Shown piece by piece: positions 1 through 64,000 of a stretch of DNA of 64,000 nucleotides. The stretch spans positions 521,525-585,524 of the forward strand of contig CP092821.1 in the NCBI GenBank assembly GCA_022530585.1. Direction: 5' to 3'. Numbering within the stretch: position 1 is the first letter of the stretch; each line of letters opens with the position of its first letter. Under the pieces are notes generated by a model that was given only the letters and a program-made list of their open reading frames with translations, had not been told where the DNA came from and ran no database searches. A program made the translations under genes and the position numbers. This DNA comes from Candidatus Nealsonbacteria bacterium DGGOD1a (GTDB lineage Bacteria; Patescibacteriota; Minisyncoccia; Minisyncoccales; UBA5738).

Positions 1-221
1 GCATGGCGCCGAATGTCAAGACGGCCATTACAGCGAGCAATGCCGCCGCGAAAATATTTGCGCGTTTGTTTGATAATTGCATTTGGCAAATTTTCAATTT
101 ACAATTATCAATTTTCAATGAATATTCCAAATTCCGATATTACAAACAAAATTGGCATTCCGTTTGAATCATTGATAATTGAAAATTCATTGAAAATTGG
201 AGTTTGGGAATTGAAAATTAT

Positions 222-1826
222 TTATGGGATTTCAAAATATCTTATTCCGCTTCGTTCCTTTGTCTGGCTTGCCGGAAATAAGAGCGAGAGTTGATCAAAG
301 ATTGCCTGGTCGTCCTTCATTGGGACAATTATGGTTTTCGGGCCGGGGACGATTTGGCCCAGCTGGTCGGGCTTTAAATAGGTTGAATGCGGGCTGTACC
401 AGGTTTTGCCGATCAAACAGCCTGATCTGTAGCAATGCGCGGTTTCGGCGAATATCACGGTTTGAGCCGGCATCGGAATGCCGTCGGGATAGGGAACCGG
501 CGTGCCGTTTTCATTAACGATAACAACCGTCCGCCAGCCTTGGCGATGCAATTCCGAAGTAAGGCGGCCGATATCGGCAAAAGTATCGGTAAACGCGCCT
601 TTGACATTATCGTTGTCCGCCCAAACAATAAAATACCGCCAATATCCGTTTAGCGCCGTCGCGGCGATAAACAGCGCGGCGGTTCCGATAACCGCGATTT
701 TCGGCCAGCGCGATTTCATCCAGTCGTAAACCGCCAAACCGCCGACTGCGGCCAAAATCATCACTGCCGGAATTACGGCCAAAGTCCGCAGGGCGTGCGG
801 GATGCCTTCCGATGTCAAAACCCCGGGCAACAGCATAAAGAAGAACCAAAACAAAAGCAAAGAATACGATTGGAATTCGTGTTCGAAATCGCGGATTTTG
901 ATTGATTTTATCAGGCGCTTGGTTGAGAAAACAATTCCAATCAGAAATAAGACGCCAACCGGGCAGAAAAGTTCGGCGGCGCCGGGTAAATTGTGCCGCC
1001 AATTTCCGTCGCCGTAGAAATTGAACATTCCCAAATGCAAGACAAGGGATTTTCCCAGTTCAAACGCCGGATTGGAGGATGAAAAAACCGATGTTTGTCC
1101 GGCGCGGCCGATAAAATCAGCCGGATTGTTCAAGAAGTACAGACCGATCGGCAGCGCGACGGCAAAGGCCGCGAGCAATCCCGCGGCGGAAATCTTGATA
1201 AATTGAATTTTGTTTTTCCAAAAATTTATCAGCCAAAACGCGAGCGCGCACAACAGTAAAAGAACCGCCAGGCGATAACCGGTGTAAGTGTAAAATCCAA
1301 GGCCAAAGAAAATGCCGGCCGCCACCGCCCATGAAATTTTCTTTGATCGGAAAGATTTGGTTAAGAAGTAAAAACTGAAAATTAAAAAAAACGGTTCCAG
1401 TGTCACTCGAAAACCGATGCGCGAAAAATTGATATGCCAAAAGGAAGTTGCCAGCAAAAAAGCCGCGAGAAGCGCGATAAAATTTTTACGCTTGTCGAAT
1501 AATTCACGAGCCAATAAATAAAGGCCGAATACGGTCAGCGCGCCGAATACCGCGGCCGGAATTTTTAACGCCAGCGGCGTGATGCCGAAAACCGCCATTG
1601 AAAGCGCGTCCAGCCAAACAATCATTCCTTCGCGGCCGTTATTATCGGCGTAAAACGGCAACCAGTTTCCGGTTTGCAAACTTTGCAAGGCATTGTTCCC
1701 GTTAATCGCGATATCCGGATATAATCCCGGCGGAACCGAATCCAGCCGATAAAACCTAAAAAAAACCGCGATCACGATTATTGCCAGCAACAAAAACGGC
1801 GTTATCAGCCGCGGACTGATTTTCAT
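222..1826 (-). CDS. ArnT/PMT-like polytopic membrane glycosyltransferase (GT39/GT83-type)
   Basis: 534-aa ORF with many hydrophobic helices. The N-terminal FFRFYRLDSVPPGLYPD loop is typical of the ArnT/PMT_2 family. C-terminal soluble domain. Confidence 0.65.
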   Translation of the reverse strand: MKISPRLITPFLLLAIIVIAVFFRFYRLDSVPPGLYPDIAINGNNALQSLQTGNWLPFYADNNGREGMIVWLDALSMAVFGITPLALKIPAAVFGALTVFGLYLLARELFDKRKNFIALLAAFLLATSFWHINFSRIGFRVTLEPFFLIFSFYFLTKSFRSKKISWAVAAGIFFGLGFYTYTGYRLAVLLLLCALAFWLINFWKNKIQFIKISAAGLLAAFAVALPIGLYFLNNPADFIGRAGQTSVFSSSNPAFELGKSLVLHLGMFNFYGDGNWRHNLPGAAELFCPVGVLFLIGIVFSTKRLIKSIKIRDFEHEFQSYSLLLFWFFFMLLPGVLTSEGIPHALRTLAVIPAVMILAAVGGLAVYDWMKSRWPKIAVIGTAALFIAATALNGYWRYFIVWADNDNVKGAFTDTFADIGRLTSELHRQGWRTVVIVNENGTPVPYPDGIPMPAQTVIFAETAHCYRSGCLIGKTWYSPHSTYLKPDQLGQIVPGPKTIIVPMKDDQAIFDQLSLLFPASQTKERSGIRYFEIP

Positions 1827-1845
1827 ATGTGTCTGTGTTTTTAAT

Positions 1846-1906
1846 TGCTTTGAATTGCTTCAAAGAATTTTGATTTAATGGTTTCGCGATTCAAGATAAT
1901 TATACA
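1846..1906. repeat. Short inverted-repeat element, TTGAATYGCGAAAC family (copy 1)
   Basis: Shares gcgaaaccattaaat..aaattctttgaag and caagataatta blocks with 2985-3125 and 19746-19811. Confidence 0.6.
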
Positions 1907-2019
1907 TCGGCGGCGGGTTTTTGAACATATTTATGCGTAACTTTTGTCCGCGCCAATCAATGGCGCGGAGAGTATTCATTTTCCGCGAATAGGTTATAAT
2001 GGATTATTAAAGAAAGAAT

Positions 2020-2775
2020 ATGGCAAAATCCAATAATGGATTTTCGTATTACAAGAAGAAACTTTACGATCCGGATTCTGCCGCGCCGTTTGCGTTGAGC
2101 CGCTCCAAGGTGGATATGTTTTTGAAATGTCCGAGGTGTTTCTATTTGGAACAGAGATTGGGAATCAAAATTCCTTCCGGGCCGGGATTCTCGCTCAATA
2201 ATGCCGTGGATCATTTGCTTAAAAAGGAATTTGACATCCGGCGGGCGGAAGGAGTGTCCCATCCTTTGATGGCCGCCTATGGCATTGACGCGGTGCCGGC
2301 GCGGCACGATGATTTGGAAATCTGGCGCGAGAATTTCAAGGGGATGCGCGTTTTGCACCAACCGACCAATCTTGAGATGTTTGGCGCGATCGACGATTTG
2401 TGGATCAATCCGGCGGGCGAATATCATATCGTTGATTACAAAGCCACGAGCACGATCAAGGAGATTACACTGGATGACCAATGGAAACAATGGTATAAAA
2501 TCCAAGCCGAGTTTTATCAGTGGCTTTTTCGCGCGCGCGGATTCAAAGTGAACGACATTGCCTATTTTGTTTTCGCCAACGCGGCCAAAGATCGCGCCGC
2601 GTTTGACGCCAAACTGGAATTCGCCGTTACCGTGATCGCCCATAACGGCAATGACGCTTGGGTTGAGCCGACGCTTTTGAAAATAAAAGATTGCCTGGAA
2701 TCCGTTCAGCCGCCGGCGCCCAACCCTGATTGCGAGTATTGCCAATACATTGAAAAAGCAAAATCAATCAAATAA
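2020..2775 (+). CDS. PD-(D/E)XK nuclease family protein (Cas4/RecB-like, Cys-cluster type)
   Basis: 251 aa. IVDYKAT (D..K) core, N-terminal CPRC and C-terminal CEYC cysteine pairs as in Cas4/AddB-type nucleases. Confidence 0.55.
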   Translation: MAKSNNGFSYYKKKLYDPDSAAPFALSRSKVDMFLKCPRCFYLEQRLGIKIPSGPGFSLNNAVDHLLKKEFDIRRAEGVSHPLMAAYGIDAVPARHDDLEIWRENFKGMRVLHQPTNLEMFGAIDDLWINPAGEYHIVDYKATSTIKEITLDDQWKQWYKIQAEFYQWLFRARGFKVNDIAYFVFANAAKDRAAFDAKLEFAVTVIAHNGNDAWVEPTLLKIKDCLESVQPPAPNPDCEYCQYIEKAKSIK

Positions 2776-2779
2776 AAAA

Positions 2780-2817
2780 TTCTATAAATTCAGCTATGGC
2801 TAAAAATATAGAATAAA
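2780..2817. repeat. 38-nt palindromic element ttctataaattYagctatggctaaaaatatagaataaa (copy 1)
   Basis: Repeated with one mismatch at 39208-39245. Outer arms ttctata/tatagaa and inner tagc/gcta hairpin. Confidence 0.7.
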
Positions 2818-2948
2818 AAAATACATTGATGCCGGGGTATTAACCCCGCCGTCAACCAAAGGATGTTTCCTTCAAGATTACTTGCGCTTTGCTAAGGAAT
2901 CCTCATTCTTTTTGCCCCCGCGGCGAGCTGACGGGGCATAAAAAGAAT
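2816..2948 (+). repeat. Structured ~90-130-nt intergenic repeat family, copy 1 (three hairpins)
   Basis: Blocks ggggtattaacccc, ccaaaggatgtttcctt, ggaatcctc and ccccg..gcgagctga..cgggg flanked by attcttttt/aaaaagaat. Related copies at 13255-13375(-), 29764-29851(-) and 57820-57933(+). Confidence 0.7.
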
Positions 2949-2984
2949 AAAGTTTTATATTAAAACAAAAATTGCGCGGTTGAT

Positions 2985-3125
2985 TTAAATAATCGCTTTG
3001 AATTGCGAAACCATTAAATTCAAATTCTTTGAAGGGGTCTAACCCTTGCGATTATCCCTCGGGAATACTCGGGACAGGCAGCAAGGGATAGACCCCGAAT
3101 ACAAAGCGTTTCGTAATTCAAGATA
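2985..3125. repeat. TTGAATTGCGAAAC-family element (copy 2) interrupted by a nested palindromic element
   Basis: 2985-3025 plus 3101-3125 are collinear with the reverse complement of 19746-19811. An extra ~75 bp sits between them. Confidence 0.6.
3034..3096. repeat. GGGGTCTAWCCC palindromic element nested in the previous repeat
   Basis: Arms ggggtctaacccttgc / gcaagggatagacccc. Same arm family as the hairpin at 8401-8438. Confidence 0.6.
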
Positions 3126-3162
3126 ATTGGGGGAAAATTCGACTGCGCGAGCCAAGTTAAAA

Positions 3163-4134
3163 ATGAAAAAAATATTTATTGCGTTGGCGATGTTGTTGAT
3201 GGCAGTTGCGGCATTCGCGATTTTTTTTGAGTTCAGCACGCCACAACAGCGGCAAAAGGATACCATTACGATTTTGCGGGGAGAAAACTCGTTGCAGATT
3301 GCCGGCGACCTCAAAGCGGAAGGATATATCAACAGCAAGATTTTCTTTGTGTTGGAATTATTAAAAGGCGGCAATTTCAAAAACCTTAAATCCGGCGAAT
3401 ATGATTTTAAAGATATCGGCCAGACCGAAATGATATACAAACTGGTTCATGCCGATACCGCGGTTAAAACCGTTACCATTGTTCCCGGACAGACATTGGC
3501 GGATATTGCCGCGGTTTTGCGGCAAAAAGATATCGCCGACGCGAACGGATTTTTTGCCGCTTCTTCCACTTTGAATTTTAAAAATAAATACGATTTTCTG
3601 GCGGATCTGCCGGATAACGCGGCCATTGAGGGTTATTTCTTCCCCGATACTTACCAATTGCCGCAAAATCCAACCGCAAGCGATGTTGCCGGTTTGGCTC
3701 TCGATAATTTCGGCAAAAAATTAACTTCGCCGTTGCGCCAAGAAATTAAAAAACGCGGCAAAACGATTTTCGAAACGATTATAATGGCCTCGATTCTGGA
3801 AAAAGAAGTGATAACTTTGGAAGACAAAAAGATTGTTGCCGGAATTTTACAAAAACGGATAAACGAAAAAATGCCATTGCAGGTTGATTGCGCGATTTTG
3901 TATGATAATAACGGAAAATTCGATAAAGAAATCGATTCGCCTTACAACACTTACAAATATGGCGGTTTGCCCGCGGGTCCGATTTGCAATCCCGGGATGG
4001 AATCGATTGAAGCCGCGATCGAACCGGCGGAAACCCGATACTGGTATTACTTGAGCGCGCCGGACGGTACCACGATTTTTTCCAAAAATTATGACGAACA
4101 TCTGGCAAATGTCGCCAAATATTTGAAAAAATGA
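3163..4134 (+). CDS. mltG: Endolytic murein transglycosylase MltG (YceG-like)
   Basis: N-terminal TM anchor. C-terminal YNTYKYGGLPAGPICNPG motif characteristic of the YceG/MltG family. Start placed at MKKIFIALAM. Confidence 0.85.
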   Translation: MKKIFIALAMLLMAVAAFAIFFEFSTPQQRQKDTITILRGENSLQIAGDLKAEGYINSKIFFVLELLKGGNFKNLKSGEYDFKDIGQTEMIYKLVHADTAVKTVTIVPGQTLADIAAVLRQKDIADANGFFAASSTLNFKNKYDFLADLPDNAAIEGYFFPDTYQLPQNPTASDVAGLALDNFGKKLTSPLRQEIKKRGKTIFETIIMASILEKEVITLEDKKIVAGILQKRINEKMPLQVDCAILYDNNGKFDKEIDSPYNTYKYGGLPAGPICNPGMESIEAAIEPAETRYWYYLSAPDGTTIFSKNYDEHLANVAKYLKK

Positions 4135-4326
4135 AAGTGATCGTTCGCCGGGATGCGTGTTTTCACATTTCGCGCGCTTTAACGGGATTTCAACGGATTA
4201 ACCTTTAGAATCCCGTTCCCGGCAAACGGTTGCGCGGATGAAATTTTGACAAAATAAACATTATATTATATAATACCAATGATTTAACCGATGCGCGTGG
4301 CGCGCATTTTTGTTTTTATAAACCAT

Positions 4327-5109
4327 ATGATTAAATTATTGCGGTCCAAATGGCAAATGGGAGCGCGGGTGATACCGATACTTTTCGCGATCGCGGCGAT
4401 CAAAGCGCTCGTTAATTTTTATGATTTGGAATTCCTAAATTTAAACACGATTTTCACCGCGTTGATTTCGGCCAATATATTTTTAATCGGTTTTAACATT
4501 TCCGGCGTGCTTACCGATTTCAAGGCCGGAGAAAAATTACCCGGAGAACTGGCGGCAAACATTGAAGCGATTTCCGATGAGTGCGTTTATGTTTACAAGC
4601 GTTCGAACAGCGAAGCCGCGCGCGAAGGGTTTGATTATTGCTTGAATTTCACTCAAACCGTGCTGGACTGGCTGTACCACAAGACTAAAACTCGCGATGT
4701 TTTGCAAAAAATCAATAGCTTCACCAATATATTTTTGGCGCTGGAGGATAAAAGCCAAACCTCGTTCATGAGCCGCCTTAAGCACGAGCAGTCCGAGATA
4801 CGGCGGGCGGTGATGCGTGTACATGAAATCCGCGAAGTGCGATTTTCGGAAGCGGCCTATGCCGTTGCCGAAATTATGAGCGGCGCGATGATTTTTGGAA
4901 TGATATTTTTAAGGATCGATCCTTTTTACGAAAGCTTGTTTTTCACGGTTTTCGTGGCTTTCGTTTTCATATATATGCTTTTATTGATCCGCGATCTGGA
5001 CGACCCGTTCGCGTATTACGACAAAAAACATTCGGTGGAGGAAATTTCCCTGCATTCGCTGGAAGACTTAAAAGATAGATTGGAGGAACGGCAAAAAAAA
5101 TTGATTTGA
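4327..5109 (+). CDS. Hypothetical membrane protein (possibly bestrophin/DUF4239-like)
   Basis: Four or more hydrophobic helices flanking a helical soluble segment. C-terminal IRDLDDPF motif. Family call is weak. Confidence 0.45.
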   Translation: MIKLLRSKWQMGARVIPILFAIAAIKALVNFYDLEFLNLNTIFTALISANIFLIGFNISGVLTDFKAGEKLPGELAANIEAISDECVYVYKRSNSEAAREGFDYCLNFTQTVLDWLYHKTKTRDVLQKINSFTNIFLALEDKSQTSFMSRLKHEQSEIRRAVMRVHEIREVRFSEAAYAVAEIMSGAMIFGMIFLRIDPFYESLFFTVFVAFVFIYMLLLIRDLDDPFAYYDKKHSVEEISLHSLEDLKDRLEERQKKLI

Positions 5110-5174
5110 AATAGTTGTGCTATAATCATTATTGATGAAGCTTTTCAAGAAGAAACGGGTTTAATCAAAAAAAT

Positions 5175-5942
5175 ATGGAAATAAAAAATCAACAGATTGT
5201 TCCGGCATTGATTTTCGGTTTTAGCGTTATTGCGGCCACCGCTTTGGGCGCGGATTCGTTTTACCGGGCCAAACAGCTTTCAAATGTTTTGTCCGTTACC
5301 GGATCGGCGGAAAAATCGGTGGTTTCCGATACCGTCAAATGGCAAAGTTCGATTTCGCGCAGCGTTGACGCCAGCCAATTAAAACAAGGAAGCGCGCAGA
5401 TTAAAAGCGATATTGAAACCGTGCGGGAATATTTCAAGAGTCTGAATGTCCATGAAGCGGAAATTACCGTCAATCCGGTGACTATAACTCCGTTTTGCGA
5501 GAGCCAGAACGGTATTTCTTATGATAAGTTCGGCAACCAGTCTTGCGGAAGCAGTCCCACCGCCGGATACAATTTGCAACAGGTCATCGTGATTGGGTCC
5601 GACCGCGTGGATGAAATCACCAAACTTACCCAAGACGCATCGGATTATTTCGTGGGCCGGGGATTGGTGTTCACGACACAGAGCCTAGAATATTATTATT
5701 CCAAGCTGGCCGATTTGCGGCTTGATTTGCTTACCCAAGCAACCAAAGACGCCAAGGATCGCGCGCAAAAGATCGCGGAAAGCACCGGCAAAAAAATCGA
5801 TTCGTTGCAAACCGCCAGCCAAGGAGTGTTTCAGGTGACCGCTAAAAATTCGGTCGAAGTGTCTGATTACGGAACCTATGACACGGCTTCTCTGGAAAAG
5901 AAAGTAACGGGAGTCGTCCGCGCTTCGTTCTCGTTGAAATAA
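5175..5942 (+). CDS. SIMPL (DUF541) domain secreted protein
   Basis: N-terminal signal/TM. LRLDLLTQATKDAKDRAQKIAESTGKKI..GVFQV is typical of SIMPL-domain proteins. Confidence 0.7.
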   Translation: MEIKNQQIVPALIFGFSVIAATALGADSFYRAKQLSNVLSVTGSAEKSVVSDTVKWQSSISRSVDASQLKQGSAQIKSDIETVREYFKSLNVHEAEITVNPVTITPFCESQNGISYDKFGNQSCGSSPTAGYNLQQVIVIGSDRVDEITKLTQDASDYFVGRGLVFTTQSLEYYYSKLADLRLDLLTQATKDAKDRAQKIAESTGKKIDSLQTASQGVFQVTAKNSVEVSDYGTYDTASLEKKVTGVVRASFSLK

Positions 5943-5982
5943 ACAATAATTATTCCGTCCGCGGAGCCTTAAAAGCAGGGAA

Positions 5983-7524
5983 CGCGGCAAAAACAAAACC
6001 CCTCGCGAGAGGGGTTTTGCGCGCAAAGATTATCGCGCCAGACCGTTTTCTTTGACAAAAGCGATCTTTTCGCGCAGAGCTTTGCGGGGGTCGTTTTTGA
6101 AGAAACCGGCAATCCGTTTTCTGAACAGCCATCCCAAGCACAGGATTATGCCGGCAAAAGCGATACCCAGTCCGATCATCATATTGCCGTCAAAACCGGT
6201 TGAGATCGTGGTGGCGCCTTGAATGCCGCGGCGGTAAACATAGACCGAAGCGTTGGAATTGGCCGAATTATTGCCCGCGTAGACCGTGGCTACATTGTTC
6301 AATGTGGTTTGGCCGTAAATGAAATTGCTTTCATCCGCGATTGTGGCCGTGTAGGTGATGATCTTGGTTTGCCCGGCGAAGAATGATCCTAAATTGATGT
6401 CATTTAACGAATTGCCGCTTGCGGCATAGCCGTCAACTTGCAGGTCGCGGATATTGGTAATGCCCGCGGGAACCGCGTCGCTCACGCGCACATTTTCGGA
6501 ATTCCCCGAAACTCCGCCAACAATAATTTTGTAAGAAACAATATCCAGCGGATTGGCGGTTACGGTTCCTTGATAGCCGGTGCCGCGGGAAACATTGCTC
6601 ACGGTCTTGGTGATACTCACATTGCCGGTTTGCGTCTGTCCGCATTGTTCCGCGCGCACGATTTCCGTGTCCGTGGCGGTGCGGCTTCCTTGTTCCACCC
6701 GCACTCGCGCGGTGTAGGAACCGACATTGCGATAATCGCACAAGTTGGTCGCGGTGTAGGAAGTGTTGCTCGTGGTGATGGTTTTGTCCCAACTGCCGTC
6801 GTTTTCGCAGTCAAAATAATAGGTGTAGTCGCGGTTGTAGCTGTCACTGCCGTAATTGGAAATCGTGGCGGTCAGATCAACATCGTATAGCGGGGCGCAA
6901 TCGGATTTGGGCCGCGCGGTCAGAGCGACATTAAAATCCGTTGTCTGATGCTCGACATCGATTCGCACGCTGTCGGAATCCGAACCGCATTCGTTTCTGG
7001 CGGTCAAGGTGCAGGTATAGGTGCGGTCGTAATCATAGTCGGAGTCATAGTTGAACGGCGGACGGAATGTCGGGCGCAAAATATTGTAGTCCGACAAACT
7101 GCCGCCGGTGCAATGCCAGGAAAGGCTGTCGTAATCGCCATCCACCGAACCGTCCAAGCGCACGGATTCATCGCCGTCCACATCTTTGTCCGAACCGGCG
7201 TTGACTTCCAACGGATCGTCGCTGCCGTCCAAAGTCACGCTGTCGAAAGCGCTGGCGTTGCCGTTGTAACAAGTCAAGATGAAAGTCCTCGATCCGGTGA
7301 AATCGCCCACGGATTCCGATCCGGAAGTTAGTTTGCTTCCCGACCACGAACCCGAAGCGCTGCAAGAAGTGGCGTTGGTTGATGTCCAAGTCAAAGTCGC
7401 GTTCTTGTTGCAGGTTACCGAACCGCTGGAGCGCAAATCAACCGTGGGCGTGTTGTAGCCGCAATCTTGCGGGCAAGACGATTGGGTTTCGCCGCACTCG
7501 CAGCTGTCGTCGCCGCAAGAGTAA
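5983..7524. repeat. 1,542-bp perfect inverted repeat, left copy (3' part of paralog 1 plus stop plus terminator)
   Basis: Main frame and all shadow-frame ORFs are identical to those in 15385-16926, mirrored about coordinate sum 22909. Boundaries were checked base by base. Confidence 0.85.
5995..6018. terminator. Bidirectional intrinsic terminator hairpin aaaacccctc-gcga-gaggggtttt
   Basis: Perfect stem flanked by A-run and T-run, between convergent genes 5175-5942(+) and 6030-8231(-). Duplicated at 16891-16914. Confidence 0.75.
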
Positions 7525-8231
7525 CATTGCGCGTCGCAGGTTTGCCAGCTTTCCCAAACGGTGCATTGGCCGCTCTGGACGCAGGTTCTGCCCAAAGATC
7601 CGGAACATTCGTGCCGTCCCAAAGCGCATTCGTTCTGACAGGCGCCGATGCAAGAACCGTTGACGCAAGTCTGATTCCAGCCGCATTGAGTGATAGTGCT
7701 CCATTCTTTGCAGGAATCGCTGTCATAGTTGCCGCACTGCTTCCAGCCGTTGCCCGAACATTCCCGCTGGTCGTCGTCCGAACACTCGTCGGTGCAGGAA
7801 GAACAAAGAGGATCATTGGTATAAGCAAATACGACCAATACTTCTCCATGACCATTAGAATCATATAATTTAGAAATCACTTCTCCCTTATAAACATCAA
7901 CTTGGTTCATACATTCTGCGGTATTGATCGACACTTGCTGGGTTTGTCCGGCCGACAAGGTAATCGTTTTTGAATCATACAAAACTTGAGTATCAAGCCA
8001 GCCGGTTTGTCCGGGTTGGACAAAAAGCTTGTAAGCGGAAAAGCTTACGCGAGCGGAAGCGGTGCCTTTATTGGTGATTGAGGCGGTTGCCAAACTCCCA
8101 TGGCCGCCCGCAGACATTATCGTGGCACAGATATCACCATTGCAATTTTCCGCTTTAACATTGCTTGCCATTGTTAAAAACAAAGCAAGCGCAAAAAATA
8201 GACCGATAAATACATTTAGTGATTTTTTCAT
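6030..8231 (-). CDS. Large secreted surface protein, paralog 1 (variable head, Cys-rich modules, PKD/Ig-like repeats, DUF11-like domain, C-terminal TM anchor)
   Basis: Start placed at MKKSLNVFIGLFF (signal peptide). Has two Cys-rich modules; the second (ECALGRHECSG..CTVWESWQTC) is the one shared with paralog 2. PKD-like YTCTLTARNECGSDSDSV. DUF11-like NVSITKTVSN..VSDAVPAGIT. TM helix followed by RKR. Confidence 0.8.
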   Translation of the reverse strand: MKKSLNVFIGLFFALALFLTMASNVKAENCNGDICATIMSAGGHGSLATASITNKGTASARVSFSAYKLFVQPGQTGWLDTQVLYDSKTITLSAGQTQQVSINTAECMNQVDVYKGEVISKLYDSNGHGEVLVVFAYTNDPLCSSCTDECSDDDQRECSGNGWKQCGNYDSDSCKEWSTITQCGWNQTCVNGSCIGACQNECALGRHECSGSLGRTCVQSGQCTVWESWQTCDAQCYSCGDDSCECGETQSSCPQDCGYNTPTVDLRSSGSVTCNKNATLTWTSTNATSCSASGSWSGSKLTSGSESVGDFTGSRTFILTCYNGNASAFDSVTLDGSDDPLEVNAGSDKDVDGDESVRLDGSVDGDYDSLSWHCTGGSLSDYNILRPTFRPPFNYDSDYDYDRTYTCTLTARNECGSDSDSVRIDVEHQTTDFNVALTARPKSDCAPLYDVDLTATISNYGSDSYNRDYTYYFDCENDGSWDKTITTSNTSYTATNLCDYRNVGSYTARVRVEQGSRTATDTEIVRAEQCGQTQTGNVSITKTVSNVSRGTGYQGTVTANPLDIVSYKIIVGGVSGNSENVRVSDAVPAGITNIRDLQVDGYAASGNSLNDINLGSFFAGQTKIITYTATIADESNFIYGQTTLNNVATVYAGNNSANSNASVYVYRRGIQGATTISTGFDGNMMIGLGIAFAGIILCLGWLFRKRIAGFFKNDPRKALREKIAFVKENGLAR

Positions 8232-8310
8232 AGTTTTTTGATTATTTTTAACAATTAATGGCATTGTGTTGAAAATTTTTATAAAAGCAACAGGTTGTAT
8301 ATCTTTGATT

Positions 8311-8339
8311 ATTATAACAAGAAATAATCTATTTGTCAA
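8311..8339 (-). promoter_or_regulatory. Consensus sigma70-type promoter of paralog 1 (TTGACA-17-TATAAT)
   Basis: The minus strand reads TTGACA (8339-8334), a 17-nt spacer, then TATAAT (8316-8311). Confidence 0.7.
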
Positions 8340-8400
8340 GCGACATCAGTGTAACCCCTCACTCACCGGGGATAATCATACATACTAAAACCCGCATTTT

Positions 8401-8438
8401 GGGGTCTATCCCCTTTGTAATCAAAGGGGATAGACCCC
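8401..8438. repeat. Perfect 17-bp-stem hairpin, GGGGTCTATCCC family
   Basis: ggggtctatcccctttg-taat-caaaggggatagacccc, between paralogs 1 and 2. Confidence 0.7.
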
Positions 8439-8527
8439 TTTAAAGACATGAGAATCGGTAAGGCGAAAGCACCAAAGGAACTCCCTCGCGGGAGTTTTGG
8501 AAAAATCACTCTTATCCGATTACCGAA

Positions 8528-10582
8528 CTACATTGCCCGGTGGATTGCAGCGATCTTGTCGCGCAAGAGTTGGCGCGGGTCGCGCTTGGGATCGATGATT
8601 TGGGTTTTAACCACCCAAGCCACGCATATTAGCGCAACCAGCAATCCGATACCCAGTCCGATCATCATATTGCCGTCAAAACCGGTTGAAATCATGGTGG
8701 CCCCCATAACCGCGCGGCGGTTCACTATTACCATGGCGTTGGAATTGGCGGATTTGCCGTCAACTGTGACCGTGGCCACATTATTAAGAGTGGTTTGACC
8801 GTAGATAAAGTTGGCTTCGTTGGCCACGGTGGCCGTGTAGGCGATCGTTTTGGTTTGGCCATTGGTGATGGTTCCCAGATTGATACCCGAGACTAAATTG
8901 CCGCTTGCGGCATAGCCGTCAACTTGCAGGTCGCGAATGTTGGTAATGCCCGCGGGAACCGCGTCGGTAACCGTGACATTATTGGTCGTGCCGCCAACGC
9001 CGGTAACCGTGATGCGGTAGGCGACGATGTTTAACGGATTGGCCGATACCGTGCCTTGATAGCCGCCGCCCAAAGACAGATTGCTCACGGTCTTGGTGAT
9101 ATTCACATTGCCGGTTTGCGTCTGCCCGCATTGTTCCGCGCGCACGATTTCCGTGTCCGTGGCGGTGCGGTTTCCTTGTTCCACCCGCACTCGCGCGGTG
9201 TAGGAACCGACATTGCGATAATCGCACAAGTTGGTCGCGGTGTAGGAAGTGTTGCTCGTGGTGATGGTTTTGTCCCAACTGCCGTCGTTTTCGCAGTCAA
9301 AATAATAGGTGTAGTCGCGGTTGTAGCTGTCACTGCCGTAATTGGAAATCGTGGCGGTCAGATCAACATCGTATAGCGGGGCGCAATCGGATTTGGGCCG
9401 CGCGGTCAGAGCGACATTAAAATCCGTTGTCTGATGCTCGACATCGATTCGCACGCTGTCGGAATCCGAACCGCATTCGTTTCTGGCGGTCAAGGTGCAG
9501 GTATAGGTGCGGTCGTAATCATAGTCGGAGTCATAGTTGAACGGCGGACGGAATGTCGGGCGCAAAATATTGTAGTCCGACAAACTGCCGCCGGTGCAAT
9601 GCCAGGAAAGGCTGTCGTAATCGCCATCCACCGAACCGTCCAAGCGCACGGATTCATCGCCGTCCACATCTTTGTCCGAACCGGCGTTGACTTCCAACGG
9701 ATCGTCGCTGCCGTCCAAAGTCACGCTGTCGAAAGCGCTGGCGTTGCCGTTGTAACAAGTCAAGATGAAAGTCCTCGATCCGGTGAAATCGCCCACGGAT
9801 TCCGATCCGGAAGTTAGTTTGCTTCCCGACCACGAACCCGAAGCGCTGCAAGAAGTGGCGTTGGTTGATGTCCAAGTCAAAGTCGCGTTCTTGTTGCAGG
9901 TTACCGAACCGCTGGAGCGCAAATCAACCGTGGGCGTGTTGTAGCCGCAATCTTGCGGGCAAGACGATTGGGTTTCGCCGCACTCGCAGCTGTCGTCGCC
10001 GCAACGATAGCATTGCGCGTCGCAGGTTTGCCAGCTTTCCCAAACGGTGCATTGGCCACTTTGGACGCAGGTTCTGCCCGAAGATCCGGAACATTCGTGC
10101 TGTCCCAAAGCGCATTCGTTCTGGCACATAACACAAAGCGGGCTGTGGGTAAGTTCGCCCAAAGGAACGATTGTAGTATAATAATCGTATAAATTATCGT
10201 ATAATTTATAAACCACGCCGCCGCGAAAAACATCAACTTGAGTCATACAATCCGCAGTGTCAATTGAAATAATTCGGGTTTCGCCGGGGTTCAATATCAC
10301 AGTCTCATAATCAAGCAATGTTTGCGTATCAAGCCAGCCGGAAACTTCATATGGTTGCCGATAGACTTTATATGACGCTACGGTTGCTTGGGCGGCGCAA
10401 CTGGCGATATTTGTTACGGACACAGTTGCCGGTTGTCCGCCCCCGCCAAGGTTAATCAGCTTAGCCGTAATTCCTTGATTGCAATATTCAGCCTTAATAG
10501 GCAACGCGGTGAAAGTCGCGGCCAAAAAAATCATAAAAACAAAGGATAAGGATAAGATTAATAATTTATTAATTTTATTCAT
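8528..10582 (-). CDS. Large secreted surface protein, paralog 2 (divergent head and tail, identical central cassette)
   Basis: Start placed at MNKINKLLILSL. Central 833 bp (9172-10004) is identical to 6686-7518. Head and C-terminal DUF11-like/TM region are diverged. Confidence 0.8.
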   Translation of the reverse strand: MNKINKLLILSLSFVFMIFLAATFTALPIKAEYCNQGITAKLINLGGGGQPATVSVTNIASCAAQATVASYKVYRQPYEVSGWLDTQTLLDYETVILNPGETRIISIDTADCMTQVDVFRGGVVYKLYDNLYDYYTTIVPLGELTHSPLCVMCQNECALGQHECSGSSGRTCVQSGQCTVWESWQTCDAQCYRCGDDSCECGETQSSCPQDCGYNTPTVDLRSSGSVTCNKNATLTWTSTNATSCSASGSWSGSKLTSGSESVGDFTGSRTFILTCYNGNASAFDSVTLDGSDDPLEVNAGSDKDVDGDESVRLDGSVDGDYDSLSWHCTGGSLSDYNILRPTFRPPFNYDSDYDYDRTYTCTLTARNECGSDSDSVRIDVEHQTTDFNVALTARPKSDCAPLYDVDLTATISNYGSDSYNRDYTYYFDCENDGSWDKTITTSNTSYTATNLCDYRNVGSYTARVRVEQGNRTATDTEIVRAEQCGQTQTGNVNITKTVSNLSLGGGYQGTVSANPLNIVAYRITVTGVGGTTNNVTVTDAVPAGITNIRDLQVDGYAASGNLVSGINLGTITNGQTKTIAYTATVANEANFIYGQTTLNNVATVTVDGKSANSNAMVIVNRRAVMGATMISTGFDGNMMIGLGIGLLVALICVAWVVKTQIIDPKRDPRQLLRDKIAAIHRAM

Positions 10583-10665
10583 ATTATTTTGATTATTTTT
10601 ACGCGTTAAAATCATTGTATTGAAATTTTTCATTAAATCAATAGTCTTATTATGTTATGCAAAAA

Positions 10666-10694
10666 ATTATATCAGAAGAATAACAATTTGTCAA
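10666..10694 (-). promoter_or_regulatory. Consensus promoter of paralog 2 (TTGACA-17-TATAAT)
   Basis: Minus strand TTGACA (10694-10689), 17-nt spacer, TATAAT (10671-10666). Confidence 0.7.
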
Positions 10695-10699
10695 TATAA

Positions 10700-11310
10700 A
10701 CCAATAGGGTGTAAATGACCCTGCGGCAAGACCGCAGGGCGTTCGCAGCTACAATTCAAACAATCGTAACTGGCTCACATCTTTTGGTCTGCCTTGGTTT
10801 TGAATGTATCGCTCAATAACTTTCCTATTACCGCGTGCGCTGATCGTAGCGATATAATAGCCGTCTGTCCAGAACTCTCCACCCCAGAGTTCTTTTTTAA
10901 TTTCGGGAACTTGCCGGAACACCTCGCGCGCGGTAATGCTTTTTATTATTTTGATAACCTGGCCGCCGGAATACTTCGGCAGGAATCTTGCCAGAATATG
11001 GGCGTGGTCTTGGTCGAATCCCACATGGCTGATCTCAATGGCGTACCGTTCCATAAATCCTTTCAGGCTCTCGACAATTGCGGCAATCACCTTTTCGTTC
11101 AGTAATGCTTTGCGATATTTGACCGTAATCTGGATGTGGTAATAACATTCGGAAACATTGTGGTACCAACGCCAGATATCCCGCTTTTCTTGCTCCATAT
11201 TGGCTTATTGTAACACGGACGCGCTTTCGCGCGTGATGGTAGGGGGATATCCCCCTACCAAACCACCCCCTTAAGTTGTTCCCTGCGGCAAGACCGACAG
11301 GGTGAAAACA
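10700..11310 (-). mobile_element. IS200/IS605-family element (tnpA only), approximate limits
   Basis: tnpA is flanked by near-identical hairpins ccctgcggcaagaccgcaggg (10719-10739) and ccctgcggcaagaccgacaggg (11281-11301), plus the palindrome ggtagggggatatccccctacc (11238-11259). Confidence 0.65.
10749..11198 (-). CDS. tnpA: IS200/IS605 family Y1 (HUH) transposase TnpA
   Basis: 149 aa. YHIQITVKYRK, HAHIL (HUH-type) and WTDGYYIATI (catalytic Tyr region) motifs. Confidence 0.85.
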   Translation of the reverse strand: MEQEKRDIWRWYHNVSECYYHIQITVKYRKALLNEKVIAAIVESLKGFMERYAIEISHVGFDQDHAHILARFLPKYSGGQVIKIIKSITAREVFRQVPEIKKELWGGEFWTDGYYIATISARGNRKVIERYIQNQGRPKDVSQLRLFEL

Positions 11311-11513
11311 TTATTTAAATTATAACCCATGCTATAATAAATTAGCATTATGCTTTATTAAGACTGGCGGACACCGGTAATCGTTCGCCGGGAATACTCA
11401 AATAAGGGTTCTTCTAAGAAATATCAAGACCAAACCTCGACAAATTCGCCTTGACATCCTGTTTAAACAAAAAACTCTCCGAAATCACTTATCAAAGTTT
11501 CGCGAGAGTAAAT

Positions 11514-12242
11514 TTATTTTCCGCTGATTGTCGCTTCCACGGCAATCCGTTTCAAATCCTTGCCGGGCGGCCAACAACTGACCAGCATCAATGAATTGCC
11601 CATGACCGTGGGATCGGGTACGCCCGCTTGCGGAGCGACGACGCGCGTTTTTACCACATGGTAATAGCGGGTTTCAAAGTTATAGGTAACCACCACCATA
11701 TCTCCTTTTTTGAGATCGCCCAGTTTGCTGAAAACCCAGTCGTATTTGATTTTTGGCCAGCCCGTAGGCGCGCTATGTCCAAGAATTACGGTTTGGCCGG
11801 CTTGACCGAACGGCACGGATCCCGGATACAATACTACCCCGGAATCAAGCAAGCCGCGGATCACATCGTTATTGTTTGTTTGCGCCGTAATTATCGGCGC
11901 GGTGATATTGATCGCGGGAATAGTAATCATATCGCGCCGTTCCGTCACCGGAGTTACCCGCTGTTCCGTTGTTGTCCCGTTGTTTTTTTGTGATGATTCC
12001 AAAGGAACGGTTTTGGCTCCGGCACCGGTATTTTCAACGGTTGTTTTTTTAACCGCCATCACATATGGTTTTGGAAAATATTGCGGAAACGCGTCCGAAA
12101 CAATCTGGCGCCAAACTTCGCCATTGGCAATCCATGAGATATTGCTCCAAAACAGCGTCATCCCAACAAGAACCAGCAACAGTAAAACCGGCAGCCAAAA
12201 CTGTCCGAAGTTTTTTTTCAATTTCGTTTTATTTTTTCCCAT
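11514..12242 (-). CDS. Sortase family transpeptidase (class E/D-like)
   Basis: N-terminal TM. TVILGHS (His), LMLVSCWP (Cys) and KRIAVEA (Arg) catalytic-triad context. Confidence 0.8.
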   Translation of the reverse strand: MGKNKTKLKKNFGQFWLPVLLLLVLVGMTLFWSNISWIANGEVWRQIVSDAFPQYFPKPYVMAVKKTTVENTGAGAKTVPLESSQKNNGTTTEQRVTPVTERRDMITIPAINITAPIITAQTNNNDVIRGLLDSGVVLYPGSVPFGQAGQTVILGHSAPTGWPKIKYDWVFSKLGDLKKGDMVVVTYNFETRYYHVVKTRVVAPQAGVPDPTVMGNSLMLVSCWPPGKDLKRIAVEATISGK

Positions 12243-12257
12243 ACCGGAACATTCAAA

Positions 12258-13241
12258 TCACTGAATTAATAAATTGTGCGGAATGAGCGCGGCAATCAAA
12301 CTTTGGTCCAATAACGCGAAAATACCCATTACCGCGATAAAACCAAAAGCTTTCAACAGCAAATCCGTATGATCGATATCGGCTTTCAACGCGAAATTAA
12401 GAAGCAACAAAACAATAACGAAAATCAGCAAACCGTAAATAAGGGCTTGTAGTATAGAAAAGTATTTTTCGGCAAAAAACAATACGGCTTTGAATTCCGC
12501 GGAATTGCGATCCGGCCGGGTTTCGCTGGCGATTCCCAGAACGCCGGTTTGCTTGGTTTGCGAATTGTTTTGTCCGTCTATTTCGCCCGAATTCGCGGAA
12601 GCCGCGGTTGCCGCCGCGTTTGTTTGAGTGTTTTTGCCGGCCAGAACATTGGCTTGCTTGGTTCCAAAAAGTTGAACCACGATCGTGGCGGGATTGCCTT
12701 GAAAATTCGCTTTCAAAACCGCGATGCCGATTTCTTTGTATTTGTTGTTGATGATATTGGCCTTATGGGTCGGTGAAGCGGTCCACGCGTCTTGCACTTC
12801 GTTTGATTCAAGAAAACCGATGGCCAAATTTTCTCCCGCGTATTTATAATTGTAACCGGCTTGGCCGAACCAGTGCCAAGGGCTGACTCCGGAGGGGCTG
12901 AAATGGTTAAAATAACCGTTTTTTTCCATATCGAGAGCTTTCATATAAGCCGCGTTGTTCAGGTCGCTGTTTTCGGTCAGCGCGGCCAGATTGTGTTTGG
13001 CCCGTTCGACATTCGCCAGTTCGACAAGGGAGGTTTTGGTAATGTCGGCATAGAACTGGTTATTCGGAAACGAATAAAGAAAAAGCGCGAATCCCGCTTT
13101 GAGCGTGACCGCCGCGACAAAGAAAACAAACAGGGTTTTGCCGGTGAATATCCGGGCGCGGTAATTGTTTTCTTCACAGGGTAAAAAAAATTTTCGCGCG
13201 CCGGATTTAAAACGCGCAACAATACGCTTTAATAATGCCAT
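12258..13241 (-). CDS. CAP (SCP/PR1/YkwD-like) domain membrane protein
   Basis: GYFNHFSPSG, AGENLA and WTASPTHKANIINNKYKEIGIAV motifs. N- and C-terminal TM segments. Confidence 0.75.
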   Translation of the reverse strand: MALLKRIVARFKSGARKFFLPCEENNYRARIFTGKTLFVFFVAAVTLKAGFALFLYSFPNNQFYADITKTSLVELANVERAKHNLAALTENSDLNNAAYMKALDMEKNGYFNHFSPSGVSPWHWFGQAGYNYKYAGENLAIGFLESNEVQDAWTASPTHKANIINNKYKEIGIAVLKANFQGNPATIVVQLFGTKQANVLAGKNTQTNAAATAASANSGEIDGQNNSQTKQTGVLGIASETRPDRNSAEFKAVLFFAEKYFSILQALIYGLLIFVIVLLLLNFALKADIDHTDLLLKAFGFIAVMGIFALLDQSLIAALIPHNLLIQ

Positions 13242-13254
13242 AGGCCGTATTTAA

Positions 13255-13375
13255 TTCTTTTTATACTTCGTCAGCTTGCCACGGAGAACAAAAAGAATGA
13301 GGAGTTCTTAACAAAGCTCAAGTGATCTTGGAGAAAACATCTTCCGATTGCGGCGGGGTCAATGCCCCGACGCAA
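13255..13375 (-). repeat. Structured intergenic repeat family, copy 2
   Basis: The reverse complement aligns with 2830-2948 (ggggcattgacccc hairpin, ..ctcctcattctttttg..gcaagctgacg..aaaaagaat). Confidence 0.65.
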
Positions 13376-13493
13376 GAACCTAATTTATTGCGTTTAATTA
13401 TTATACATCCATATGCCGCTTAAGCAAAACAAAACGCGGTCTGCCACCGCGTTTTGCCAAGATGATCTCGCACAGGCTGCGAAATCGCGATAC

Positions 13494-14192
13494 CTAAAAT
13501 GTAAAAAGATTCTTGAAAAAATCACCTATCGATTGCCAGAAGCCTTTCTTCGCGGGTTCCTGGGCCTTGTTGGCTGCCGGAGCCGTTGAAACGCTCTGGC
13601 CATTTGAATCTTCCAAAGAAGATTGTCCCTCGTAATTTGTTTGTACGCTCCCTAAATTCGCGGTTGCGGTTTGGTCGGCGGCTTGTTTCGCGGCAAGTTC
13701 CTGGTTGAGTTCATTGATCTGCTGCTTTATTTTGGCGATTTGCGCCTCGACCGTTCCGTTGCCGATATTGCTTGCTTTCGATTGCGTTTCCACCCGGATA
13801 TCTGTTCCCGCATACTTTTGTTGATTCGTTATCTGATAATCCAAATCCGCGGTTTTTTGCCGGATATCGCGCAAAATCACGAATACCTGAACTTCAATTC
13901 TCAAACGCGCCGTCTCCGCGGCGATAATATCTGTCTGAGATTTGATGTAATCCAGCTGGCTTTGCGTTAGCGTATGCGATACTGGCACAGGCGCCGTCGC
14001 TAATGGCTGGATTCGCGCGCTCTGCAATTGAATCGCGAGGTCATTTACTTTCTGCTGTATTTGCCGAATCAGCACGGAAGCGTCATTGATCGATACGGAT
14101 GACGGATTTCCCGCCGCTGACACATTTCCTCCCAAGAGCAAGCCCATGGCCGCGATCAGCAACAATGAGAATGTTTTAGCTTTTGTTTGCAT
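13494..14192 (-). CDS. Secreted coiled-coil protein, hypothetical
   Basis: Signal peptide MQTKAKTFSLLLIAAMGLLLGGNVSAAG, then Q/A/I-rich heptad-like sequence. No family recognised. Confidence 0.55.
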   Translation of the reverse strand: MQTKAKTFSLLLIAAMGLLLGGNVSAAGNPSSVSINDASVLIRQIQQKVNDLAIQLQSARIQPLATAPVPVSHTLTQSQLDYIKSQTDIIAAETARLRIEVQVFVILRDIRQKTADLDYQITNQQKYAGTDIRVETQSKASNIGNGTVEAQIAKIKQQINELNQELAAKQAADQTATANLGSVQTNYEGQSSLEDSNGQSVSTAPAANKAQEPAKKGFWQSIGDFFKNLFTF

Positions 14193-14396
14193 ATTATCTT
14201 TAAGAATTGGTATTGCGCTTGGCACACATTATTTTTTGTCGACCGGCCGCGATCAATCGCGGTTAATCAATAATAGCAGATTATGTCCGATATATGCAAC
14301 AGTAACCGTTTTTACACCGATATCAAAAGATTTTTGAGATAGTTCCAATACGGCATTAAAAACCAGAAAAAAATATTACAACATCAAGACCTTTAT

Positions 14397-14456
14397 GAAA
14401 AAAGCTGTTCTAGTACCCGGTTAGGGAGGAAAAATTAACCGGGCACCAGAACAGCT
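14397..14456 (-). terminator. Strong orphan intrinsic terminator on the minus strand (21-bp stem, loop AUUUUUCCUCCC, U-run)
   Basis: Arms 14403-14423 and 14436-14456. The two A.C mismatches on plus become G.U on the minus strand. Followed on minus by TTTTT. Confidence 0.65.
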
Positions 14457-14546
14457 CTCCAAGAATTTGGTCTTAACTATACATTTGTCCTAGGACACAA
14501 TATCAATAATAAGTTTTATTCCATTTCCATAGCTTTGTCAATGGTA

Positions 14547-14575
14547 TTGACAAATTATTATTCTTCTGATATAAT
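14547..14575 (+). promoter_or_regulatory. Consensus promoter of paralog 3 (TTGACA-17-TATAAT)
   Basis: TTGACA 14547-14552, 17-nt spacer, TATAAT 14570-14575. The downstream leader is near-identical to that of paralog 2. Confidence 0.7.
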
Positions 14576-14656
14576 TTGGAATAATATAATTAAGACTATT
14601 GATTTAATGAAAAATTTCAATACAATGATTTTAACGCGTAAAAATAATCAAAAAAT

Positions 14657-16879
14657 ATGAATAAATTGTATCTTGCCTGTTTGGGTGTTTGCGTTTCTTT
14701 GGCGTTCTTTGCGGTGATGCCGCAAACAATATCCGCGGAAAATTGCAAGAACAATGTTTGCGCCACACTGATCACCACGGGCGGCAACGGTCAGCCGGCT
14801 TCGGCCAAGATCGAAAATAAAGGCTCGGTCACGACAGAAGTCGCTTTTTATACCTACAAAGTCTTTGTCCAGCCGTTCAATGAAGGATGGGGAGACCAAG
14901 AATTGTACCAATACAAGATAGTTACTTTGGCGCCCGGAGAGAAGAAAACCGTTTCCATCAACAACCCTGATTGTATGGCCCAATTCGATGTTCATGTCGG
15001 TTATCCGGAACAAAGCGAGCAAACCATTCTCATCGGTGATTTTAATAACAATACCAATCTATGTATCAGAATTCCCGTGACTGTTTCGGGAAGAGTGACC
15101 AAATGCGGCCAAGGAGTTTCGGGCGCGGCTATAGAAACTTGCACCGGAAGCACAGTTTATACTGATTCCAACGGTTATTGGTCAATTTCAACATTTAAAG
15201 GCAAAGGGTATTGCGCGCGCGTTTCGCTTGCAGGTGTGAAAGGAATCAACAATAATTCCTGCAATCCAAATAATGTCAGTTATGAATGGCAAATTGCCGG
15301 TGAAAACAGATTTATCGGATGTAATGCCTCCGAATGGAATAAGTACGACAGAAGTTCGGACAGCAATGTTGATTTTGTGGTAGATTACTCTTGCGGCGAC
15401 GACAGCTGCGAGTGCGGCGAAACCCAATCGTCTTGCCCGCAAGATTGCGGCTACAACACGCCCACGGTTGATTTGCGCTCCAGCGGTTCGGTAACCTGCA
15501 ACAAGAACGCGACTTTGACTTGGACATCAACCAACGCCACTTCTTGCAGCGCTTCGGGTTCGTGGTCGGGAAGCAAACTAACTTCCGGATCGGAATCCGT
15601 GGGCGATTTCACCGGATCGAGGACTTTCATCTTGACTTGTTACAACGGCAACGCCAGCGCTTTCGACAGCGTGACTTTGGACGGCAGCGACGATCCGTTG
15701 GAAGTCAACGCCGGTTCGGACAAAGATGTGGACGGCGATGAATCCGTGCGCTTGGACGGTTCGGTGGATGGCGATTACGACAGCCTTTCCTGGCATTGCA
15801 CCGGCGGCAGTTTGTCGGACTACAATATTTTGCGCCCGACATTCCGTCCGCCGTTCAACTATGACTCCGACTATGATTACGACCGCACCTATACCTGCAC
15901 CTTGACCGCCAGAAACGAATGCGGTTCGGATTCCGACAGCGTGCGAATCGATGTCGAGCATCAGACAACGGATTTTAATGTCGCTCTGACCGCGCGGCCC
16001 AAATCCGATTGCGCCCCGCTATACGATGTTGATCTGACCGCCACGATTTCCAATTACGGCAGTGACAGCTACAACCGCGACTACACCTATTATTTTGACT
16101 GCGAAAACGACGGCAGTTGGGACAAAACCATCACCACGAGCAACACTTCCTACACCGCGACCAACTTGTGCGATTATCGCAATGTCGGTTCCTACACCGC
16201 GCGAGTGCGGGTGGAACAAGGAAGCCGCACCGCCACGGACACGGAAATCGTGCGCGCGGAACAATGCGGACAGACGCAAACCGGCAATGTGAGTATCACC
16301 AAGACCGTGAGCAATGTTTCCCGCGGCACCGGCTATCAAGGAACCGTAACCGCCAATCCGCTGGATATTGTTTCTTACAAAATTATTGTTGGCGGAGTTT
16401 CGGGGAATTCCGAAAATGTGCGCGTGAGCGACGCGGTTCCCGCGGGCATTACCAATATCCGCGACCTGCAAGTTGACGGCTATGCCGCAAGCGGCAATTC
16501 GTTAAATGACATCAATTTAGGATCATTCTTCGCCGGGCAAACCAAGATCATCACCTACACGGCCACAATCGCGGATGAAAGCAATTTCATTTACGGCCAA
16601 ACCACATTGAACAATGTAGCCACGGTCTACGCGGGCAATAATTCGGCCAATTCCAACGCTTCGGTCTATGTTTACCGCCGCGGCATTCAAGGCGCCACCA
16701 CGATCTCAACCGGTTTTGACGGCAATATGATGATCGGACTGGGTATCGCTTTTGCCGGCATAATCCTGTGCTTGGGATGGCTGTTCAGAAAACGGATTGC
16801 CGGTTTCTTCAAAAACGACCCCCGCAAAGCTCTGCGCGAAAAGATCGCTTTTGTCAAAGAAAACGGTCTGGCGCGATAA
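14657..16879 (+). CDS. Large secreted surface protein, paralog 3 (own head with CarboxypepD_reg-like insert; tail identical to paralog 1)
   Basis: Signal peptide MNKLYLACLGVCVSLAFFAV. Head contains VTVSGRVTKCGQGVSGAAIE..TDSNGYWSI. From SCGDDSCECGETQ to the end it is identical to paralog 1. Confidence 0.8.
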   Translation: MNKLYLACLGVCVSLAFFAVMPQTISAENCKNNVCATLITTGGNGQPASAKIENKGSVTTEVAFYTYKVFVQPFNEGWGDQELYQYKIVTLAPGEKKTVSINNPDCMAQFDVHVGYPEQSEQTILIGDFNNNTNLCIRIPVTVSGRVTKCGQGVSGAAIETCTGSTVYTDSNGYWSISTFKGKGYCARVSLAGVKGINNNSCNPNNVSYEWQIAGENRFIGCNASEWNKYDRSSDSNVDFVVDYSCGDDSCECGETQSSCPQDCGYNTPTVDLRSSGSVTCNKNATLTWTSTNATSCSASGSWSGSKLTSGSESVGDFTGSRTFILTCYNGNASAFDSVTLDGSDDPLEVNAGSDKDVDGDESVRLDGSVDGDYDSLSWHCTGGSLSDYNILRPTFRPPFNYDSDYDYDRTYTCTLTARNECGSDSDSVRIDVEHQTTDFNVALTARPKSDCAPLYDVDLTATISNYGSDSYNRDYTYYFDCENDGSWDKTITTSNTSYTATNLCDYRNVGSYTARVRVEQGSRTATDTEIVRAEQCGQTQTGNVSITKTVSNVSRGTGYQGTVTANPLDIVSYKIIVGGVSGNSENVRVSDAVPAGITNIRDLQVDGYAASGNSLNDINLGSFFAGQTKIITYTATIADESNFIYGQTTLNNVATVYAGNNSANSNASVYVYRRGIQGATTISTGFDGNMMIGLGIAFAGIILCLGWLFRKRIAGFFKNDPRKALREKIAFVKENGLAR

Positions 16880-16926
16880 TCTTTGCGCGCAAAACCCCTC
16901 TCGCGAGGGGTTTTGTTTTTGCCGCG
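15385..16926. repeat. 1,542-bp perfect inverted repeat, right copy
   Basis: Reverse complement of 5983-7524, including the stop codon and terminator hairpin (16891-16914). Confidence 0.85.
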
Positions 16927-16971
16927 GTTGAAATTTTATTCCAAAACTGCTAACTTATACTTGTAAATATC

Positions 16972-17043
16972 GGACGATTAGCTCAGCGGTAGAGCGTTCC
17001 GTTCACATCGGAGAGGCCACAGGTTCGAGCCCTGTATCGTCCA
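16972..17043 (+). tRNA. tRNA-Val (anticodon CAC)
   Basis: Manual cloverleaf: acceptor GGACGAT/ATCGTCC, D arm GCTC..GAGC, anticodon stem TTCCG/CGGAG with loop TTCACAT, T arm ACAGG-TTCGAGC-CCTGT. CCA is not encoded. Confidence 0.85.
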
Positions 17044-17060
17044 CAAACTTTAAATTATAT

Positions 17061-17489
17061 ATGAACAATCCCGATAAAACCACAAAACTGCTTTTTGCCT
17101 GCCTTGATTGGCGTTTGCACCCGGCGATTGAAAATTATTTCGCGCGGGAAAATGTCGCCTGCGATATGTGCATCACCGCCGGTTCCATAAAAGACTTGAT
17201 CAACCCCGAAACGCGAAATTTTTTTATCAAGCAAATTGAAACTTCAAAAAATTTGCATCATTGCCAAGAAGCGATTTTAACCATGCATATGGATTGCGGC
17301 GCCTATGGCGGATCGGCGGCGTTCTCCGGGCGCGAAGAAGAAATCGCTTGCTATACGGAAGAATTGCGCCGCGCCAAAGAGATTATTGCCGGGTGTTTTC
17401 CCGGATTGGCGGTCAAAACATGGTTAGTCGGGCTTGATGAAAAAAATGGCGAATGGGAAATATCGCCCGAAGAAATAAATCTTGATTAA
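17061..17489 (+). CDS. Hypothetical protein with beta-carbonic-anhydrase-like CxDxR / HxxCG metal-site motifs
   Basis: 142 aa. CLDWRLHP and HMDCGAYGG resemble the two beta-CA signatures, but the protein is shorter than typical beta-CAs. Confidence 0.45.
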   Translation: MNNPDKTTKLLFACLDWRLHPAIENYFARENVACDMCITAGSIKDLINPETRNFFIKQIETSKNLHHCQEAILTMHMDCGAYGGSAAFSGREEEIACYTEELRRAKEIIAGCFPGLAVKTWLVGLDEKNGEWEISPEEINLD

Positions 17490-17506
17490 AAGGGTCGGAC
17501 CCTTTT
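17488..17506. repeat. GGGTCSGACCC-core palindrome (aaaagggtcggaccctttt), also a terminator-like hairpin
   Basis: Overlaps the stop codon of 17061-17489. Same core as the palindromes inside uvrC. Confidence 0.7.
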
Positions 17507-17547
17507 TGAAATTATATTGTTTGGATTACGCCAAGTTTGATTTTAAT

Positions 17548-18678
17548 ATGCCGAAACTTGAGAACATTAAAACATTTCTTTACTCTTGGGGAGTGCTCAC
17601 CAACACGATCATCGGTATCGGGATTTTTGCGTTGCCCTACGCGGCGCTGAAAGTCGGCCTGCCGCTGGCCTTGTTTTATTTGGCGGTTTTGGGATTCGTG
17701 GTGTCAATAATCCATCGAATGTTTGGCGAACTGGCGCTAAAAACTCCCGACTACAAGCGATTGGTGGGCTTTGCCGGAATTCATTTGGGTAAATGGGCGC
17801 AAATCGTGGCGGTGGGTATTACCATTTTCGGGTTTTTCGGCTCTCTTTTGGCATATATCATTATCGGCGGCCAATTTCTTTATGAATTTTGTTCGCCGTT
17901 CGCGGGAGGATCGGAAATTTTCTATGCCGTTGCCTATTTTGCCGCGGGCGCGTTTTTTGTTTATTTGGGAATAGATTTCATTTCCCGGTTTGAATTTTGG
18001 GGTATGGCGATTTTTTTCGCGATTTTGGCGATTTTGGGATTTGGCGGCGCGCCGCTGATCACAATGGAAAACTTGTTCGCGCGAACCGGCACGATACACG
18101 ACATCTTTTTTCCGTACGGGCCGATTTTATTTTCGTTTTGGGCGTCCTCGTCGATTCCGGAAATCGAGGAAATGCTGGGACGCCGCGGCAATAAAAAAAT
18201 GCTGGGGAAAGTGATTGCCGCCTCGGGAATCACCGCGTTTTTAACTTACGCGCTGTTTATTCTGTTGGTTGTCGGGATCAGCGGACCGCATACCGCCGAA
18301 TCCGCGCTGGCGGGATTGCGCCAAGCGTTGGGAAACAATGTCGCGTCAATGCTGTTCTTTTTCGGGTTTATCACCACCTTCACTTCGTTTGTAATCACCG
18401 GTTTGTCATTGAAGAAGATTTTCGCCTATGACTTGAAAATAAACAAAACTTTGTCGTGGGCGATCGTTTCAATCGTTCCGATGTGGCTGTTTTTAAGCGG
18501 TTTGCGCGACTTTATGATGATTTTTTCCTTAATTGGCGGGGTGTTTTTGGCGATTGACGGAATTTTAATAATTTTAATGTATCAAAAAATCCGGCCTGAC
18601 AGAAAAGCGCTTGCGTGGCCTTTGCTTTTAATTCTCATCGGCGGTATAATTTATGAATTATCGTATTATATAAAATGA
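17548..18678 (+). CDS. Amino acid permease/transporter (Aa_trans / Trp-Tyr permease-like)
   Basis: About 11 TM helices. N-terminal NTIIGIGIFALPYA motif. Start placed at MPKLENIKTF. Confidence 0.65.
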   Translation: MPKLENIKTFLYSWGVLTNTIIGIGIFALPYAALKVGLPLALFYLAVLGFVVSIIHRMFGELALKTPDYKRLVGFAGIHLGKWAQIVAVGITIFGFFGSLLAYIIIGGQFLYEFCSPFAGGSEIFYAVAYFAAGAFFVYLGIDFISRFEFWGMAIFFAILAILGFGGAPLITMENLFARTGTIHDIFFPYGPILFSFWASSSIPEIEEMLGRRGNKKMLGKVIAASGITAFLTYALFILLVVGISGPHTAESALAGLRQALGNNVASMLFFFGFITTFTSFVITGLSLKKIFAYDLKINKTLSWAIVSIVPMWLFLSGLRDFMMIFSLIGGVFLAIDGILIILMYQKIRPDRKALAWPLLLILIGGIIYELSYYIK

Positions 18679-18785
18679 AAGCGTTGAGTAATCGATAAAT
18701 TGTCAAATTTTTAAAAAATTTAAGCTTGACAGCTTCTTAAAACAATAAAAACGGCAATTATTCAACGCTTTAAAAACAGAGATAA

Positions 18786-19742
18786 ATGTTTTTTTATTTT
18801 TTGATCTTTTTGCTTTGTTGCGGCGCGCTCTATTTCGCCGGCAATTGGGTGGTGTCGGGAATGGCCCGGTTGGCCAAACTTTTCGGATTGAAAGAGTTCG
18901 TGGTGGCGTTTTTTATTATGGCGCTGGCCGCGACTCTGCCCAATTTGTTTTTGGCGATTATGTCGGTGATCAATGGCGTCCCCGAGCTTTCTCTGGGCGA
19001 TATTTTGGGCGGCAATGTCGTGGATATGACTCTGGCAATCGCCTTGGCCGCGTTTTTTTCAAAAAACGGAATTGATACCAAGGGCGGCACCATTCAAACC
19101 AGTTTGATATTCACATTCGCGGCCGCGATTTTGCCGCTGGCGCTTTTGTTGGACAATAACTTGTCGCGCGTTGACGGAGTGTTGCTTTTGGCGCTGTTTT
19201 TCGCCTATGTTTATTGGTTGCTTTCAAAAAAAGAACGGTTTAAAGAAATTTATAGCGGCCATCAGGTTTCCGCCGGCAAGAAATTAAAAGATTTCCGGCG
19301 CGATATCGCCAAAGTCGGCGCCGGAATCGTTGGATTGATAATCATCGCCCAAACTCTTATTTTTTCGGCTCAATCATTTTCCGATCAAATGGGAATTTCT
19401 TTGCCGGTGATCGGCATCCTGATCATCGGCTTGGGAAATTGTTTCCCGGAAATTTATTTTGGCATTGCCGCCGCCAAAAACGGGAAAACAAAAATGATTA
19501 TGGGCGATTTGATGGGCGCGATCGTCATTTCCGGCACTTTTGTTTTGGGGTTGGTGGCAATGTTTTCGCCGATAGAGATCGGACATCTGGCAAAGTTTGC
19601 CGCGGCGCGCTATTTTTTATTCTCTTCGGCTTTGTTTTTCTACATTTGCGCCCGGTCCGGGCAGAAAATCACCAAAAAGGAGGCGGTAATGCTTTTGGCG
19701 GTTTATATCGCGTTCTTGATCACCGAGATATTCGCCAAATAA
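18786..19742 (+). CDS. Na+/Ca2+ exchanger family (CaCA, YrbG-like) membrane protein
   Basis: Two alpha-repeats: GDILGGNVVDMTLAIAL and GNCFPEIYFGIAAAKNG..GDLMGA. Confidence 0.8.
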   Translation: MFFYFLIFLLCCGALYFAGNWVVSGMARLAKLFGLKEFVVAFFIMALAATLPNLFLAIMSVINGVPELSLGDILGGNVVDMTLAIALAAFFSKNGIDTKGGTIQTSLIFTFAAAILPLALLLDNNLSRVDGVLLLALFFAYVYWLLSKKERFKEIYSGHQVSAGKKLKDFRRDIAKVGAGIVGLIIIAQTLIFSAQSFSDQMGISLPVIGILIIGLGNCFPEIYFGIAAAKNGKTKMIMGDLMGAIVISGTFVLGLVAMFSPIEIGHLAKFAAARYFLFSSALFFYICARSGQKITKKEAVMLLAVYIAFLITEIFAK

Positions 19743-19745
19743 TTC

Positions 19746-19811
19746 ATAATTATCTTGAATTGCGAAACGCTTTTGTATTTGAATTTAATGGTTCCGCAAT
19801 TCAAAGGATTT
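19746..19811. repeat. TTGAATTGCGAAAC-family element (copy 3, uninterrupted)
   Basis: ataattatcttgaattgcgaaacgcttttgtatttgaatttaatggttccgcaattcaaagg. Its reverse complement matches the two halves at 2985-3125. Confidence 0.6.
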
Positions 19812-19814
19812 AGG

Positions 19815-19839
19815 AAAAATCCGGCGTTGCCGGATTTTT
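19815..19839. terminator. Bidirectional terminator aaaaatccggc-gtt-gccggattttt
   Basis: Between the convergent CaCA gene (+) and uvrB (-). Confidence 0.75.
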
Positions 19840-19874
19840 GTATTTGTATTTATTCTTAAATCATAAATCCCGAA

Positions 19875-21848
19875 TCATAAACCATTTTTTGTTTTTAACT
19901 TAATCTCTTGAATTTGTGAATGGATTCGTGCGGCTTTTTCAAATTGCAAATTGCGGCGCGCCAGATCCAATTTGGCGGTTAATTCTTTTTGATATTCTTT
20001 GATAAATTCGTCCGCCGGCAAAACTTCCTCTTTTTTGTCGCGCGCCGACAGGGTTTCTTTGATTTCTTTATAAATTATTTGGGGATTTATTCCTTGTCTT
20101 TTGTTGTAATTATCCTGGATTTTCCGGCGGCGGTCGGTTTCTTCCATCGCGCGGCGCATTGAACCGGTGATGTTGTCCGCGTACATAACCACCAAACCGT
20201 CCGGATGGCGGCTGGCCCGTCCCATAATTTGGACCAATGAAGTTTCGTCGCGCAAAAATCCTTCTTTATCGGCGTCGAAAATTATAATCAGCGACACTTC
20301 CGGCAAGTCCAGCCCTTCGCGCAAAAGATTGATACCGACCAAAACATCGAATTTCCCTTTGCGCAAATCCGCCAAAATTTTCGGACGGGCAAGAGTTTTG
20401 ATTTCCGAATGAAGGTATTCGGCTTTGATGCGGCGTTGCTTCAAGTGATCGGCCAGCGCTTCGGACAGCCGCTTGGTGATTGTGAGGCAAAGCGTCCGTT
20501 GGCCGAGTTTTTTGCGCGCTTCAATTTCTTTGATTGCATTGTCGATTTGATTTTCGGTCGCGCGAACTTCAATTCGCGGATCAAGCAAATAAGTCGGCCG
20601 CACGATCTGTTCGGCGATTTGCTTTGAGGTTTTCTTTTCATAATCGCCGGGCGTGGCCGAAACAAAAACCGTTTGGTTGATTTTTCGCAAAAATTCATCA
20701 TATTTCAACGGCCGGTTGTCAATTGCCGACGGCAGGCGGAAGCCATAGTTGATCAGCGGCTGTTTGCGGGCGAAATCGCCGGCTTGCATCCCGTGAATTT
20801 GCGGCACGGTAATGTGCGATTCGTCGATCATCAGCAAATAATCATCGGGAAAATAATCCAGCAAAGTATAAGGCGCTGAATCCGGTTGCCGAAAATCAAG
20901 ATGGCGCGAATAATTTTCAATGCCATGGCACCAGCCGGTTTCGCGAATCAGTGAAATATCATATTCGGTGCGGCGGCGAATGCGTTCGGCTTCAACCAAT
21001 TTATCCTGTTTTTTAAAATAAGCGATTTGCGCTTCCATTTCTTTTTTAATGTTTTTAATCGCCTCGTCGACTTTATCGCCCCCGGCCATCCAGAATTTTG
21101 CCGGCCACAAATCCGCTTCCGCCGCGGGAATGAAATTCCCAAACGGCGCTTCGCATTCGGCCAAACCAATAATTTTGCCATTAACAATTTCTATCCGGTT
21201 GATGGTTTTCGCTCCCGCCAGCCAAACATCGACAAAATTCATCCGCTTGCGGAATCGTCCGCAAGCCAGCTCATAATCATTGCGTTCATATTGCAAATCC
21301 AGCAAGCGTCCAAACAATTGCTCAAACGACATCGCGTCGCCCACTTTCAAAATTAACCTTTCCTTTAAATAAGTTTCGGGCTTTCCCAAATTGTAGATGC
21401 AGGAAACCGATGCCACGATAATCGTATCGCGGCGCGAAAGCACGCCCTGTACCGCCTCATGGCGCAAACGGTCGATTTCCTGATTAACCATTGAATCCTT
21501 TTCAATATAAGTGTCAGTCGCGGGAATATACGCCTCGGGCTGGTAATAATCATAATAAGAAACAAAATAGCTCACCTGATTATTCGGAAAAAACCCCTTA
21601 AATTCCTCATACAACTGCGCCGCCAGAGTTTTATTGGGCGAAATCACCAAAGTCGGCCGACCGGTCTTCTCAATTACCTTGGCCATCGTATAGGTCTTGC
21701 CCGATCCGGTCACGCCCAACAGCGTCTGAAACTCAAAACCCGCCTTTATTCCTTGGCTTAATTTTTCAATCGCCTGCGGCTGATCTCCCCGCGGCTTAAA
21801 TTTGGATTCAATTTTCAGTTTCCGCATTGTATTTCGTGGCATTTGCAT
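19875..21848 (-). CDS. uvrB: Excinuclease ABC subunit B
   Basis: 657 aa. GVTGSGKTYTMA Walker A, helicase motifs, C-terminal UVR coiled coil (FEKAARIHSQIQEIK). Confidence 0.95.
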   Translation of the reverse strand: MQMPRNTMRKLKIESKFKPRGDQPQAIEKLSQGIKAGFEFQTLLGVTGSGKTYTMAKVIEKTGRPTLVISPNKTLAAQLYEEFKGFFPNNQVSYFVSYYDYYQPEAYIPATDTYIEKDSMVNQEIDRLRHEAVQGVLSRRDTIIVASVSCIYNLGKPETYLKERLILKVGDAMSFEQLFGRLLDLQYERNDYELACGRFRKRMNFVDVWLAGAKTINRIEIVNGKIIGLAECEAPFGNFIPAAEADLWPAKFWMAGGDKVDEAIKNIKKEMEAQIAYFKKQDKLVEAERIRRRTEYDISLIRETGWCHGIENYSRHLDFRQPDSAPYTLLDYFPDDYLLMIDESHITVPQIHGMQAGDFARKQPLINYGFRLPSAIDNRPLKYDEFLRKINQTVFVSATPGDYEKKTSKQIAEQIVRPTYLLDPRIEVRATENQIDNAIKEIEARKKLGQRTLCLTITKRLSEALADHLKQRRIKAEYLHSEIKTLARPKILADLRKGKFDVLVGINLLREGLDLPEVSLIIIFDADKEGFLRDETSLVQIMGRASRHPDGLVVMYADNITGSMRRAMEETDRRRKIQDNYNKRQGINPQIIYKEIKETLSARDKKEEVLPADEFIKEYQKELTAKLDLARRNLQFEKAARIHSQIQEIKLKTKNGL

Positions 21849-21989
21849 TTTGAGGTCGTTCCTCGGCGTAATCGCAGAGGTGCGACCTCGATAAACTTGT
21901 ATTTTAAAAATTTTAGTAAGCGGTTATTTTATCTCTTGACATTTTCTTTTTTTTGCTACGCTTTGCCCAGCTTTTTGGAGGAATTATAA

Positions 21990-22199
21990 ATGGAAGTTTG
22001 TATTGAGACATTGTGCAATATGGTCGTTATTGAGTTTGGACAACCAAAGATAATAACGATTATGACCCCGGACGGCGAAGAAACAATTACTGCAAGTGCT
22101 ATAAATATAACCTTGCCGATTGGAGAAAAATGGGAAGTGAAAAATTTCTCTGTCAGCAAGGCCGGAATAAATACAACTATTACGAATAAGATAAGATAG
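21990..22199 (+). CDS. Small hypothetical protein (69 aa) with strong SD
   Basis: GGAGG lies 8 nt upstream of the ATG. No family recognised. The competing antisense ORF looks less protein-like. Confidence 0.35.
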   Translation: MEVCIETLCNMVVIEFGQPKIITIMTPDGEETITASAINITLPIGEKWEVKNFSVSKAGINTTITNKIR

Positions 22200-22208
22200 G
22201 CGATAAGC

Positions 22209-23456
22209 TTATCTAATTTTTTTAATACATCTCAATCTATTATACCCGATGGCGAAGCGGTGGGCTTCGTCGCGAATTTGTAAAAAAAGATTTGACAAAT
22301 TGGGCGGCAGTTTTGACAATTGGCTGTAATTTTTTGAAAACGGCGAAAATAATTTGCCGTCTTTATCGCCGATTTTTGCCAGCGCCAACACTGGAATATT
22401 TTTTATGTCGCGCGCGGATTTCAATTGGCCCTTGCCGCCGTCAAGCAAGATCAAATCGGGGAGCGGCCATTCTTGGTGCTTCATCCTCCGTTTTAAAATT
22501 TCCGCCAAGGACGCCACATCGTTTTGGCCCTTTACGGTCTTTATCTTGAATTTGCGGTATTCGTTTTTATCCGGTTTTCCGTTTTGAAAAACTACCATCG
22601 ATCCGACCGCCAGAGTGCCGGAGAGGTTCGAGATATCATAACCTTCGATTCGTATGTGTTTTTCGGATGGGCCGTTGCCAAATGCGTCCGACCCATCCAA
22701 GCTCGCGTGGGTCGGACCCACGCAATTTCCCGACTTGCCTTGGTAGATTTGCGCTAAAATCTTGAAAGCGGCGATCATTTGAGAATACGCCATTTTTTGT
22801 TTTTTGTGAAGGCAGGGCGCGGCGCACAGGCCCAGCGAAGCATAAAAGCAAGGTTTTTCCGGCAGGGCGCGGCACGACCGATAGGGCAGTATTTTGCGAA
22901 TTTCTTTTAAAAACGATTTCACCTCGCGCCCGGATACATACGGCCCAAAACAATTTTGAAAGGGTCCGACCCTTTCAATCTTGACCCTTTTAATCTTGAA
23001 AGGGTCGGACCCTTTCAAAGCAGGTTGATGGGTGAGATTTGCGTGGGTCGGACCCACGCAAAATCTGCGAGAATCGGGAATCTGCAAGTTTTTTTCTTCA
23101 AAGGGCCGGTGGGTAAGATAGACGCGGGGAAATGGGTCGGCGGACAGCGCGATGTAAAAATAACTTTTGTCGTCTTTCCATTCCACATTCCAGCGAGGTT
23201 GGAGCTGTTTGATGAATTTTTGCTCCAAAATCAGCGCCGCGTTTTCGGTGTCAGCCAAAATAAAATCAATATCGGCGATTTGCGAAATGAAATCAAATGC
23301 GTGTTGATCCGGCTTTTGGAAATGGTTTTTTACCCGTTTTTTCAAATTTTTTGCCTTGCCAACATAAATCACTCTTTCATTCGCGTCCTTGAAAAAATAC
23401 ACCCCGGCGGTTTGCGGCAAATTTTCAATTTTGTTTTTCAAATCAATATTCATCAA
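22209..23456 (-). CDS. uvrC: Excinuclease ABC subunit C (short form, no C-terminal HhH) carrying in-frame palindromic-repeat insertions
   Basis: GIY-YIG N-terminus (GVYFFKD..VIYVGKA..LKKR), CFGPY..LPYRSC, IEGYDISN, RDEAHRFA. 415 aa. Confidence 0.85.
   Translation of the reverse strand: MMNIDLKNKIENLPQTAGVYFFKDANERVIYVGKAKNLKKRVKNHFQKPDQHAFDFISQIADIDFILADTENAALILEQKFIKQLQPRWNVEWKDDKSYFYIALSADPFPRVYLTHRPFEEKNLQIPDSRRFCVGPTHANLTHQPALKGSDPFKIKRVKIERVGPFQNCFGPYVSGREVKSFLKEIRKILPYRSCRALPEKPCFYASLGLCAAPCLHKKQKMAYSQMIAAFKILAQIYQGKSGNCVGPTHASLDGSDAFGNGPSEKHIRIEGYDISNLSGTLAVGSMVVFQNGKPDKNEYRKFKIKTVKGQNDVASLAEILKRRMKHQEWPLPDLILLDGGKGQLKSARDIKNIPVLALAKIGDKDGKLFSPFSKNYSQLSKLPPNLSNLFLQIRDEAHRFAIGYNRLRCIKKIR
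22682..22723. repeat. GGGTCSGACCC-core palindromic element inside uvrC (second site)
   Basis: gcgtgggtcggacccacgc (22705-22723) plus half-site gtccgaccc (22687-22695). Translated as NCVGPTHASLDGSD. Confidence 0.75.
22956..23062. repeat. Cluster of three GGGTCSGACCC-core palindromes inside uvrC (first site)
   Basis: ttgaaagggtccgaccctttcaa (22956-22978), ttgaaagggtcggaccctttcaa (22996-23018), tttgcgtgggtcggacccacgcaaa (23038-23062). Confidence 0.8.
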
Positions 23457-23638
23457 ATGATCATATCAAAAAATGGGTACTTGACAAGAATCTTGACTTA
23501 ACGGCTCTATTTTTTTAATAAATTTTTAGCGTATTGATTGATTTGAAATAATGGCATAACAATGCTATATAAAAATCGTTAGGGATTTAATCTCTAGCCG
23601 AACAAAAATATTTGTTCGCAATATTTGAAAATACTGAC

Positions 23639-23764
23639 GCCCCACGCGGTACCCGCCAGTGGGGCCTAGGTAAGACGGCATTCGCCGCCATGGGAGAGGC
23701 AGTCTATCAGAGGCCTCTCCCGATTTGATAAATTTAACCGTGGCCGCAAGGCCGCTTTTTGTTT
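23639..23764 (+). ncRNA. Candidate small structured RNA ending in a canonical intrinsic terminator (family unknown)
   Basis: Hairpins 23639-23665 (GCCCCAC/GTGGGGC) and 23692-23721 (GGGAGAGGC/GCCTCTCCC). Terminator GTGGCC-GCAA-GGCCGC plus TTTTT at 23740-23764. Lies in the uvrC/uvrA divergent spacer. The 5' end is undefined. Confidence 0.35.
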
Positions 23765-23856
23765 GAATGCCCACTGCATCTTTTCAAATCTTGACATTTG
23801 GGGTACAATGAATACTTCTTATATTATTGCGCGCAAATCAAACAGATTTTGATTTT

Positions 23857-26763
23857 ATGGAAAATGATTTTATTGAACTTTCGGGCGTTAAGGTTCACAA
23901 TTTGAAGAATATCTCGGTCAAAATACCTAAGAACAAACTGGTGGTGATTTGCGGTATTTCCGGGTCGGGGAAGTCGTCGCTGGCGTTTGACACGATCTTT
24001 AACGAGGGTCAGCGGCGGTATTTGGAAAGCTTGTCGTCGTACGCGCGGCAGTTTTTGGGCGGATTGAAAAAACCGGATGTGGAAAAAATCAGCGGGTTGT
24101 CGCCCACGATCGCGGTGAACCAAAAAACCATCTCTTCCAACCCGCGCTCCACCGTGGGCACGCTCACCGAGATTTACGATTACTTGCGCTTGCTTTATTC
24201 GCACATCGGCATCGCGCATTGTCCAAAGTGCGGCAAACCGGTAACCACGCAAACTCCGAATCATATGGCCGAACGCGTATTCGCCATGGCGATGGAGTTT
24301 GAGACCACTTTGATCGCTCCCGTGATTGCGGCCAAAAAAGGCGGCCACCTTGGCGTTTTGGAAGAAATTTATCGCAGCGGCTGGCCGCAAATCATTATCG
24401 ACGGCATCACTTATTCATCCGAAGAAGGCAAGGACAAACTGCTTGATAAAAACAAAGCGCATAATATCGGCGTGCCGATCGACAAATTCGATCTGAAAAA
24501 ATTCGGCTCGGCGGCGCTAAAAACTTCGGTAAAACAAGGTAAAAATATCTCCAAAACAGAGCAGGAAGCTCTGGCGACCAAAAAAAAGAAGTTGGAAGGC
24601 GTGATCAAGGAAGAAAAGGAACGCATTTTGGCATCCGTGAAAAAAGCCTTGGAAATGGGCAAAGGAAGAATCGATGTTTCCCGAAAAATCGGCAAGATCG
24701 AGAAAAAGGAATCTTTTTCGAGTTTTTTCTCCTGTCCGGACTGCCAGGTATCCTTGCCCGATATTGAACCCAAGATATTTTCATTTAACAGTCCTTACGG
24801 CGCTTGCAAAACATGCCAAGGGTTGGGCAAGCTGGCCAAGGTAAACCGGGAATTGGTTTTGAATCCGCGCCTGTCTTTGAACGAGGGCGCGATTTTGCCG
24901 TGGTTTTCGCTCGGCCGCTGGACTTTGCGGACATTGGGCGTGCCTTATCAAAAATGGTCGCTGGAAAAACTGGCGGAGAAGGAAGGTTTTTCGCTGAATG
25001 TTCCGTTCAAAGAATTGCCGGAAGACATCCAGCAGTTGGTTTTGTTCGGAGACAAGAAACATAGCGGCTACGAAGCGATTATTCCGCGGATGGAACGCGC
25101 GTATCGCGAAACTACTTCGGAATATCTGCGCGCGGAAATTTCAAAATATATGTCCGAAATCGCTTGCCCCGATTGCGATGGCGCGAGATTATCGCCCGAA
25201 GCTTTGGCGGTAAAAGTGGGAGGGAAAAGCATTTATGAAGCTTCGTCGATGCCGGTGCGCGATGAAATCGCTTTTTTTAAAAAATTGCAGGGCGAATTGC
25301 CCGCCAAACAGAAAGAAGTGGCCGAATCGATTTTGCGGGAAATTTGCAAACGGCTGGGTTTTTTGGTTGAAGTGGGCGTGGATTACATCGATCTGGCCCG
25401 CGAAGCCACAACGCTGTCCGTGGGCGAAAACCAGCGCATTCGTTTGGCCTGCCAGCTGGGTTCGGCGCTTTCGGGCGTGATCTATGTATTGGATGAACCC
25501 ACCGTGGGCCTGCACCAGCGCGATGTCGATCGTTTAATCGGCGCGTTGCAAAAGCTCAAGGAATTAAAAAATACCGTGATCGTGGTCGAACACGACGAGC
25601 AAGTGATGAAAGCCGCGGATTGGGTTGTCGAGATCGGTCCGGCGGCGGGAATTCACGGCGGCAAAGTTGTTTTTGAAGGTACGCCGCCGCAACTGTTAAA
25701 AGCCGATAGCCTTACCGGAAAATATTTGTCCGAGCGGCTGACAATCAACACCGGATTCAAGAAAAAAGAGATCACCGATCGGACGCTTTGGATGGAACTT
25801 AGCGGCGCGAATCAATTCACATTAAAAAACATTGACCTGAAAATTCCGTTGGGCAAGTTGGTGACGATTTGCGGCGTGTCCGGCTCGGGCAAGAGCACGC
25901 TGATCATTGATACGCTTTCAAGCATCCTGATGCGCGACATTATGCGCGCGCGCACGGTTCCGGGCAAATACGGCGAATTGAAAGGTGCGGAGCGCTTAAA
26001 TAAAGCGGTTCTGGTGGACCAAAGCCCGATCGGCAAAACTCCGCGTTCAAATCCGGCCACCTATACCGGCGTCTTTAATCATATTCGCGAACTTTACACC
26101 CGCACGCGCGATTCGCAAATGCGGGGTTTCACCGCCGGCCACTTTTCTTTCAACACCCAAAAAGGTCGCTGTCCGGCTTGCCAAGGCGAAGGCTGGCAAA
26201 AAGTGGAAATGTATTTTTTGCCCGATGTCTATGTGGAATGCGAGCTTTGTAAAGGACAAAGATTTACCTCCGAAGTGCTGGGGGCAAAATATCACGACAA
26301 AAACATTGCCGATGTTTTGAATATGAGCATTGACGAGGCTAAAACATTTTTTACCGACATCCCGGTCATCAGCGATAAAATGCAACTGCTTTCCGATATC
26401 GGCTTAGGCTATCTAAAATTAGGTCAATCCGCCCCCAGCTTGTCGGGCGGAGAAGCCCAGCGCATCAAACTTGCCAGCGAGCTGGCCAAACGCGATACCG
26501 GCAACACGGTTTATATCCTTGACGAGCCCACGGTCGGCCTTCACTTTGACGATGCCAAAAAACTTTTGATCATCCTGCGCCGCCTGGTGGAGAAAGGCAA
26601 CAGCGTCATCATTATCGAGCACAACCTCCAAATCGTGAAAGAAAGCGATTGGTGCGTTGAACTCGGCCCGGACGGCGGGGACAAGGGCGGCAAGATCATC
26701 TTCACCGGCACTCCGGAACAACTGGCGAAAAGCAACACCTGGACCGCGAAGTTTTTGAAATAA
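23857..26763 (+). CDS. uvrA: Excinuclease ABC subunit A
   Basis: Two ABC modules ([18 protein letters not shown]; [16 protein letters not shown]) and zinc-finger CxxC pairs. Start placed at [10 protein letters not shown]. Confidence 0.95.
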
Positions 26764-26770
26764 AAAATTT

Positions 26771-26913
26771 GTTTGCATTTTAATTGCATTTTGTAGGGGC
26801 AGGTCTTGCTTTGCCTCGCCGTAGCTTTGGCGAAGGCGGGTGCCTGCCCGTATTAAATTTTACGAAACCAAAAAGGCGGACATAAAGCCCGACCCTACGA
26901 ATTAAATGTAAAC
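26771..26913. repeat. MITE-like element with ~27-bp terminal inverted repeats (GTTTRCATTT..GTAGGG) and internal GTAGGGGCAGG..CCTGCCC hairpin
   Basis: The left end gtttgcattttaattgcattttgtaggggcagg pairs with the right end gcccgaccctacgaattaaatgtaaac. Related tgtaggggcg motifs at 29681-29735. Confidence 0.6.
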
Positions 26914-27183
26914 AAAAAAATAATATCCAGATGTCGGACTTCTAATTATTATTTGAATATTTTTGCAAAAAAACAATCCTATACAATTCTTGCTATCGCA
27001 AAATTTATATAGGAATGAAATTTACACAAGCCGTGCACATTACCCCTTTGGTAACGAGTTTTCGCCGCTGCACTTCGCGGCGCGTTAAGTCTCCAGGAAT
27101 TCACGCAAGTATTGCAAGAATACAAAAGTGAGTGGATGCATGCAAAATTTGCTTAAATTAAATCATTGGGCTAACATAGAGAT

Positions 27184-27360
27184 ATGAAAAAAGACTGCCA
27201 AATAACAATCAAATCAAAAAGCCACGATCATCTTCTTTTGCCCAAAAAGCGTTCTTTGATATGGCAAAAATTAAGAGGCAAATGGCAAAATAAAACCAAT
27301 ATAATCACCGATTATAAAAAAATCAGAAGCGAATGGAATAGAAAAGTCCAAAACACATAA
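27184..27360 (+). CDS. Putative antitoxin (VapB-position small protein, 58 aa)
   Basis: Translated manually: MKKDCQITIKSKSHDHLLLPKKRSLIWQKLRGKWQNKTNIITDYKKIRSEWNRKVQNT. Ends 7 nt before the PIN-toxin gene. Below the ORF-track cutoff. Confidence 0.5.
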   Translation: MKKDCQITIKSKSHDHLLLPKKRSLIWQKLRGKWQNKTNIITDYKKIRSEWNRKVQNT

Positions 27361-27367
27361 CAAAAAT

Positions 27368-27742
27368 ATGTACACGCTGGATACTAACGCGATAATTTAT
27401 TTTCTGAAAGGAGACAAAGAAGCAACCTCTGTCCTGGAAAAAATAATCAACGAAAATTGCGGACCCATTTATATTTCTTCCATAACCGAAGCCGAATTAT
27501 TCAGCTACGCCAATCTCACCGACCAAGACGAAAACGACCTTGAAGAAATGCTAACCACCTTGGCAACAATAACTGTTGATTCGCGTCTTGCAAGAATTGC
27601 CGCCTGGATTCGCCGTCAATATGGCCTTAAAATCGCCGATAGCATTATTGCCGCAACCGCAATTTTTACCGGAACAACCTTGGTTACCCGCAACATAAAA
27701 GACTTCGATAAAATCCCGAATTTGCGTCTCCTTAAAATATAA
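27368..27742 (+). CDS. vapC: PIN-domain ribonuclease toxin VapC
   Basis: MYTLDTNAIIYFL (first acidic residue), SSITEAEL, IADSIIAATA, TRNIKDF: the canonical PIN layout. Confidence 0.85.
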   Translation: MYTLDTNAIIYFLKGDKEATSVLEKIINENCGPIYISSITEAELFSYANLTDQDENDLEEMLTTLATITVDSRLARIAAWIRRQYGLKIADSIIAATAIFTGTTLVTRNIKDFDKIPNLRLLKI

Positions 27743-27840
27743 ACGCCGCTATCAAAATTAAATCAAAAATTTTCGCTTAAAAACGGTTTTTCCCATGTAA
27801 TTTCACCGCAAAACAGACTGAAGAAATATTAAAACAAAAT

Positions 27841-27903
27841 TTGATCGAATACAACCTTCAAATCATCAAAGAGGCGGACTGGGCCATCGAACTTGGCTCC
27901 GAT
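27841..27903 (+). pseudogene. Relic of a uvrA 3' end (LIEYNLQIIKEADWAIELGSD)
   Basis: The translated fragment matches uvrA residues [21 protein letters not shown] (encoded ~26614-26676) at 14 of 21 positions. Same strand, no upstream ORF. Confidence 0.6.
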
Positions 27904-27956
27904 TTTTGCAAAATTGCAAGATAAATGTTAAAAAATACCCAGTTTCGGAGGTCTCT

Positions 27957-28136
27957 ATGAAATATTTCGATAAGCAAGACCCGTTTAAAAAATATATAAT
28001 TAAACTCGTTGCTCCCAGTATTGCCGTATTAGTGTTGTTTGGGCCCAAAGACCCGTCGGCGGCATTCATTATTGCCATTGCCCTTTTAGGGTTGATGTGG
28101 ACTTTTTGGGCATTAACATTAAAAACAACATACTAA
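27957..28136 (+). CDS. Small membrane protein, hypothetical
   Basis: GGAGG lies 5 nt upstream of the ATG. Two hydrophobic helices. Confidence 0.4.
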   Translation: MKYFDKQDPFKKYIIKLVAPSIAVLVLFGPKDPSAAFIIAIALLGLMWTFWALTLKTTY

Positions 28137-28201
28137 CTATCGGCTTTTTTATTTGACAACTTGCGACAAATGAATATAATTTCCGCAAGGAGGTATTCGA
28201 A

Positions 28202-28561
28202 ATGAATTATAATGTTCTTATCCAATTTTGCTACACCATGGCATGCATCGCCTTTGGAATATTGTTAATCCCATATGATCGGCTATTGGGCATGGAACTC
28301 ATGGGATTAATTAATATTTTTGGCAATCTGGCAATATTTAATCCGGGATTTACCTATACCGAGGAAAGCAACGATATTAGCGAAGCGATTGCTGGTGGTG
28401 CGTATTGTTCCCTGATACCCGCAATACTATACGGGGCAGCGATATGGCGTTTTGGTTCATTTACATATGGATTGATCGCCAGTTTGATATTTATTGCCGG
28501 GACGATTATTGTTCATTACGGATGGAATAAAGTGCTCTACCGTCCGAAGGGCCGATTTTAG
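28202..28561 (+). CDS. Membrane protein, hypothetical (4 TM)
   Basis: Own TTGACA-16-TATAAT promoter (28153-28180) and AAGGAGG SD (28187-28193). Confidence 0.5.
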   Translation: MNYNVLIQFCYTMACIAFGILLIPYDRLLGMELMGLINIFGNLAIFNPGFTYTEESNDISEAIAGGAYCSLIPAILYGAAIWRFGSFTYGLIASLIFIAGTIIVHYGWNKVLYRPKGRF

Positions 28562-28607
28562 GCCTTTTTTATTTGATTTTTTGATAACGCAGGCGTAAAG
28601 TTAATTT

Positions 28608-29654
28608 ATGGACACAATAGTAATCTTATTATTCATTGCCGTGATCGGGGTGCTGGGGGTACAGACATGGGTTTTGATGCGGAAGCGGAAAGAGGACGAA
28701 CTTCCCAAGAATGATGCGGGGATGGCAATGTTGCAACAGCAGTTAAATCAAGTGAGTCAGACGCTGGACTCAAAGCTGACCGAATCCAACCGCGCGATGC
28801 AGGAACAGTTCGGGCAGAGCTTTAAAGTTATCCGCGATGTCACGCAAAAGCTCACCGAACTGGACAGCACCAACAAGCAGGTGGTGGGATTCGCGCAACA
28901 ATTGCAATCGCTGGAAAATATTCTCAAAAACCCCAAACAGCGGGGAATCCTGGGCGAATACTATTTGGAAACAGTGCTGAAAAATGTTTTGCCGCCGCAA
29001 TCGTTTCAAATGCAATATAAGTTCAAAAACGGCGAAATCGTGGACGCGGCGGTGTTCGTGAAAGATAAAATCATTCCCATTGATTCCAAATTTTCGCTGG
29101 AAAATTACAATAAGATCGTTAACGAAAAAGATGAAACCGCCAAAATCGCGCTGGAGAAGATTTTCAAGGCTGATTTGAAATTGCGCATTGATGAAACTTC
29201 AAAATACATCCGCCCCGACGAAGGCACGATGGAATTCGCGCTGATGTTTATCCCTTCGGAAGGCATCTATTATGATTTGCTCATCAATGAAGTGGGATCG
29301 GTCAAGGTTAACACCCGCGACTTGATTGAATACGCGTTTGCCCAAAAGCGGGTGATTATCGTCTCTCCCACCAATTTTTTGGCCTATCTGCAAACCGTTC
29401 TGCAAGGCCTGCGCGCCCTGCAAATCGAAGAATCCGCCAAAGAAATCCGCCAGCGCGTGGAAATGCTGGGCAAACATTTGTGCGCCTATAACGAGTATTT
29501 ACAGCGGCTGGGCGGCCATTTGGCAACTTCGGTGAACACCTACAACGCCGCCGCCAAAGAATTCGGCAAAATCGACAAAGATGTGCTAAAAATCACGGGC
29601 GCCGACCGCGACAAATTGGAAACCGGACAGATAGATAAACCGAATTTGGAATAA
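28608..29654 (+). CDS. rmuC: DNA recombination protein RmuC
   Basis: N-terminal TM, long coiled coil, RGILGEYYLETVL and C-terminal nuclease-like domain typical of RmuC. Confidence 0.85.
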   Translation: MDTIVILLFIAVIGVLGVQTWVLMRKRKEDELPKNDAGMAMLQQQLNQVSQTLDSKLTESNRAMQEQFGQSFKVIRDVTQKLTELDSTNKQVVGFAQQLQSLENILKNPKQRGILGEYYLETVLKNVLPPQSFQMQYKFKNGEIVDAAVFVKDKIIPIDSKFSLENYNKIVNEKDETAKIALEKIFKADLKLRIDETSKYIRPDEGTMEFALMFIPSEGIYYDLLINEVGSVKVNTRDLIEYAFAQKRVIIVSPTNFLAYLQTVLQGLRALQIEESAKEIRQRVEMLGKHLCAYNEYLQRLGGHLATSVNTYNAAAKEFGKIDKDVLKITGADRDKLETGQIDKPNLE

Positions 29655-29763
29655 AAAAATACGGGCGATTACACGGAATCGCCCCTACAAAATTCGCGTT
29701 TGCATTTGTAGGGGCGAAACTATGTTTTCGCCCGCATTGAATTTTATTTTATTGAGTGCAATA

Positions 29764-29851
29764 CCTCGGGGCTTTGCCCCGGGGTGCACCAAGAGGATTC
29801 CAAAGGGGTGCCCCCTTTGGTCGTCGTGCGGGGTTCATACCCCGCTCGACG
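29764..29851 (-). repeat. Structured intergenic repeat family, copy 4 (short form)
   Basis: The reverse complement gives gcggggtatgaaccccgc, ccaaagggggcaccccTTTGGAATCCTC and ccccggggcaaagccccg, collinear with 57820-57933 and with compensatory stem changes. Confidence 0.6.
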
Positions 29852-29950
29852 AAATACATTTGGAAAATATATTTTTGATTTGCCGTTGACTTTTGAAGAA
29901 ATACATTATAAAGTAATAAAGTTAATCCAATTTAAATAAATAATAAACTC

Positions 29951-30265
29951 ATGTTAGCAGTAATCAAGACCGGAGGGAAGCAATATATCGTGTCTCCCGG
30001 GCAAAAGTTGAAAGTGGAAAAACTGGAAGGGGAGGCGGGCGCTTCAATCAAATTCGAGGAGGTTTTGCTCGTGGAAACCGACGACAAAAAGGTGGAAATC
30101 GGCCAGCCGACCGTAAAAGGCGCGGCCGTGGCCGCCAATATCGTGGCGCAAACCAAGGGCCCCAAAGTGATCGCCTACAAATACAAGGCCAAGAAGCGTT
30201 ATCATTTAAAGAAAGGCCACAGACAGCAGCTAACCGAAGTGGAAATTACCGGAATCAATCTTTAA
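29951..30265 (+). CDS. rplU: 50S ribosomal protein L21
   Basis: MLAVIKTGGKQYIVSPGQKLKVEKL.. 104 aa, canonical L21. Confidence 0.95.
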   Translation: MLAVIKTGGKQYIVSPGQKLKVEKLEGEAGASIKFEEVLLVETDDKKVEIGQPTVKGAAVAANIVAQTKGPKVIAYKYKAKKRYHLKKGHRQQLTEVEITGINL

Positions 30266-30302
30266 CCTTTAATCGTTAATCTTTGATAAAATATGAAAAA
30301 AC

Positions 30303-30331
30303 CGCCCTAATGAAAATCGGGCGATTTTTTT
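30303..30331 (+). terminator. rplU intrinsic terminator
   Basis: cgccc-loop-gggcg stem followed by a T7 run. Confidence 0.55.
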
Positions 30332-30355
30332 GAATTCGCGTTGATTATAATAATT

Positions 30356-30574
30356 TTAAAAATTCTTCAATTGAAATTCCGGCATCGTTTCAATAATTGA
30401 TTTTAAAAGTGGTTTTTTGATTTCTTTTCCGGCGTGAATCGGCACAACGGTTCTTTTGTTTGTTTTTTGATTATACAAAACCAAATGCGAACCCTTTTGC
30501 CGAACCTCTTCAAAGCCGAGTTTCTTTAAAGCTTTGATAACTTGTTTTAAATTTAAAGAGGGCAGATTTTTCAT
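30356..30574 (-). CDS. hicA: HicA mRNA-interferase toxin
   Basis: 72 aa. LKQVIKALKKLGFEEVRQKGSHLVL..VPIH is the HicA signature. Confidence 0.85.
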   Translation of the reverse strand: MKNLPSLNLKQVIKALKKLGFEEVRQKGSHLVLYNQKTNKRTVVPIHAGKEIKKPLLKSIIETMPEFQLKNF

Positions 30575-30585
30575 TGAAAAGCAAT

Positions 30586-30828
30586 TTAAACCTCAACCTC
30601 GACCATACCTTGAAAAAGTTTCACCTCTTGAGGCAAGCACTCATTACGGGAACCCAAGGTTTCCAAATAAAGCGCGATTGCTTCCTTAATATTGATTTCG
30701 GCTTCCTCCAAAGTGTCGCCTTGCGTGTGGCAACCCGGCAACGCCGGCGCCCACGCCACATAGCCGCCTTCCGGCACTGATTGATAAATAACCGAAAAAG
30801 ACAAATTTTTCTTTTTTTGATTTTCCAT
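30586..30828 (-). CDS. hicB: HicB family antitoxin
   Basis: PEGGYVAWAPALPGCHTQGDTLEEAEINIKEAIALYLE (UPF0150/HicB N-domain). Confidence 0.8.
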   Translation of the reverse strand: MENQKKKNLSFSVIYQSVPEGGYVAWAPALPGCHTQGDTLEEAEINIKEAIALYLETLGSRNECLPQEVKLFQGMVEVEV

Positions 30829-30940
30829 GGAAATTGATTTAACTCAACGCTTTCATTATACAAGTCCGCACCCACCTCGTCAATTTGACAAATTTTACAA
30901 TTTATGCTATAATCCAACCAGCATTCCAGTTGTAAATTGT

Positions 30941-32015
30941 CTAGTGAAATGCAACTTTTTGATTAAATTTCTCCGAATGTTTTTCTCCCCGCTAACGCGG
31001 GATTTTTTGTATAATACCACGCTTTAGCGAAACTTCATAAGCGGAGCGGTATCCCAATGATTTTCGGTATTTGCCGTTAAGAATATGCAAGCAATTTTGG
31101 AATTGCTCTTCGGAGACATTTTTCAAATCGGTTCCCTTTGGAATGAACCACCGGCGGGCAAGTCCGATGCCGTTTTCCGCATGGGGTTTTTGCCACGGGC
31201 TGTGAGGGTCGCAAAAATATGTCGGCAATCCGAACTGCTCATGTTCTTTGTTTTCGATGCCGTTGTCGAAGGTTAAATCGCTAATATTTAAATCCATGGT
31301 CATGCTTTTAACCGCCGCGACCATCGTGGCCGGTTTTTTGTTTTCAATCATTGTGCCGACCAATAGCTTTGAAGCCGGAACGCAGATGATCGCGCCGCTG
31401 TTTTGACTGCCGGTTTTGGTTGGCGAAACAAACAGATCGCCTTCGGCGTGGATGCCGCGCTTGGACCGTTTGCTAATGGAAACCCTATTGGGGATCATCT
31501 CTCTTTTGGCTTTCCTTTTCTGCTTGCGCGAATGATAGCGCTTGGCGCAAAGCAAATGACAGTATGCCTGGCCCCAGGCGCTGTAAAGCCATTTATAAAT
31601 GGCATTGGCGCCAATTCTCGGATTCTGCTTTTCGCGCTTCATTCGTCCGGCGATTTCATCCGGGGAACGATGGTTTTCCAACCCGGCGATAATTTGTTCT
31701 CGCAGAGCGGGATATTTTTCAACCTTCATTCCTTGATGCTTGCTGTACGATCTTTTCACTCGCGCTTTTTGCTGGGCGGTTTTGGCGGAATAGACGCCGT
31801 TCTTTCGTTTTCTTTTGTTGATTTCCCGGCTGATGGCGCTGGCGTCAAAGTCCAACACCTTGGCGATTTCTTCTTGTTTGTGGCTGGCGTTCTTTAACGC
31901 TTCAATGCGGTCTCGATCAAATTGGTTAAGGTGGCGGAAGCGCCGCCTTTTTTTGCGTAATTTTTTGGTTTCTTTTTTCATACAACCTCATTTTACCGAA
32001 GTTGCATTTCAAAAG
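30941..32015 (-). mobile_element. IS30-family insertion sequence (~1.07 kb)
   Basis: Imperfect terminal inverted repeats (core gaaatgcaactt 30946-30957 / aagttgcatttc 31999-32010) enclosing the transposase. Confidence 0.7.
30992..31981 (-). CDS. IS30 family DDE transposase
   Basis: 329 aa. N-terminal HTH (RDRIEALKNASHKQEEIAKVL), TFDNGIENKEHEQF and WQKPHAENGIGLARRW motifs. Confidence 0.85.
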   Translation of the reverse strand: MKKETKKLRKKRRRFRHLNQFDRDRIEALKNASHKQEEIAKVLDFDASAISREINKRKRKNGVYSAKTAQQKARVKRSYSKHQGMKVEKYPALREQIIAGLENHRSPDEIAGRMKREKQNPRIGANAIYKWLYSAWGQAYCHLLCAKRYHSRKQKRKAKREMIPNRVSISKRSKRGIHAEGDLFVSPTKTGSQNSGAIICVPASKLLVGTMIENKKPATMVAAVKSMTMDLNISDLTFDNGIENKEHEQFGLPTYFCDPHSPWQKPHAENGIGLARRWFIPKGTDLKNVSEEQFQNCLHILNGKYRKSLGYRSAYEVSLKRGIIQKIPR

Positions 32016-32055
32016 AGAATTTTCGAGTCAAAACTTAATAAAGGAGGTGGTTTAA

Positions 32056-32781
32056 TTGGATGAAATAGGCGAGTTAAGGCCGATTTTATTTATTCCCGGA
32101 TTTTTGCGCGACGAAGAAACGGTTGCGCGGGTATCGCAAATTCTTGAACAAGTCCAACCGGTTTTCAATGAAGCCGGTTGGAAAATCGTGGTTTCTAATT
32201 ATTATCAAGGGGAACCAATGGATAATTCTTTGGAAATCTATGCGAGAAGCGTTTATGCTGATATTTTTTACGGAAAATATCGCACCATAATCGCTCATTC
32301 AATGGGCGGATTGCTGATTCCGGAAAAATTGCCACGGCAAATGCTCCCGCCGGTAATTATTGAATCGCCACTAAACGGAGTTACCATGCGGCAATTCAAA
32401 ATTATCAATCTGCTGGCAAGATTAAAAGGATTGGGAAAATCGCGCTTTCCGCTGGACAATATCAGCGTTCAAGGAATGTTGAGAAACGGTGATTTCATGG
32501 AAAATCGCAGAACCAAAAATTTTCCATGGATGATGCCAATGCTCCAAATAAACGGTTCACTGGGAACGAATTTTCTTGCCCGTTGGGACGGCGACACATT
32601 TGGAAAACATACCGATTGTATTGGGGTATATAAAGAATTTCCAAAAATTGATCATATCGCTCTCTTAACCGATCCCGATGTGATAAAAGCGGTTATAGCC
32701 CATTTAAATCGATGGGATGATAAATATGACGCTTTATCGCAACGGAGGATATATCGGAGGCCCCTCGAGGACGAACCTTGA
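32056..32781 (+). CDS. Alpha/beta hydrolase (lipase/esterase-like, AHSMGG nucleophile elbow)
   Basis: TTG start with AAGGAGG SD. LFIPGF and IIAHSMGGLL motifs. Confidence 0.6.
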   Translation: MDEIGELRPILFIPGFLRDEETVARVSQILEQVQPVFNEAGWKIVVSNYYQGEPMDNSLEIYARSVYADIFYGKYRTIIAHSMGGLLIPEKLPRQMLPPVIIESPLNGVTMRQFKIINLLARLKGLGKSRFPLDNISVQGMLRNGDFMENRRTKNFPWMMPMLQINGSLGTNFLARWDGDTFGKHTDCIGVYKEFPKIDHIALLTDPDVIKAVIAHLNRWDDKYDALSQRRIYRRPLEDEP

Positions 32782-32902
32782 GGCCTTTTTTTATACACGC
32801 GCAAGACGAATTTGCATAGATTTGCATAGGTGCCACCTATGCAATTTTTGTGTTTTCGACGGGTTTTTGGTATGTTGAAGGTATAAACATAAGCAATGGA
32901 AT

Positions 32903-33310
32903 ATGGACGATATTGAGAATAATTTGCAAAAATATAAGGATTTGATGGAGGGTTTGGCGCGCAAGATGCCCCAGATCGTTTTGGCGTATATTTTTGGCTC
33001 CACAGCAACCAATAGGCGCGGGCCGATGAGCGATTACGATTTCGCGGTCTATTTGAATGAACCGGACAAAAAAAAGAGATATGACATTAAATTCCAATTG
33101 ATGGGCGAGCTGTCGAACGCGCTAAAAACCAACAAAGTTGATGTGGCGGTGATAAACGATACAGACAATATAAATCTAAAATACGCGATCATCAGCGAAA
33201 GCAAAGTTATTTTTGAAAAAGAGCCACATAAGATTATTGTGGAATCAAGAATTTTAAATGAATATTTTGATTTCAGAATTTTTATTGACACATATCAAAA
33301 AACAAAATGA
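32903..33310 (+). CDS. mntA: Nucleotidyltransferase antitoxin MntA (type VII TA)
   Basis: IFGSTATNRRGPMSDYDFAVYL (GS..DxD minimal nucleotidyltransferase motif). Overlaps the downstream DUF86 gene by 4 nt. Confidence 0.8.
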   Translation: MDDIENNLQKYKDLMEGLARKMPQIVLAYIFGSTATNRRGPMSDYDFAVYLNEPDKKKRYDIKFQLMGELSNALKTNKVDVAVINDTDNINLKYAIISESKVIFEKEPHKIIVESRILNEYFDFRIFIDTYQKTK

Positions 33311-33726
33311 CAACAATCAATGTTATTGAATCAAAACTAAAAGCCATTGATGAATATTACTCGCAATTGCTTGAATATCGGAAACATTCGCAAAAAGATT
33401 TGGAAGGCGACGCCACGCTCAAAGGCGCTTTGGAGCGGTATCTATATTTGCTTTGCCAATCCGCAATTGATTTGGGCGAAGCGGTAATCGCTCTCAAAGA
33501 TTTTTACCGGCCCGGATCATACGCAGAAATTTTTGAAACCCTGAAAGAAAAAGAGGTTATCTCATTGGAATTGGCGCAAAAAATGATTAGAATGACCGGC
33601 TTTCGTAATTCAATAATTCACGATTACCAAAAATTTGATTTTGCCATTGCCTATGAAGTTTTAATGTCAGGCATTGATGATATTAAGAAATTTGAATCAA
33701 TTATCAAAAAGTACTTGAATTTGTAA
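33307..33726 (+). CDS. hepT: HepT (DUF86) RNase toxin
   Basis: RNSIIHDY matches the Rx4HxY active-site motif. Confidence 0.8.
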   Translation: MTTINVIESKLKAIDEYYSQLLEYRKHSQKDLEGDATLKGALERYLYLLCQSAIDLGEAVIALKDFYRPGSYAEIFETLKEKEVISLELAQKMIRMTGFRNSIIHDYQKFDFAIAYEVLMSGIDDIKKFESIIKKYLNL

Positions 33727-34096
33727 TTCCGATGCATCTCCCCTCGAGGATTAAAACTCTCGGGGTTCTTTTTTTATATACAAACGAGAGACTTGCACAC
33801 ACCAGGTCGGTGCAAGTTTTAAAGGGAGGAGATTTGGACGGCGTTGCTTCGGATAATATGCGATTTTAGTATACTATCCAAAATAAAATTCAGGCGATTG
33901 CCGACAAAATCGCTGCCGAAAATCAAAATGTGAGCTAATGATCATTCGCCCCTACGCGATATAACCCAAAACCCGCCGCGCAAATCCCACACGTCTTATT
34001 TTCCCGCCTGCGTTTAGAAAAACAAAAAACCGTCCCCTCAATTTGCTCGGGATGGTTTTGTGTTTTTGTTTGAAAATTGATAATTGAAAATTAAAA

Positions 34097-34139
34097 CGAC
34101 GATAAAAAGGTGGAAATCGGCCAGCCTACCGTTAAAGGC
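34097..34139 (+). pseudogene. 43-nt fragment of rplU (encodes DDKKVEIGQPTVKG)
   Basis: Matches 30079-30121 with 3 mismatches. Direct orientation, no ORF context. Confidence 0.7.
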
Positions 34140-34169
34140 ATTGAACTTTAACAAAATGATTGCAAAAGA

Positions 34170-34526
34170 TTACGATTTTCGTTTTAAAATTTCCACTTCG
34201 GCGCGCAAATCCATTAAATCAATGTTGCGCGCGGTGTTTGCCAGTTTAGCTTCGATGCGCTCTTGGCCATCTTTGAGATCGGCGACATCATGCTCAATAC
34301 ATTCGATTCTCTCAATCTGTTCCAAAAACCCCTGTTGCATTTTTAATAACAATAAATCAGTTCTATCGTCAATCTTTTTGTCCAGAATACCAAACTTGGT
34401 GTCAATCTTTTTGTCCAGAATACCAAACTTGGTGTCAATCTTTTTGTCCAAAGTCGCAAACCCAACTGCCATTGCTTGCGCCAGCGATTCCAAAGTTACC
34501 GGTTGTTTTTTTAATGATTTTGCCAT
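34170..34526 (-). CDS. Hypothetical coiled-coil protein with 11-aa tandem repeat (LDKKIDTKFGI x2.5)
   Basis: 33-bp tandem repeat at 34368-34450 within the ORF. Terminator hairpin downstream at ~34022-34056. Confidence 0.5.
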   Translation of the reverse strand: MAKSLKKQPVTLESLAQAMAVGFATLDKKIDTKFGILDKKIDTKFGILDKKIDDRTDLLLLKMQQGFLEQIERIECIEHDVADLKDGQERIEAKLANTARNIDLMDLRAEVEILKRKS

Positions 34527-34607
34527 TGTTGCGAATTTATACTTCCATTATATAAAACTCGCCATCGCCCTGTCAATTTGTTGTTCATTCTCCTGATAAG
34601 AAATTTT

Positions 34608-35213
34608 TTAAGCGATTTGTTTCCTGCCTTCCAGCGCCGAACTTAAGGTTTCCTCGTCGGCGTATTCCAGTTCGCCGCCCATTGGCAAGCCCACGCCTAA
34701 TTTGGTGATTCTTTTGCCTAAAGGTTTTAGGATCTTTTCAAGATAGAGGATCGTAGCGTAGCCTTCGGAAGTCGGGTTTATGGCTAGAATAATTTCCTTG
34801 ATCGATTGGCTGGTTTTGACGCGGTTTTCCAGTTCGGCGATGCGCAATCCGGACAGGCTTTCTTTGTGTAAGGTCGAAACCGTACCGCCCAAAACAAAAT
34901 ATAAACCTTTATAGATTTTTGTTTTTTCTATAGTTGCCAGATCGGTTTCGCCAGCCACCACGCAAAGCTGGGTTTTATCGCGTTTGACATTCGCGCAAAC
35001 CGGACACAGCGTCTTTTCCGATTCATAGATATTGAAGCACATCGGGCAGGTTTTGATGTTCACCTTCATATCCGTAATGGCTTGGATAAGTTCTTTCACC
35101 TTGGCATTATCCAGCCGCATCAAATAAAAAACAAACCGCGCCGCCGTTCGCGGCCCAACAGTGGGAAATTTACTAAACCTATCGATTAGTTTTTGAATGG
35201 AAGGGGAATACAT
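34608..35213 (-). CDS. recR: Recombination protein RecR
   Basis: HhH N-terminus, C4 zinc finger CPMCFN..CPVC, Toprim domain. Confidence 0.95.
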   Translation of the reverse strand: MYSPSIQKLIDRFSKFPTVGPRTAARFVFYLMRLDNAKVKELIQAITDMKVNIKTCPMCFNIYESEKTLCPVCANVKRDKTQLCVVAGETDLATIEKTKIYKGLYFVLGGTVSTLHKESLSGLRIAELENRVKTSQSIKEIILAINPTSEGYATILYLEKILKPLGKRITKLGVGLPMGGELEYADEETLSSALEGRKQIA

Positions 35214-35224
35214 TGCAAAATAAA

Positions 35225-36571
35225 TTATTGGTCTTGATATTCATACCCCTCGGTATGATTTTTGAAGCAGACGGTGCGGTCGTCAAAATGCAATAATTGT
35301 TTGCCCACCGGGCCGTTGCGGTGCTTGGCGATAATGATTTCGGCAACGCCTTTTTGTTCGCTGTTTTCGCGGTAGCGGTCTTCGCGGTAAATAAACATCA
35401 CCACATCGGCATCCTGCTCGATGGCACCGGATTCGCGCAAATCGGACAGCTTGGGAATGGGCGGGATACGCTGTTCCACGGCACGGGACAACTGGGATAG
35501 GACAAGCACAGGAATATTAAGCTCGCGCGCCAAGCCTTTCAAGGCGCGGGAATTTTCCGAAACTTGCTGGACCGGACTGGCCATCCGGTTGAGCGGTTCC
35601 ATTAACTGCAAGTAATCAATTACCAAAAGACCAAGTCCGTTTTCAGCTTGCAAACGCCGCGACAGCGCTTTCATTTGCAGAACGGAAGGGGAGCCAACAT
35701 CATCGATATACAACGGCATCTCGGATAAAATCGACAAGGCTCTTTGTATATTCTCAAAATCTTCGGTTTGTAATTTTCCGGTACGGATTTTCCAAAGATC
35801 AACGCCCGAATAAGCCGAAATCAAGCGATCAACCATCTGGTCTTTTGACATTTCCAAGGAAAACACGCCCACGGGAATTTTTTCGTTGTAAGCGATATTG
35901 GCCGCGATATTCAACGCCAAAGTTGATTTGCCCAGAGATGGCCGGGCGGCCAGAATTACCAAATCGGATCTTTGAAGCCCGGAAAGCATTTTGTCGAGAT
36001 CGGCAAACCCCGTGGGTACGCCGCGCGTACCGGTGCCTTGCGACAACATTTCAATGCGGTCAAACGCCGCGCCCAAAGTGTCTTTTACGATAGTGAAATT
36101 CTGGCTCACGCCTTTCTGGGCGATATTGAAAATTTTCTTTTCCGCGTCATCAAGAACCGCCTCCAGATCGTCGCTTTCGTTATAACCCAGCATTTCAATT
36201 TCCTGCGATACCGAAATCAAATCGCGCAACACCCGCTTGTGCCGCACGATACGCGCATAGGACGCCACATGGCCGGAGCTTGGCACCAGATTGACCAATT
36301 CGGTTAAATACGCATTGCCGCCCACCGCCTCCAATTCGTTTTTGTCCTTCAACCGGTTTGAAACCGAAAGAAAATCAATCGGATCGCCTTTTTCAAACAA
36401 CTCGCGGCAAACCGCGTAAATTTCTTTGTGGCTGTGCTTGTAAAAATCATCCGGCGACAAAACATCGGCCACCTTCATCATGGCCGATCTATCCAGCATC
36501 AAACAACCCAAAACCGACTGCTCAATCTCCAAACTCTGCGGCGGTATTTTCGTGGGCGCAACATTTACCAT
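35225..36571 (-). CDS. dnaB: Replicative DNA helicase DnaB
   Basis: PPQSLEIEQSVLG N-domain, ARPSLGKST Walker A, SLEMS, IIAKHRNGP. Confidence 0.95.
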   Translation of the reverse strand: MVNVAPTKIPPQSLEIEQSVLGCLMLDRSAMMKVADVLSPDDFYKHSHKEIYAVCRELFEKGDPIDFLSVSNRLKDKNELEAVGGNAYLTELVNLVPSSGHVASYARIVRHKRVLRDLISVSQEIEMLGYNESDDLEAVLDDAEKKIFNIAQKGVSQNFTIVKDTLGAAFDRIEMLSQGTGTRGVPTGFADLDKMLSGLQRSDLVILAARPSLGKSTLALNIAANIAYNEKIPVGVFSLEMSKDQMVDRLISAYSGVDLWKIRTGKLQTEDFENIQRALSILSEMPLYIDDVGSPSVLQMKALSRRLQAENGLGLLVIDYLQLMEPLNRMASPVQQVSENSRALKGLARELNIPVLVLSQLSRAVEQRIPPIPKLSDLRESGAIEQDADVVMFIYREDRYRENSEQKGVAEIIIAKHRNGPVGKQLLHFDDRTVCFKNHTEGYEYQDQ

Positions 36572-36594
36572 AATTTTTGTCCTGTTGGGGTTCT

Positions 36595-36638
36595 GTTGAG
36601 GTCAAACCTCAACAAGTTTGTTGAGGTTTGACCTCAAC
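36595..36638. promoter_or_regulatory. Twin 19-bp palindromes (gttgaggtcaaacctcaac / gttgaggtttgacctcaac) upstream of dnaB
   Basis: Together they form a 44-bp near-perfect palindrome 24 nt upstream of the dnaB start. Confidence 0.4.
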
Positions 36639-36940
36639 GAGATATGTAATCGACAAAACTGTATGAATTATCGTAACAAAGCGAATCAAACCTTGCAACC
36701 CTTGTGCATAACCGGCATTGACAATTGAATCCGGCGGGTATATATAATCATTTGGTTTCCGATTTCGCGCGCGCGATCAAACGCAAGGGCAAGTTGTTTA
36801 TCTTTTTAATTTAATTTTTCTTTACAAATTTCTTCAAAGAATTGGAAAAATTAAACGGAAAAACAAAAGATTTGCCGATGCCTTGACATTGGTTTTAAAA
36901 AACGCTAAACTGTCATTGTTGCGAAGTTAATTGTAAAATT

Positions 36941-37036
36941 ATGGCCGATAAAAAATCCGCCAAGAAAGTTAACAAAAAGAAAGCCGCGCCCAAAACTTGC
37001 GCCTGCTCTTGCAATTGCTGCCCGAGCAACAAGTAG
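36941..37036 (+). CDS. Candidate 31-aa Lys-rich/Cys-rich micro-protein (MADKKSAKKVNKKKAAPKTCACSCNCCPSNK)
   Basis: Preceded by TTGACA-17-TAAACT (from ~36884) and followed by a hairpin plus T-run (~37060-37097). Confidence 0.3.
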   Translation: MADKKSAKKVNKKKAAPKTCACSCNCCPSNK

Positions 37037-37303
37037 AAAATTGACGACGGTTGAAAGCAAGAAAAAAATCATAAGATATTATGACTGTATGATTTTTTGT
37101 TTGTTTTTAACAAGCAGTTATAATTGCCGAGGGGGTGACCGAGCGCGAGCGAGGAAATCCCGAGGCGAGCACGCCGAGGGGAAAGAACTTCTAAAATTAA
37201 ATAGCGAAATATTTTCAATTTTCCACGAAAATATTTCGTGAGCCAAAGCGGTATGCGCTTTAACAAAGCATACAAAGAATTTTTTGAAGTTGTCTTGGAC
37301 TCA

Positions 37304-38948
<1,645 letters not shown>

Positions 38949-39207
38949 ACATTTTTGAGTGTCGGCTTTTGTCGAGGGACGAGAATTCTTCTCTTGACAC
39001 CAAGACGCTGATCGGTTCGTCTCTAAGAAACCGATTTCGAAAGTCCAAGGCGACTTCAAGCAATTCTTTTATTCGTAGTGGAAATCAAAGCACCCGCAGG
39101 GGTGTTTTTGCGCTAACAAAAATTTGGCAACAGACCCATTATGTCCCCGATGATTATGTGTTTTTTGCGGTCACGGAATTTTATAATTTTTTTATACAAA
39201 ACCGATA

Positions 39208-39245
39208 TTCTATAAATTTAGCTATGGCTAAAAATATAGAATAAA
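39208..39245. repeat. 38-nt palindromic element (copy 2)
   Basis: One mismatch relative to 2780-2817. Confidence 0.7.
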
Positions 39246-39440
39246 TTTTATTGACGGAATACGAGGGTTTGGTAGGATACAAATAGAAATCAAAATTCAA
39301 AATCAAATTATAAAACCAAAAATAAAATTGATGAAAAAATAAATTTAAAGGCCGCGGTTTGAAAAAAATACAAGCAATATGTTTCATATCAATCATGCGC
39401 CAGTCAAAACTAAACGAATCCGAGTTCAAAGATTAATGAT

Positions 39441-40016
39441 ATGATAAAAAAGGTTCCAAAAAATAAAAAACGGATTAACAAAACCGAGATGCCGGTGAAA
39501 ATTCCAAAAAAAGTGGAAGGTTTTTTGAGTAAAACGGGGATTAAATGTGAAACAATAACTCATCGCACGGTCTATACCGCGTTTGACAAGGCGGCGACTT
39601 TAAAAATAAAGACAGGCGCGATCGCCAAAGTTTTGGTGATTAAAATTGACAGGGAATTGGCAATGGCGGTTATCGGCGGAGACAGGAATTTGGATATGGA
39701 TAAGCTGGCAAAACTCGCCAAGGCAAAGAAAATTGATTTTGCCAAAGAAAAAATTATTGCCGAAACTTTTAAAGGTATTGACCCGGGAGCGATCCCGCCC
39801 TTTGCCGGTTTGTGGCAAATACGCGTTTTTTGCGACAAAAAATTTCTGGAATCGCCAAAAATAATAATATCCGCCGGAAGTTATGAAGCGTCGCTGATAA
39901 TCACCCCCGCCGCATTTAAAAAAACCAACCCCGAAATGGCAATTGGCAATTTTTCGGCCGCCAAACCCAAATTAAAAAAGCCGATTAAGGCCGCCTTGAA
40001 AAAAAGAAGGAAATAG
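39441..40016 (+). CDS. YbaK/EbsC-type aminoacyl-tRNA deacylase domain protein with Lys-rich termini
   Basis: Core TVYTAFDKAATL..IAKVLVIK..LAMAVIGGDRNLDMDKLAKL..GAIPPFAG..ISAGS. Confidence 0.65.
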   Translation: MIKKVPKNKKRINKTEMPVKIPKKVEGFLSKTGIKCETITHRTVYTAFDKAATLKIKTGAIAKVLVIKIDRELAMAVIGGDRNLDMDKLAKLAKAKKIDFAKEKIIAETFKGIDPGAIPPFAGLWQIRVFCDKKFLESPKIIISAGSYEASLIITPAAFKKTNPEMAIGNFSAAKPKLKKPIKAALKKRRK

Positions 40017-40035
40017 GGTATAAATAGTTTGTTGC

Positions 40036-40107
40036 GGGCGCGTAGTTAAGTGGTATAACGCCGTCCTGATAAGACGGAGGCCGAAGGTCCGATTCCTTCC
40101 GCGCCCA
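40036..40107 (+). tRNA. tRNA-Ile (anticodon GAT)
   Basis: Acceptor GGGCGCG/CGCGCCC, anticodon stem CCGTC/GACGG with loop CTGATAA, T arm GAAGG-TCCGATT-CCTTC. Confidence 0.85.
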
Positions 40108-40157
40108 CATTAAAAAATCCCGTTTCCGGGATTTTTGCTTTAAAAGGTTTTTACGAT

Positions 40158-41456
40158 TTATTGGTGTTTCAATTTTAAAACAAGAAAAGCGGCGGCCAGG
40201 CATAGAATACCGGCGAGAATAAAGGAATTTGCGTAACTGCCGGCCTCCATTAACTTGACGATTGTTTTACCCGCGGTATCAACGGTTTCGTAAGGTACAT
40301 CCCGAACCGCAAGTAAAAGTTTTGGCGCGAGCCACGGCCCAACCAGTCCGCCGGCGCCGTAGGCGGTAAACATCAAGCCGTAGTTGGCGCCGATGTTTTT
40401 CGCGCCGAAATAATCCGCGGTAATCGCCGGATAAAGCGCCAAAAATCCGCCGAAACAAAAGCCAATAAGAGACGCGACTGCGGCAAAGCTCCAAAAACTG
40501 TTCAATCCTCCTAAAATCAGTAGCGCGATGCCGCATAGCGCAAAAATTGCCATCAAAGTTTTTTCGCGGCCCATTTTATCTGAAATTAGACCCCAGACAA
40601 TGCGGCCCGAACTATTTAGAATTGATACCGCCATCACCGCCAGCGTTCCCTGCGCCAGAATTTGCGAAAATTGCACCGCCGTAATGATTCCGGCGATCTT
40701 TGCAAAACCGGACGCAACCTGCGCCTGCCAGATATTTACCAAATTCATTATCACCATCAATCCCGCCGCACAACCGATAAAATAGGTAATCCACAAAATC
40801 CAAAAGCGGCGGGTTTGGACCATCTCCTTGGTCGTGAAATCAGCCTTTTGATTGATGGCGGCCACCGGCGGCATCCATCCGGCGGGACAATAACCGGCCG
40901 GCGGCACGCGCATTAACTGCGCTCCGGCCACAATGGCAAAAAAATAAACCAAACCAAGATAAAACAATGCCGCCATAATGCCGATATGGGCGATCAGATA
41001 ACTCGCGAGCGGCGCAAACACCAATCCTCCGGCGCCAAATCCCGCCACTGCCAGTCCGGTAATCAGGCCGCGCTTGTCCGGAAACCATTTCACGCAGGTT
41101 GCGATCGGGCAGACATAAGCCGCGTAAATACCGATGCCGCCCAAAACTCCGAATCCGAATACAAACTGGAGCAAAGTTTGCGCTTTAGCGGCAATACACA
41201 TTCCCAATAATAATATAAACGCGCCAATTATGGCGGTTATTTTGGGTCCGATTTTATCTTGAATCTTGCCCGCAACAATCATGATTAACGCGCCTATTCC
41301 CAGCAGAACTTGGGCTGGCAGAGCGATATCGGTTGCCGACCAGGTTGGAAAATGTTCTTTCAAGGCCGGCTTAAAAACACTGTAAATATAGATCGCGCCC
41401 AGGCTAACCTGGATAAGCAAAGCCCCCAGCACCACGAACCAGCGGTTATGTTTCAT
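40158..41456 (-). CDS. MFS transporter (oxalate/formate antiporter-like)
   Basis: 12 TM helices. KIQDKIGPK and WFPDKRGLITGLAVAGFGAGG motifs. Start placed at MKHNRWFVVLG. Confidence 0.8.
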   Translation of the reverse strand: MKHNRWFVVLGALLIQVSLGAIYIYSVFKPALKEHFPTWSATDIALPAQVLLGIGALIMIVAGKIQDKIGPKITAIIGAFILLLGMCIAAKAQTLLQFVFGFGVLGGIGIYAAYVCPIATCVKWFPDKRGLITGLAVAGFGAGGLVFAPLASYLIAHIGIMAALFYLGLVYFFAIVAGAQLMRVPPAGYCPAGWMPPVAAINQKADFTTKEMVQTRRFWILWITYFIGCAAGLMVIMNLVNIWQAQVASGFAKIAGIITAVQFSQILAQGTLAVMAVSILNSSGRIVWGLISDKMGREKTLMAIFALCGIALLILGGLNSFWSFAAVASLIGFCFGGFLALYPAITADYFGAKNIGANYGLMFTAYGAGGLVGPWLAPKLLLAVRDVPYETVDTAGKTIVKLMEAGSYANSFILAGILCLAAAFLVLKLKHQ

Positions 41457-41602
41457 AAATTTATGATTATTACGCCATTCTATCAAACCCCGCCGTTAAA
41501 GCAATTGCAATCGGGCTATTTTTTGCTATTGTATATTTGTTGAATTTGCTTCATTTGAGTTCGTGTTTAAACTCATCGCTTGCGACTCATCAACCATTTC
41601 CC

Positions 41603-41678
41603 GGGCCTTTAGCTCAGCCGGCAGAGCGCCTCATTTGCAATGAGGAGGTCGGCGGTTCGAATCCGCCAAGGTCCACCA
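41603..41678 (+). tRNA. tRNA-Ala (anticodon TGC), CCA encoded
   Basis: Acceptor GGGCCTT/AAGGTCC with G3:U70, anticodon loop TTTGCAA, T arm GGCGG-TTCGAAT-CCGCC. Confidence 0.9.
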
Positions 41679-41693
41679 AAGTTTTCGGGACAT

Positions 41694-41728
41694 GATGAAG
41701 TCGCCGGTTCGAATCCGGTAAGGTCCAC
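41694..41728 (+). pseudogene. Duplicated tRNA-Ala 3' fragment (T arm plus 3' acceptor strand)
   Basis: gatgaagtcGCCGGTTCGAATCCGGTAAGGTCCA has compensatory T-stem changes relative to the intact gene 16 nt upstream. Confidence 0.75.
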
Positions 41729-42025
41729 ATTTTCATATTAGCGGGAGAATTTCTCACGGCCGCGGCTTCGCTAATGTGGTGTTTGCTTGAGAAAGTTAGA
41801 ACCTGTTGTCTGCAAGATCCAGAATAGCACAAAATCCGCCCAATTCGACAATTTTGACCCCCGACTGAGCGTCGCTTGCCCTTCCAGATGGCTATCTTCC
41901 AGGGCGGCGCTCGCAAAGGGGCAGCCGGGCTCGAATTGGGCTCAGGCCAACGCATTTTAGCCGCAGGTGGGGGTAAAAATATATATATAAATCGAAGCCA
42001 GTAGGCTTCGCGAATTTTTGGAAAT

Positions 42026-43302
42026 TTAGACTGTTGAATAATGGCGGTTAATTTAAGCGCAATTCGTGGTAAAATAGAGGTAGAAAACAATCTAACTTTA
42101 CCACGAAATATGTTCAAACAAACCAACAAAAATTCATTTTTCGGATATTTCTTGTATGATCAAATCGTTCCCAAGGATCACTTTTTAAGAAAGCTTGCCG
42201 CCGCGGTTGATTTTAATTTCGTCAACGAGCTTTGCCAGGATGCCTACCCGAATTTCGGAAAGGCGGGCAACCGCCCGTATGAACCGGCAATGCTGTTCAA
42301 GATTCTTCTGCTGGCTTTTCTCTACAATGTATCGTTGCGTGACATGGAAGAACAGATCAACGACCGCCTGTCATTTAAATGGTTTCTGGGATTGGCGGCC
42401 ACCGATTCCGCGCCGGATCATTCCACGATTTCGGTATTCCGGGACAGGTTAAGGGAAAATGTCTTTCAAGAAATTTTCAACCAAATTGTCAAACAAGCCG
42501 ATGGAAAAGGACTGATTCATGATCGTTTGAAGATCATTGATTCCACCGATATCGCCGCCAATGTTGACTTGGCTAGATTGGTTAAGGAACATCGCGATGA
42601 CGACAAATCCGATGGCAATACTTTCATCGATGACAACAGCCCCGACCAAGATGCGCGCTTCGGGCGCAAATCCGATCAGAAGCAAATCTATGGATTCAAA
42701 CAGCATACCGCCATTGACGCCGATTCGGGAATCATCGAAGCGATGAAAATAACTCCGGCCAACGTGCTTGATATGGATGTCGTGGAACCGCTACTCAAAC
42801 CGCTCAAAAAATCAACCGATGGCAGAAAGAAAACCAAAGCGACTCTGGACAAGGGCTACGACACAAACGAAAATCACGCGCTTTTGGAAAAATATGGTTT
42901 CAAATCATTCATCATTATCAAGAAGAACCGCAAGGTGGAAAAACTGAAACAAAGAATGAAAACCGCCATCTACAAGAAGACCATCGGTGAACGCTACAAA
43001 GTTGAACGGATATTCGCCGAAAGCAAATCGAACCACGGACTGGCCAAATGCCGCTGGCCGGGAAAATGGAAAACTGAAATTCAGGCATATGTTACCGCCA
43101 GCGTTCTTAACTGCAAAAGAATCGTAACTTTGCTTTCTCCAATTGCCGCTTGATACGCTTTTCAAAGAGCATCTTTCAATCAAATATCCAATCATTGCCA
43201 CCCTCGCGCGAGGCGAAAACCCTCATTTGAGTTTTCCTCTGGCGCGAGAGCCGCAATCCGGCCTCAAATTACCCACGGGGTAATAATTATTCAACAGTCT
43301 AA
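42026..43302 (+). mobile_element. IS5/IS1182-like insertion sequence (1,277 bp)
   Basis: Perfect 17-bp terminal inverted repeats: ttagactgttgaataat (42026-42042) and attattcaacagtctaa (43286-43302). Confidence 0.8.
42110..43153 (+). CDS. DDE transposase with DUF772/InsH-type N-domain (IS5/IS1182 family)
   Basis: RPYEPAMLFKILLLAFLYNVSLRDMEEQINDRLSFKWFLGL, later IDSTDI and LDKGYD (DDE) motifs. The start could also be 42041. Confidence 0.8.
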   Translation: MFKQTNKNSFFGYFLYDQIVPKDHFLRKLAAAVDFNFVNELCQDAYPNFGKAGNRPYEPAMLFKILLLAFLYNVSLRDMEEQINDRLSFKWFLGLAATDSAPDHSTISVFRDRLRENVFQEIFNQIVKQADGKGLIHDRLKIIDSTDIAANVDLARLVKEHRDDDKSDGNTFIDDNSPDQDARFGRKSDQKQIYGFKQHTAIDADSGIIEAMKITPANVLDMDVVEPLLKPLKKSTDGRKKTKATLDKGYDTNENHALLEKYGFKSFIIIKKNRKVEKLKQRMKTAIYKKTIGERYKVERIFAESKSNHGLAKCRWPGKWKTEIQAYVTASVLNCKRIVTLLSPIAA

Positions 43303-43377
43303 TATTATAGAAATTATAGAATTGAAAAATGATCGTAAAAGAGCTAAAGTGTATAGAAATATAGCTTTAAACACAAT

Positions 43378-45648
43378 ATGTTCCTAAGCGACAACGAAAA
43401 ACGAGATATAGCCAAATTTATTGAAGCAGGCAAGCCTTTGCCGGACAAATACCGGTTTTTGCTGTTTGAAGACAAGCGCGAAGTCGAGCTGGTATGGAAT
43501 GGAAAAACCAATGAAGTAACAAACGCAGTTTTGCCCTTTCAAACGATTGAGCAAGTTGACGAACCGCGAAGCGAAAAGGAAATTAAAATGCAAAGATCGC
43601 TTTTCGACGTCGATTCGCGCGGCCGCCAGTTGAAAGGCTGGACGAATAAACTGATCTGGGGTGACAATAAACTAATCCTTTCGAGCTTGAAAAACGGCCC
43701 GTTGCGCCAGGAGATCGAAGCGCAAGGTGGTATTAAACTGATTTACATTGATCCGCCGTTCGATGTGGGCGCAGATTTTTCAATGAACATTGAAATAGGA
43801 AATGAAGAATTCACTAAAAAACCGAATGTTTTGGAGGAATTGGCCTACCGTGATACCTGGGGAAAAGGCGCGGATAGCTTTATTGCGATGATCTATGAGC
43901 GGCTTTCGTTAATGCGCGATTTATTGGCCAATGACGGCAGTATTTATGTCCATTGCGATTATAGGCTTACACATTACGTGCGCGCTGTATTGGATGAGTT
44001 ATTTGATAAAAATAAATTCTTGAGTGAAATTATCTGGCAAGGTGCCGTTGGTGATACTTCCGCTAAAAATAAAAAATATATTAAATCGCACGATACTATT
44101 TTTTTATATTCAAAGTTGGATACATATATCTGGAATGATGTTTTTCAAGCATACGGCGAGGCTAGCAATAAGCTTTATCGATACGAAGACGCACAAGGTA
44201 GATATCGGTTGGTGCCGGTAGATAATCCTGGCGGTGGCGGATATATTTATAGCTTCGGTAAAGGAGAAAAACTACCAGCAAATGGTTATCGGATGCCAGA
44301 ATCAACAGCTAATCAATGGCTTAATGATGGAATTTTAATTGTTGAGAGTGGTAAGGTGCCAAGTAGGAAGCAATATATGAATGAAAGCGGCGTACGGTGT
44401 AAGGATGTCTGGGACGATATTTCATCTTCAGTTGCCAAGGAATATCCAACACAAAAACCAGAAGCGTTGCTTGAAAGAATTATTAAGGCGTCATCAAATG
44501 AAAATGATATTGTGGCGGATTTTTTCTGCGGGTCTGGGACAACTTTATCTGTCGCGGAGAAATTAGATAGGAAATGGATTGGTTCAGATTTGGGAAAGTT
44601 CGCAATTCATACCGCGCGGAAGCGAATGATTGGCGTTCAGCGACAGATGAAAAAAGATGGTAAGAATTTCCGGGCGTTTGAGATTCTGAATCTTGGAAAA
44701 TACGAACGCCAGCATTATATTGGCGTGAATCCAAATTTGCGCGATGAAGAAAAGCAGGCACAAATCGTGCAACGGGAGAAAGATTTTATCGCGCTGGTGC
44801 TGGGGGCATACAAAGCCGAAGCGTTTGACGGATTTAGAACTTTTCACGGCAAGAAAAGCTCGCGATTGGTTGCTATAGGGCCAATAAATTTGCCAGTATC
44901 GCGGTTGTTTGTTGAAGAAGTTATCAATGAGTGTCAGGAAAAGAAAATTACCAAAGCCGATATTCTCGCGTTTGAGTTTGAAATGGGATTATTCCCAAAT
45001 ATTCAGGAAGAAGCCAAGAGCAAAGGCATCGATTTGGCGTTGAAATATATCCCGCGCGATGTATTTGACAAACGGGCGATTGAGAAGAACCAAGTGGTAT
45101 TCCACGACGTTTCTTATATCGAAGTTAAACCAATTATTAAGAAAAACACTTTAGCAATTGAACTCACCGATTTTTCTGTTTTCTACAATCAAGATTCGAT
45201 CAAAGAAGTCGAGGAAAATTTGAAGAACGGAGGTAAGAAACTGATCGTTGAAAACGGTCAGATTATCAAAGTTTCTAAAGATAAAGAGGGCATAATCGAA
45301 AAAGAAAATTTAACCAAGGAATGGACCGACTGGATTGATTACTGGGCGGTTGATTTTGATTTTGAAAGCAAAAAAGAAATAATCCGGGTGTCGAAAAAAG
45401 AATCGGTGCAGCCAAAACTTGACGGTTCGGCAGTTCCGCATCAAGTAAAAATTCCCGAATTTGAGGAAGTTTGGACCGGCGACTATGTATTTGAAAATGA
45501 GTGGCAATCTTTCCGAACCAAAAAAGACCGCAACCTTGAATTAATAAGCGTTGCCAAAGAAATGCCAGCCGGAAAGCATAAGGTTGCAATTAAGGTGGTC
45601 GATATTTTCGGCAACGACACGATGAAGATAATTGAAATCAATATTTGA
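43378..45648 (+). CDS. mod: Type III-like N6-adenine DNA methyltransferase (Mod, beta-class) with ~330-aa C-terminal extension
   Basis: Motif [12 protein letters not shown] precedes motif [25 protein letters not shown]. Confidence 0.8.
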
Positions 45649-45652
45649 ATTT

Positions 45653-47119
45653 ATGGGTAATTATATAAAAAAAGTAAAAGTTAATTTGCTGGACGGGCGA
45701 TTTACCCAGGAAATAGCTTTTTCTTCGGGGCTTAATATTATCGCGGGAGCTAATGGAGCTTGCAAAACAAAGCTTCTTGAATATATTCAATTAAACAAAT
45801 CAAATAATGCCACAGTTGAATTATCTATTCCTGGCCAAAATGTTATCATTGCCCAATTTAGCCCAAAGAGGAATGCTCAAAAAGTATTAATGGAACAAGC
45901 GCAACAATTAGTAAGGCAAGATATAAATGCTGAACAGAACGCATTAAACGCTTTTATAAATCAACAGCTCCAAGATGATAATATCCAAACAATCAAATCA
46001 ATCTCGGAGTATTTAACACTTAGTTCGGAGAAAATTGTTGATCAAGGAAATAAGACCAAAGAGCAAGCTACGGAGGAAATTAAGCAAAAATATCAAGAAG
46101 TATTAAGTAAGGTATTTGATTATAAAATAAATCTTTCTTGGGACTCAAGTCGTCGTCGTTATATTTCGAATATCTCAAAAAATGGAGATAACTTAGAATT
46201 TAATCAATTGAGTTCCGGAGAAAACGCTATTATTTCATTAGTTTTCGCGGTTTTTTATGTAAAGGATACTGCCGATATTTACTTAATCGATGAACCGGAA
46301 ATACATTTAAATTGGCTGCTAGAAGAAAAATTGTTTGGCTTCTTTGACTGGTTTGCGCAAACTTACAATAAGCAAATTATTATAGTTACGCATTCGAGGG
46401 CGTGTTTCATTAAGCCATACGTTGATTTTGCGCAATTTTTTGTTTGGGAAAATGGCAATACGGTTATAAAAAATAAACCAGATCAAGGTTTAATAGAAGC
46501 CTTATCTGGCGACATAGTAAAAGTTGTTAATGGAATAACCGCCGAAGATAAGCTTATATATGTCGAGGATAAAAAACAGAAACATGTTATTGGGAAAATA
46601 TCCGAATTATTACCAAAGAAAATTGAGATCGTTGACATTGGAAATTGCGAAAAAGTAAAGACGCAAGCAAAGGCGTTTAAGATGCTGAACGTAAATAATG
46701 TTTCTTTTTTAATAGATGGAGATAATAAACCAATGGAATCCATCGAACGGGCGGATTACCATAGTTCTTTAGTGCAACTTGATAAATATTGCATAGAAAA
46801 TTATTTTTTAGATACTGCTATTCTTGCGATAATTGACAAAAGTAATCCTAAAAAAGATATTTCCAGCGAATTATTTAATACAGTAAAAGAAATATCAAAT
46901 CAAAGCTTTGCACCAGTTAAAGCATTATTAACTAGTAAGGATTCTCTCACAAAGGATGTTCTTGATAGGCTTGACGCTTCAATCTTTGTCAAAAATTTAG
47001 CAAGAAGGTTAGGCTATAACAATGAATCCGAATTGATGGACGCTTACATCACAGAAGTTAACCGTCAAGGCAAATTAAATGAATTTTTCCCTGAGATAGT
47101 GAACAAAATACTTATTTAG
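45653..47119 (+). CDS. ABC/AAA_21-type ATPase fused to a TOPRIM/DUF4435-like domain (OLD-family / PARIS AriA-AriB-fusion-like)
   Basis: Walker A GANGACKT, signature-like LSSGEN, Walker B IYLIDEPEIHL, IIVTHS. C-terminal IYVEDKK (Glu) and FLIDGDN (DxD) fit TOPRIM. Confidence 0.6.
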   Translation: MGNYIKKVKVNLLDGRFTQEIAFSSGLNIIAGANGACKTKLLEYIQLNKSNNATVELSIPGQNVIIAQFSPKRNAQKVLMEQAQQLVRQDINAEQNALNAFINQQLQDDNIQTIKSISEYLTLSSEKIVDQGNKTKEQATEEIKQKYQEVLSKVFDYKINLSWDSSRRRYISNISKNGDNLEFNQLSSGENAIISLVFAVFYVKDTADIYLIDEPEIHLNWLLEEKLFGFFDWFAQTYNKQIIIVTHSRACFIKPYVDFAQFFVWENGNTVIKNKPDQGLIEALSGDIVKVVNGITAEDKLIYVEDKKQKHVIGKISELLPKKIEIVDIGNCEKVKTQAKAFKMLNVNNVSFLIDGDNKPMESIERADYHSSLVQLDKYCIENYFLDTAILAIIDKSNPKKDISSELFNTVKEISNQSFAPVKALLTSKDSLTKDVLDRLDASIFVKNLARRLGYNNESELMDAYITEVNRQGKLNEFFPEIVNKILI

Positions 47120-47123
47120 ATTT

Positions 47124-49805
47124 ATGGCACTTCACAAAGATTTTCCAACTTCGCCTTACGAAATTCTTGATCCGGCTATCCGGTGGTTTCCGGCTGATGA
47201 GAATTTGCGCGACAAAGGCTATGAAAAGCTTTTGCCGCCGCTTGTTGCCGAGCTTCGCAAGAAAGTTACCGCTTGGCGTGCGTCTGGTTATGAGGGGTTG
47301 AGCGAAACCAGCAAGGCACTGCTTAACTGGTGGTTTTTGACAGATCATCCCGTTGAGAATAAAGACGGAGAATTATCGCTATTTAGATATTATTTCGCCC
47401 AGCGTGAAGCGGTGGAAACTGTGATTTGGCTTTACGAGGTTGCTAAATCCAGGGATAAATACGATCTTATTCGATATGATAGCTCCGGCGCGGTTTCGGC
47501 GGGAATGTTTGATGAAGATTGGACGCGCTATGTGATTAAAATGGCAACCGGCGCGGGCAAAACCAAGGTTTTGAGCTTGATGTTGGCGTGGAGCTATTTT
47601 CATAAACTATATGAAGCGGATTCCAATTTGGCCCGCAACTTTTTAATTATTACGCCAAATATTATCGTGCTTGATCGTATTCGCACCGATTTTGACGGAT
47701 TAAAAATTTTCTTCCAGGATCCGATATTGCCGGATAATGGATATTGCGGCCAAAACTGGCGCGATGATTTTCAATTAACATTGCATATCCAAGATGAGAT
47801 CGGCACGGTAAGAAAAACTGGAAATATTTTTTTAACGAACATACACCGCGTTTATGAGGGCGCGACCGAAGCGGCGGGATTTGACGATCAAGATACTGCC
47901 GACTATTTCCTGGGAAAGAAACCCGCGGGCGCGACCAATGAATCAAAACTTGATCTTGGCGATATTGTCCGTACTGTGGATGAGTTGGTAATTTTAAATG
48001 ATGAAGCTCATCACATCCATGATCCGCGCTTAGCGTGGTTTAAGTCTGTTGGTGATATTCACAATCGGTTAAAAATGAAGGGTGGGGCATTGTCGTTACA
48101 GATAGATGTTACCGCTACACCCAAACACAACAATGGATCAATTTTTGTGCAAACAGTAAGCGATTATCCGCTGGTTGAGGCCATACATCAAAATGTGGTT
48201 AAGCATCCGGTATTACCCGATTCTGCCAGTCGCGCCAAACTTCAAGAGCATAAATCATCAAACTATACTGAGAAGTATAAAGATTATATCCATCTTGGGT
48301 ATTTAGAATGGCAGAAGGTTTACGAAGAACACAAAAAGCTCGGCAAAAAAGCGGTGCTGTTTGTGATGACCGATGATACGAAAAATTGCGATGATGTGGC
48401 TCAATACCTTGAAAACACCTATCAGGATTTGAAAGGATCGGTTTTAGTAATTCATACGAAAAATAACGGCGAAATTTCCGAAAGCGCAAGCGGTAAAAAA
48501 GAAGAAGAATTGAAAGAATTGCGCCAAGCCGCTAATGCAATCGATTCGATGGAAAGCCCGCATAAAGTTATTGTTTCGGTGTTAATGTTAAAAGAAGGCT
48601 GGGATGTTCGCAATGTAACGACAATTGTCGGGCTTCGCGCTTATGTGGCCCAAAGCAATATTTTGCCGGAACAAACGCTTGGCCGCGGTTTGCGGCGAAT
48701 GTACCGTGACCCGGATTTGCCGGAATTTGTCAGCGTTGTAGGAACGGACGCTTTTATGGACTTTGTGGAATCTATCAAAAACGAAGGTGTTGAACTTGAA
48801 CATCGCAAAATGGGGGAAGGTTCTGGACCAAAGTCGCCCATAGTGGTTGAAATAGATCGGGAAAATCTGAAAAAAGACATTGAGCAATTAGACATTGAAA
48901 TACCGGTATTAACGCCTCGTATCTATCGAGAATATAAAAATCTTTCGGAATTAGTACCGACCAATTTTGATTATAAAAAAATCGAGATTAAAGAATTTAG
49001 CGATGAAGAAAAACGCGAAATCGTTTTCCGCGACATTGCTAGTGGCGAGATCACGCATAAAACCGAATTGGACAGCAATTTTATCCCAAATTACCAAAGC
49101 GCAATCGGTTATTTCGCGCAGGTGATTATGAAAGAGCTTCGTTTGGTCAGCGGCTATGATATTCTTTACGGCAAAGTAAAAGAATTCATCCAGAATTATT
49201 TATTTAACAATCCAATAGCTTTGGATAATCTTAATTCACTTCGCAATCTTTCCGAAATTGAAGCCTCAAGAACCGTTATTGAAACATTCAAGAAAGAGAT
49301 CAATAAATTAACAGTTCTTGATAAAGGCGAAGCTGAAATCCGCGATTATATAAAAATTAGCAAAAGTCGTCCGTTTGTGGTCAAAGATCAGGGATATATC
49401 GTACCCAAAAAGAGCATATTCAATAAAGTTGTTGGCGATAGCCATTTTGAACTCGAATTTGCCAGTTTCCTTGAAAATTGCGAGGACATAACCTCATACG
49501 TTAAAAACTATTTTGCCGTCCATTTTAAGATTGATTATAAAAATGCCGACGGTAATATCTCCGATTATTATCCGGATTTTATCGTTAAGGTGTCGCCAAA
49601 AGAATATTATATCGTGGAAACGAAGGGCCGGGAGGATTTAGACGATATCGAAAAAATAAAGCGTCTTGAGCAATGGTGTACGGACGTGAATGCTAATCAG
49701 AAAAACGCAAAATATCAGATGCTTTATATCAAGCAGGAGGATTGGGAAGCGCAAAGCCAGAAACCGAGGAATTTCAAAGAGGTGATTAGCGGATGGGGCC
49801 AATAA
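47124..49805 (+). CDS. res: Type III restriction enzyme Res subunit (SF2 helicase plus C-terminal PD-ExK nuclease)
   Basis: MATGAGKTKV (motif I), LNDEAHH (DEAH), QTLGRGLR (motif VI), YYPDFIV..YIVETKG endonuclease motif. Confidence 0.85.
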   Translation: MALHKDFPTSPYEILDPAIRWFPADENLRDKGYEKLLPPLVAELRKKVTAWRASGYEGLSETSKALLNWWFLTDHPVENKDGELSLFRYYFAQREAVETVIWLYEVAKSRDKYDLIRYDSSGAVSAGMFDEDWTRYVIKMATGAGKTKVLSLMLAWSYFHKLYEADSNLARNFLIITPNIIVLDRIRTDFDGLKIFFQDPILPDNGYCGQNWRDDFQLTLHIQDEIGTVRKTGNIFLTNIHRVYEGATEAAGFDDQDTADYFLGKKPAGATNESKLDLGDIVRTVDELVILNDEAHHIHDPRLAWFKSVGDIHNRLKMKGGALSLQIDVTATPKHNNGSIFVQTVSDYPLVEAIHQNVVKHPVLPDSASRAKLQEHKSSNYTEKYKDYIHLGYLEWQKVYEEHKKLGKKAVLFVMTDDTKNCDDVAQYLENTYQDLKGSVLVIHTKNNGEISESASGKKEEELKELRQAANAIDSMESPHKVIVSVLMLKEGWDVRNVTTIVGLRAYVAQSNILPEQTLGRGLRRMYRDPDLPEFVSVVGTDAFMDFVESIKNEGVELEHRKMGEGSGPKSPIVVEIDRENLKKDIEQLDIEIPVLTPRIYREYKNLSELVPTNFDYKKIEIKEFSDEEKREIVFRDIASGEITHKTELDSNFIPNYQSAIGYFAQVIMKELRLVSGYDILYGKVKEFIQNYLFNNPIALDNLNSLRNLSEIEASRTVIETFKKEINKLTVLDKGEAEIRDYIKISKSRPFVVKDQGYIVPKKSIFNKVVGDSHFELEFASFLENCEDITSYVKNYFAVHFKIDYKNADGNISDYYPDFIVKVSPKEYYIVETKGREDLDDIEKIKRLEQWCTDVNANQKNAKYQMLYIKQEDWEAQSQKPRNFKEVISGWGQ

Positions 49806-49822
49806 TAGAATAAAGAATATTT

Positions 49823-51871
49823 ATGGATTGGAATAAGATTAAGAGCCTATTTTACCTTTTAATATTCGCCAGCTCTCTTCTGGCGATAAAGTTTTTTTTA
49901 ATAAATAAGGTATTTCCTGGCTTAGAAAGAGACGCTGACATCTGGTTTACGAGCGGACTTTTATTGATAGTTTTTGGAATTTTTATAACGGAAAAGTATT
50001 TTACAAAACCGATTGATGTAATAGTAAACATTCTTACCCTTTTAATCGTACTGCTTACCCTAGACAATAAAAATCATTTTCTTCTTTATTGGCCATTATT
50101 TGCCTACTCGATTATTGTCGCAGGAATAGCTTTTTTATCGTTTTTCTTAATTGATGATTCAAGAGATAAAAATCATATTTCACAAAAGATTGCAAAATCT
50201 TCGGCGATTATTTCTGGATTTTTGGGCAGCTCCAGGATGCTATTCTCGATAGTTTTTATTCTTTCTCTTTTTAGCTATTTTATTCCCTCATTGGAAGGAA
50301 AATCGTTAATAAATTCTGAACAAGTTTCAGTGATTTTATTAATAATATTTTGGGGATTTGCTATTTTAATAGAGCCTATAGATAGAAAGCTTATTCAGCC
50401 ATTTTTCGAATTACTAAATAATAAGGGTAAGATTAAATTGATCGGAAAAATAGCAAAAAGGATTAATCCGGGTATTTTTTATGTAGAGCAATCTCCTAAT
50501 TCGCCAACTTTGAACCAGAATGATGTTGTTTTTCTTGACGATATAAAAAATTCGCACGAATCATTTAAGGATAAATTACCTTTTGCGATATTTATTTCAA
50601 AATTTGAAACTGATAGTGTTAATTATTTACAATTCTGTAGTCTTAACCAAGACGCTAAATTTGATATCAATAAACAAAATTATATTTTTAAATATTCATC
50701 AGAAATAACGGAAGGAATAAAGAATAATGAAATATATAAAAATAAAGAAAATATTATTGGTTTCGTTTCTGATAACTCCGATATTGATATCATAAAAATA
50801 AGGATGATAGATGGCGTTGACGAAAAGAAAGAACTAAGGGAAGGTGATTTATTATCTGTAAATTTTTATAAAAACGCGACCAAATATCAAATAATCAATG
50901 TGGAAACTGATTATGAAAATATTGACGGCCAAAGTAGAAAAGGGATAAAAATTATATCGGCACAACAGATTGGATATTGGAAGGATGACATTCAACGCTT
51001 TTCTGAAGTTGGATGGGTGCCAGACTTAAATTCGCCAGTATTCCTAGAAAATTCCACTGAACAAATACCGGATTTGCCCGGAAATTATTTTAGAGTTGGC
51101 AATGTCCCAAGATCAAAATATCCCATATATATTGATCTTGATGAGGGAGTTTCCCATCATATCGCTATCATTGGAAAAACTGGAACGGGTAAATCATCAA
51201 TGGCAGCGAAGATTATAGAAAAGATGGCAAATAATGGATGCAAGGTCGTTATTTTTGAAGTTGATAGGAATAATAACCAATCACTGTCCAAATATATTGA
51301 TACCACTCTAATCGAAGTCCAAAATTCTACTTCTTTTAATCTAGGGTCAACGACGAAAAATATTGTTTCAATCGCATTTCAAATAACTGCGCCGAGACAA
51401 ACCAGTACTGGGCAAACTAATACTGTTAACTTAAGCGATGATGCTGCTGGTTTGATAGACAACGTAATAGCGTATCAAACGAGTCATCCCGATGAGAAAA
51501 TTTGCGTTGTGATGGAAGAAGCCTATGACTTTATTCCGGAAAATAGTTTTGGTAGTCAAGGTTTCGGTCAGCCATCGGTTAGTCGTATCTCTCAGCAAGT
51601 GTTAAAATGCAGGAAGCATAGCATTGGATTTTTAATAATTACTCAAAGGACGGCATTGGTAACTAAAACTATTTTATATCAATGCCATACAATAGTTGCG
51701 CTTCAATCGTTCGACGAAACTTCCAAAAATTTTATGGGTGCTTATATTAGCAATAATTATTTGGATTCAATGAGCATATTGCCTAAATATAGAGCAATTG
51801 TCGTCGGGAAAGGATCAACATGCGATAGGCCAGTTATTGTTGATTTTTTCCGAAATAATCTGGGAACATAG
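49823..51871 (+). CDS. Membrane-anchored HerA/FtsK-superfamily (DUF87-like) P-loop ATPase
   Basis: About 6 hydrophobic helices in aa 1-190. Then a HAS-barrel-like segment, SHHIAIIGKTGTGKSS Walker A, CVVMEEAYDFIP Walker B, FLIITQRTA.. Confidence 0.65.
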   Translation: MDWNKIKSLFYLLIFASSLLAIKFFLINKVFPGLERDADIWFTSGLLLIVFGIFITEKYFTKPIDVIVNILTLLIVLLTLDNKNHFLLYWPLFAYSIIVAGIAFLSFFLIDDSRDKNHISQKIAKSSAIISGFLGSSRMLFSIVFILSLFSYFIPSLEGKSLINSEQVSVILLIIFWGFAILIEPIDRKLIQPFFELLNNKGKIKLIGKIAKRINPGIFYVEQSPNSPTLNQNDVVFLDDIKNSHESFKDKLPFAIFISKFETDSVNYLQFCSLNQDAKFDINKQNYIFKYSSEITEGIKNNEIYKNKENIIGFVSDNSDIDIIKIRMIDGVDEKKELREGDLLSVNFYKNATKYQIINVETDYENIDGQSRKGIKIISAQQIGYWKDDIQRFSEVGWVPDLNSPVFLENSTEQIPDLPGNYFRVGNVPRSKYPIYIDLDEGVSHHIAIIGKTGTGKSSMAAKIIEKMANNGCKVVIFEVDRNNNQSLSKYIDTTLIEVQNSTSFNLGSTTKNIVSIAFQITAPRQTSTGQTNTVNLSDDAAGLIDNVIAYQTSHPDEKICVVMEEAYDFIPENSFGSQGFGQPSVSRISQQVLKCRKHSIGFLIITQRTALVTKTILYQCHTIVALQSFDETSKNFMGAYISNNYLDSMSILPKYRAIVVGKGSTCDRPVIVDFFRNNLGT

Positions 51872-51872
51872 A

Positions 51873-52391
51873 ATGAATTATTTAGTCGAAGACCTGCTAA
51901 AAATTCATACACCGCACCATTCACAAATTCAATGGCTCATAATGAGATATTTTTCGCGTTTGGGCTATGAAGCCCGGACGGAAAAAGAGATCTGGCGGAA
52001 CCGAAAGGGCCGGATTGATGTGTTTGCCCGGAAGGGCAGCTACTCGGTCGGGATTGAAGTGGACGATTGCTCGATCCGGATGAATTCAATCGAAAAATTA
52101 AACGCACTTAAACCGTCTTTGGCGGTTTTTGTTCTAAAGGAGCGGGTTTTCAATTGGAAAAAAATGTATTCCCGCTTTAAATTATTGTCAGTGAAATCAT
52201 TGATCATCCATTTGCAAAGCGAACAGTATAAATGGGTCTATCCGAACGAGAAAAATTTTTGTAAAATAAATCAAAGCGCGGATATTTACAATAAGCAAAA
52301 TTTTTCAAAGTGCCCAAACACAGATTCAAAAAATACGAGAGGAGCCAAACCCCTCCGAAGTTTAGGATCGGTTCGGCGGACTTCAAAATAA
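51873..52391 (+). CDS. Small restriction-endonuclease-fold (PD-(D/E)xK, DUF559/Vsr-like) protein, putative nuclease partner
   Basis: GRIDVFARKG..VGIEVDDCS..K core. The ATG is 1 nt after the stop of the ATPase gene. Confidence 0.45.
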   Translation: MNYLVEDLLKIHTPHHSQIQWLIMRYFSRLGYEARTEKEIWRNRKGRIDVFARKGSYSVGIEVDDCSIRMNSIEKLNALKPSLAVFVLKERVFNWKKMYSRFKLLSVKSLIIHLQSEQYKWVYPNEKNFCKINQSADIYNKQNFSKCPNTDSKNTRGAKPLRSLGSVRRTSK

Positions 52392-52682
52392 CGGAGAGTT
52401 TGAATCTCTCCGATTCCGCCACTTTTATTGCCATTCCCGCAAAAAAACTCGATAAATGGTTGCCGAGGCGTTGAGGTTTCGTGATTTAAAGAAATGAGGA
52501 TATTTTGGACGGGGATTGTCATCTCCGTATTTTTTTGTTGTAAAATTATCGGAAGGGGATTAAAATATAATAATAGTCGCGAATCCAAAAATAATTTGGC
52601 GTTAAAATAAGCGTGTGTCGACCGCGCTTAATCAATAAAATTAATTGTTATAAAGAAATTAGCAAGGTTTCAATAAAAATTT

Positions 52683-54767
52683 ATGAAAAAAAATAACAAG
52701 GTTTCAGCGGTCGCATTGAGTATCGCGCTTGCGCTTGGTATGGCCGGATTAACCGCTACGCTTGCGGCTACGGATCCGGGTTTGGGAGCGGCGGCAACCT
52801 TTTCCATTATCGCCCAAACGGCGATTACCGGAACGGGCGCTATTTCCGGCGATGTGGGAATAAACAGCACCGGCGCCGGAATCACCGCGTTAACCGCCGG
52901 TGATGTGAGCGGCACAATATACTCTACCGATGGAGTCGCGCCGGGTTTGGCAATTATAAACCCCGCCGTTCAGGCAAATCTTTCAACCGCGAACGACAAC
53001 ATATCCGGTCAAGCTCCAACCGCCAGTATCGGCCCCGTTCTTGATGGTTTGGTTCTCACTCCCGGGGTCTATGATATTGGCGCCGGACGGTTGAATGGCG
53101 GGTCGCTTACTCTTAACGGGCAGGGTATATATATTTTAAAGGCATCAAGCGATTTGGTATCCTCGGGTTCAATTATCTTAACTAACGGCGCGCGGGCTTG
53201 TGATGTGTATTGGCAAGTCAACACTCTGGCAACCATCACCAGCGGTTCATTTGCGGGAACAATTATCGCCGGGACCGGCATTCATTTCGGCAGTGGCGCG
53301 GCTTTGGACGGGAGAGCTTTGGCGTTGGGAGGCGATGTGACACTGCTCAACAACAACATTTCCGGACCGACATGCGCGACCGCTTCTCCTTCCGCCACCG
53401 CCACTCTTCATATCGTCAAGGCGGTGGTCAATAACAACGGCGGCACGGCGGTTGCTTCCGATTTCACGCTCAATGCTACCGGCACAAATGTTTCTTCGGG
53501 TTCTTTTACCGGTTCTGAATCAGGCACAGATATCACATTGGACGCCGGTTCTTACGCGATAACGGAACCGATCGTTCCAACCGGTTATTTGCAATCCGGT
53601 TCCGGCGATTGTTCGGGAACCATCGCGGCCGGCGAAACCAAAACATGTACCATTACCAACGACGATATCGCCCCGCAACTTGTCGTGAATAAAGTCGTTG
53701 TCAACGACAATAGCGGCGCCAAAACCATCTCTGATTTTCCGCTTTTCGTTGACGGCAACAGCGTGGTATCGGGAGTAGCAAACTCAATCGCGATAGGGCC
53801 GCACACGGTTTCCGAAACTCCCGGTTCCGGCTATACGGCCGTCATTGGCGGCGATTGCGCCGCGGACGGCACCATCACTCTCGCGCTGGGCGATGTGAAA
53901 ACTTGCACCATCACCAATAATGACACCGCGCCGGTACCGGCGCCGGCGTCCCAATCAAGCGGCGGAGGTTCATATTATGCCGCCGTTCCGCCTCTTATTG
54001 ATGCGGTGAAGGTGCCAAGCCCTTTGGCTTTGCCGAACGGCTCCGGTACGGTAAAGTACACTTACACGCTTCGCAATATCGGAACGGTTCCGGTGAGTAA
54101 TGTGAAAATGGCGGGCGATACTTGCAGCCCCATCGTTTTGATTTCCGGCGACGCGAACGGCGACGCCAAACTTGATGTAAATGAAATATGGACCTATACT
54201 TGCTCCGCGACACTTTCAAAAACCCACACGAATATTGTCACCGCGACCGGGTGGGCTAACGGCATAAGCGCGACCGATATCGCAAGCGCTACGGTCGTTG
54301 TCGGCGTTCCGGTGGTGCCGCCGCTGATCCATGTGACAAAAGTTCCGAATCCGCTCGCGCTTTCATCCGGAGGCGGAATGGTCACCTACACCAACAAAGT
54401 TACCAACCCGGGAACAGTCGCGTTAAGCAATATCCGGCTCACCGATGATAAATGCAGTCCCGTAAAATATATTTCCGGCGACACGAACGGCGATTCAAAA
54501 CTTGATACCGCCGAAACATGGACATATACTTGCCAAACAAAAATCGCTGAAACTACGGTAAATACCGTTACCGCGAGCGGAGAAGCCAATGGCCTAACAG
54601 CCAAAGATTTTGCGATCGCCACCGTTGTCGCGACCACCGTTCCCAAATTGCCAAACACGGGGATTTCTCCCGATAAAGATAACTCTTTTGGGAATATTAT
54701 TATACCGGCGGGCGTTTTGGCGATTTTAATTTCCCTTTACTTTGTTCGAAGAAAGCAAACAAATTAG
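52683..54767 (+). CDS. LPXTG-anchored surface protein with N-terminal ice-binding-like (DUF3494) domain and Ig-like/conserved-repeat domains
   Basis: Signal peptide. GAAATFSIIAQTAITGTGA..GDVG (DUF3494). Two repeats DxCSP..ISGDxNGDxKLD..ExWTYTC. LPNTG (54648-54662) followed by a TM helix and RRK. Confidence 0.8.
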   Translation: MKKNNKVSAVALSIALALGMAGLTATLAATDPGLGAAATFSIIAQTAITGTGAISGDVGINSTGAGITALTAGDVSGTIYSTDGVAPGLAIINPAVQANLSTANDNISGQAPTASIGPVLDGLVLTPGVYDIGAGRLNGGSLTLNGQGIYILKASSDLVSSGSIILTNGARACDVYWQVNTLATITSGSFAGTIIAGTGIHFGSGAALDGRALALGGDVTLLNNNISGPTCATASPSATATLHIVKAVVNNNGGTAVASDFTLNATGTNVSSGSFTGSESGTDITLDAGSYAITEPIVPTGYLQSGSGDCSGTIAAGETKTCTITNDDIAPQLVVNKVVVNDNSGAKTISDFPLFVDGNSVVSGVANSIAIGPHTVSETPGSGYTAVIGGDCAADGTITLALGDVKTCTITNNDTAPVPAPASQSSGGGSYYAAVPPLIDAVKVPSPLALPNGSGTVKYTYTLRNIGTVPVSNVKMAGDTCSPIVLISGDANGDAKLDVNEIWTYTCSATLSKTHTNIVTATGWANGISATDIASATVVVGVPVVPPLIHVTKVPNPLALSSGGGMVTYTNKVTNPGTVALSNIRLTDDKCSPVKYISGDTNGDSKLDTAETWTYTCQTKIAETTVNTVTASGEANGLTAKDFAIATVVATTVPKLPNTGISPDKDNSFGNIIIPAGVLAILISLYFVRRKQTN

Positions 54768-54849
54768 AAGATATTGGAAGAAAATGGGCAAGCAAATCCC
54801 GGATAAATTTTTATCCGGGATTTGAGGTTATCGAATTTTTGTGAAATAT

Positions 54850-55464
54850 ATGCGCCTGAAAATCCTGTCAAAACGAGCGATGTTGACGGTTGCCCTTTTT
54901 TCGGGGTCTGTTCTGTTCGCGGCCATTCTTTTGCCTCATACCCCAAAAAACTTAATTCATGACGGTTCGGCGTCGCTTATTGAAAATGCCGCCATTCTCT
55001 CAAATGAAGAACCGGCAAGCGTTGAATTGCCGGCGCGCCTTAAAATTCCGACAATTGATGTTGACTCCGCCGTTATTCCGATGGGCCTTACTTCCGACGG
55101 AGCAATGGATGTGCCGAAAAGCCCCACCGAAGTGGCATGGTTCGACCTCGGACTGCGCCCCGGAGAAAATGGCGCCGCCGTTATTGCCGGCCACTACGGC
55201 TGGAAAAACAATACACCGGGGGTATTTGATAATTTATATAAATTGGCCGTAGGCGACAAGATATTCGTTGAAGACGAAAAGGGATCAACCGCGGCTTTTG
55301 TTGTGCGCGAAGTTAAAATATACGGCAAAGATGAGGCCGTTCCGGATGCGTTTGTCTCAAGCGACGGGAAGGCGCATCTCAATCTCGTTACTTGCGCGGG
55401 AGCTTGGGATAAGGCGGAAAAAACCCGTTTCGAGCGGCTCATAGTTTTTACCGACAAAGAATAG
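54850..55464 (+). CDS. Class F-like sortase
   Basis: LKIPTIDVDSAV, AVIAGHYG (His), LNLVTCAG (Cys), RFERLIVF (Arg). Directly downstream of the LPNTG substrate gene. Confidence 0.8.
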   Translation: MRLKILSKRAMLTVALFSGSVLFAAILLPHTPKNLIHDGSASLIENAAILSNEEPASVELPARLKIPTIDVDSAVIPMGLTSDGAMDVPKSPTEVAWFDLGLRPGENGAAVIAGHYGWKNNTPGVFDNLYKLAVGDKIFVEDEKGSTAAFVVREVKIYGKDEAVPDAFVSSDGKAHLNLVTCAGAWDKAEKTRFERLIVFTDKE

Positions 55465-55596
55465 GCTTGGCGTTCGGGATTGGCGAAAAAATGAAGCGGC
55501 CGCGGGAACAATCAAGAATTTGGAAGAAAAATTTTCGGAAAATAATTTTTCCAAAAAAAACACTCCAAAGGAGTGTTTTTCGTATTGTCCGGCGAC

Positions 55597-56502
55597 CTAA
55601 GTTTTAAATATTTCCGTTGAAAGATATTGTTCGCCTCTGTCGGGAAAGATCGTGACGATCGTGCCGCTTTTGGCCTTGCGCGCGTAATTTTGCGCCACCA
55701 GCATGGCCGCGCCGGAACTGATTCCGGCAAAAATACCTTCTTCCATGGTTATGCGGCGCGCCATTTCGCCCGCTTCTTTTTCGCCGATCTCGACAATCGC
55801 ATCAACCAAAACCTTGGAATGGTCGGCGCAAGGCGCGTTGGCGGCCAATACCGGCGCGGGCGCGTTAGTCTCGATTGAAGATCCGCTGCTCCATATTCGG
55901 GGCTGAATGCCGATAACCCGCACTTGCGGATACCGTTCTTTCAGTTGCCGCGCGATACCGGAAATCGTCCCGCCGGTACCGACGCAAGAAATGAAATAAT
56001 CGATCGGCCCGGGTACCTGGCTGATAATTTCCTTGGCGGTGGTGCGATAATGGGCCTGGCAATTTTCCTTGTTGATGTACTGGTTCAAAACCACCAGACC
56101 GGAGTCTTTGGCAACCATTTCGTTAACCATATTGATCGCGCCTTGACGCCACATCTCGGGTTTAACCAATATAACTTTAGCGCCGAATCCGGCGATAACC
56201 CGCCGCCGTTCTTCGCTGGCGGTTTCTGGTGACACAATAATAGTCTTATAGCCCTTGGCCGCGGCCACCATCGCGATTCCCACGCCGGTGTTGCCGTTGG
56301 TAATCTCGATTATCGTTTTATCCTTTGTTAACCGGCCGGTCTTTTCCGCGTCCTCGATCATCGCCAAAGCCACGCGGTCTTTCATTGACCCGCCGGGATT
56401 AAAACCTTCCAGCTTGGCAAATGTCTTCACTTCGGGATTGGGATTCAATTTTTTGATTTCCACCAGCGGCGTGTTTCCGATGGCGCTTAATATTGTATTC
56501 AT
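55597..56502 (-). CDS. PLP-dependent cysteine synthase family protein (CysK/CysM/CBS-like), paralog A
   Basis: IGNTPLVEIKKL, KLEGFNPGGSMKDR (PLP Lys), TNGNTGVG, GTGGTISG. Start placed at MNTILSAIG. Confidence 0.85.
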   Translation of the reverse strand: MNTILSAIGNTPLVEIKKLNPNPEVKTFAKLEGFNPGGSMKDRVALAMIEDAEKTGRLTKDKTIIEITNGNTGVGIAMVAAAKGYKTIIVSPETASEERRRVIAGFGAKVILVKPEMWRQGAINMVNEMVAKDSGLVVLNQYINKENCQAHYRTTAKEIISQVPGPIDYFISCVGTGGTISGIARQLKERYPQVRVIGIQPRIWSSGSSIETNAPAPVLAANAPCADHSKVLVDAIVEIGEKEAGEMARRITMEEGIFAGISSGAAMLVAQNYARKAKSGTIVTIFPDRGEQYLSTEIFKT

Positions 56503-56518
56503 ATTTTTTGATTGTAGT

Positions 56519-56643
56519 AAAAACGCCTCCCGGACAGAGAGGCGCAGATTGGTAGCTGTAATTACCGACAAAAATCCGCCCCCTCAACAGGTGAGAGCAA
56601 AACAAACGCAGATCGATTTTTTGCCGGTATATAAAGTCTTCAT
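56519..56643 (-). promoter_or_regulatory. Leader of paralog A: 19-codon ORF with 3 Cys codons plus terminator (candidate Cys attenuator)
   Basis: Minus-strand ORF 56643-56584, MKTLYTGKKSICVCFALTC*. The stop abuts GGGGGCGG, which is complementary to the terminator 5' arm. Terminator CGCCTC-9nt-GAGGCG-TTTTT at 56544-56519, 16 nt before the start codon. Confidence 0.55.
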
Positions 56644-56746
56644 ATTTCTATTATATTGATTTTATCAAGAAAGATTTGATTTTGTCAATGCTTGCGTGCT
56701 TGTTGTTCTTGTATGCTCCGCGATTCCCCCGCAATTTCTTTCGCGG

Positions 56747-57661
56747 TTACGCGGCAAACATTTCCGTGCTCAAATATTTTTCTCCGCGGTCGGGAAACAC
56801 GGTGACAATTACGCCTTTTTCGATTTTTCGCGCGTATTTTATCGCCATTGCCATCGCCGCGCCCGAACTGGCGCCGACAAACAGTCCTTCTTTTCGCGCC
56901 AAATCCTTGGCCGCGGCGAAAGCTCCCGCGGAATCAACATCTATAATGATATCGATTAGCGACTTTGAATGGTCCGCGCAAGGCAGACTTGGGCAGAGGA
57001 TCGGCGGGACATAGCCGTCTTTGACTGATTTTAACCCTTCAATTTTTTCTCCCGGCATAGGCTGGATCCCGATCACACGCACATCGGGGCAACTCTCCCG
57101 CAAACTTCGGGCAATCCCGGTTATCGTTCCTCCCGTTCCCACGCCGGCGATAAAATAGTCGACTTCTCCGCCGATCTCGTTGATTATTTCCTTGCCGGTC
57201 GTTCGATAATGAATATCGCAATTCTGCTGATTTTCGAATTGGTTGAGCATCACCAAATTTCCGTCGGCCGCCACCATCGCTTTCACTTTTTTTATCGCCG
57301 CGTCGCGCCATTCTTCGGGCTTGACCAGAATCAGTTCCGCGCCGAAAGCCTTGATCATTTTTCGGCGTTCGACGCTCATATGTTCAGGCATCATAATAAT
57401 AACCTTGTAAGCTTTCATGGCCGCCACCATCGCGACGCTGATGCCGGTATTCCCGCTGGTCGGTTCGATTATAGTTTGTCCCTTTTTCAGCCGGCCGGTC
57501 TTCTCCGCATCCTCGATCATCGCCAAAGCAATTCTGTCTTTGATTGACCCGGTGGGATTGAAACCCTCAAGTTTGGCAAATATTTTAACATTCGGATTCG
57601 GATTCAGTTTTTTGATTTCCACCAGCGGGGTGTTTCCGATCAGCGAAAGTATTGAATTCAT
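56747..57661 (-). CDS. PLP-dependent cysteine synthase family protein, paralog B
   Basis: IGNTPLVEIKKL, KLEGFNPTGSIKDR, TSGNTGIS, GTGGTITG. 304 aa. Confidence 0.85.
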   Translation of the reverse strand: MNSILSLIGNTPLVEIKKLNPNPNVKIFAKLEGFNPTGSIKDRIALAMIEDAEKTGRLKKGQTIIEPTSGNTGISVAMVAAMKAYKVIIMMPEHMSVERRKMIKAFGAELILVKPEEWRDAAIKKVKAMVAADGNLVMLNQFENQQNCDIHYRTTGKEIINEIGGEVDYFIAGVGTGGTITGIARSLRESCPDVRVIGIQPMPGEKIEGLKSVKDGYVPPILCPSLPCADHSKSLIDIIIDVDSAGAFAAAKDLARKEGLFVGASSGAAMAMAIKYARKIEKGVIVTVFPDRGEKYLSTEMFAA

Positions 57662-57700
57662 ATTATTAGTGGTTGATTATTGCATTTAATTGTTAAACTC

Positions 57701-57814
57701 CAAACAAAACGCCTCTTTTGCGAGAGGCGGGCGGGTTAACAGAACAAAACCGCTTCTCGTTCAAAAGAGGCTCATACAGGCGCAGGCGATTTTCTTTCCC
57801 CGATGATTTTCCAT
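57701..57814 (-). promoter_or_regulatory. Leader of paralog B: 17-codon ORF with 2 Cys codons plus terminator (candidate Cys attenuator)
   Basis: Minus-strand ORF 57814-57761, MENHRGKKIACACMSLF*. GAGAAGCGG, 2 nt after the stop, is complementary to CCGCCTCTC (terminator 5' arm). Terminator CGCCTCT-cgcaaa-AGAGGCG-TTTTGTTT at 57729-57701. Confidence 0.55.
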
Positions 57815-57819
57815 AAATA

Positions 57820-57933
57820 AAAAATACATTGATGTCGGGGTATTAACCCCGCCATCAACCAAAGGATGTTTCCTTTGGAATCCTCATTTTTTTATTCCCC
57901 GCAGCAAGCTGACGGGGTATAATAAAAGGAATT
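57820..57933 (+). repeat. Structured intergenic repeat family, copy 3
   Basis: aaaaatacattgatgtcggggtattaaccccgcc..ccaaaggatgtttcctttggaatcctc..ccccgcagcaagctgacgggg. Confidence 0.7.
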
Positions 57934-58050
57934 AACAATAAGCTTATATTAACAAAAGACGCCCCATTGTCAATATATCGCTCAAATAAAGGATGTGGTA
58001 AACTTAAGATACGGCATCATATAACCATAAAATCATTTAATCACAAACAA

Positions 58051-58662
58051 ATGAATAAATTCGACGCGATCATCGCCGCGGCCATTGGCGAAGCCACGGC
58101 ATGGTATTTTATCAATCTTTTGGGTGAACAAGGCGTGGTGGAAAAATTGGGATGGTTGGGACAATATCTATGGATATTGGCGATAATTTTTCCGATATTG
58201 GCCGCGCTCGCGCTATGGATCGCCTCGCTGATAGGTAAAAAGTTCGTTTCAATTTACCAGCTGGCCAAATTCTTGCTCATTGGAGTGATCGCCACAATTT
58301 TTGATCTGGGAACATTGGCTTTCTTTATAAATGTTTCCGGCATAAGCTCCGGCTTGGGTTTTAATTTGTTCAAAGGCGCGTCATTTATTATTGCCACGGT
58401 TTTAAAATATATTCCCGACAAATATTGGGCCTTCAAAAAGAAAGAGGCGGCAAACATAAAAAAAGAATTCATCCAATTTTTCGCGGTTACGCTTATCGGT
58501 TTGGCGATTAATGTGTTTATCGCCGATTTCATCGTTAATGTGACGGGGCCGCAATTCGGCTTGCCCGCCAAACTCTGGGCAAATCTGGGCGGCATCGGCG
58601 CGGTAATCGTAACTTTCGCGTGGAACTTTATCGGCTATAAATTTATAGTATTTAAGAAATAG
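58051..58662 (+). CDS. GtrA family membrane protein
   Basis: KFLLIGVIATIFDLGTLAFF and WAFKK motifs. 6 TM helices (GtrA core plus an N-terminal extension). Start placed at MNKFDAII. Confidence 0.65.
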   Translation: MNKFDAIIAAAIGEATAWYFINLLGEQGVVEKLGWLGQYLWILAIIFPILAALALWIASLIGKKFVSIYQLAKFLLIGVIATIFDLGTLAFFINVSGISSGLGFNLFKGASFIIATVLKYIPDKYWAFKKKEAANIKKEFIQFFAVTLIGLAINVFIADFIVNVTGPQFGLPAKLWANLGGIGAVIVTFAWNFIGYKFIVFKK

Positions 58663-58700
58663 ATACATCTCAAATGTCAAATCCTATATCTCAAATCTAA

Positions 58701-59072
58701 ATGTCAAATCTAAAATCTGAAAAATCCAACAATATCAGATTCAGAGCATATGATTTTTCTATAGTGGTGATCGAATTGGTAAAAGATTTTCCGCAAACCA
58801 AGATGTATATGATTTTTATGGATCAATTGTTGAGATCGGCAACTTCAATCGGTGCCAATGTATTTGAAGCTAAATCATCAAGCTCAAAAAAAGATTTTGC
58901 GCGATTTTACGAAATTGCTTTAAAAAGTGCGAACGAAACCATATATTGGCTTTCTCTTTTGAAAGACAGCCGCTTGGTAGAAACTAATAAATGTGCCGCT
59001 TTAGTTAAAGAAGCGGAAGAAATTTGTAGAATGATCGGATCGAGTTTGCTAACTATGCGAAATAAAAGATAG
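58701..59072 (+). CDS. Four-helix-bundle protein (23S rRNA intervening-sequence protein / Avd-like family)
   Basis: RAYDFSIVVIELVKDFP..LLRSATSIGANVFEA..FYEIALKSANETIYWLSLL. Confidence 0.8.
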   Translation: MSNLKSEKSNNIRFRAYDFSIVVIELVKDFPQTKMYMIFMDQLLRSATSIGANVFEAKSSSSKKDFARFYEIALKSANETIYWLSLLKDSRLVETNKCAALVKEAEEICRMIGSSLLTMRNKR

Positions 59073-59125
59073 TAGATTAAAGATATGGTTCTGACATCTA
59101 GGATTTGCATTTGACATAAAAAATT

Positions 59126-60244
59126 ATGGAAAACCTCGTTTTATATCGCAAATACCGGCCGCAATCTTTCGCGGATGTGGCGGGTCAAGATCATGTAACG
59201 GTTACGATCCAAAACGAAATCAAAAGCGGACATGTCGCCCACGCATATTTGTTTTCCGGGCCGCGCGGGTGCGGCAAAACCACCACGGCGCGCATCATCG
59301 CCAAAGCCGTAAACTGTCTCAACCGCAAACCGGACGAATCCGAACCGTGCAACCGATGCGCCAATTGTTTGGAAATATCGAGCGGTCGGGCCATTGATCT
59401 GATTGAAATCGACGCGGCAAGCCATCGCGGCATCGATGACATCCGCGAACTGCGCGAAGGCATCAAATTCGCGCCCACCAAGCTCAAATACAAAGTTTTT
59501 ATCATTGATGAATGCCACCAGCTGTCCAAAGACGCTTCCAACGCGCTATTAAAGACTTTGGAAGAACCGCCGGCGCACGCAATCTTTATATTGGCCACCA
59601 CCGAACTTCACAAAATTTTGGCCACGATCCTGTCGCGGTGCCAGAGATTCGATTTTCGCAAATTGACCTTGCCCGAGCTTGCGGCGCGCCTGCAAAAGCT
59701 GGCCGACGCCGAAAGAGTGAAAGTGGAAAAAGCCGCCTTGGAATTGGTGGCATTGAGCTCCGGCGGATCGGTGCGCGATTCGGAAAGCCTGCTGGGCCAG
59801 GTATTGGTGTCGGGCGGCGGCAAAAAAACCGCGATAAAAGCCGAAGATATCCGTCGGATATTGGGAATGACCGAAATCAAATCCGTGGGTGAATTCGCGG
59901 GTTTGCTGTCGCAAAACAAAACCGCGGCCGCGGTCAACTATTTAAACGATATCGTTGAAAACGGATATGACATTCATGAATATGCCAAAAGCATTTTGGG
60001 CTACTTGCGCCAAGCGCTCATTCTTTCGATTGTCGGCGCCAAAACCGCCCCAAACGACAACTTTATGATCACCGGATTGACTAATGAAGAATTTGAATTA
60101 CTGCGCGGGCAAACAATCGCGATGGGCGAGTCAAAGATAAAAAAAACTATCGAAATCTTTCTTTCGGCGCAAGAAAAAATAAGATATTCGCCAATACCGC
60201 AATTACCGCTTGAGCTTGCGATCGTGGAAGCTTGCACAGTTTAA
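59126..60244 (+). CDS. dnaX: DNA polymerase III subunit gamma/tau (short form)
   Basis: YRKYRPQSFADVAGQDHV, GPRGCGKTT, zinc module CNRCANC, IIDECHQLS, SRCQRF. Confidence 0.9.
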   Translation: MENLVLYRKYRPQSFADVAGQDHVTVTIQNEIKSGHVAHAYLFSGPRGCGKTTTARIIAKAVNCLNRKPDESEPCNRCANCLEISSGRAIDLIEIDAASHRGIDDIRELREGIKFAPTKLKYKVFIIDECHQLSKDASNALLKTLEEPPAHAIFILATTELHKILATILSRCQRFDFRKLTLPELAARLQKLADAERVKVEKAALELVALSSGGSVRDSESLLGQVLVSGGGKKTAIKAEDIRRILGMTEIKSVGEFAGLLSQNKTAAAVNYLNDIVENGYDIHEYAKSILGYLRQALILSIVGAKTAPNDNFMITGLTNEEFELLRGQTIAMGESKIKKTIEIFLSAQEKIRYSPIPQLPLELAIVEACTV

Positions 60245-60291
60245 ACGGTTTTCACTTGCATCCATCGATGGGATGGTTGTAAAATTAAATT

Positions 60292-62094
60292 ATGAATACA
60301 AAAATACTGTTGTTTTGTTTCTTTTGCGCTTTGGCGGCGAGCAACATTTTATTTGCCGCGAATGCCAGCGCCGCATTGGACGCACCGATAATCCCGGCCA
60401 ACATGGCTGTTGGATCGGTAGGGGAAGATGTGAGAAACCTGCAAAAATTTTTAAATGCCGCGGGTTTTACGGTTTCGCTTGGCGGACCCGGATCGCCGGG
60501 AAATGAAACCGCGACTTTCGGCGGCGCCACGCGCGCGGCTTTAACAAGATTTCAGTCCGCCAACGGCATTGCCGCGACCGGAGCGTTCGATAACCGCACG
60601 CGCATATTGTTTGCCGTTCTGAATTTGAGAAATCAAATAGCTTTTCTTCAGCAACAGCTGGCGGCTATGCTGGCCAATACAAACCAAAACAACAATTCCA
60701 ACGCCGTTGACGATACCTCAGGACCGCATATCGCCACATTAAAAATCAATAACGGCGGCGACAGTGGCTATGTCGATACCGGCGATTACATTACAATAAT
60801 TTTCAACGAAGCGATAAACCCCCGATCAATCAACAGCGGCCTTGACGCGGGAGACAGAGTAACCGGAGTGGCCTATTATGAAACCGGCGGCGTGAGCGTT
60901 TCTTCGAACGGAAAGGTGGTTATAAAAAATATCGCCGAATTCGATATGGGATCAGTGAGAAACGCGGGCACATTCGCGGTTAAACTGGCTCTTGATCCCA
61001 ACGGCAAAATTTTGACCGTCACCCTTTCCGGGGGCGGCGATCTGGATATTGCCGATGAGAATTTCGGCCAAATCGCGCAATCCGGCGGCACGGTTTATGA
61101 CAAACACGGCAATAAAATGACCACCGATTCGGATGCCGGCACCGCCGCGGGAACCTTCGGCGGCAAAAACACGAGCGGCAGCGGCAACAGCCCCTACATA
61201 ACTTCAATCGCTATTTTTAACGGCGGCGACAACGGTTATATCGACAAGGGCGATTATATTGAAATCACATTCAACAAAGCAATCAATCCCAAGTCGATAA
61301 ACGAGGATTTGACAAACGGCGGTACCATGGTCAATCTGTATTCGTCCGATATCGGCGGCGTGAGCGTTTCTTCGGATGGAAGAGTAAATATCGGCGCGAT
61401 CGCGTCATTCGACTCGGGAACGGTTAAAACCGCGGGAAATTTCACCTCGAAAGTTTTCCTCAATTCAACCGGCCGGGTATTGACAGTCACTTTGACCGGC
61501 GGCAGCGATGTTGAAATCACCGGCGAAGATTTTGATTCCGCCGCGCAAATCGCCGGCGCTATCGAAGACACTTACGGCAATGTGATGCAGGGCGATCAAA
61601 ATATGGATGATCCGTACGGCACTTTCGGCGGCAACAACGGCGGCCCGAGCATCGCTTCAATCTCGGTATATAACGGCGGCGACGCGGGTTATATCGATGA
61701 AGGAGATTATATCAACATAACTTTCACCAAAGCAATTGATCCGTCATCAATCAATGGAAGTTTGAGCCGAAATAATACGGTTAGCAACATCGGTTATTCG
61801 CAAACGGGCGGTGTGACAGTATCCTCTTCGGGTACCGTAACCGTCAGAAATATCGCGGTTTTTGATATGGAATCGGTTCACAGATATCAAAATTATACCG
61901 TTGATTTGGCATTGAATTCCGGCGGCGATATTTTAACGATCATATTGACCGGCGGAAATTCAAACGAAATAACCCATGAAACACTCGATAATGCGATTCA
62001 GATAGGCGGAACCGTTACCGATGAAGATGGCAACGCGATGAACGACGGTTCAAGCATCGCCAATCCCACCGGTACCTTTGGCGGAAAGCTCTAG
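60292..62094 (+). CDS. Secreted protein: peptidoglycan-binding (PG_binding_1) domain plus four ~145-aa tandem repeats
   Basis: Signal peptide. GEDVRNLQKFLNAAGF..TRAALTRFQSANGIAATG. Repeats of the type I(A/T)S..NGGD.GY.D.GDYI.I.F..AI.P.SIN. Confidence 0.7.
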   Translation: MNTKILLFCFFCALAASNILFAANASAALDAPIIPANMAVGSVGEDVRNLQKFLNAAGFTVSLGGPGSPGNETATFGGATRAALTRFQSANGIAATGAFDNRTRILFAVLNLRNQIAFLQQQLAAMLANTNQNNNSNAVDDTSGPHIATLKINNGGDSGYVDTGDYITIIFNEAINPRSINSGLDAGDRVTGVAYYETGGVSVSSNGKVVIKNIAEFDMGSVRNAGTFAVKLALDPNGKILTVTLSGGGDLDIADENFGQIAQSGGTVYDKHGNKMTTDSDAGTAAGTFGGKNTSGSGNSPYITSIAIFNGGDNGYIDKGDYIEITFNKAINPKSINEDLTNGGTMVNLYSSDIGGVSVSSDGRVNIGAIASFDSGTVKTAGNFTSKVFLNSTGRVLTVTLTGGSDVEITGEDFDSAAQIAGAIEDTYGNVMQGDQNMDDPYGTFGGNNGGPSIASISVYNGGDAGYIDEGDYINITFTKAIDPSSINGSLSRNNTVSNIGYSQTGGVTVSSSGTVTVRNIAVFDMESVHRYQNYTVDLALNSGGDILTIILTGGNSNEITHETLDNAIQIGGTVTDEDGNAMNDGSSIANPTGTFGGKL

Positions 62095-62160
62095 CGCGCA
62101 ATTCAAAAAAAGACCGTCCTCGCGGACGGTCTTTTAAAATTGTATTCGGAATTTTATCGG

Positions 62161-62637
62161 CTAATAATAGTTTGGCGAATAATAATTGGCATTGCCGCAT
62201 CCATACCCTTGGCAACCGGCATTGTAAGCCGGGTAATACGAAGCGGGGCAATTATAATTCACGCTTGATATCTGCGTATAGTTGGTCGCGCCCGACGCCG
62301 AATTGTAATAATACTGGCCGGCGTTTGCTTGATAGACAATGGGGCAATTGCACCCATAATTATAGTTACGGCTATAATCATAGCCGTAACCGGCGTAATA
62401 ATAATTGTTGGCGGGAACATAATCGGGATAGGCGGCGGCGTTTCGATGCTGATACCCGCGGCTTGAATAGTCGCCGCGGTAATCCCAATCGTTGTCGTAA
62501 TTATAATTTCTTCCATCATAATCGCTGCCGTGATAATTGTTGTTGTGATTTCGGTCCCGGGAAGCCAGCGAAAATCCCGGCAACAACGCAACCGCCGCAA
62601 CACACACAACCAGCAAACAAACATATTTATTGGTCAT
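62161..62637 (-). CDS. Secreted Tyr/Asn/Gly-rich low-complexity protein, hypothetical
   Basis: Signal peptide MTNKYVCLLVVCVAAVALLPGFSLA, then NYNYDNDWDYRGDY.. low-complexity sequence. Confidence 0.5.
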   Translation of the reverse strand: MTNKYVCLLVVCVAAVALLPGFSLASRDRNHNNNYHGSDYDGRNYNYDNDWDYRGDYSSRGYQHRNAAAYPDYVPANNYYYAGYGYDYSRNYNYGCNCPIVYQANAGQYYYNSASGATNYTQISSVNYNCPASYYPAYNAGCQGYGCGNANYYSPNYY

Positions 62638-62765
62638 ATTTTCTTGATTATTTTATTATTTTACCACTTCACTTATCGCCACACAACCAAAACAACAACC
62701 CCCGCCTTGATATTCGCCTGTTTTGAGTTATAATAACTGCGTTAAAGTCAATCAAAGAAACACAA

Positions 62766-62836
62766 TGCGGGATCGTCTAATGGTAGGACAACGGACTTTG
62801 AATCCGTTTATCATGGTTCGAATCCATGTCCCGCAG
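62766..62836 (+). tRNA. tRNA-Gln (anticodon TTG)
   Basis: Acceptor TGCGGGA/TCCCGCA, anticodon stem ACGGA/TCCGT with loop CTTTGAA, T arm CATGG-TTCGAAT-CCATG. Confidence 0.85.
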
Positions 62837-64000
62837 CATTCGCGGACTTTGAGCGTAAATTTCCTCAATTTCCATCTTATTTTTGCCTGTTTTAGCCGGT
62901 TCTAACCGCTTTTCTTCGATGGCAACCTGTTTCATCGGAATTAGCGTGTTTTCCGTATCAATCGTTATTATTCTGTCTTTTAGCAACAGGTTCGAACCAA
63001 GTTTTGAAAGTATCTCTTTTTTCTTCATTGCGTCGCCTTTCTCAAAAGCAATCAAAGCGTCTTGCGCAAAATCAAATACCTCGTCGGCTTTCTTAACCCA
63101 GTGGTCAACACTTTGGTTTGCGGTCGCAAACAAACCTTCCCAGCGTTTCTTTTCCGCGTCTAATTGTTCCTTGCGAATCTTAAACTCATTTTCGCTGATT
63201 TCATTTGCCGCTCGCATATCAATCAAGCCGTAAATCTTATTTACGCAATCCTTATACGCTTTTTGTTGCGTATCAATAACCGCATTTGTGGTTTTTGCTT
63301 CTTTTTGGTTTTCAATTCTGCACCATTTAAGCGCAAAATCGTGCAATCCCGCCGGAATTGTAAACTCTTTGATGGCTTTTTTGATTTGTTCTTCTAATTC
63401 CTTCTGTTCAATGCACTTTTGTGTGCAATTCGAGTGCTTACGCTTCGAGCAATGGTAATAAATATACCGATGAACCTTGCCATTTTTCTGTTTTTTAATT
63501 TTCTCCTCGGCGGTAACCATTGTATCTAAACACTCGCCGCATTTAATCATTCCGGTAAAAGCAAAAACGTGCGTTTTTGGCCTTGGCCTTCCTTTCCTGC
63601 CCAGCAAAAACTGAATTTTGTCGTATTCTTCGGCGGTCATTAACGGTTGATGTATGCCTTTATACCAAAGCCCGCTTCCTTTCGGGTATTCAAACGAACC
63701 AAAATAAACCGGATTGGTAAAAATAGAATACATCGTATTTTTGTGCATTCTCTTGCCGTTAGGCATTCGGAAATTCCATTCATTTGCTGCGATTTTCAAA
63801 ATCTGGGGCGGATTGTAATTTCCAGTAAGCATTAAATCAACCATCTTTCTAACTAAATCAAACCGCTCCGGGTCGGGAAGTATCCGTTTGCTTCCGCGAA
63901 CCGCAAATTTTTCATTCATATATCCCGTTGGCGCAGGAGCCGGGTATAAGCCCTTTTCGCATTTTGTCTTCAAGCCCCTTCGAACATCTTGGCCTCGAAA
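62777..64000 (-). CDS. Large serine recombinase (recombinase plus zinc-ribbon domains), 5'-truncated by the window edge; 3' end overlaps tRNA-Gln
   Basis: PAPTGY, GIHQPLMTAEEYDKIQ, CGECLDTMV..YYHCSKRK zinc ribbon, C-terminal coiled coil. The frame stays open to nt 64000 (..RGQDVRRGLKTK). Confidence 0.75.
   Translation of the reverse strand, partial: FRGQDVRRGLKTKCEKGLYPAPAPTGYMNEKFAVRGSKRILPDPERFDLVRKMVDLMLTGNYNPPQILKIAANEWNFRMPNGKRMHKNTMYSIFTNPVYFGSFEYPKGSGLWYKGIHQPLMTAEEYDKIQFLLGRKGRPRPKTHVFAFTGMIKCGECLDTMVTAEEKIKKQKNGKVHRYIYYHCSKRKHSNCTQKCIEQKELEEQIKKAIKEFTIPAGLHDFALKWCRIENQKEAKTTNAVIDTQQKAYKDCVNKIYGLIDMRAANEISENEFKIRKEQLDAEKKRWEGLFATANQSVDHWVKKADEVFDFAQDALIAFEKGDAMKKKEILSKLGSNLLLKDRIITIDTENTLIPMKQVAIEEKRLEPAKTGKNKMEIEEIYAQSPRMLRDMDSNHDKRIQSPLSYH

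Follow-up and report, generated by a model that had tools for sequence, protein, structure and literature searches.

The three surface-protein genes at this locus share long stretches of DNA without a single difference, and these stretches directly adjoin parts that have diverged to saturation. This raises the question of what keeps the shared parts identical, and whether the layout serves to switch surface proteins. The window analysed, a stretch of 64,000 nt, is part of the closed genome of Ca. Nealsonbacteria DGGOD1a, a CPR bacterium living as an epibiont of Methanothrix. To our knowledge, how CPR/Patescibacteria epibionts recognise their hosts and attach to them is largely unknown. Few CPR-archaeon partnerships are maintained in the laboratory, and that of DGGOD1a and Methanothrix is among them. 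The paper describing the DGGOD1a genome points to type IV pili only in this respect and does not mention the three genes, here termed g1, g2 and g3. Our literature search yielded no earlier description of them and no paper joining Patescibacteria, gene conversion and adhesins. The locus has probably been shaped by concerted evolution, in which adhesin paralogs convert one another by homologous recombination and at times undergo inversion or deletion, without a dedicated switching device.

The genes g1 (6030..8231, minus strand; UMX48405.1, 733 aa), g2 (8528..10582, minus strand; UMX48406.1, 684 aa) and g3 (14657..16879, plus strand; UMX48411.1, 740 aa) encode secreted, C-terminally anchored paralogs, in agreement with a preliminary description of this DNA, which assigned it to a CPR-type organism. 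All three products exhibit the order signal peptide, variable N-terminal head, three Ig/PKD-like domains, DUF11-like domain and TM anchor. Head1 of g1 consists of an N-terminal beta-sandwich module and two Cys-rich modules, head2 of g2 of the N-module and one Cys-rich module, and head3 of g3 of the N-module and a weakly CarboxypepD_reg-like insert, without a Cys-rich module. The tail is of type 1 in g1 and g3 and of type 2 in g2. Gene calls vary: g1 appears at JGI as a 744-aa form starting at 8264, and g2 has also been called as a 701-aa form starting at 10633.

On the window proteins themselves CarboxypepD_reg (E=0.0019, 19 bits, cutoff 32.3), DUF11 (22.8, cutoff 24.6), PKD (20.1, cutoff 23.5) and TIGR01451 (20.9, cutoff 24) all remain sub-threshold; homologues carry PF01345 and PF00801, as well as PF22352 and PF18911. 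In the AF2 model four beta-sandwich domains follow the head, and the insert in the g3 head has a pLDDT <30. Foldseek against the PDB returned generic strings of Ig-like domains only and no specific adhesin match. The C-terminus of the family is marked by the invariant motif GATxxSTG, which is followed by a single TM helix and basic residues. This motif is not LPXTG, and the cytoplasmic tail after the helix is unusually long (about 30 aa). Elsewhere in the window there is a canonical LPNTG protein with its own sortase. The g1 to g3 products are probably stalk-like surface proteins serving as adhesins in host attachment, and they may be processed by a sortase.

Each of the three genes is a full-length ORF with its own start codon and lies behind a promoter-like site matching the extended -10 consensus at 12 of 12 positions and carrying the TG as well (TTGACA-17-TATAAT in g1). 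These sites are found at 8311..8339 (g1, minus strand), 10666..10694 (g2, minus strand) and 14547..14575 (g3, plus strand). The genes flank a conserved unk-CAP-sortase block on the minus strand. Its first gene, unk (13494..14192), encodes a secreted coiled-coil-like protein of 232 aa and is followed by the genes for a CAP/YkwD-domain membrane protein (12258..13241) and a sortase (11514..12242), which passes the general model TIGR01076 and matches no defined class. In more than 20 related loci the sortase, together with unk and CAP, is syntenic with the adhesin family; a further look-up with the sortase brought no new arrangement. Between the sortase gene and the g2 promoter lies an IS200/IS605-family element (10710..11318, minus strand; Y1 transposase at 10749-11198), of which at least nine further copies, 99.3-100% identical, occur in contigs of the same organism. 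The DGG0 hybrid assembly breaks at this element.

The most extended repeat of the locus is a perfect inverted repeat of 1,542 nt. Its left arm (5983..7524, minus strand), comprising core, tail 1, stop codon and terminator of g1, is the exact reverse complement (0 mismatches) of its right arm (15385..16926, plus strand), which comprises the same parts of g3. The repeat extends 47 nt beyond the stop codon and takes in the terminator hairpin (5999-6012 and 16897-16910, respectively). The gene for tRNA-Val(CAC) (16972..17044, plus strand) begins 45 nt past the right repeat end and provides a unique flank marker. Within the repeat a core of 833 nt, encoding about three Ig/PKD-like domains, is identical in g1 (6686..7518, minus strand), g2 (9172..10004, minus strand) and g3 (15391..16223, plus strand). 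Between g1 and g2, which form direct repeats with an offset of 2,486 nt, the identity ends exactly at the core boundaries. The preliminary description had given the coordinates of the 1,542-nt arms and of the 833-nt core exactly, together with the continuation of the identity through stop codon and hairpin. Absent from its list was a second inverted repeat, a block of 63 nt that is 100% identical upstream of g2 (10587..10649, minus strand) and of g3 (14591..14653, plus strand) and covers their 5'UTR/promoter-proximal region. Together, the 63-nt block and the 833-nt core bracket the head as a cassette. Directly upstream of the core, g1 and g2 are 83% identical over 142 nt (7519-7660), rising to about 92% nearest the core, and g3 is unrelated to both in this stretch. 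The tail of g2 is a mosaic in which blocks of 94-98% identity alternate with blocks of 55-70%.

In the core, none of the 188 synonymous sites differs among the gene copies, compared to a dS >2 (saturated) in the N-terminal module adjoining the core and a dS of 0.71 between the two tail types. This contrast rules out chance. The sharp boundaries between identical and diverged sequence noted earlier are real and mark recombination or gene conversion. A tract of near-zero dS abutting paralogous sequence of high dS is what gene conversion leaves behind, and the mosaic expected from it is present as well, with 1,542 nt common to g1 and g3, 833 nt to all three genes, 63 nt to g2 and g3, the 83% linker of g1 and g2, and the patchy tail 2. 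Purifying selection alone was rejected as the cause of the identity because the synonymous sites are identical, too. A diversity-generating retroelement was likewise rejected: the substitution spectrum between the g1 and g2 tails is unbiased, and there is no RT among the scanned ORFs. Of the general recombination machinery, only genes for RecR and RmuC were seen in the window. GC skew gave too weak a signal in 2-kb windows for dating the inversion.

Tract ends and patches differ between close genomes. In the strain L018, which is about 99% identical to DGGOD1a and whose assembly appears to be long-read (Flye-style contig name, single-base indels), the copies h1 and h3 share no more than 96% identity across 1,815 nt and differ by about 0.8% in core and tail. 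Here, h1 has 7 private core SNPs, h2 equals h3 over 811 nt, and at the core edges diagnostic sites look exchanged between g1 and g2. The g3 gene of L018 retains a Cys-rich segment of 285 nt, 72-90% like that of g1. The right arm of the DGGOD1a repeat begins exactly where L018 has this additional segment, so that the start of the g1/g3 tract is the exact junction of a 285-nt deletion relative to L018. In a further strain of about 99% identity, strain 2 (L091/L092), 3 SNPs of g3 fall within the initial 21 nt of the core, indicating a different tract end. The core haplotype common to two strains could reflect exchange between strains in addition to conversion within a genome. The consensus arrangement is unchanged in the 2016 and 2017 assemblies and in L018. 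Scans of genome and metagenome contigs gave hits in other species only, with at most 72% aa identity; these were informative on synteny, and no further strains of the DGGOD1a species turned up.

We also detected contigs with recombinant junctions. Contig L084 consists of head1, the repeat and the tRNA-Val flank, which matches a flip between the 1,542-nt arms. Contig L085, from a later assembly of a metagenome apparently derived from the same culture, stops a short way beyond the repeat end and does not cross the repeat. The Logan contig ERR12035938 runs from the SIMPL flank to position 7518 without a break at 5983. Contig L098, encoding protein P0128, joins a g3-type upstream flank to head2, core, tail 1 and the SIMPL flank. 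The first of its crossovers falls within the 63-nt block and thus in a repeat shorter than the k of 127 used by the assembler. The tail bears 3 private SNPs; the left flank is strain-1-like (single SNP) and the right flank strain-2-like. Contig L094 of the OR re-assembly links the unk flank to head3, which is the arrangement of the window. L084 and L098 could be assembler chimeras across the repeats; we infer that they represent real molecules.

These contigs bear on the rearrangements that had been predicted from the repeats. The fusion of head2 to tail 1 next to the g1 flank is present as P0128, with the reservation that its contig could be a chimera. Of the combinations expected from three heads and two tails, head2-tail1 is the sole chimera found; neither head1-tail2 nor head3-tail2 proteins occur among the homologues or cluster members. 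We saw no inversion between the g2 and g3 cores, which would flip 10005-15390; the variant junction that did occur falls within the 63-nt promoter block. The most recombinogenic pair, g1 and g3, yields a flip that changes no protein because their tails are identical.

How far the zero divergence can be taken at face value depends on the assembly. Gaps in the DGGOD1a genome were closed in silico with mapped ABySS contigs, and SNPs were edited to the clonal majority with a 90% cutoff. In addition, de Bruijn and hybrid assemblies reuse repeat edges, so that a few copy-specific SNPs were possibly erased, and assembly together with majority polishing could account for some of the apparent lack of divergence. 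Short-read contigs, moreover, cannot resolve perfect repeats of 833-1,542 nt. One might go further and assume that only the genes and their similarity are real, zero divergence and arrangement having been manufactured and the variant contigs being mis-joins. The difference of about 0.8% between h1 and h3 of L018 and the break of L085 where L084 continues would fit this assumption, but we regard it as distinctly improbable. In at least 8 samples and with 4 assemblers, contigs terminate precisely k nt within the repeat ends (k = 31, 91, 127 and 141 at 5983, 16926 and 15385), which requires exact identity at these ends. The JGI contig Ga0310376_1000310 runs with 100% identity from SIMPL through g1, g2, the IS element and the sortase block and on into head3, and the apparently long-read assembly of L018 gives an identical h2/h3 core of 811 nt in unchanged gene order. 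Even a divergence of 1% would contrast with the saturated heads. If the identity is real, it might alternatively stem from one recent segmental duplication of a core-plus-tail fragment without ongoing exchange, to which we assign a very small probability. That the g1/g3 identity takes in stop codon and terminator is in line with a duplication. However, one event does not explain three different pairwise boundaries (1,542 nt, 833 nt in all three genes, and 63 nt upstream of g2 and g3), the additional patches of the tail 2 mosaic, and tract ends, swapped patches and modules that vary between 99%-identical strains.

The remaining alternative concerns function. Promoter block and stalk might be kept under selection as a cassette shuffler that works without a recombinase, RecA swapping heads, linkers, tails and orientation at appreciable frequency. 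Perfect homology does lie on either side of the heads, with the 63-nt block at one end and the 833-nt core at the other. Independent assemblies contain both the flip junction and the fusion of head2 to tail 1 that had been predicted, and the crossover of L098, falling in a repeat of less than k, is an argument for real molecules. The organism lives attached to its host as an obligate epibiont, and its genome authors mention lower-abundance strains in the same culture. In such a case a clonal epibiont population would always mix tip/anchor combinations for attachment to the archaeal host, and the 1,542-nt flip would toggle the sortase block between divergent and co-directional orientation relative to the adhesins. 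Nevertheless, we consider a selected shuffler unlikely. Three complete genes, each with its own 12/12 promoter, leave no expression-site logic, and the largest repeat pair yields a protein-neutral flip. There are two tail types only and a single chimera, which, like the other variant contig, may be an assembly product. The majority arrangement is constant across the 2016/2017 assemblies and the related strain, and relatives with 1-2 tandem paralogs (81-89% identity) lack a conserved inverted architecture. The earlier analogy with a shufflon or antigenic-variation locus thus appears overstated in view of complete promoter-bearing ORFs, a stable consensus arrangement and the lack of silent cassettes. 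A true shufflon or other site-specific invertible system was rejected as no tyrosine or serine recombinase was found among the scanned ORFs, and the repeats are gene and promoter homology of 63-1,542 nt, not short sites bounding promoterless segments. The Pfam screen covered annotated ORFs from 3 to 20 kb and, between 28.6 and 62.1 kb, all ORFs with 150 aa or more; it detected only the IS200 Y1 transposase, an IS30-like HTH ORF and a DDE transposase, in accordance with the earlier statement that no invertase is present. A silent-cassette system of the pilS/vls/MgPar type was rejected as well, the locus having three full-length promoter-bearing ORFs and no promoterless partial donors.

Concerted evolution by gene conversion would account for the locus as follows. 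The stalk DNA, which in g1 and g3 means the whole 3' half including the terminator, would be repeatedly overwritten from copy to copy by general RecA-type recombination. Being non-reciprocal, this gene conversion would result in concerted evolution of the stalk. The heads, presumably ancient and highly diverged, would remain different because conversion tracts end at module borders. Since the copies form long repeats, perfect in both direct and inverted orientation, some events may be resolved reciprocally. Such events would invert the DNA that lies between the 1,542-nt arms or between the 63-nt promoter blocks, produce deletions or fusions when g1 recombines with g2, or lead to the loss of a module. 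By such recombination close strains would come to carry differing combinations of head, linker, tail and flank. Copying among the three genes looks ongoing. The variation would then be a by-product of homology together with selection on a surface-protein family.

The wider family is consistent with a derived arrangement in DGGOD1a. Relatives exhibit the synteny SIMPL-unk-CAP-sortase-(1-2 tandem paralogs)-ProCA on a single strand throughout, indicating that the block is inverted in DGGOD1a; recombination of the 1,542-nt arms would flip it back into the ancestral gene order. In other species, tandem paralogs are 81-89% identical at the nt level across 0.9-1.7 kb of core and tail. Relatives conserve the tail 2 type, with 88% aa identity to a UBA5738 MAG compared to 66% for tail 1. 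The unk-CAP-sortase-adhesin block found across Paceibacterales, with its hypervariable tips and homogenised stalk, makes the locus a candidate attachment module. Many family members are located at contig ends, which calls for caution among users of MAGs, and in the closed genome short reads by themselves do not suffice to establish how about 8 kb are ordered and oriented. Public PacBio and time-series Illumina data from this culture lineage make the hypothesis inexpensive to test. If flip or shuffle frequencies turned out to be high, this would be the first surface-variation locus based on homologous recombination described in CPR.

Among known systems, babA/babB/babC and sabA/sabB of Helicobacter pylori resemble the locus in being complete, separately promoted adhesin paralogs in which near-identical segments adjoin diverged ligand-binding parts. 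There, RecA-type intragenomic conversion and chimera formation move the variable parts, and strains differ in the chimera present at a given locus. The bab genes, however, are dispersed, encode outer-membrane beta-barrels and vary in the middle, their 5' and 3' ends being conserved, whereas the DGGOD1a genes are clustered, with two inverted, and encode a Gram-positive-like, TM- or sortase-anchored Ig stalk, of which the N-terminal tip is variable and stalk, anchor and terminator are homogenised. The ligA and ligB genes of Leptospira likewise encode surface proteins of Ig-like repeats that are identical over a long run and then diverge sharply, a pattern attributed to partial duplication and recombination. 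In the Lig proteins identity covers the N-terminal side and divergence the C-terminal side, and there are two copies without inverted-repeat geometry.

Neisseria pilE/pilS, Borrelia vlsE, Mycoplasma genitalium MgPar and Treponema tprK also depend on homologous recombination without a site-specific recombinase. In these systems conserved flanks guide the transfer of variable segments into one expression site from promoterless partial donors; DGGOD1a, in contrast, has three full genes with perfect promoters, and the conserved segment is the one that is copied. The Rci shufflon of R64 and the pneumococcal SpnIII hsdS/ivr locus share with DGGOD1a the inverted paralogous gene halves whose inversion swaps modules. 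Such loci rely on short, specific sites and, as a rule, on a tyrosine recombinase of their own encoded next to them, unlike DGGOD1a, where no recombinase was found and the repeats of 63-1,542 nt are ordinary coding and promoter homology. Finally, perfect inverted repeats at the kb scale, as in plastid genomes or in rrn- and IS-mediated inversions, are expected to give two orientation isomers through general recombination. Contig L084 fits the second isomer, which restores the ancestral gene order. What distinguishes DGGOD1a from these flip-flop systems is that the arms are halves of adhesin genes, so that each flip exchanges the head at each chromosomal position.

The three surface-protein paralogs g1 (6030-8231, minus strand), g2 (8528-10582, minus strand) and g3 (14657-16879, plus strand), whose products are UMX48405.1, UMX48406.1 and UMX48411.1 in the 1,159,797-bp record of Candidatus Nealsonbacteria bacterium DGGOD1a, combine diverged N-terminal heads with partly identical stalk and anchor regions. 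Positions 5983-7524 and 15385-16926 are perfect reverse complements of 1,542 nt, including stop codon and terminator hairpin. A stalk-coding core of 833 nt is identical in all three genes (6686-7518, 9172-10004 and the reverse complement of 15391-16223), ending at exactly these bases, and the direct repeats of g1 and g2 are offset by 2,486 nt. The repeat coordinates of the preliminary description were re-derived exactly. Beyond its list, we detected a 63-nt inverted repeat (100% identity) directly upstream of g2 and g3 (10587-10649 and 14591-14653), a Cys-rich linker of 142 nt preceding the core, in which g1 and g2 share 83% identity (rising to about 92% nearest the core) and to which g3 is unrelated, and a mosaic g2 tail, where blocks of 94-98% alternate with blocks of 55-70%. 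In the core, 0 of 188 synonymous sites differ, whereas synonymous divergence is 0.71 between tail 1 (g1/g3 type) and tail 2 (g2 type) and saturated (>2) in the homologous N-terminal module. The pattern is accounted for neither by chance nor by purifying selection.

DGGOD1a belongs to the Paceibacterales (GTDB genus UBA5738) and is an epibiont of Methanothrix (10.1101/2022.04.20.488981) in the methanogenic benzene-degrading culture OR/DGG-B (10.1101/2022.04.20.488981; PMC10190668). Its genome contains 18 perfect-repeat pairs above 400 bp, mostly transposases (10.1101/2022.04.20.488981); the genome authors' account holds no discussion of g1, g2 or g3.

The interval between g2 and g3 contains an IS200-family element, a sortase, a CAP/YkwD-domain membrane protein and a secreted 232-aa protein (unk, 13494-14192, minus strand). 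The IS200/IS605-family element (10710-11318) encodes only a 149-aa Y1 transposase, without TnpB. At least nine other copies with 99.3-100% identity are present in DGGOD1a contigs, and the element looks recently active. It is located about 15 nt upstream of the -35 box of the g2 promoter, where the DGG0 hybrid assembly (3300028923), consisting of the same pieces as the window, is broken. In line with the preliminary description, which had stated that no site-specific invertase is present, a scan of the annotated ORFs at 3-20 kb and of the ORFs of at least 150 aa at 28.6-62.1 kb revealed neither a tyrosine nor a serine recombinase.

More than 20 related loci carry, on one strand, the g1-side flank SIMPL, unk, CAP, sortase, one or two tandem adhesin paralogs and ProCA. 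This shared order indicates that the DGGOD1a arrangement, with three paralogs and an inverted unk-to-g1 block, is derived. A flip at the 1,542-nt arms would yield SIMPL / g3 (minus) / unk, CAP, sortase, IS, g2, g1 (plus) / tRNA-Val, ProCA, which equals the ancestral order with one extra copy, inverted. In other species, core and tail of tandem paralogs are 81-89% identical at the nucleotide level over 0.9-1.7 kb, the heads being unrelated; high stalk/tail similarity is thus a family trait, with DGGOD1a as the extreme case. Many family members are located at contig ends.

The order of the window was found in other assemblies, too. A JGI contig (3300028916, Ga0310376_1000310) matches with 100% identity from SIMPL through g1, g2, the IS and the sortase block into head3, the head of g3. 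The same gene order is present in an about 99% identical strain (L018, ENA ERZ25039527 contig_57586), whose single-base indels and Flye-style contig name point to assembly from long reads. In at least eight samples, contigs reach precisely k nt into the repeats before ending (k = 31, 91, 127 and 141 at 5983 and 16926; k = 77, 91 and 141 at 15385), which shows that the repeat boundaries are real and common to the samples. A 4,421-nt contig (Logan ERR12035938, k=31) comprises SIMPL, tail 1 and core, ends at the equivalent of 7518 and shows no break at 5983; in this sample the tail may be unduplicated or the copies different.

Contigs of recombinant type exist as well. L084 (IMG 2020627003) joins head1 (7935-7525) and the 1,542-nt repeat to the tRNA-Val/ProCA flank, which is the structure of the flip isomer. 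Its BDM contig prefix, together with how the sister assembly 2061766000 is described, suggests that L084 is from an early assembly of the September 2009 sample of the culture. The sister assembly (same sample, PE data) does not cross the repeat end but has its break immediately outside it. Contig L098 (MEGAHIT k127, SRR636597), encoding protein P0128, combines a g3-type upstream flank (14155-14653), head2, core, tail 1 and the SIMPL flank. Its head2 is 100% identical to that of g2, and its tail 1 contains three private SNPs. The first crossover lies inside the 63-nt block, the second in or near the core; since the block is shorter than k127, the first junction should need real spanning reads. 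The right flank is strain-2-like (99.96% to contig L005), the left one corresponds to strain 1 at the single informative site. P0128 thus represents the predicted head2-tail 1 fusion, but as a candidate only, the flanks being of mixed strain type. A re-assembly of OR shows the unk flank joined to head3. Among homologues and cluster members, no protein combining head1 or head3 with tail 2 is on record. Two k=31 contigs (L095, L097) have their ends at 14620, 30 nt inside the promoter block of 63 nt, where a merge point would place them. L096 (Logan SRR21915714) runs through the entire block to 14653 instead, stopping where head2 and head3 diverge. Both heads could follow the unk flank in this sample, or the difference could stem from graph cleaning.

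Closely related strains differ in their tracts. In L018, the counterparts of g1 and g3 (h1 and h3) show 96% identity over 1,815 nt. Its core contains seven private substitutions in h1, h2 equals h3 over 811 nt, and, compared with DGGOD1a, the diagnostic sites on either side of the core read as if exchanged between g1 and g2. L018 h3 retains a 285-nt Cys-rich linker of two modules, 72-90% like that of g1 (283 nt as assembled, two single-base gaps resembling sequencing errors), and the identical tract of g1 and g3 in DGGOD1a starts exactly at the corresponding deletion junction. In strain 2 (L091/L092), head3 is directly joined to the core as in the window; three SNPs within the first 21 nt of the g3 core place the tract end differently from DGGOD1a. 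The L018 sortase gene appears degenerate, being split into ORFs of 63 and 137 aa (region matching 11500-12500), with 41 mismatches and 34 gap positions in 500 nt next to nearly identical neighbouring genes. Either it is degenerating or replaced, or there is a local assembly problem.

The AlphaFold model of g3 (mean pLDDT 65) comprises a signal peptide, an N-terminal beta-sandwich (residues 28-129), three Ig-like sandwiches forming the core (270-535), a DUF11-like sandwich (544-674), a TM helix (690-717) and a short cytoplasmic helix. The g3-specific insert has no confident model and a sub-threshold Pfam match to CarboxypepD_reg. Foldseek matches of the model were strings of Ig-like domains only, and Pfam/NCBIfam matches of the three proteins (PKD, DUF11/TIGR01451) were sub-threshold; PF01345, PF00801, PF22352 and PF18911 are present in homologues across Patescibacteria. 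The number of linker/stalk modules varies widely across the family (L030, L034, L027; other Patescibacteria MAGs), with about 20 tandem Cys-rich modules (72-77% nucleotide identity) in L030 and extra PKD-like units in some members. Directly before the TM helix, G-A-T-x-x-S-T-G is invariant in 22/22 aligned homologues (in g1-g3 at the C-termini, e.g. 16690-16780). The motif differs from LPXTG, matches no NCBIfam sorting-signal model and is followed by a long cytoplasmic tail; sortase synteny is nevertheless conserved, and GATxxSTG may accordingly be a non-LPXTG signal for putative sortase processing. A promoter-like site TTGACA-17-TGnTATAAT (12/12) precedes each of the three genes, and no further perfect match occurs in the 11-kb region. 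With such sites, all three genes look independently and strongly expressed.

Elsewhere in the window (52683-55464), a second surface-protein/sortase pair encodes a 694-aa protein with Ice_binding-like, SpaA_2 prealbumin-like and DUF7507 domains, ending in a canonical LPNTG, a hydrophobic segment and RRK, directly followed by the sortase gene (54841-55464). The 16S rRNA gene (region 37305-41678) spans 1,644 nt compared to a 1,533-position model, probably due to an insertion, and no 23S follows. Protein genes separate tRNA-Ile and tRNA-Ala from the 16S gene and from each other; between these RNA genes lie a YbaK-like editing domain gene (39441-40016) and an MFS transporter (40158-41486, opposite strand). 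A DDE transposase (42041-43153) precedes a low-GC region (43378-51871; GC 0.33-0.39) of strongly positive GC skew, encoding an N6/N4 DNA methylase, an AAA_21/AbiEii-like ATPase, a ResIII helicase-endonuclease and a HerA-like ATPase, which looks like an acquired restriction or defence island. RmuC (28608-29654) and RecR (34608-35213) are encoded near the locus. The RmuC protein of E. coli restricts inversion between short inverted repeats, and both genes are relevant background for recombination at g1-g3.

We consider it probable that stalk and anchor evolve in concert: homologous gene conversion, presumably RecA-dependent, would repeatedly overwrite them among three expressed putative adhesin paralogs, with tracts halting at module borders. 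The same homology would occasionally give reciprocal outcomes: inversion between the 1,542-nt arms or between the 63-nt blocks, deletion or fusion involving g1 and g2, and loss of linker. Such products would set closely related strains apart. A single duplication without ongoing exchange, leaving the multiple boundaries and the strain differences unexplained, is hardly credible. The published closure of the genome, done in silico and with SNPs set to the clonal majority at a 90% cutoff, can wipe out small differences between repeat copies, as can graph assemblers generally. These methods permit an assembly or polishing artefact; we regard it as improbable, since the k-exact breakpoints in many samples and the independent assembly of another strain favour real near-identity and gene order.

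The preliminary description had proposed a shuffling locus analogous to a shufflon or antigenic-variation system. This proposal is partly supported: recombination is real and has produced at least candidate head/tail/flank recombinants, but these do not establish a programmed variation device. Shuffling under selection would fit the perfect homology on both sides of the heads and the predicted chimera, which exists as a contig. It is unlikely, though, as all copies are full-length with their own promoter, the main flip is protein-neutral, a single chimera was found and the majority arrangement is stable. Within the literature searched, no locus of this kind had been noted in a CPR epibiont before. 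It offers a concrete candidate for an attachment module, and public long reads from the living culture lineage make the hypothesis testable.

The locus has neither the short sites nor the promoterless segments of shufflons, and the ORFs scanned include no recombinase. Silent-cassette antigenic variation relies on a single expression site, which g1-g3 lack; as for DGRs, there is no A-bias, and the ORFs scanned include no RT. In contrast, the proposed mechanism resembles the conversion between bab/sab paralogs in H. pylori and the case of Leptospira ligA/ligB, and the flip at the 1,542-nt arms is reminiscent of the isomerisation known from large inverted repeats.

Follow-up and report, generated by a model that had tools for sequence, protein, structure and literature searches.

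Coding sequence is normally kept free of long perfect inverted repeats, which conflict with protein function and make the DNA unstable. Quasipalindrome template-switch mutagenesis (Ripley; Lovett) reportedly makes imperfect inverted repeats perfect and can create inverted duplications; it is known at isolated hot spots, and we know of no description of it as the basis of a clade-wide, gene-specific and long-lived coding feature. The byp hairpin inserts in Magnusiomyces mitochondria and the one in phage T4 gene 60 are skipped by the ribosome, and the frame need not hold across them.

In the mitochondria of Nematomorpha, perfect inverted repeats of up to 284 bp are present in many genes, for which arm-to-arm conversion or template switching, and a parasitic character, have been suggested by the authors but not established (PMC6649704). 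Rickettsia palindromic elements (RPEs) are about 150 bp long and belong to about ten families, with 44 insertions in unrelated R. conorii genes, each carrying a conserved peptide (Ogata et al. 2000, 2002, via PMC10969869); they lose their repeat identity over time (PMC6649704). REPs and REPINs are extragenic by definition and form abundant families tied to a single-copy RAYT (Bertels and Rainey 2011, PMC3116915; PMC3337134), and they have a conserved GTAG or CGTC head (PMC3733652).

Here we describe an ultra-small candidate-phyla-radiation (CPR) clade that keeps translated perfect palindromes of 40-60 nt at two places in one DNA-repair gene, uvrC, while their sequence turns over. In the window, that is, the whole 64-kb stretch of DNA that was analysed, the gene, its neighbours and its two linkers are as follows.

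22209..23456, minus strand: short uvrC, an open reading frame matching Pfam PF01541 and PF08459 and NCBIfam TIGR00194
19875-21848, minus strand: uvrB, adjoining uvrC
23827-26763, plus strand: uvrA, adjoining uvrC
22950..23108, minus strand: linker 1 (aa 117-169), joining the GIY-YIG domain to the FGPY/Cys region
22653..22742, minus strand: linker 2 (aa 239-268), joining the middle region to the RNase H endonuclease domain

The UvrC open reading frame has 415 aa if read from its TTG, although the next ATG, which gives 414 aa, is the more probable start; its TIGR00194 score of 290.8 bits exceeds the cut-off. It comprises a GIY-YIG domain, a four-cysteine middle region and the UvrC RNase H endonuclease domain, and is devoid of the UVR and (HhH)2 domains; the uvrB/uvrC/uvrA order is kept in relatives. 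Domains of known structure in the PDB cover aa 2-99 and 265-412, the endonuclease domain starting at aa 265-269, and the AlphaFold pLDDT is below 50 at aa 120-164 and aa 242-265. Both palindromic blocks thus lie between the solved or predicted domains, in agreement with an earlier note on this DNA, which had placed them in linker positions. The insertions fall in low-confidence linkers, outside the solved domains, where UvrC would tolerate them. A small ORF between uvrC and uvrB was considered as a candidate partner gene, and its sequence was found not to be conserved across lineages. A possible LexA/SOS operator, CGAACAAAAATATTTGTTCG in the uvrC-uvrA spacer (23599-23618), was also dismissed, being not conserved in 14 other loci.

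The palindromic features of the two linkers are listed below.

22705-22723: full palindrome GCGTGGGTCGGACCCACGC, in uvrC linker 2
22956-22978: full palindrome TTGAAAGGGTCCGACCCTTTCAA, in uvrC linker 1
22996-23018: full palindrome TTGAAAGGGTCGGACCCTTTCAA, in uvrC linker 1
23038-23062: full palindrome TTTGCGTGGGTCGGACCCACGCAAA, in uvrC linker 1
22955..23019: inverted doublet of linker 1, two 23-nt palindromes, TTGAAAGGGTC[C]GACCCTTTCAA and TTGAAAGGGTC[G]GACCCTTTCAA
22683..22725: decaying inverted doublet, the full GCGTGGGTCGGACCCACGC(AA) at 22705-22725 and the partial TGCGTCCGACCCA at 22683-22695
23039..23119, minus strand: insertion of 81 nt (27 aa), from the DNA alignment of lineages

Exact matches to the core GGGTCSGACCC number five in the window (17492, 22709, 22962, 23002 and 23045), compared with a mean of 0.03 in 100 dinucleotide shuffles, none of which reached five; one of these copies lies outside uvrC. 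When one or two mismatches were allowed, the sole addition was a decayed copy, GCGTCCGACCC at 22684, the rest staying at chance level. The exact matches and the open reading frame thus agree with the earlier note that four full palindromes and one decayed copy are present in frame within uvrC, in two blocks, one of which spans 22682-22723 ('22682-23723' in that note is a typing error). The translations are also those given there, namely CVGPTHA (twice), KGSDPF and ERVGPF, an example of a predicted linker peptide being FCVGPTHANLTH, and the blocks do preserve the reading frame.

What the earlier note missed is that the linker 1 arms, 22955-22978 and 22996-23019, form a 24-nt inverted doublet with 100% complementarity. 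Its 17-nt spacer holds the half-site GACCCTTTTAA, and its two palindrome copies are read in two frames (KGSDPF versus ERVGPF). An identical doublet is present in the lineages L135 and L136, whereas L092 has T and A at the two centres, where the window has C and G. For the decaying doublet of linker 2, the arms are 13 nt long and 92% complementary. The two linkers also share sequence with each other: TTGCGTGGGTCSGACCCACGC is present in both, and the linker 2 palindrome has the sequence of the palindrome in the 81-nt insert of linker 1, both reading CVGPTHA; its match to 23039-23059 extends over 21 nt with 95% complementarity.

The 81-nt insertion consists of the palindrome TTTGCGTGGGTCGGACCCACGCAAA (23038-23062) and about 46 nt of non-palindromic sequence, and a 10-nt direct repeat flanks it (TGGGTGAGAT at 23029-23038 and TGGGTAAGAT at 23110-23119). 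It is restricted to the window and L136 lineages; L135 and L092 are without the insert and have one copy of the decamer. Judged from this alignment, the insert would be a recent gain in the window and L136. For the non-palindromic part, no second copy was found in the window or in 140 loci, and the insert has no terminal inverted repeats.

For comparison we used DNA from 17 Minisyncoccales lineages, comprising the 64-kb window and about 10 kb on either side of uvrC in the relatives. Perfect linker palindromes of at least 7 bp are present in 16 of the 17 lineages, and of at least 10 bp in 15. In linker 1 a perfect inverted repeat of 20-27 bp was found in 11 lineages; linker 2 is occupied in 14, six of which have a perfect inverted repeat of 21-24 bp. 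Linker 2 is 30 aa long in the window and only 5 aa in the three lineages where it is unoccupied (L090, L093 and L140). L093 is without a palindrome at both sites, and its linker 1 has 13 aa compared with 53 aa in the window, the shortest being 9 aa (P0033/P0044). Both blocks are missing from the more distant short UvrC proteins P0045, P0049/L093, P0052, P0057, P0077, P0082, P0089 and P0106, and eight orthologous proteins have an 'empty' linker 2. The orthologue alignment supports the earlier proposal, the blocks being lineage-specific insertions. A metagenome scan for uvrC relatives gave no close one among the matches listed (25-56% identity), and these distant UvrC loci served as the negative control.

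The palindrome sequences differ by lineage, while the sites and the architecture are alike. The earlier note had counted the same segments in orthologues as evidence against its reading; half of this was observed, since palindromes do occupy the same sites but with different sequences. Most linker palindromes are inverted doublets with perfect 20-27 bp stems, some of them loopless, including zero-loop perfect palindromes of 44 nt in L003/L138 and 54 nt in L089. Individual units have 17-29 nt and doublets 43-63 nt. Among the hairpins listed we ourselves counted 17 inverted doublets against 2 direct ones (binomial p = 4e-4), and some lineages have direct doublets or just one 10-14-bp hairpin. 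Among hairpins picked by palindrome search, the loop bases covary between the two members of a doublet (C/G in the window, T/A in L092). The two L091 hairpins are each mismatched internally but are perfectly complementary to each other over 22 bp. Sharing between the two linkers is also seen for TGCAAGGTCGCACCTTGCA in L089 and for TGCGGGGGTTTAACCCCCGCA in L005/L088. Across unrelated sequences the arm lengths cluster tightly at 20-27 bp, which could mean a constraint (a two-turn duplex) and not neutral drift.

The same palindrome may be read in different frames (KGSDPF/ERVGPF, CVGPTHA/RGSDPR). All of frames 0, 1 and 2 occur, so the element has no one peptide of its own. An open frame and a multiple-of-three length are kept through every insert in 17 of 17 lineages, so ordinary translation is the simplest reading, and translational bypass was rejected on the same grounds. 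The palindromes persist across lineages with only 55-60% protein identity. An assembly artefact was rejected as well, because independent JGI, ENA and NCBI assemblies agree exactly on the palindrome-bearing uvrC (L001=L002; L003=L004=L087).

Related palindromes are also present outside uvrC, although only about 3-6 intergenic ones were found in the 64-kb window. Three of them are described here.

17488..17506: AAAAGGGTCGGACCCTTTT, a 9-bp stem followed by TTTTT, overlapping the stop codon of a Pro_CA_2-like gene (17061-17489)
32822..32844: palindrome TTGCATAGGTGCCACCTATGCAA between genes, with the half-site TTGCATAG in front of it and an NTP_transf_2/HEPN gene pair downstream
36594..36638: GTTGAGGTCAAACCTCAAC-AAGTTT-GTTGAGGTTTGACCTCAAC, an intergenic inverted doublet whose stem measures 21 bp, a short way upstream of dnaB

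These copies, together with those in relatives, bear out the expectation that the motif would be repeated elsewhere. The core of the 17488-17506 palindrome is that of the linker 1 palindromes. A GC-rich stem with a T-run behind it, both at a gene's 3' end, give it the look of an intrinsic terminator, and termination is predicted there. The stop overlap and terminator-like character claimed for it earlier are retained. It is not a private insertion, since the palindrome is also found at the orthologous Pro_CA_2/Trp_Tyr_perm junction in L003, L004 and L087 and is thus common by descent or exchange. The 23-mer at 32822..32844 is the L086 uvrC linker 2 palindrome except for its central base, and L092 has two copies of it, flanking the same toxin-antitoxin pair. 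The core of the 36594..36638 doublet, GAGGTCAAACCTC, is the uvrC linker 1 palindrome type in L001, L086, L091 and L137, and a variant of it, GGAAGTCAAACTTCC, is carried by linker 1 of L094. In L091, one 25-mer is present both in uvrC and downstream of uvrA (positions 1741 / 5358 of L091).

Within coding sequence, the preference for uvrC is strong. In 14 close loci (245 kb), uvrC accounts for 35 hairpins in 16.5 kb and all other coding sequence for 15 in 195 kb, a 27-fold higher density in uvrC, and the latter 15 include no clear family members. Among about 70 sampled gene families the palindromes are limited to uvrC, and of 9 orthologue clusters, that of uvrC alone has strongly palindromic indels. 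A protein-binding site was considered and dismissed, the uvrC palindromes being too variable. Viral contigs were scanned with two palindrome patterns, the first of which gave no match and the second one match, to an unrelated GC-rich contig, which we dismissed as chance. The gene also carries marks of exchange. The nearest relatives of the three UvrC domains disagree, linker types turn up in different combinations from lineage to lineage, and in L093 a fragment of a foreign uvrC allele (a pseudogene) begins inside hairpin 1 of linker 2, which together suggests fragility or recombination at the palindromes.

Taken together, the palindromes look self-maintaining and confined to one gene, unlike a Rickettsia-style jumping element. 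We lean, with a little better than even confidence, towards self-homogenising coding palindromes that are maintained at the DNA level in linkers permissive to them, their translation being simply tolerated. Short hairpin repeats would have entered two disordered linkers of a shortened UvrC early in a Minisyncoccales clade, and would have stayed there, being continually remodelled instead of lost. Genomes of this kind are thought to be deletion-prone, and such persistence is surprising in them. The starting point would be a palindrome of about 21-25 nt of the kind that sits in the linkers. Replication template switching or snap-back synthesis may then copy it in inverted orientation to give the perfect 20-27-bp doublet arms, and a mismatch in one arm may be converted onto the other, by which arms and paired loops would stay complementary while the sequence drifts between lineages. 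We infer this template switching from sequence patterns, namely arms without mismatches, palindromes with no loop and loops that covary. The shared palindromes point to occasional copying from linker to linker and from uvrC to intergenic sites, and the mosaic pattern to an exchange of whole uvrC segments between lineages by recombination; copying between distant sites needs a mechanism beyond template switching. The surviving events are multiple-of-three and stop-free, and the linker peptide that they encode is therefore variable, unstructured and not conserved in sequence. Copies also decay by point mutation and deletion, as the partial copy at 22683 and the short or empty linkers of some lineages show. 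The element may have no required role in UvrC and may be a parasite of this one place in the genome, or a by-product of mutation, that is difficult to remove cleanly from within a gene. The choice of uvrC among about 70 sampled gene families, and the newest insertion there, are left without explanation by this model.

The same two sites with different sequences and the same architecture are better explained by long residence and turnover in place than by repeated transposition at random. An RPE-, MITE- or REPIN-like non-autonomous element that repeatedly enters the uvrC linkers as its preferred target, served by a transposase in trans, is in our judgement quite unlikely. One transposase gene bears on it.

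10749-11198: Y1 transposase, the only transposase in the window, from a profile match

Besides this gene, a mobile element could draw on the 10-nt direct repeat around the 81-nt insertion, which resembles a target-site duplication, on inverted doublets laid out like a REPIN or a minimal terminal-inverted-repeat pair, and on identical palindromes at differing loci (window 32822 and L086 uvrC; window 36594 and uvrC of L001, L086 and L091; L091 1741 and L091 5358). However, the Y1 enzyme is of the IS200 type (110.9 bits with the IS200 model, cut-off 55) and not a RAYT (32.9 bits, cut-off 80), and its flanking hairpins are unrelated to the uvrC palindromes, so it was rejected as a partner; nor do the palindromes have a GTAG or CGTC head. 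The 81-nt insert has no terminal inverted repeats, and its non-palindromic part has no other copy in the window or the 140 loci. Measured against a MITE, which a DDE transposase would move and which has terminal inverted repeats, a target-site duplication and multiple identical copies, the picture is mixed: the insert does have its flanking direct repeat, and the doublets look like bare terminal-inverted-repeat pairs but are not multi-copy in the sampled DNA. There is one other exact-core copy in the 64 kb, and uvrC is the sole target among the sampled genes. Many unrelated palindrome sequences would all have to target the same two sites, and two separate insertions would not be expected to give zero-loop perfect palindromes.

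If, on the other hand, the structure itself were selected, a reading that we consider rather unlikely, then structure and not sequence would be what is conserved, and the stems of about 20-27 bp (two turns) at both domain boundaries would be a cis-acting element (RNase III or other processing sites, attenuators, or ribosome pausing that keeps the UvrC dosage low or aids one-by-one domain folding) or DNA cruciform recombination hot spots. Position and architecture are indeed conserved while the sequence is not, with compensated changes in the stems and paired loops and stem lengths clustering at 20-27 bp. The 136 nt around the linker 1 doublet, taken as RNA, have a very stable fold (-68 kcal/mol, z = -8.7), one stem with a U-rich tail was flagged as terminator-like in the sense direction, the feature is restricted to uvrC, and UvrC has a very low copy number in E. 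coli. Yet one or both elements are missing from otherwise intact genes in L093, L090, L140 and the eight proteins whose linker 2 is 'empty', the direct doublets or lone 10-14-bp hairpin of some lineages depart from the pattern, and terminator-like signals in the region are just as many as expected from shuffles. No Rfam family was found at threshold, Rfam 15 giving sub-threshold generic long-hairpin matches only (plastid 3'UTR and miRNA-precursor models, the best with 37.8 bits versus a gathering value of 53.1). Arms that are perfectly Watson-Crick with essentially no G-U pairs, some without a loop, are atypical for selected RNA stems; zero loops and perfect arms are not needed by an RNA stem but are predicted by inverted duplication or arm conversion. 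The pairs flanking the perfect stems (2 sense G-U, 6 antisense G-U and 19 other) show no sign of selection on the sense-strand RNA. That the paired stems form one selected module, either a dsRNA element of about two helical turns or a pair of cruciform hot spots, we hold to be unlikely. As dsRNA, an RNase III cut or a ribosome stall may set the UvrC dosage or pace domain folding; as cruciforms, the hot spots may let three uvrC domain cassettes swap between co-existing CPR lineages, at which the domain mosaicism and the L093 fragment broken at a hairpin give a hint. It is very improbable that the encoded peptides are what matters, as functional insertions (interaction loops or metal-binding Cys motifs) with incidental palindromy. 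The pattern C-x-G-x-T-x-A does occur in linker 2 of 31 of 45 orthologues, with cysteines near the four-cysteine motif, but it is the frame-0 translation of TGC-Gnn-GGT-nnn-ACC-nnC-GCA, and its variable residues change pairwise as the palindrome predicts. The same DNA gives unrelated peptides in other frames elsewhere, and the segments are predicted to be disordered and are missing in related, functional-looking orthologues.

In practical terms, the palindromic segments lengthen UvrC alignments and throw them into disorder, and 'motifs' that seem lineage-specific, such as CVGPTHA, arise from them spuriously. A selected structure, if true, would add a novel type of regulatory or recombination element, within the coding region of a nucleotide-excision-repair gene. 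Self-maintaining coding palindromes, if true, would be a small, naturally occurring model in reduced genomes for work on template-switch conversion, on how palindromes survive and on what linkers tolerate. Literature searches on CPR genomes found no description of in-frame coding palindromes, in keeping with the earlier note, whose author knew of none.

Coming back to the known systems with this preferred reading of self-homogenising palindromes, the byp inserts resemble the uvrC ones as short GC-rich hairpins of tens of nucleotides inside protein-coding genes, and template-switch mutagenesis predicts perfect arms and concerted change of paired positions, as observed in uvrC. The RPEs share palindromy, in-frame insertion, a reduced genome and extra segments that fit the protein fold, and the uvrC inserts likewise sit in frame at fold-compatible positions, with the ORF intact in all lineages. 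The RPE size, the many dispersed copies in unrelated genes and the peptide read in one frame were not found in the sampled DNA. The uvrC units have 17-29 nt (43-63 nt as doublets) versus about 100-150 nt for RPEs, a size taken from their description only; they are low in copy, read in several frames and limited to one gene with two recurrent sites, and their arms stay perfect. The earlier interpretation is thus partly supported, and an RPE-like mobile element colonising coding regions is the part that the data do not support, in view of the small units, low copy number, several frames and single gene.

REPINs resemble the uvrC elements in form, being short palindromes whose common arrangement is an inverted pair with a short spacer, giving a long hairpin, and the excess of inverted over direct doublets with 20-27 bp stems in uvrC has the same layout. 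Vertical inheritance, long persistence and copies in intergenic terminator-like positions are also common to REPINs and the related elements here. Extragenic location and high copy number are not seen, since most copies are within uvrC, and neither are a head on the palindromes or a RAYT, the Y1 enzyme of the window being IS200-type.

There is also a likeness to the Nematomorpha palindromes. In both cases perfect inverted repeats sit in frame in translated genes, the identity of the arms is essentially all or none, imperfect repeats are not in excess, and gain and loss are dynamic; in uvrC this takes the form of perfect 20-27 bp arms, zero-loop palindromes of 44 and 54 nt and an intact ORF. 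The Nematomorpha repeats are in animal mitochondria, scattered over many genes, with both arms coding for conserved regions, whereas those of uvrC are on a bacterial (CPR) chromosome, in the non-conserved, disordered linkers of a single gene, with arms of 20-27 bp often made of two small palindromes, and the same short palindromes are also found in intergenic DNA. If they are indeed self-maintaining parasites, the uvrC palindromes would be, to our knowledge, the first bacterial chromosomal counterpart of the hairworm mitochondrial 'coding palindromes'.

In the 64-kb window, the motif GGGTCSGACCC is matched exactly five times (17492, 22709, 22962, 23002 and 23045), against a mean of 0.03 expected from shuffling, and none of 100 dinucleotide shuffles reached five. 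Allowing up to two mismatches gained one decayed copy, at 22684, the remaining extra matches being at chance level. The four full palindromes all lie within a single ORF (22209-23456, minus strand), which encodes a 415-aa UvrC comprising a GIY-YIG domain and a UvrC RNase H endonuclease domain, with no UVR or (HhH)2 domain, and which has uvrB on one side and uvrA on the other:

22705-22723, inside uvrC, full palindrome GCGTGGGTCGGACCCACGC
22956-22978, inside uvrC, full palindrome TTGAAAGGGTCCGACCCTTTCAA
22996-23018, inside uvrC, full palindrome TTGAAAGGGTCGGACCCTTTCAA
23038-23062, inside uvrC, full palindrome TTTGCGTGGGTCGGACCCACGCAAA

Motif count and sequence reading thus agree with the copies and uvrC positions described in the earlier note, one mistyped coordinate aside. 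Two TTGAAAGGGTC-type copies are identical except for their central base (C versus G), and therefore form an inverted doublet (two small palindromes side by side) with 24-nt arms that are 100% complementary; the 136 nt surrounding it fold at -68 kcal/mol (z = -8.7). Scanned as a whole, the window has 42 perfect hairpins of 8 bp or more, shuffles giving 2-12. Those outside uvrC are almost all intergenic and terminator-like, and only uvrC holds a hairpin cluster within a gene. Other strong intergenic hairpins lie at 8401-8438 and 29663-29820, one of them being GGGGTCTATCCCCTTTGTAATCAAAGGGGATAGACCCC with a 17-bp stem. A hairpin trio upstream of rplU consists of two GGGCGA...TCGCCC hairpins and CCAAAGGGGTGCCCCCTTTGG, and GGGCGAAT-type hairpins recur in six loci of relatives (L001, L003, L005, L089, L092 and L140).

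In the databases, this protein has its nearest relatives in Paceibacteria/Minisyncoccales metagenome bins, as short UvrC proteins of 340-415 aa. The protein alignment places the palindrome blocks in two hypervariable linkers: linker 1, after ...LTH(Q), between the GIY-YIG domain and the FGPY/Cys region, and linker 2, after ...IYQG, between the middle region and the RNase H endonuclease domain. Solved UvrC domains map to residues 2-99 and 265-412, and in an AlphaFold model (mean pLDDT 70.8) the pLDDT falls below 50 at residues 120-164 and 242-265, that is, at both blocks. The claim that these segments are lineage-specific insertions holds. Among more distant orthologues both linkers are reduced to a minimum, those of closer ones being filled to varying degrees, and DNA comparison revealed 81 extra nt, including the 23038-23062 palindrome, which the window shares with a 97% identical relative (L136) and which are missing from the next relatives, L135 and L092. 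A 10-nt direct repeat (23029-23038 and 23110-23119) borders the insert, and the empty site has only one copy of that sequence.

We obtained uvrC DNA for 17 distinct lineages and, unexpectedly, nearly all of them have perfect palindromes at the same two linkers, with different sequences (for example AGTGGAGGTCAAACCTCCACT, CAGGGGTTGAACCCCTG, TGCAAGGTCGCACCTTGCA, TTGCGGGGGTCCAACCCCCGCAA, TGCGAAGGTCTAACCTTCGCA, CAGAGGGTCTAACCCTCTG and GCAGGAGCAAGACTCCTGC). The longest perfect inverted repeat per lineage measures 24, 24, 21, 10, 22, 22, 11, 22, 22, 27, 15, 23, 13, 21, 20, 7 and 5 bp in linker 1, and 10, 10, 24, 11, 23, 21, 14, 6, 24, 11, 22, 21, 10 and 4 bp in linker 2, which is empty (5 aa) in 3 of the 17. 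Most linker palindromes are inverted doublets (17 inverted versus 2 direct in our own tally of the listed hairpins; binomial p = 4e-4), and loop-less perfect palindromes of 44 nt (L003/L138) and 54 nt (L089) occur. The central bases of the doublet are C/G in the window and T/A in L092; the hairpins of L091 are each mismatched internally, but match each other with perfect complementarity over 22 bp. At the sequence level, these two patterns tie together the two hairpins of a doublet. All three reading frames are used across the palindromes, and the peptides are therefore not conserved. A 'C-x-G-x-T-x-A' pattern is present in linker 2 of 31 of 45 proteins; as a peptide motif it was discarded, being the frame-0 translation of TGC-Gnn-GGT-nnn-ACC-nnC-GCA. 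Three or four further uvrC sites have smaller, imperfectly palindromic inserts in individual lineages. In uvrC of L088 and L001 there is an imperfect palindrome of 33 nt, translated as GPPNGEARRSGG; L005, although very similar to L088, lacks it.

Specificity was checked by counting perfect hairpins of at least 9 bp in 14 close loci (245 kb): uvrC, with 16.5 kb in total, has 35 of them, the remaining coding sequence (195 kb) has 15, and 55 are intergenic, which amounts to a 27-fold enrichment of uvrC over other coding genes (binomial p = 1e-27). Only 8 hairpins were found in 75 distant UvrC genes (98 kb), so that the feature belongs to this clade and not to uvrC in general. Among nine orthologue groups clustered from uvrC and its neighbouring genes (uvrA, uvrB, uvrC, two transporters, RmuC, L21, a carbonic-anhydrase-like protein and a surface protein), strongly palindromic indels are confined to uvrC, with two weak ones (6-7-bp stems) in uvrA. 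Since the sampled DNA comprises 64 kb of the window genome and, for relatives, some 10 kb on each flank of uvrC, 'uvrC only' means among about 70 sampled gene families.

The neighbouring genes have features of their own. A conserved 9-bp hairpin, GCTTGCGGA-NNNN-TCCGCAAGC, lies inside uvrB (window 21245-21266; L092 11543-11564; L135 4398-4419), where it encodes ...ACGRFRK... as part of a conserved UvrB motif. Not an insertion, it has a constant stem and a loop that varies between lineages. A second, GC-rich insert type, starting AACCCGCCTTC... and translated NPPSS..YGG, NPAFAQGYGA or NPPSNKAGAG, occupies surface loops of uvrA (L091, L005), uvrC (L089) and uvrB (L086). In the divergent uvrC-uvrA promoter region, CGAACAAAAATATTTGTTCG (23599-23618) has half-sites resembling the Gram-positive SOS box with a spacing of 10 nt; it is not conserved in other loci, and a comparison of uvrC-uvrA spacers across loci found no conserved palindrome resembling an SOS box. 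In L139, a LexA homologue (6188-6838; LexA_DNA_bind and Peptidase_S24) adjoins uvrA beside a type I/II restriction-modification module. L140 has two genes of the 23S rRNA-intervening-sequence protein/bAvd-like family (2085-2453 and 10729-11130) near uvr genes, one about 2 kb beyond uvrA and the other directly downstream of uvrB.

Some uvrC palindromes have copies elsewhere. AAAGGGTCGGACCCTTT, found at window 17488, recurs in L003/L087 at the junction of the orthologous genes. Intergenic copies of TTGCATAGGTGNCACCTATGCAA number one in the window (32822) and two in L092, and L086 has this palindrome in uvrC linker 2. Linker 1 of L001, L086, L091 and L137 is of the GAGGTCAAACCTC type, which in the window forms an intergenic doublet (36594-36638) upstream of dnaB. 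One 25-mer of L091 is present in uvrC and again downstream of uvrA, and a GGGTCGGACCC palindrome lies directly upstream of uvrB in L090. Both linkers also often share one palindrome within a genome (window, L089, L005/L088). Palindromes shared at several sites and between linkers thus point to copying between sites, with copy numbers staying very low. An NTP_transf_2/HEPN (toxin-antitoxin-like) gene pair of L092 has a direct repeat of about 85 nt on both sides (2215-2320 and 3195-3300), each copy containing palindrome TTGCATAGGTGSCACCTATGCAA and a terminator hairpin; one copy lies upstream of the same pair in the window (32760-32850), and the repeat could be an operator or cassette boundary.

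There are hints of instability at the DNA level and of exchange. In L093, uvrC is intact and palindrome-free with empty linkers, and about 600 nt downstream lies a uvrC pseudogene fragment of about 150 nt (11241 to ~11400). It derives from a different, P0006/L138-like allele (about 93% identity along some 150 nt, a single nucleotide being deleted), and its left end falls within hairpin 1 of linker 2. In the alignment of UvrC proteins P0001-P0044, the nearest relatives are discordant among the three domains (D1-D3):

P0005: D1 99% identical to P0011, D3 only 76%; D3 P0009-like
P0006: D1 100% identical to P0012; D2 closest to P0007
Window versus P0001: D1 90%; D2 and D3 100%

Linker 1 and linker 2 palindrome types likewise reassort between lineages. 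These comparisons suggest that co-occurring lineages often exchange parts of uvrC by homologous recombination, at breakpoints that may or may not coincide with hairpins.

Any mechanism must cover arms that are perfect (in some palindromes even without a loop), loops that covary within inverted doublets, and sequence turnover at fixed sites, as well as the unconserved peptide, dispensability and occasional ectopic copies. A DNA-level process would be the most economical account, and we lean slightly towards it. A resident hairpin would be duplicated in inverted orientation, template switching or arm conversion would keep its arms from diverging, and in-frame, stop-free variants would survive because the linkers are unconstrained. 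The strong folding could also reflect a selected RNA or DNA structure (an RNase III site, attenuator, pausing site or recombination hot spot), which we regard as unlikely; of the pairs at stem ends, 2 were sense G-U, 6 antisense G-U and 19 other, with no sense-strand G-U excess, and the palindromes are dispensable, since some orthologues have empty linkers. The inserts are presumably translated, and their peptides might function at the protein level, which, with the peptides so variable, seems highly improbable. Copies at several sites could also come from a conventional transposase-driven RPE-, MITE- or REPIN-like element, a reading slightly more doubtful than that of a selected structure. 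The sole Y1 transposase in the window is of the IS200 type:

10749-11198, minus strand, IS200/IS605-family Y1 transposase, 149 aa (Pfam Y1_Tnp E = 1e-30; NCBIfam IS200 110.9 bits)
10719-10739 and 11237-11260, perfect hairpins beside it, CCCTGCGGCAAGACCGCAGGG and TGGTAGGGGGATATCCCCCTACCA

The transposase scored below the cut-off of the RAYT model. Together with its flanking hairpins, it probably makes up an intact element of the IS200 type; these hairpins bear no relation to those of uvrC. The DNA-level process leaves unexplained uvrC as host, the uniform arm length and the route of copies to distant sites. It is close to the reasoning on perfect coding palindromes of hairworm mitochondria, for which arm conversion and template switching were raised as a possible explanation (PMC6649704).

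No Rfam match was found at threshold, and literature searches on CPR, Patescibacteria and Parcubacteria turned up no description of such palindromes. The RPE-like reading of the earlier note stands as far as in-frame insertion in a reduced genome is concerned, but fails on element size, on the number of copies, on dispersal over many genes and on a peptide read in a single frame. With REP/REPIN sequences, the uvrC palindromes share the inverted-doublet architecture, but not the extragenic location, abundance, GTAG/CGTC head or RAYT association. Classical REP/REPIN-like families were seen at two distant loci from unrelated, GC-richer organisms, in contrast to the low-copy palindromes within uvrC: four copies of GTCGGGTCATCGACCCGAC in L065 (1015-2150), as inverted pairs spaced by about 109 nt, and three of GTCAGGTACCCCGTACCTGAC in L049 (12453-12932). 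Taken together, the uvrC palindromes are coding palindromes or palindromic repeats that are gene-specific (among the roughly 70 gene families sampled) and clade-wide in a bacterial chromosome.

Follow-up and report, generated by a model that had tools for sequence, protein, structure and literature searches.

Two cysK/M genes on the minus strand of this DNA each follow a short leader, and both leaders are very probably ribosome-mediated (leader-peptide) transcription attenuators that respond to how much Cys-tRNA(Cys) is available. It is most likely a shortage of charged cysteine tRNA that switches the cysK genes on. What is observed is an open reading frame (ORF) in each leader, its conservation as an ORF, the terminators, and a co-varying complementarity between the segment after the ORF and the first arm of the terminator.

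The window below is the whole 64-kb stretch of DNA that was analysed. Four regions of each leader matter for the argument. Region 1 is the end of the ORF, region 2 is the G-rich segment after its stop codon, and regions 3 and 4 are the arms of the predicted terminator. These could pair in two alternative ways, either as 1:2 plus 3:4, or as 2:3. The features are as follows.

55597..56502, minus strand: cysK/M paralog A, 301 aa (TIGR01136, 319 bits, under the cut-off).
56519..56552, minus strand: regions 3 and 4 of leader A, CCAAUCU and then the predicted terminator GCGCCUCUCUGUCCGGGAGGCGU with its U-tract (-14.9 kcal/mol).
56564..56585, minus strand: region 2 of leader A, GAGGGGGCGGAUUUUUGUCGGU, from the minimum-free-energy fold (1:2) and the duplex energy (2:3).
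56643..56584, minus strand: leader ORF A, MKTLYTGKKSICVCFALTC and a stop, by ORF and translation; an A-type leader, kept in relatives.
56659..56688, minus strand: predicted promoter of leader A, TTGACA, 18-nt spacer, TAAAAT, with TG ahead of the -10 (promoter scan, 11 of 12 matches).
56747..57661, minus strand: cysK/M paralog B, 304 aa (TIGR01136 cysKM, 363.8 bits, above the cut-off of 344.15).
57702..57730, minus strand: regions 3 and 4 of leader B, the predicted terminator CGCCUCUCGCAAAAGAGGCG (57729..57710) and then UUUUGUUU (-10.5 kcal/mol).
57750..57759, minus strand: region 2 of leader B, CGAGAAGCGG, the putative 5' strand of the antiterminator (minimum-free-energy fold, duplex energy and ribosome-mask model).
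57814..57761, minus strand: leader ORF B, MENHRGKKIACACMSLF and a stop, by ORF and translation; the ORF is kept in relatives.
57815..57935, minus strand: inserted repeat element of ~120 nt with three hairpins, between promoter B and ORF B (comparison with L001).
57946..57973, minus strand: predicted promoter of leader B, TTGACA, 16-nt spacer, TAATAT (promoter scan).

An earlier note on this DNA had named the two downstream genes as cysteine-synthase paralogs, and they are indeed both of the cysK/M family, with 62% identity. The note had also placed a leader ORF with Cys codons before each of them, and both ORFs are found on the minus strand where it put them. The Cys codons of ORF A are TGC (56610-08), TGT (56604-02) and TGT (56589-87), with the stop TGA at 56586-84. 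Those of ORF B are TGC (57784-57782) and TGT (57778-57776), and its stop TGA is at 57763-57761. Neither the leader ORFs nor the cysK genes are preceded by a Shine-Dalgarno sequence.

The two terminators described in the note are likewise there, each with a U-tract. Predicted terminator A, GCGCCTCTCTGTCCGGGAGGCGT plus TTTT, lies at 56545..56523 on the minus strand and ends ~16 nt ahead of the cysK-like ATG at 56502. Predicted terminator B, CGCCTCTCGCAAAAGAGGCG plus TTTTGTTT, lies at 57729..57710, also on the minus strand, and ends ~40 nt ahead of the ATG at 57661. The pairing that had been proposed between the segment after the stop and the 5' arm of the terminator holds up in energy terms: the 2:3 duplex comes to -21.7 kcal/mol in leader A and -15.2 kcal/mol in leader B. 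Region 2 of leader A has alternative partners, namely the ORF, in a 1:2 hairpin that is seen in the minimum-free-energy fold, or the terminator 5' arm (2:3). For leader B, the minimum-free-energy fold pairs region 2 with CCGCCUCUCG (57730..57721). The same fold contains an extra complementarity noticed earlier, with GCCUCUUUUG base-paired to CAAAAGAGGC.

The proposed mechanism is that of the trp and his operons. Transcription would start at a sigma-70-type promoter, and the first AUG of the transcript would open an ORF of 17-19 codons. With plentiful cysteine, a ribosome that reaches the stop codon would cover region 2, so that the 3:4 terminator forms and transcription ends before cysK. With scarce Cys-tRNA, the ribosome would stall at the internal Cys codons, 5-7 codons ahead of the stop, where it would cover region 1 and leave region 2 free. 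Region 2 could then capture region 3 before region 4 is made; no terminator would form, and RNA polymerase would enter the cysteine synthase gene. Here the ribosome geometry is a modelled one, and we infer the translation of the ORF, the stalling and the cysteine-dependent read-through. This logic had been put forward in the earlier note, and it is supported by the conserved ORF, the ever-present terminator, the co-varying 2:3 pairing, the ribosome-mask model and the poly-Cys leaders of a sister clade.

Short ORFs and terminators could of course have landed upstream of two paralogs by coincidence. AT-rich intergenic DNA frequently holds short ORFs, and terminator-like sites show no excess in the region, at 6 versus 4.5 +/- 1.9 in shuffles. 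A count over the two strands of the 64-kb window gives no more than four ATG ORFs of 9-33 codons with at least two Cys codons that precede a terminator-like hairpin. Two of these are leaders A and B and the other two are small Cys ORFs, which speaks for a design specific to cysK. Against coincidence stand a design that is kept over 26 loci, a joint null probability far below 1e-5 and the co-variation of the 2:3 pairing. On these comparisons, the chance reading is effectively refuted.

The same architecture was found again in 26 related Patescibacteria loci. Every related leader with a recognisable promoter has a perfect TTGACA at a constant position. The first ATG follows 6-28 nt past the -10, mostly 13-21 nt, which points to a short 5' UTR. 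It opens an ORF of 14-22 codons, after which come a G-rich segment and an intrinsic terminator, the latter 26-63 nt downstream of the leader stop. With the exception of two leaders, a Cys codon is found 5-6 codons ahead of the stop. A terminator-like hairpin with a U-tract is present in all 33 leaders examined, and most of these have GC-rich stems of -6 to -19 kcal/mol. The terminators of L086B, L092B and L085A are either weak (-2 to -4 kcal/mol) or could not be placed with confidence.

In many relatives, a single leader serves both cysK genes. The A-type leader is limited to a sub-clade with long B-A spacers, and is kept in L001, L081, L009, L085, L086, L087 and L095. Among more distant cysK homologues (125 loci examined), the same leader was found in no Desulfobacterales locus and was absent from most Bacteroidota loci.

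Leader B has one peculiarity of its own, which the account in the earlier note does not include: a repeat element separates its promoter from its ORF. L001, a 94%-identical locus, lacks this insertion. Further copies are found in the window at 2816..2944, 13251..13303 and 29793..29844, and also in L081 and L087. The hairpins of the element are kept among its copies. The element does not belong to the conserved attenuator. It does set ORF B at 131 nt from its -10, and a promoter scan gave no convincing promoter inside the element that would restore a short 5' UTR. Leader B may therefore be an altered or weakened copy of the attenuator.

The comparison with related leaders, which the earlier note had called for, also bears on the ORF itself. 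All of the 20 sequence-distinct related leaders have their first post-promoter ATG in frame with the sensor Cys, and no in-frame stop codon comes between the two. Under a composition-preserving null, this has a probability of ~0.11 per leader, and the joint probability is far below 1e-5 even if no more than five or six lineages are taken as independent. The spacing between the -10 and the Cys codon takes all three phases, and the frame is nonetheless kept. Start, frame and stop position persist while the peptide sequence drifts, and the stop codon itself varies (TGA in 17 cases, TAA in 6 and TAG in 4).

The Cys codons are mostly kept through TGC/TGT changes. Between close pairs of leaders, this is the change seen at Cys codons in five comparisons, while neighbouring codons are free to change. 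The exceptions are L009A, where the sensor Cys is AAA, and L095A, which has one extra N-terminal Cys. Family-wide, Cys makes up 10% of the codons of the leader ORFs in frame 0, versus 2.1% and 1.2% in the other frames; in the long ORFs of the window its share is 1.4%. The leaders of the window hold 2-3 Cys in 17-19 codons, and those of the wider family 1-3, usually as C-x-C.

A conserved ORF with a hydrophobic C-terminal half (..C-x-C-x-x-L-F) could also encode a small functional Cys peptide that is co-expressed with CysK, in which case the hairpins would be plain terminators for this small gene. The related leaders, however, are free to differ in length and N-terminus, and substitutions between close relatives are mostly non-synonymous once the Cys codons and RNA-pairing segments are set aside. 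The codons that are conserved, AAA AAA UCG and CCU CUU UU, are the pairing partners of region 2. In addition, a full terminator would leave cysK promoterless in most loci. All this makes a functional peptide extremely improbable. One specific version, a peptide that docks into CysK like the C-terminus of CysE, was rejected because of the variable C-termini (F, S, G, C, W, R) and the mostly non-synonymous substitutions.

Covariation was judged by comparing the duplex energies of cognate and permuted partners rather than by alignment columns. RNAalifold on a plain MAFFT alignment of 25 leaders gave no consensus structure, since the columns fall out of line where the spacer varies and the stem registers differ. 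Cognate 2:3 partners come to -17.7 kcal/mol, versus -13.8 +/- 0.6 kcal/mol for permuted ones; none of 20,000 permutations reaches the observed value (p ~5e-5). The 2:3 duplex also beats shuffled controls in 24 of 26 leaders, with a mean z of -2.3. Judged by these energies, region 2 and the terminator 5' arm co-vary, and in L082B and L012 both 2:3 strands have undergone wholesale compensatory change.

The 1:2 pairing is less uniform. On average it is only weakly better than in shuffles (mean z -1.15), and it is strong in L003B, L088B and L089B, at -20 to -26 kcal/mol. In the ribosome-free equilibrium fold, B-type leaders prefer a long 2:3 plus 1b:4 hairpin over 1:2 plus 3:4, which means that the behaviour of the untranslated state would hinge on folding kinetics.

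Computing, under ribosome masks, how probable the local terminator hairpin is at equilibrium gave an ambiguous outcome, because the end of the B-type ORF also pairs with the terminator 3' arm, in a long hairpin that still abuts the U-tract. The ribosome-mask model was used in place of equilibrium probabilities, and folds the transcript prefix that exists before the 3' arm is synthesised. With a ribosome at or before the Cys codons, ~80-100% of the terminator 5' arm is sequestered in this model. With a ribosome on the last 2-3 codons or on the stop, sequestration is ~20-45%, and on leader B a ribosome at the stop codon masks region 2. The modelled positions thus reproduce an antiterminator for a stall at Cys, and a terminator for a ribosome at the stop. 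The exception to this geometry is in A-type leaders, whose terminal Cys sits in the masking zone. In leader A, a stall at the final Cys codon would favour termination, so the internal Cys codons, without that final one, are the likely sensors.

Such an attenuator might still be coupled to translation without being specific for cysteine. The ORF would then report general translation capacity or the coupling of transcription and translation, and its Cys codons would be incidental or kept for the sake of the RNA sequence. The mask model does favour the antiterminator for any stall that occurs upstream of the last 3 codons, the UGU lies within a conserved RNA stretch, the Cys codons number just one in some relatives, and the internal Cys is lost in L009A. 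That the Cys position survives TGC/TGT changes while flanking codons vary, and that Cys is five to eight times as frequent as in the other frames, speak for cysteine itself. So do non-homologous leaders in a sister clade, with 3-6 Cys codons just ahead of the masking boundary and with tRNA-Cys and cysS alongside. A non-specific attenuator is for these reasons unlikely.

The sister-clade leaders stand before cysK-cysS operons and have terminators as well. Their Cys runs, located just ahead of the masking boundary, are CCCCCC in L012, CCVCC in L162, CCDCC in L165, CCACC in L166, CCC in L167 and CCC..CC in L134. In L012 and L167, a tRNA-Cys gene is located between the terminator and cysK. The one in L012 begins ~15 nt past the stem of the attenuator terminator, just beyond the U-tract, so the tRNA would come mainly from read-through. 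With independent poly-Cys leaders before related cysK-cysS operons, two of them with tRNA-Cys, it is hard to doubt the cysteine specificity.

It has also been considered that the hairpin upstream of the terminator binds a sulfur metabolite or a regulatory protein, with the ORF as a by-product. Elsewhere, riboswitches or T-boxes govern many cys and met genes, and the leaders do have a conserved hairpin with an asymmetric internal loop that bears an almost invariant UGU. Outside the Cys codon the sequence of this loop is variable, though, and the ATG, the frame and the stop are kept with all three stop codons in use. The poly-Cys versions differ greatly in RNA sequence and yet share the logic of an ORF plus a terminator.

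A search of Rfam (15) with cmscan, which the earlier note had also proposed, found no T-box or known riboswitch. Over 55400..58200 at E <= 10, there were just chance-level matches to unrelated families, far under gathering scores. The T-box model (RF00230) had no match in this permissive scan, nor in a scan of the window at the gathering threshold. SAM and other curated aptamer models also went unmatched in the Rfam scan of the leader region. A riboswitch or protein-binding leader is thus very unlikely, and a leader-peptide attenuator remains the preferred reading.

Leader-peptide attenuation is not new. Classical examples are the trp, his, phe, leu, thr and ilv operons of Proteobacteria. As in these, the leaders of the window have a short 5'-leader ORF rich in codons for the pathway's final product, overlapping 1:2, 2:3 and 3:4 pairings with 3:4 as an intrinsic terminator, and regulatory codons a few codons before the stop, such that a stalled ribosome would free region 2 and a terminating one would mask it. 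The differences are that the system of the window is keyed to cysteine, would control cysK/M and is found in Patescibacteria. The sensor codons of its family are few and non-adjacent (C-x-C or one lone C), with a very short 5' UTR, no Shine-Dalgarno sequence and no sequence homology to any Rfam leader family.

T-box and S-box (SAM) riboswitches control cys and met genes in Firmicutes, and T-boxes sense tRNA charging. These and the window leaders share their output, in that the leaders of sulfur amino-acid genes form either a terminator or an antiterminator. T-boxes and S-boxes, however, have large conserved RNA folds and no leader ORF, while the window leaders have no match to them at E <= 10.

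The earlier note held that leader-peptide attenuation keyed to cysteine is rarely documented, and not in CPR-type bacteria. On the second part, a literature search found no report of a Cys-keyed leader attenuator for CPR/Patescibacteria. The rarity is somewhat overstated, as Cys-keyed leader-ORF attenuation is known in mycobacteria and has been predicted for cysS of Rhodobacterales.

Mycobacteria have polycysteine leaderless short ORFs, and the characterised case is translational, with a sequestered ribosome-binding site and no intrinsic terminator (Canestrari et al. 2020, bioRxiv 10.1101/834739). For Actinobacteria, Cys leader peptides have been predicted, and no terminators were found (Seliverstov et al. 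2005, PMC1262725). The mycobacterial ORFs also sense Cys-tRNA supply through upstream Cys codons and control cysteine-metabolism genes in cis. The window leaders differ in having a canonical GC hairpin and U-tract after every ORF and no helix that sequesters a ribosome-binding site. They also fall outside the leaderless class, as their Cys codons are non-adjacent and they appear to have a short 5' UTR.

In Rhodobacterales, the uORFC-8-2 motif of cysS has been predicted to be a transcription attenuator of the ribosome-mediated kind; it has a conserved AUG, two tandem Cys codons (positions 14-15) inside the first stem, and a terminator stem plus U-run (PMC8632094). It controls a gene for Cys-tRNA supply, as would the leaders of the cysK-cysS operons of L012 and L162-L167. 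By its published description, on which this comparison is based, it differs in phylum and in gene context (cysS alone). The uORFC-8-2 motif and the Patescibacteria leaders are likely of independent origin.

CPR gene regulation is almost wholly obscure, as these bacteria are uncultivated and have few recognisable regulators. A conserved and readable attenuator is a concrete and testable example of it. If the attenuator reading is true, reduced genomes actively tune cysteine synthesis to the charging of Cys-tRNA, and cysteine, with a true intrinsic terminator, joins the repertoire of classical leader-peptide attenuation. An attenuator also implies that transcription and translation are coupled in these CPR cells. 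Gene callers overlook these leader ORFs of 14-26 codons, which identify cysK, cysS and tRNA-Cys units as members of one co-regulated set.

A wider reading can be offered tentatively, at somewhat less than even odds. Patescibacteria might have a cysteine 'ribulon', possibly together with DPANN archaea that have the cysK-cysS cassette in common with them. In it, independently evolved Cys-codon upstream ORFs with terminators would control every component of Cys-tRNA(Cys) supply. As part of this same reading, its targets would be the cysteine synthase paralogs, cysteinyl-tRNA synthetase and, in L012, the tRNA-Cys gene itself. If true, this would be the first leader-peptide attenuator to gate the gene for the very tRNA that it senses. 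It would further give direct evidence that transcription and translation are tightly coupled in CPR bacteria without initiation led by a Shine-Dalgarno sequence.

The two cysK/M-family genes of the window lie in tandem, and each has its own promoter. The features of the region are:

57973..57946, minus strand: promoter B, TTGACA-16-TAATAT, sigma-70-type, strong
57935..57815, minus strand: repeat element, about 120 nt, inserted downstream of promoter B and ahead of leader ORF B
57661..56747, minus strand: cysK/M paralog B, 304 aa
56688..56659, minus strand: promoter A, TTGACA-18-TAAAAT, sigma-70-type, strong
56502..55597, minus strand: cysK/M paralog A, 301 aa

The paralogs are 62% identical; with the TIGR01136 cysKM model B scores above the cut-off and A just under it. 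The pair is isolated among unrelated genes: upstream are a divergent GtrA-like gene, a 23S-IVP protein gene and dnaX, and downstream a convergent sortase gene and a surface-protein gene. The substrate loop reads TNGNTG in paralog A, versus TSGNTG in B and canonical CysK, and A also diverges from B over some 30 residues (QPRIWSSGSSIETNAPAPVLAANAPCADHSK). Judging from these sequences, the two probably have different substrates or catalyse different reactions.

The earlier note had described a short ORF with Cys codons upstream of each paralog, followed by a terminator and complementary segments, and had read this as attenuation of the trp/his type keyed to cysteine. The ORFs, their Cys codons, both terminators and the complementarities are all in place, and the reading is supported by comparative data and by a ribosome-mask model. 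The best-supported mechanism, in which we place good confidence, is classical ribosome-mediated transcription attenuation keyed to Cys-tRNA(Cys). Translation, stalling and dependence on cysteine are what we infer. With ample cysteine, a ribosome at the stop would mask the G-rich segment after it (region 2), and the terminator would form. With scarce cysteine, a ribosome would stall at the internal Cys codons; region 2 would then pair with the terminator 5’ arm (region 3) as an antiterminator, allowing read-through into cysK/M. The trp, his, phe, leu and thr attenuators, the classical cases of leader-peptide attenuation, share this working principle.

Both paralogs were used as protein queries against genome and metagenome collections. 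This retrieved 26 close loci (L001-L009, L081-L096 and L123), all from Patescibacteria MAGs, the nearest being a Minisyncoccales MAG at 94-96% protein identity. The B-then-A order is kept across the clade. A B-type leader precedes paralog B in almost every locus. The A-type leader is confined to loci with a long B-A spacer: the window, L001, L081, L009, L085, L086, L087 and L095. In the remaining loci the paralogs are 24-75 nt apart, and B’s leader is common to both. The spacers of L088 (1909..2104) and L094 (3080..3272) hold an insertion of about 165 nt with long flanking inverted repeats (ctactgcgtaaatatttacgca), absent from the otherwise identical L006 (2971..3001). By its sequence this looks like another small mobile element.

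All leaders with a recognisable promoter have a perfect TTGACA as -35. The first ATG lies 6-28 nt (mostly 13-21 nt) past the -10 and opens an ORF of 14-22 codons, whose stop is retained throughout (TGA 17, TAA 6, TAG 4). The ORF and its Cys codon recur in related leaders, with a conserved internal Cys in all but L009A (the leader before paralog A of L009), which has AAA at the sensor position; the other exception to Cys-codon retention, L095A, has one extra N-terminal Cys. Wherever present, the sensor Cys is 5-6 codons ahead of the stop, or 10 in L004B. Counted from the -10, the Cys codon lies in phase 0, 1 or 2 (mod 3) depending on the leader, with the ATG in frame throughout. The ATG is in frame with Cys in 20/20 sequence-distinct lineages, where composition-preserving shuffles give a chance of about 0.11 per leader; that the arrangement is a product of chance deserves almost no credence.

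Codon differences between close relatives are mostly non-synonymous, which fits a leader peptide whose sequence is of no importance, and the Cys codons change between TGC and TGT in five comparisons. A functional peptide, which could also account for a retained ORF, is thus very improbable. Cys makes up 10% of codons in the ORF frame, versus 2.1% and 1.2% in the other frames, and 1.4% in the long ORFs of the window. An attenuator that is coupled to translation non-specifically would fit the same ORF and hairpins, but in view of this enrichment it is unlikely. Elsewhere in the window, only 28444..28530 (plus strand, MAFWFIYIWIDRQFDIYCRDDYCSLRME) and 31219..31284 (plus strand, MSAIRTAHVLCFRCRCRRLNR) combine a small ORF of at least two Cys with a terminator-like hairpin after it; these are probably chance ORFs within or beside genes.

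A hairpin with U-tract lies 26-63 nt past the stop in every leader except L085A, for which a scan position 115 nt downstream was reassigned by eye. The stems are mostly GC-rich, at -6 to -19 kcal/mol, and weak in L086B and L092B. Region 2 begins at the stop codon (CGAGAAGCGG in leader B, GAGGGGGCGGAUU in leader A) and is complementary to region 3, the terminator 5’ arm plus the bases immediately upstream. These duplexes are stronger than shuffles in 24/26 leaders (mean z -2.3). Cognate pairs average -17.7 kcal/mol versus -13.8 +/- 0.6 when permuted, and 0/20,000 permutations reached the observed mean. The pairing is retained in L082B and L012 despite very different sequences on both strands. 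Conserved structure of this kind would also suit a riboswitch or protein-binding RNA; an Rfam scan of the leader region found no family that explains it, and with the ORF evidence such an RNA is quite improbable.

Region 1 consists of the ORF end (CCUCUU..) and the KKS codons (AAAAAAUCG), and region 2 is a possible partner for it. The resulting 1:2 hairpin is clear in leader A and some relatives, and only weakly significant overall. The terminator 3’ arm (region 4) is a second possible partner of the ORF end in B-type leaders. At equilibrium the free RNA is then a single long hairpin, 2:3 stacked on 1b:4, abutting the U-tract; in this predicted fold the 3’ arm is left unpaired only with a ribosome over the ORF end.

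The geometry was modelled by folding the part of the transcript already made when the terminator 3’ arm has yet to be synthesised, with a ribosome footprint masked from -15 to +12 (or +9) nt relative to each A-site codon. Sequestration of the terminator 5’ arm is about 80-90% for all ribosome positions up to the Cys codons, these included, and drops to about 20-35% once the ribosome occupies the stop or any of the last 2-3 codons. The modelled pattern is what a trp-type attenuator requires. The terminal Cys of A-type leaders (..I-C-stop) falls within the masking zone, which leaves the internal Cys codons as the plausible sensors.

The spacing of leader A from its -10 is canonical at 15 nt. In B, the repeat insertion leaves 131 nt between the -10 and the leader AUG, which may alter how well this leader works. 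The repeat is missing from the near-identical L001. Further copies are at 2816..2944 (with 22 extra nt in the middle hairpin), 13251..13303 and 29793..29844 of the window, in L081 (2660..2751) and in L087 (5004..5033). It is intergenic, about 110-130 nt long, has three conserved hairpins and no Rfam match, and is a candidate for either a mobile element of the MITE kind or a small structured RNA.

L012 is a more distant Minisyncoccales locus, whose CysK shares 49% identity with paralog B. The leader peptide there, MVYQTKKTCCCCCCLISLRKRPV, is followed by a terminator, then tRNA-Cys(GCA), cysK and cysS (above the TIGR00435 cut-off). A sample of homologues of this CysK gave:

L162: leader MKSRINPSLTTCCVCCASLEEGVGSV, then terminator
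L165: leader MESQTNPKITCCDCCASLMGRG, then terminator
L166: leader MKNQINPRIITCCACCTSRKEGVWFD, then terminator
L167: leader MNYQISQNYQNCCCNFF, then terminator and tRNA-Cys
L134: leader MKLNNYLSLCCCSQVTVGRHCCY, then terminator
L168: sequence begins 135 nt upstream of cysK, too short a stretch to assess for a leader

No leader peptide was found upstream of cysK in L161. In the ribosome-mask model the Cys run ends 1-3 codons ahead of masking onset in L012, L165, L166, L167 and the first run of L134, and is ambiguous in L162. Apart from the terminator and region-2 motifs (CCUCUU / AAGAGG), these leaders have no obvious sequence in common with those of the window. The Cys-leader solution appears to have arisen or diversified repeatedly, and the poly-Cys leaders, as sequences, are independent confirmation of cysteine specificity.

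The tRNA-Cys(GCA) lies between terminator and cysK-cysS in two Patescibacteria loci, L012 (2769..5296) and L167 (1173..3859). In L012 it starts about 15 nt past the terminator stem, directly beyond the U-tract, so it is perhaps transcribed solely by read-through. If true, the attenuator would control the gene of the tRNA whose charged form it senses. L167 has a TGTATAAT-like box ahead of the tRNA, which may therefore be transcribed from a promoter of its own.

Two further cysK-cysS loci, L163 (1600..2000) and L164 (1900..2000, protein labelled Pacearchaeota), may be archaeal. Their Cys-rich uORFs, MKRNREINKKNITKKLVSYSCFCCC and MLAKQSCCC, stand 28 and 53 nt ahead of cysK and lack a hairpin terminator; they may represent another version of the Cys sensor, translational or archaeal. 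L163 also contains a sequence resembling tRNA-Cys that is interrupted at the anticodon loop by about 55 nt; ARAGORN did not call it. Six Bacteroidota cysK homologues (L064, L132, L133, L138, L149, L152), several from Mucilaginibacter and Chitinophagaceae, have short ORFs 23-45 nt upstream that start MAYKKRC.. or MAYQKC.., with two Cys each; these could be genuine uORFs, or else chance reading frames in a conserved RNA.

In another part of the window, 37305..41678 holds rRNA and tRNA genes; the 16S rRNA match there covers 1644 nt versus a model of 1533 positions. A tRNA-Ile follows after 1.1 kb and a tRNA-Ala another 1.5 kb on, with no 23S rRNA at gathering score in the remaining 22 kb. This suggests an interrupted or unlinked rRNA operon, which is common in reports on CPR genomes.

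The earlier note called leader-peptide attenuation keyed to cysteine rarely documented, and not known from CPR-type bacteria. The second part holds as far as full-text literature searches go, which yielded no report of leader-peptide attenuation in Patescibacteria or CPR. The first does not quite, as Cys-keyed leader ORFs are known in mycobacteria, where the characterised case is translational, leaderless and without terminator (bioRxiv 10.1101/834739). Actinobacteria have Cys leader peptides without terminators (Seliverstov et al., PMC1262725), and for Rhodobacterales the uORFC-8-2 motif, a Cys-Cys uORF with terminator, is predicted upstream of cysS (PMC8632094). What is new is the phylum and the gene context (cysK/M pairs, and cysK-cysS with tRNA-Cys). 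What is unusual is the reliance on C-x-C or even a single Cys codon.

The finding is a textbook mechanism, convincingly documented by comparison, in a phylum whose regulation is essentially uncharted. The tie to tRNA-Cys and cysS is attractive, and the whole proposal is directly testable.
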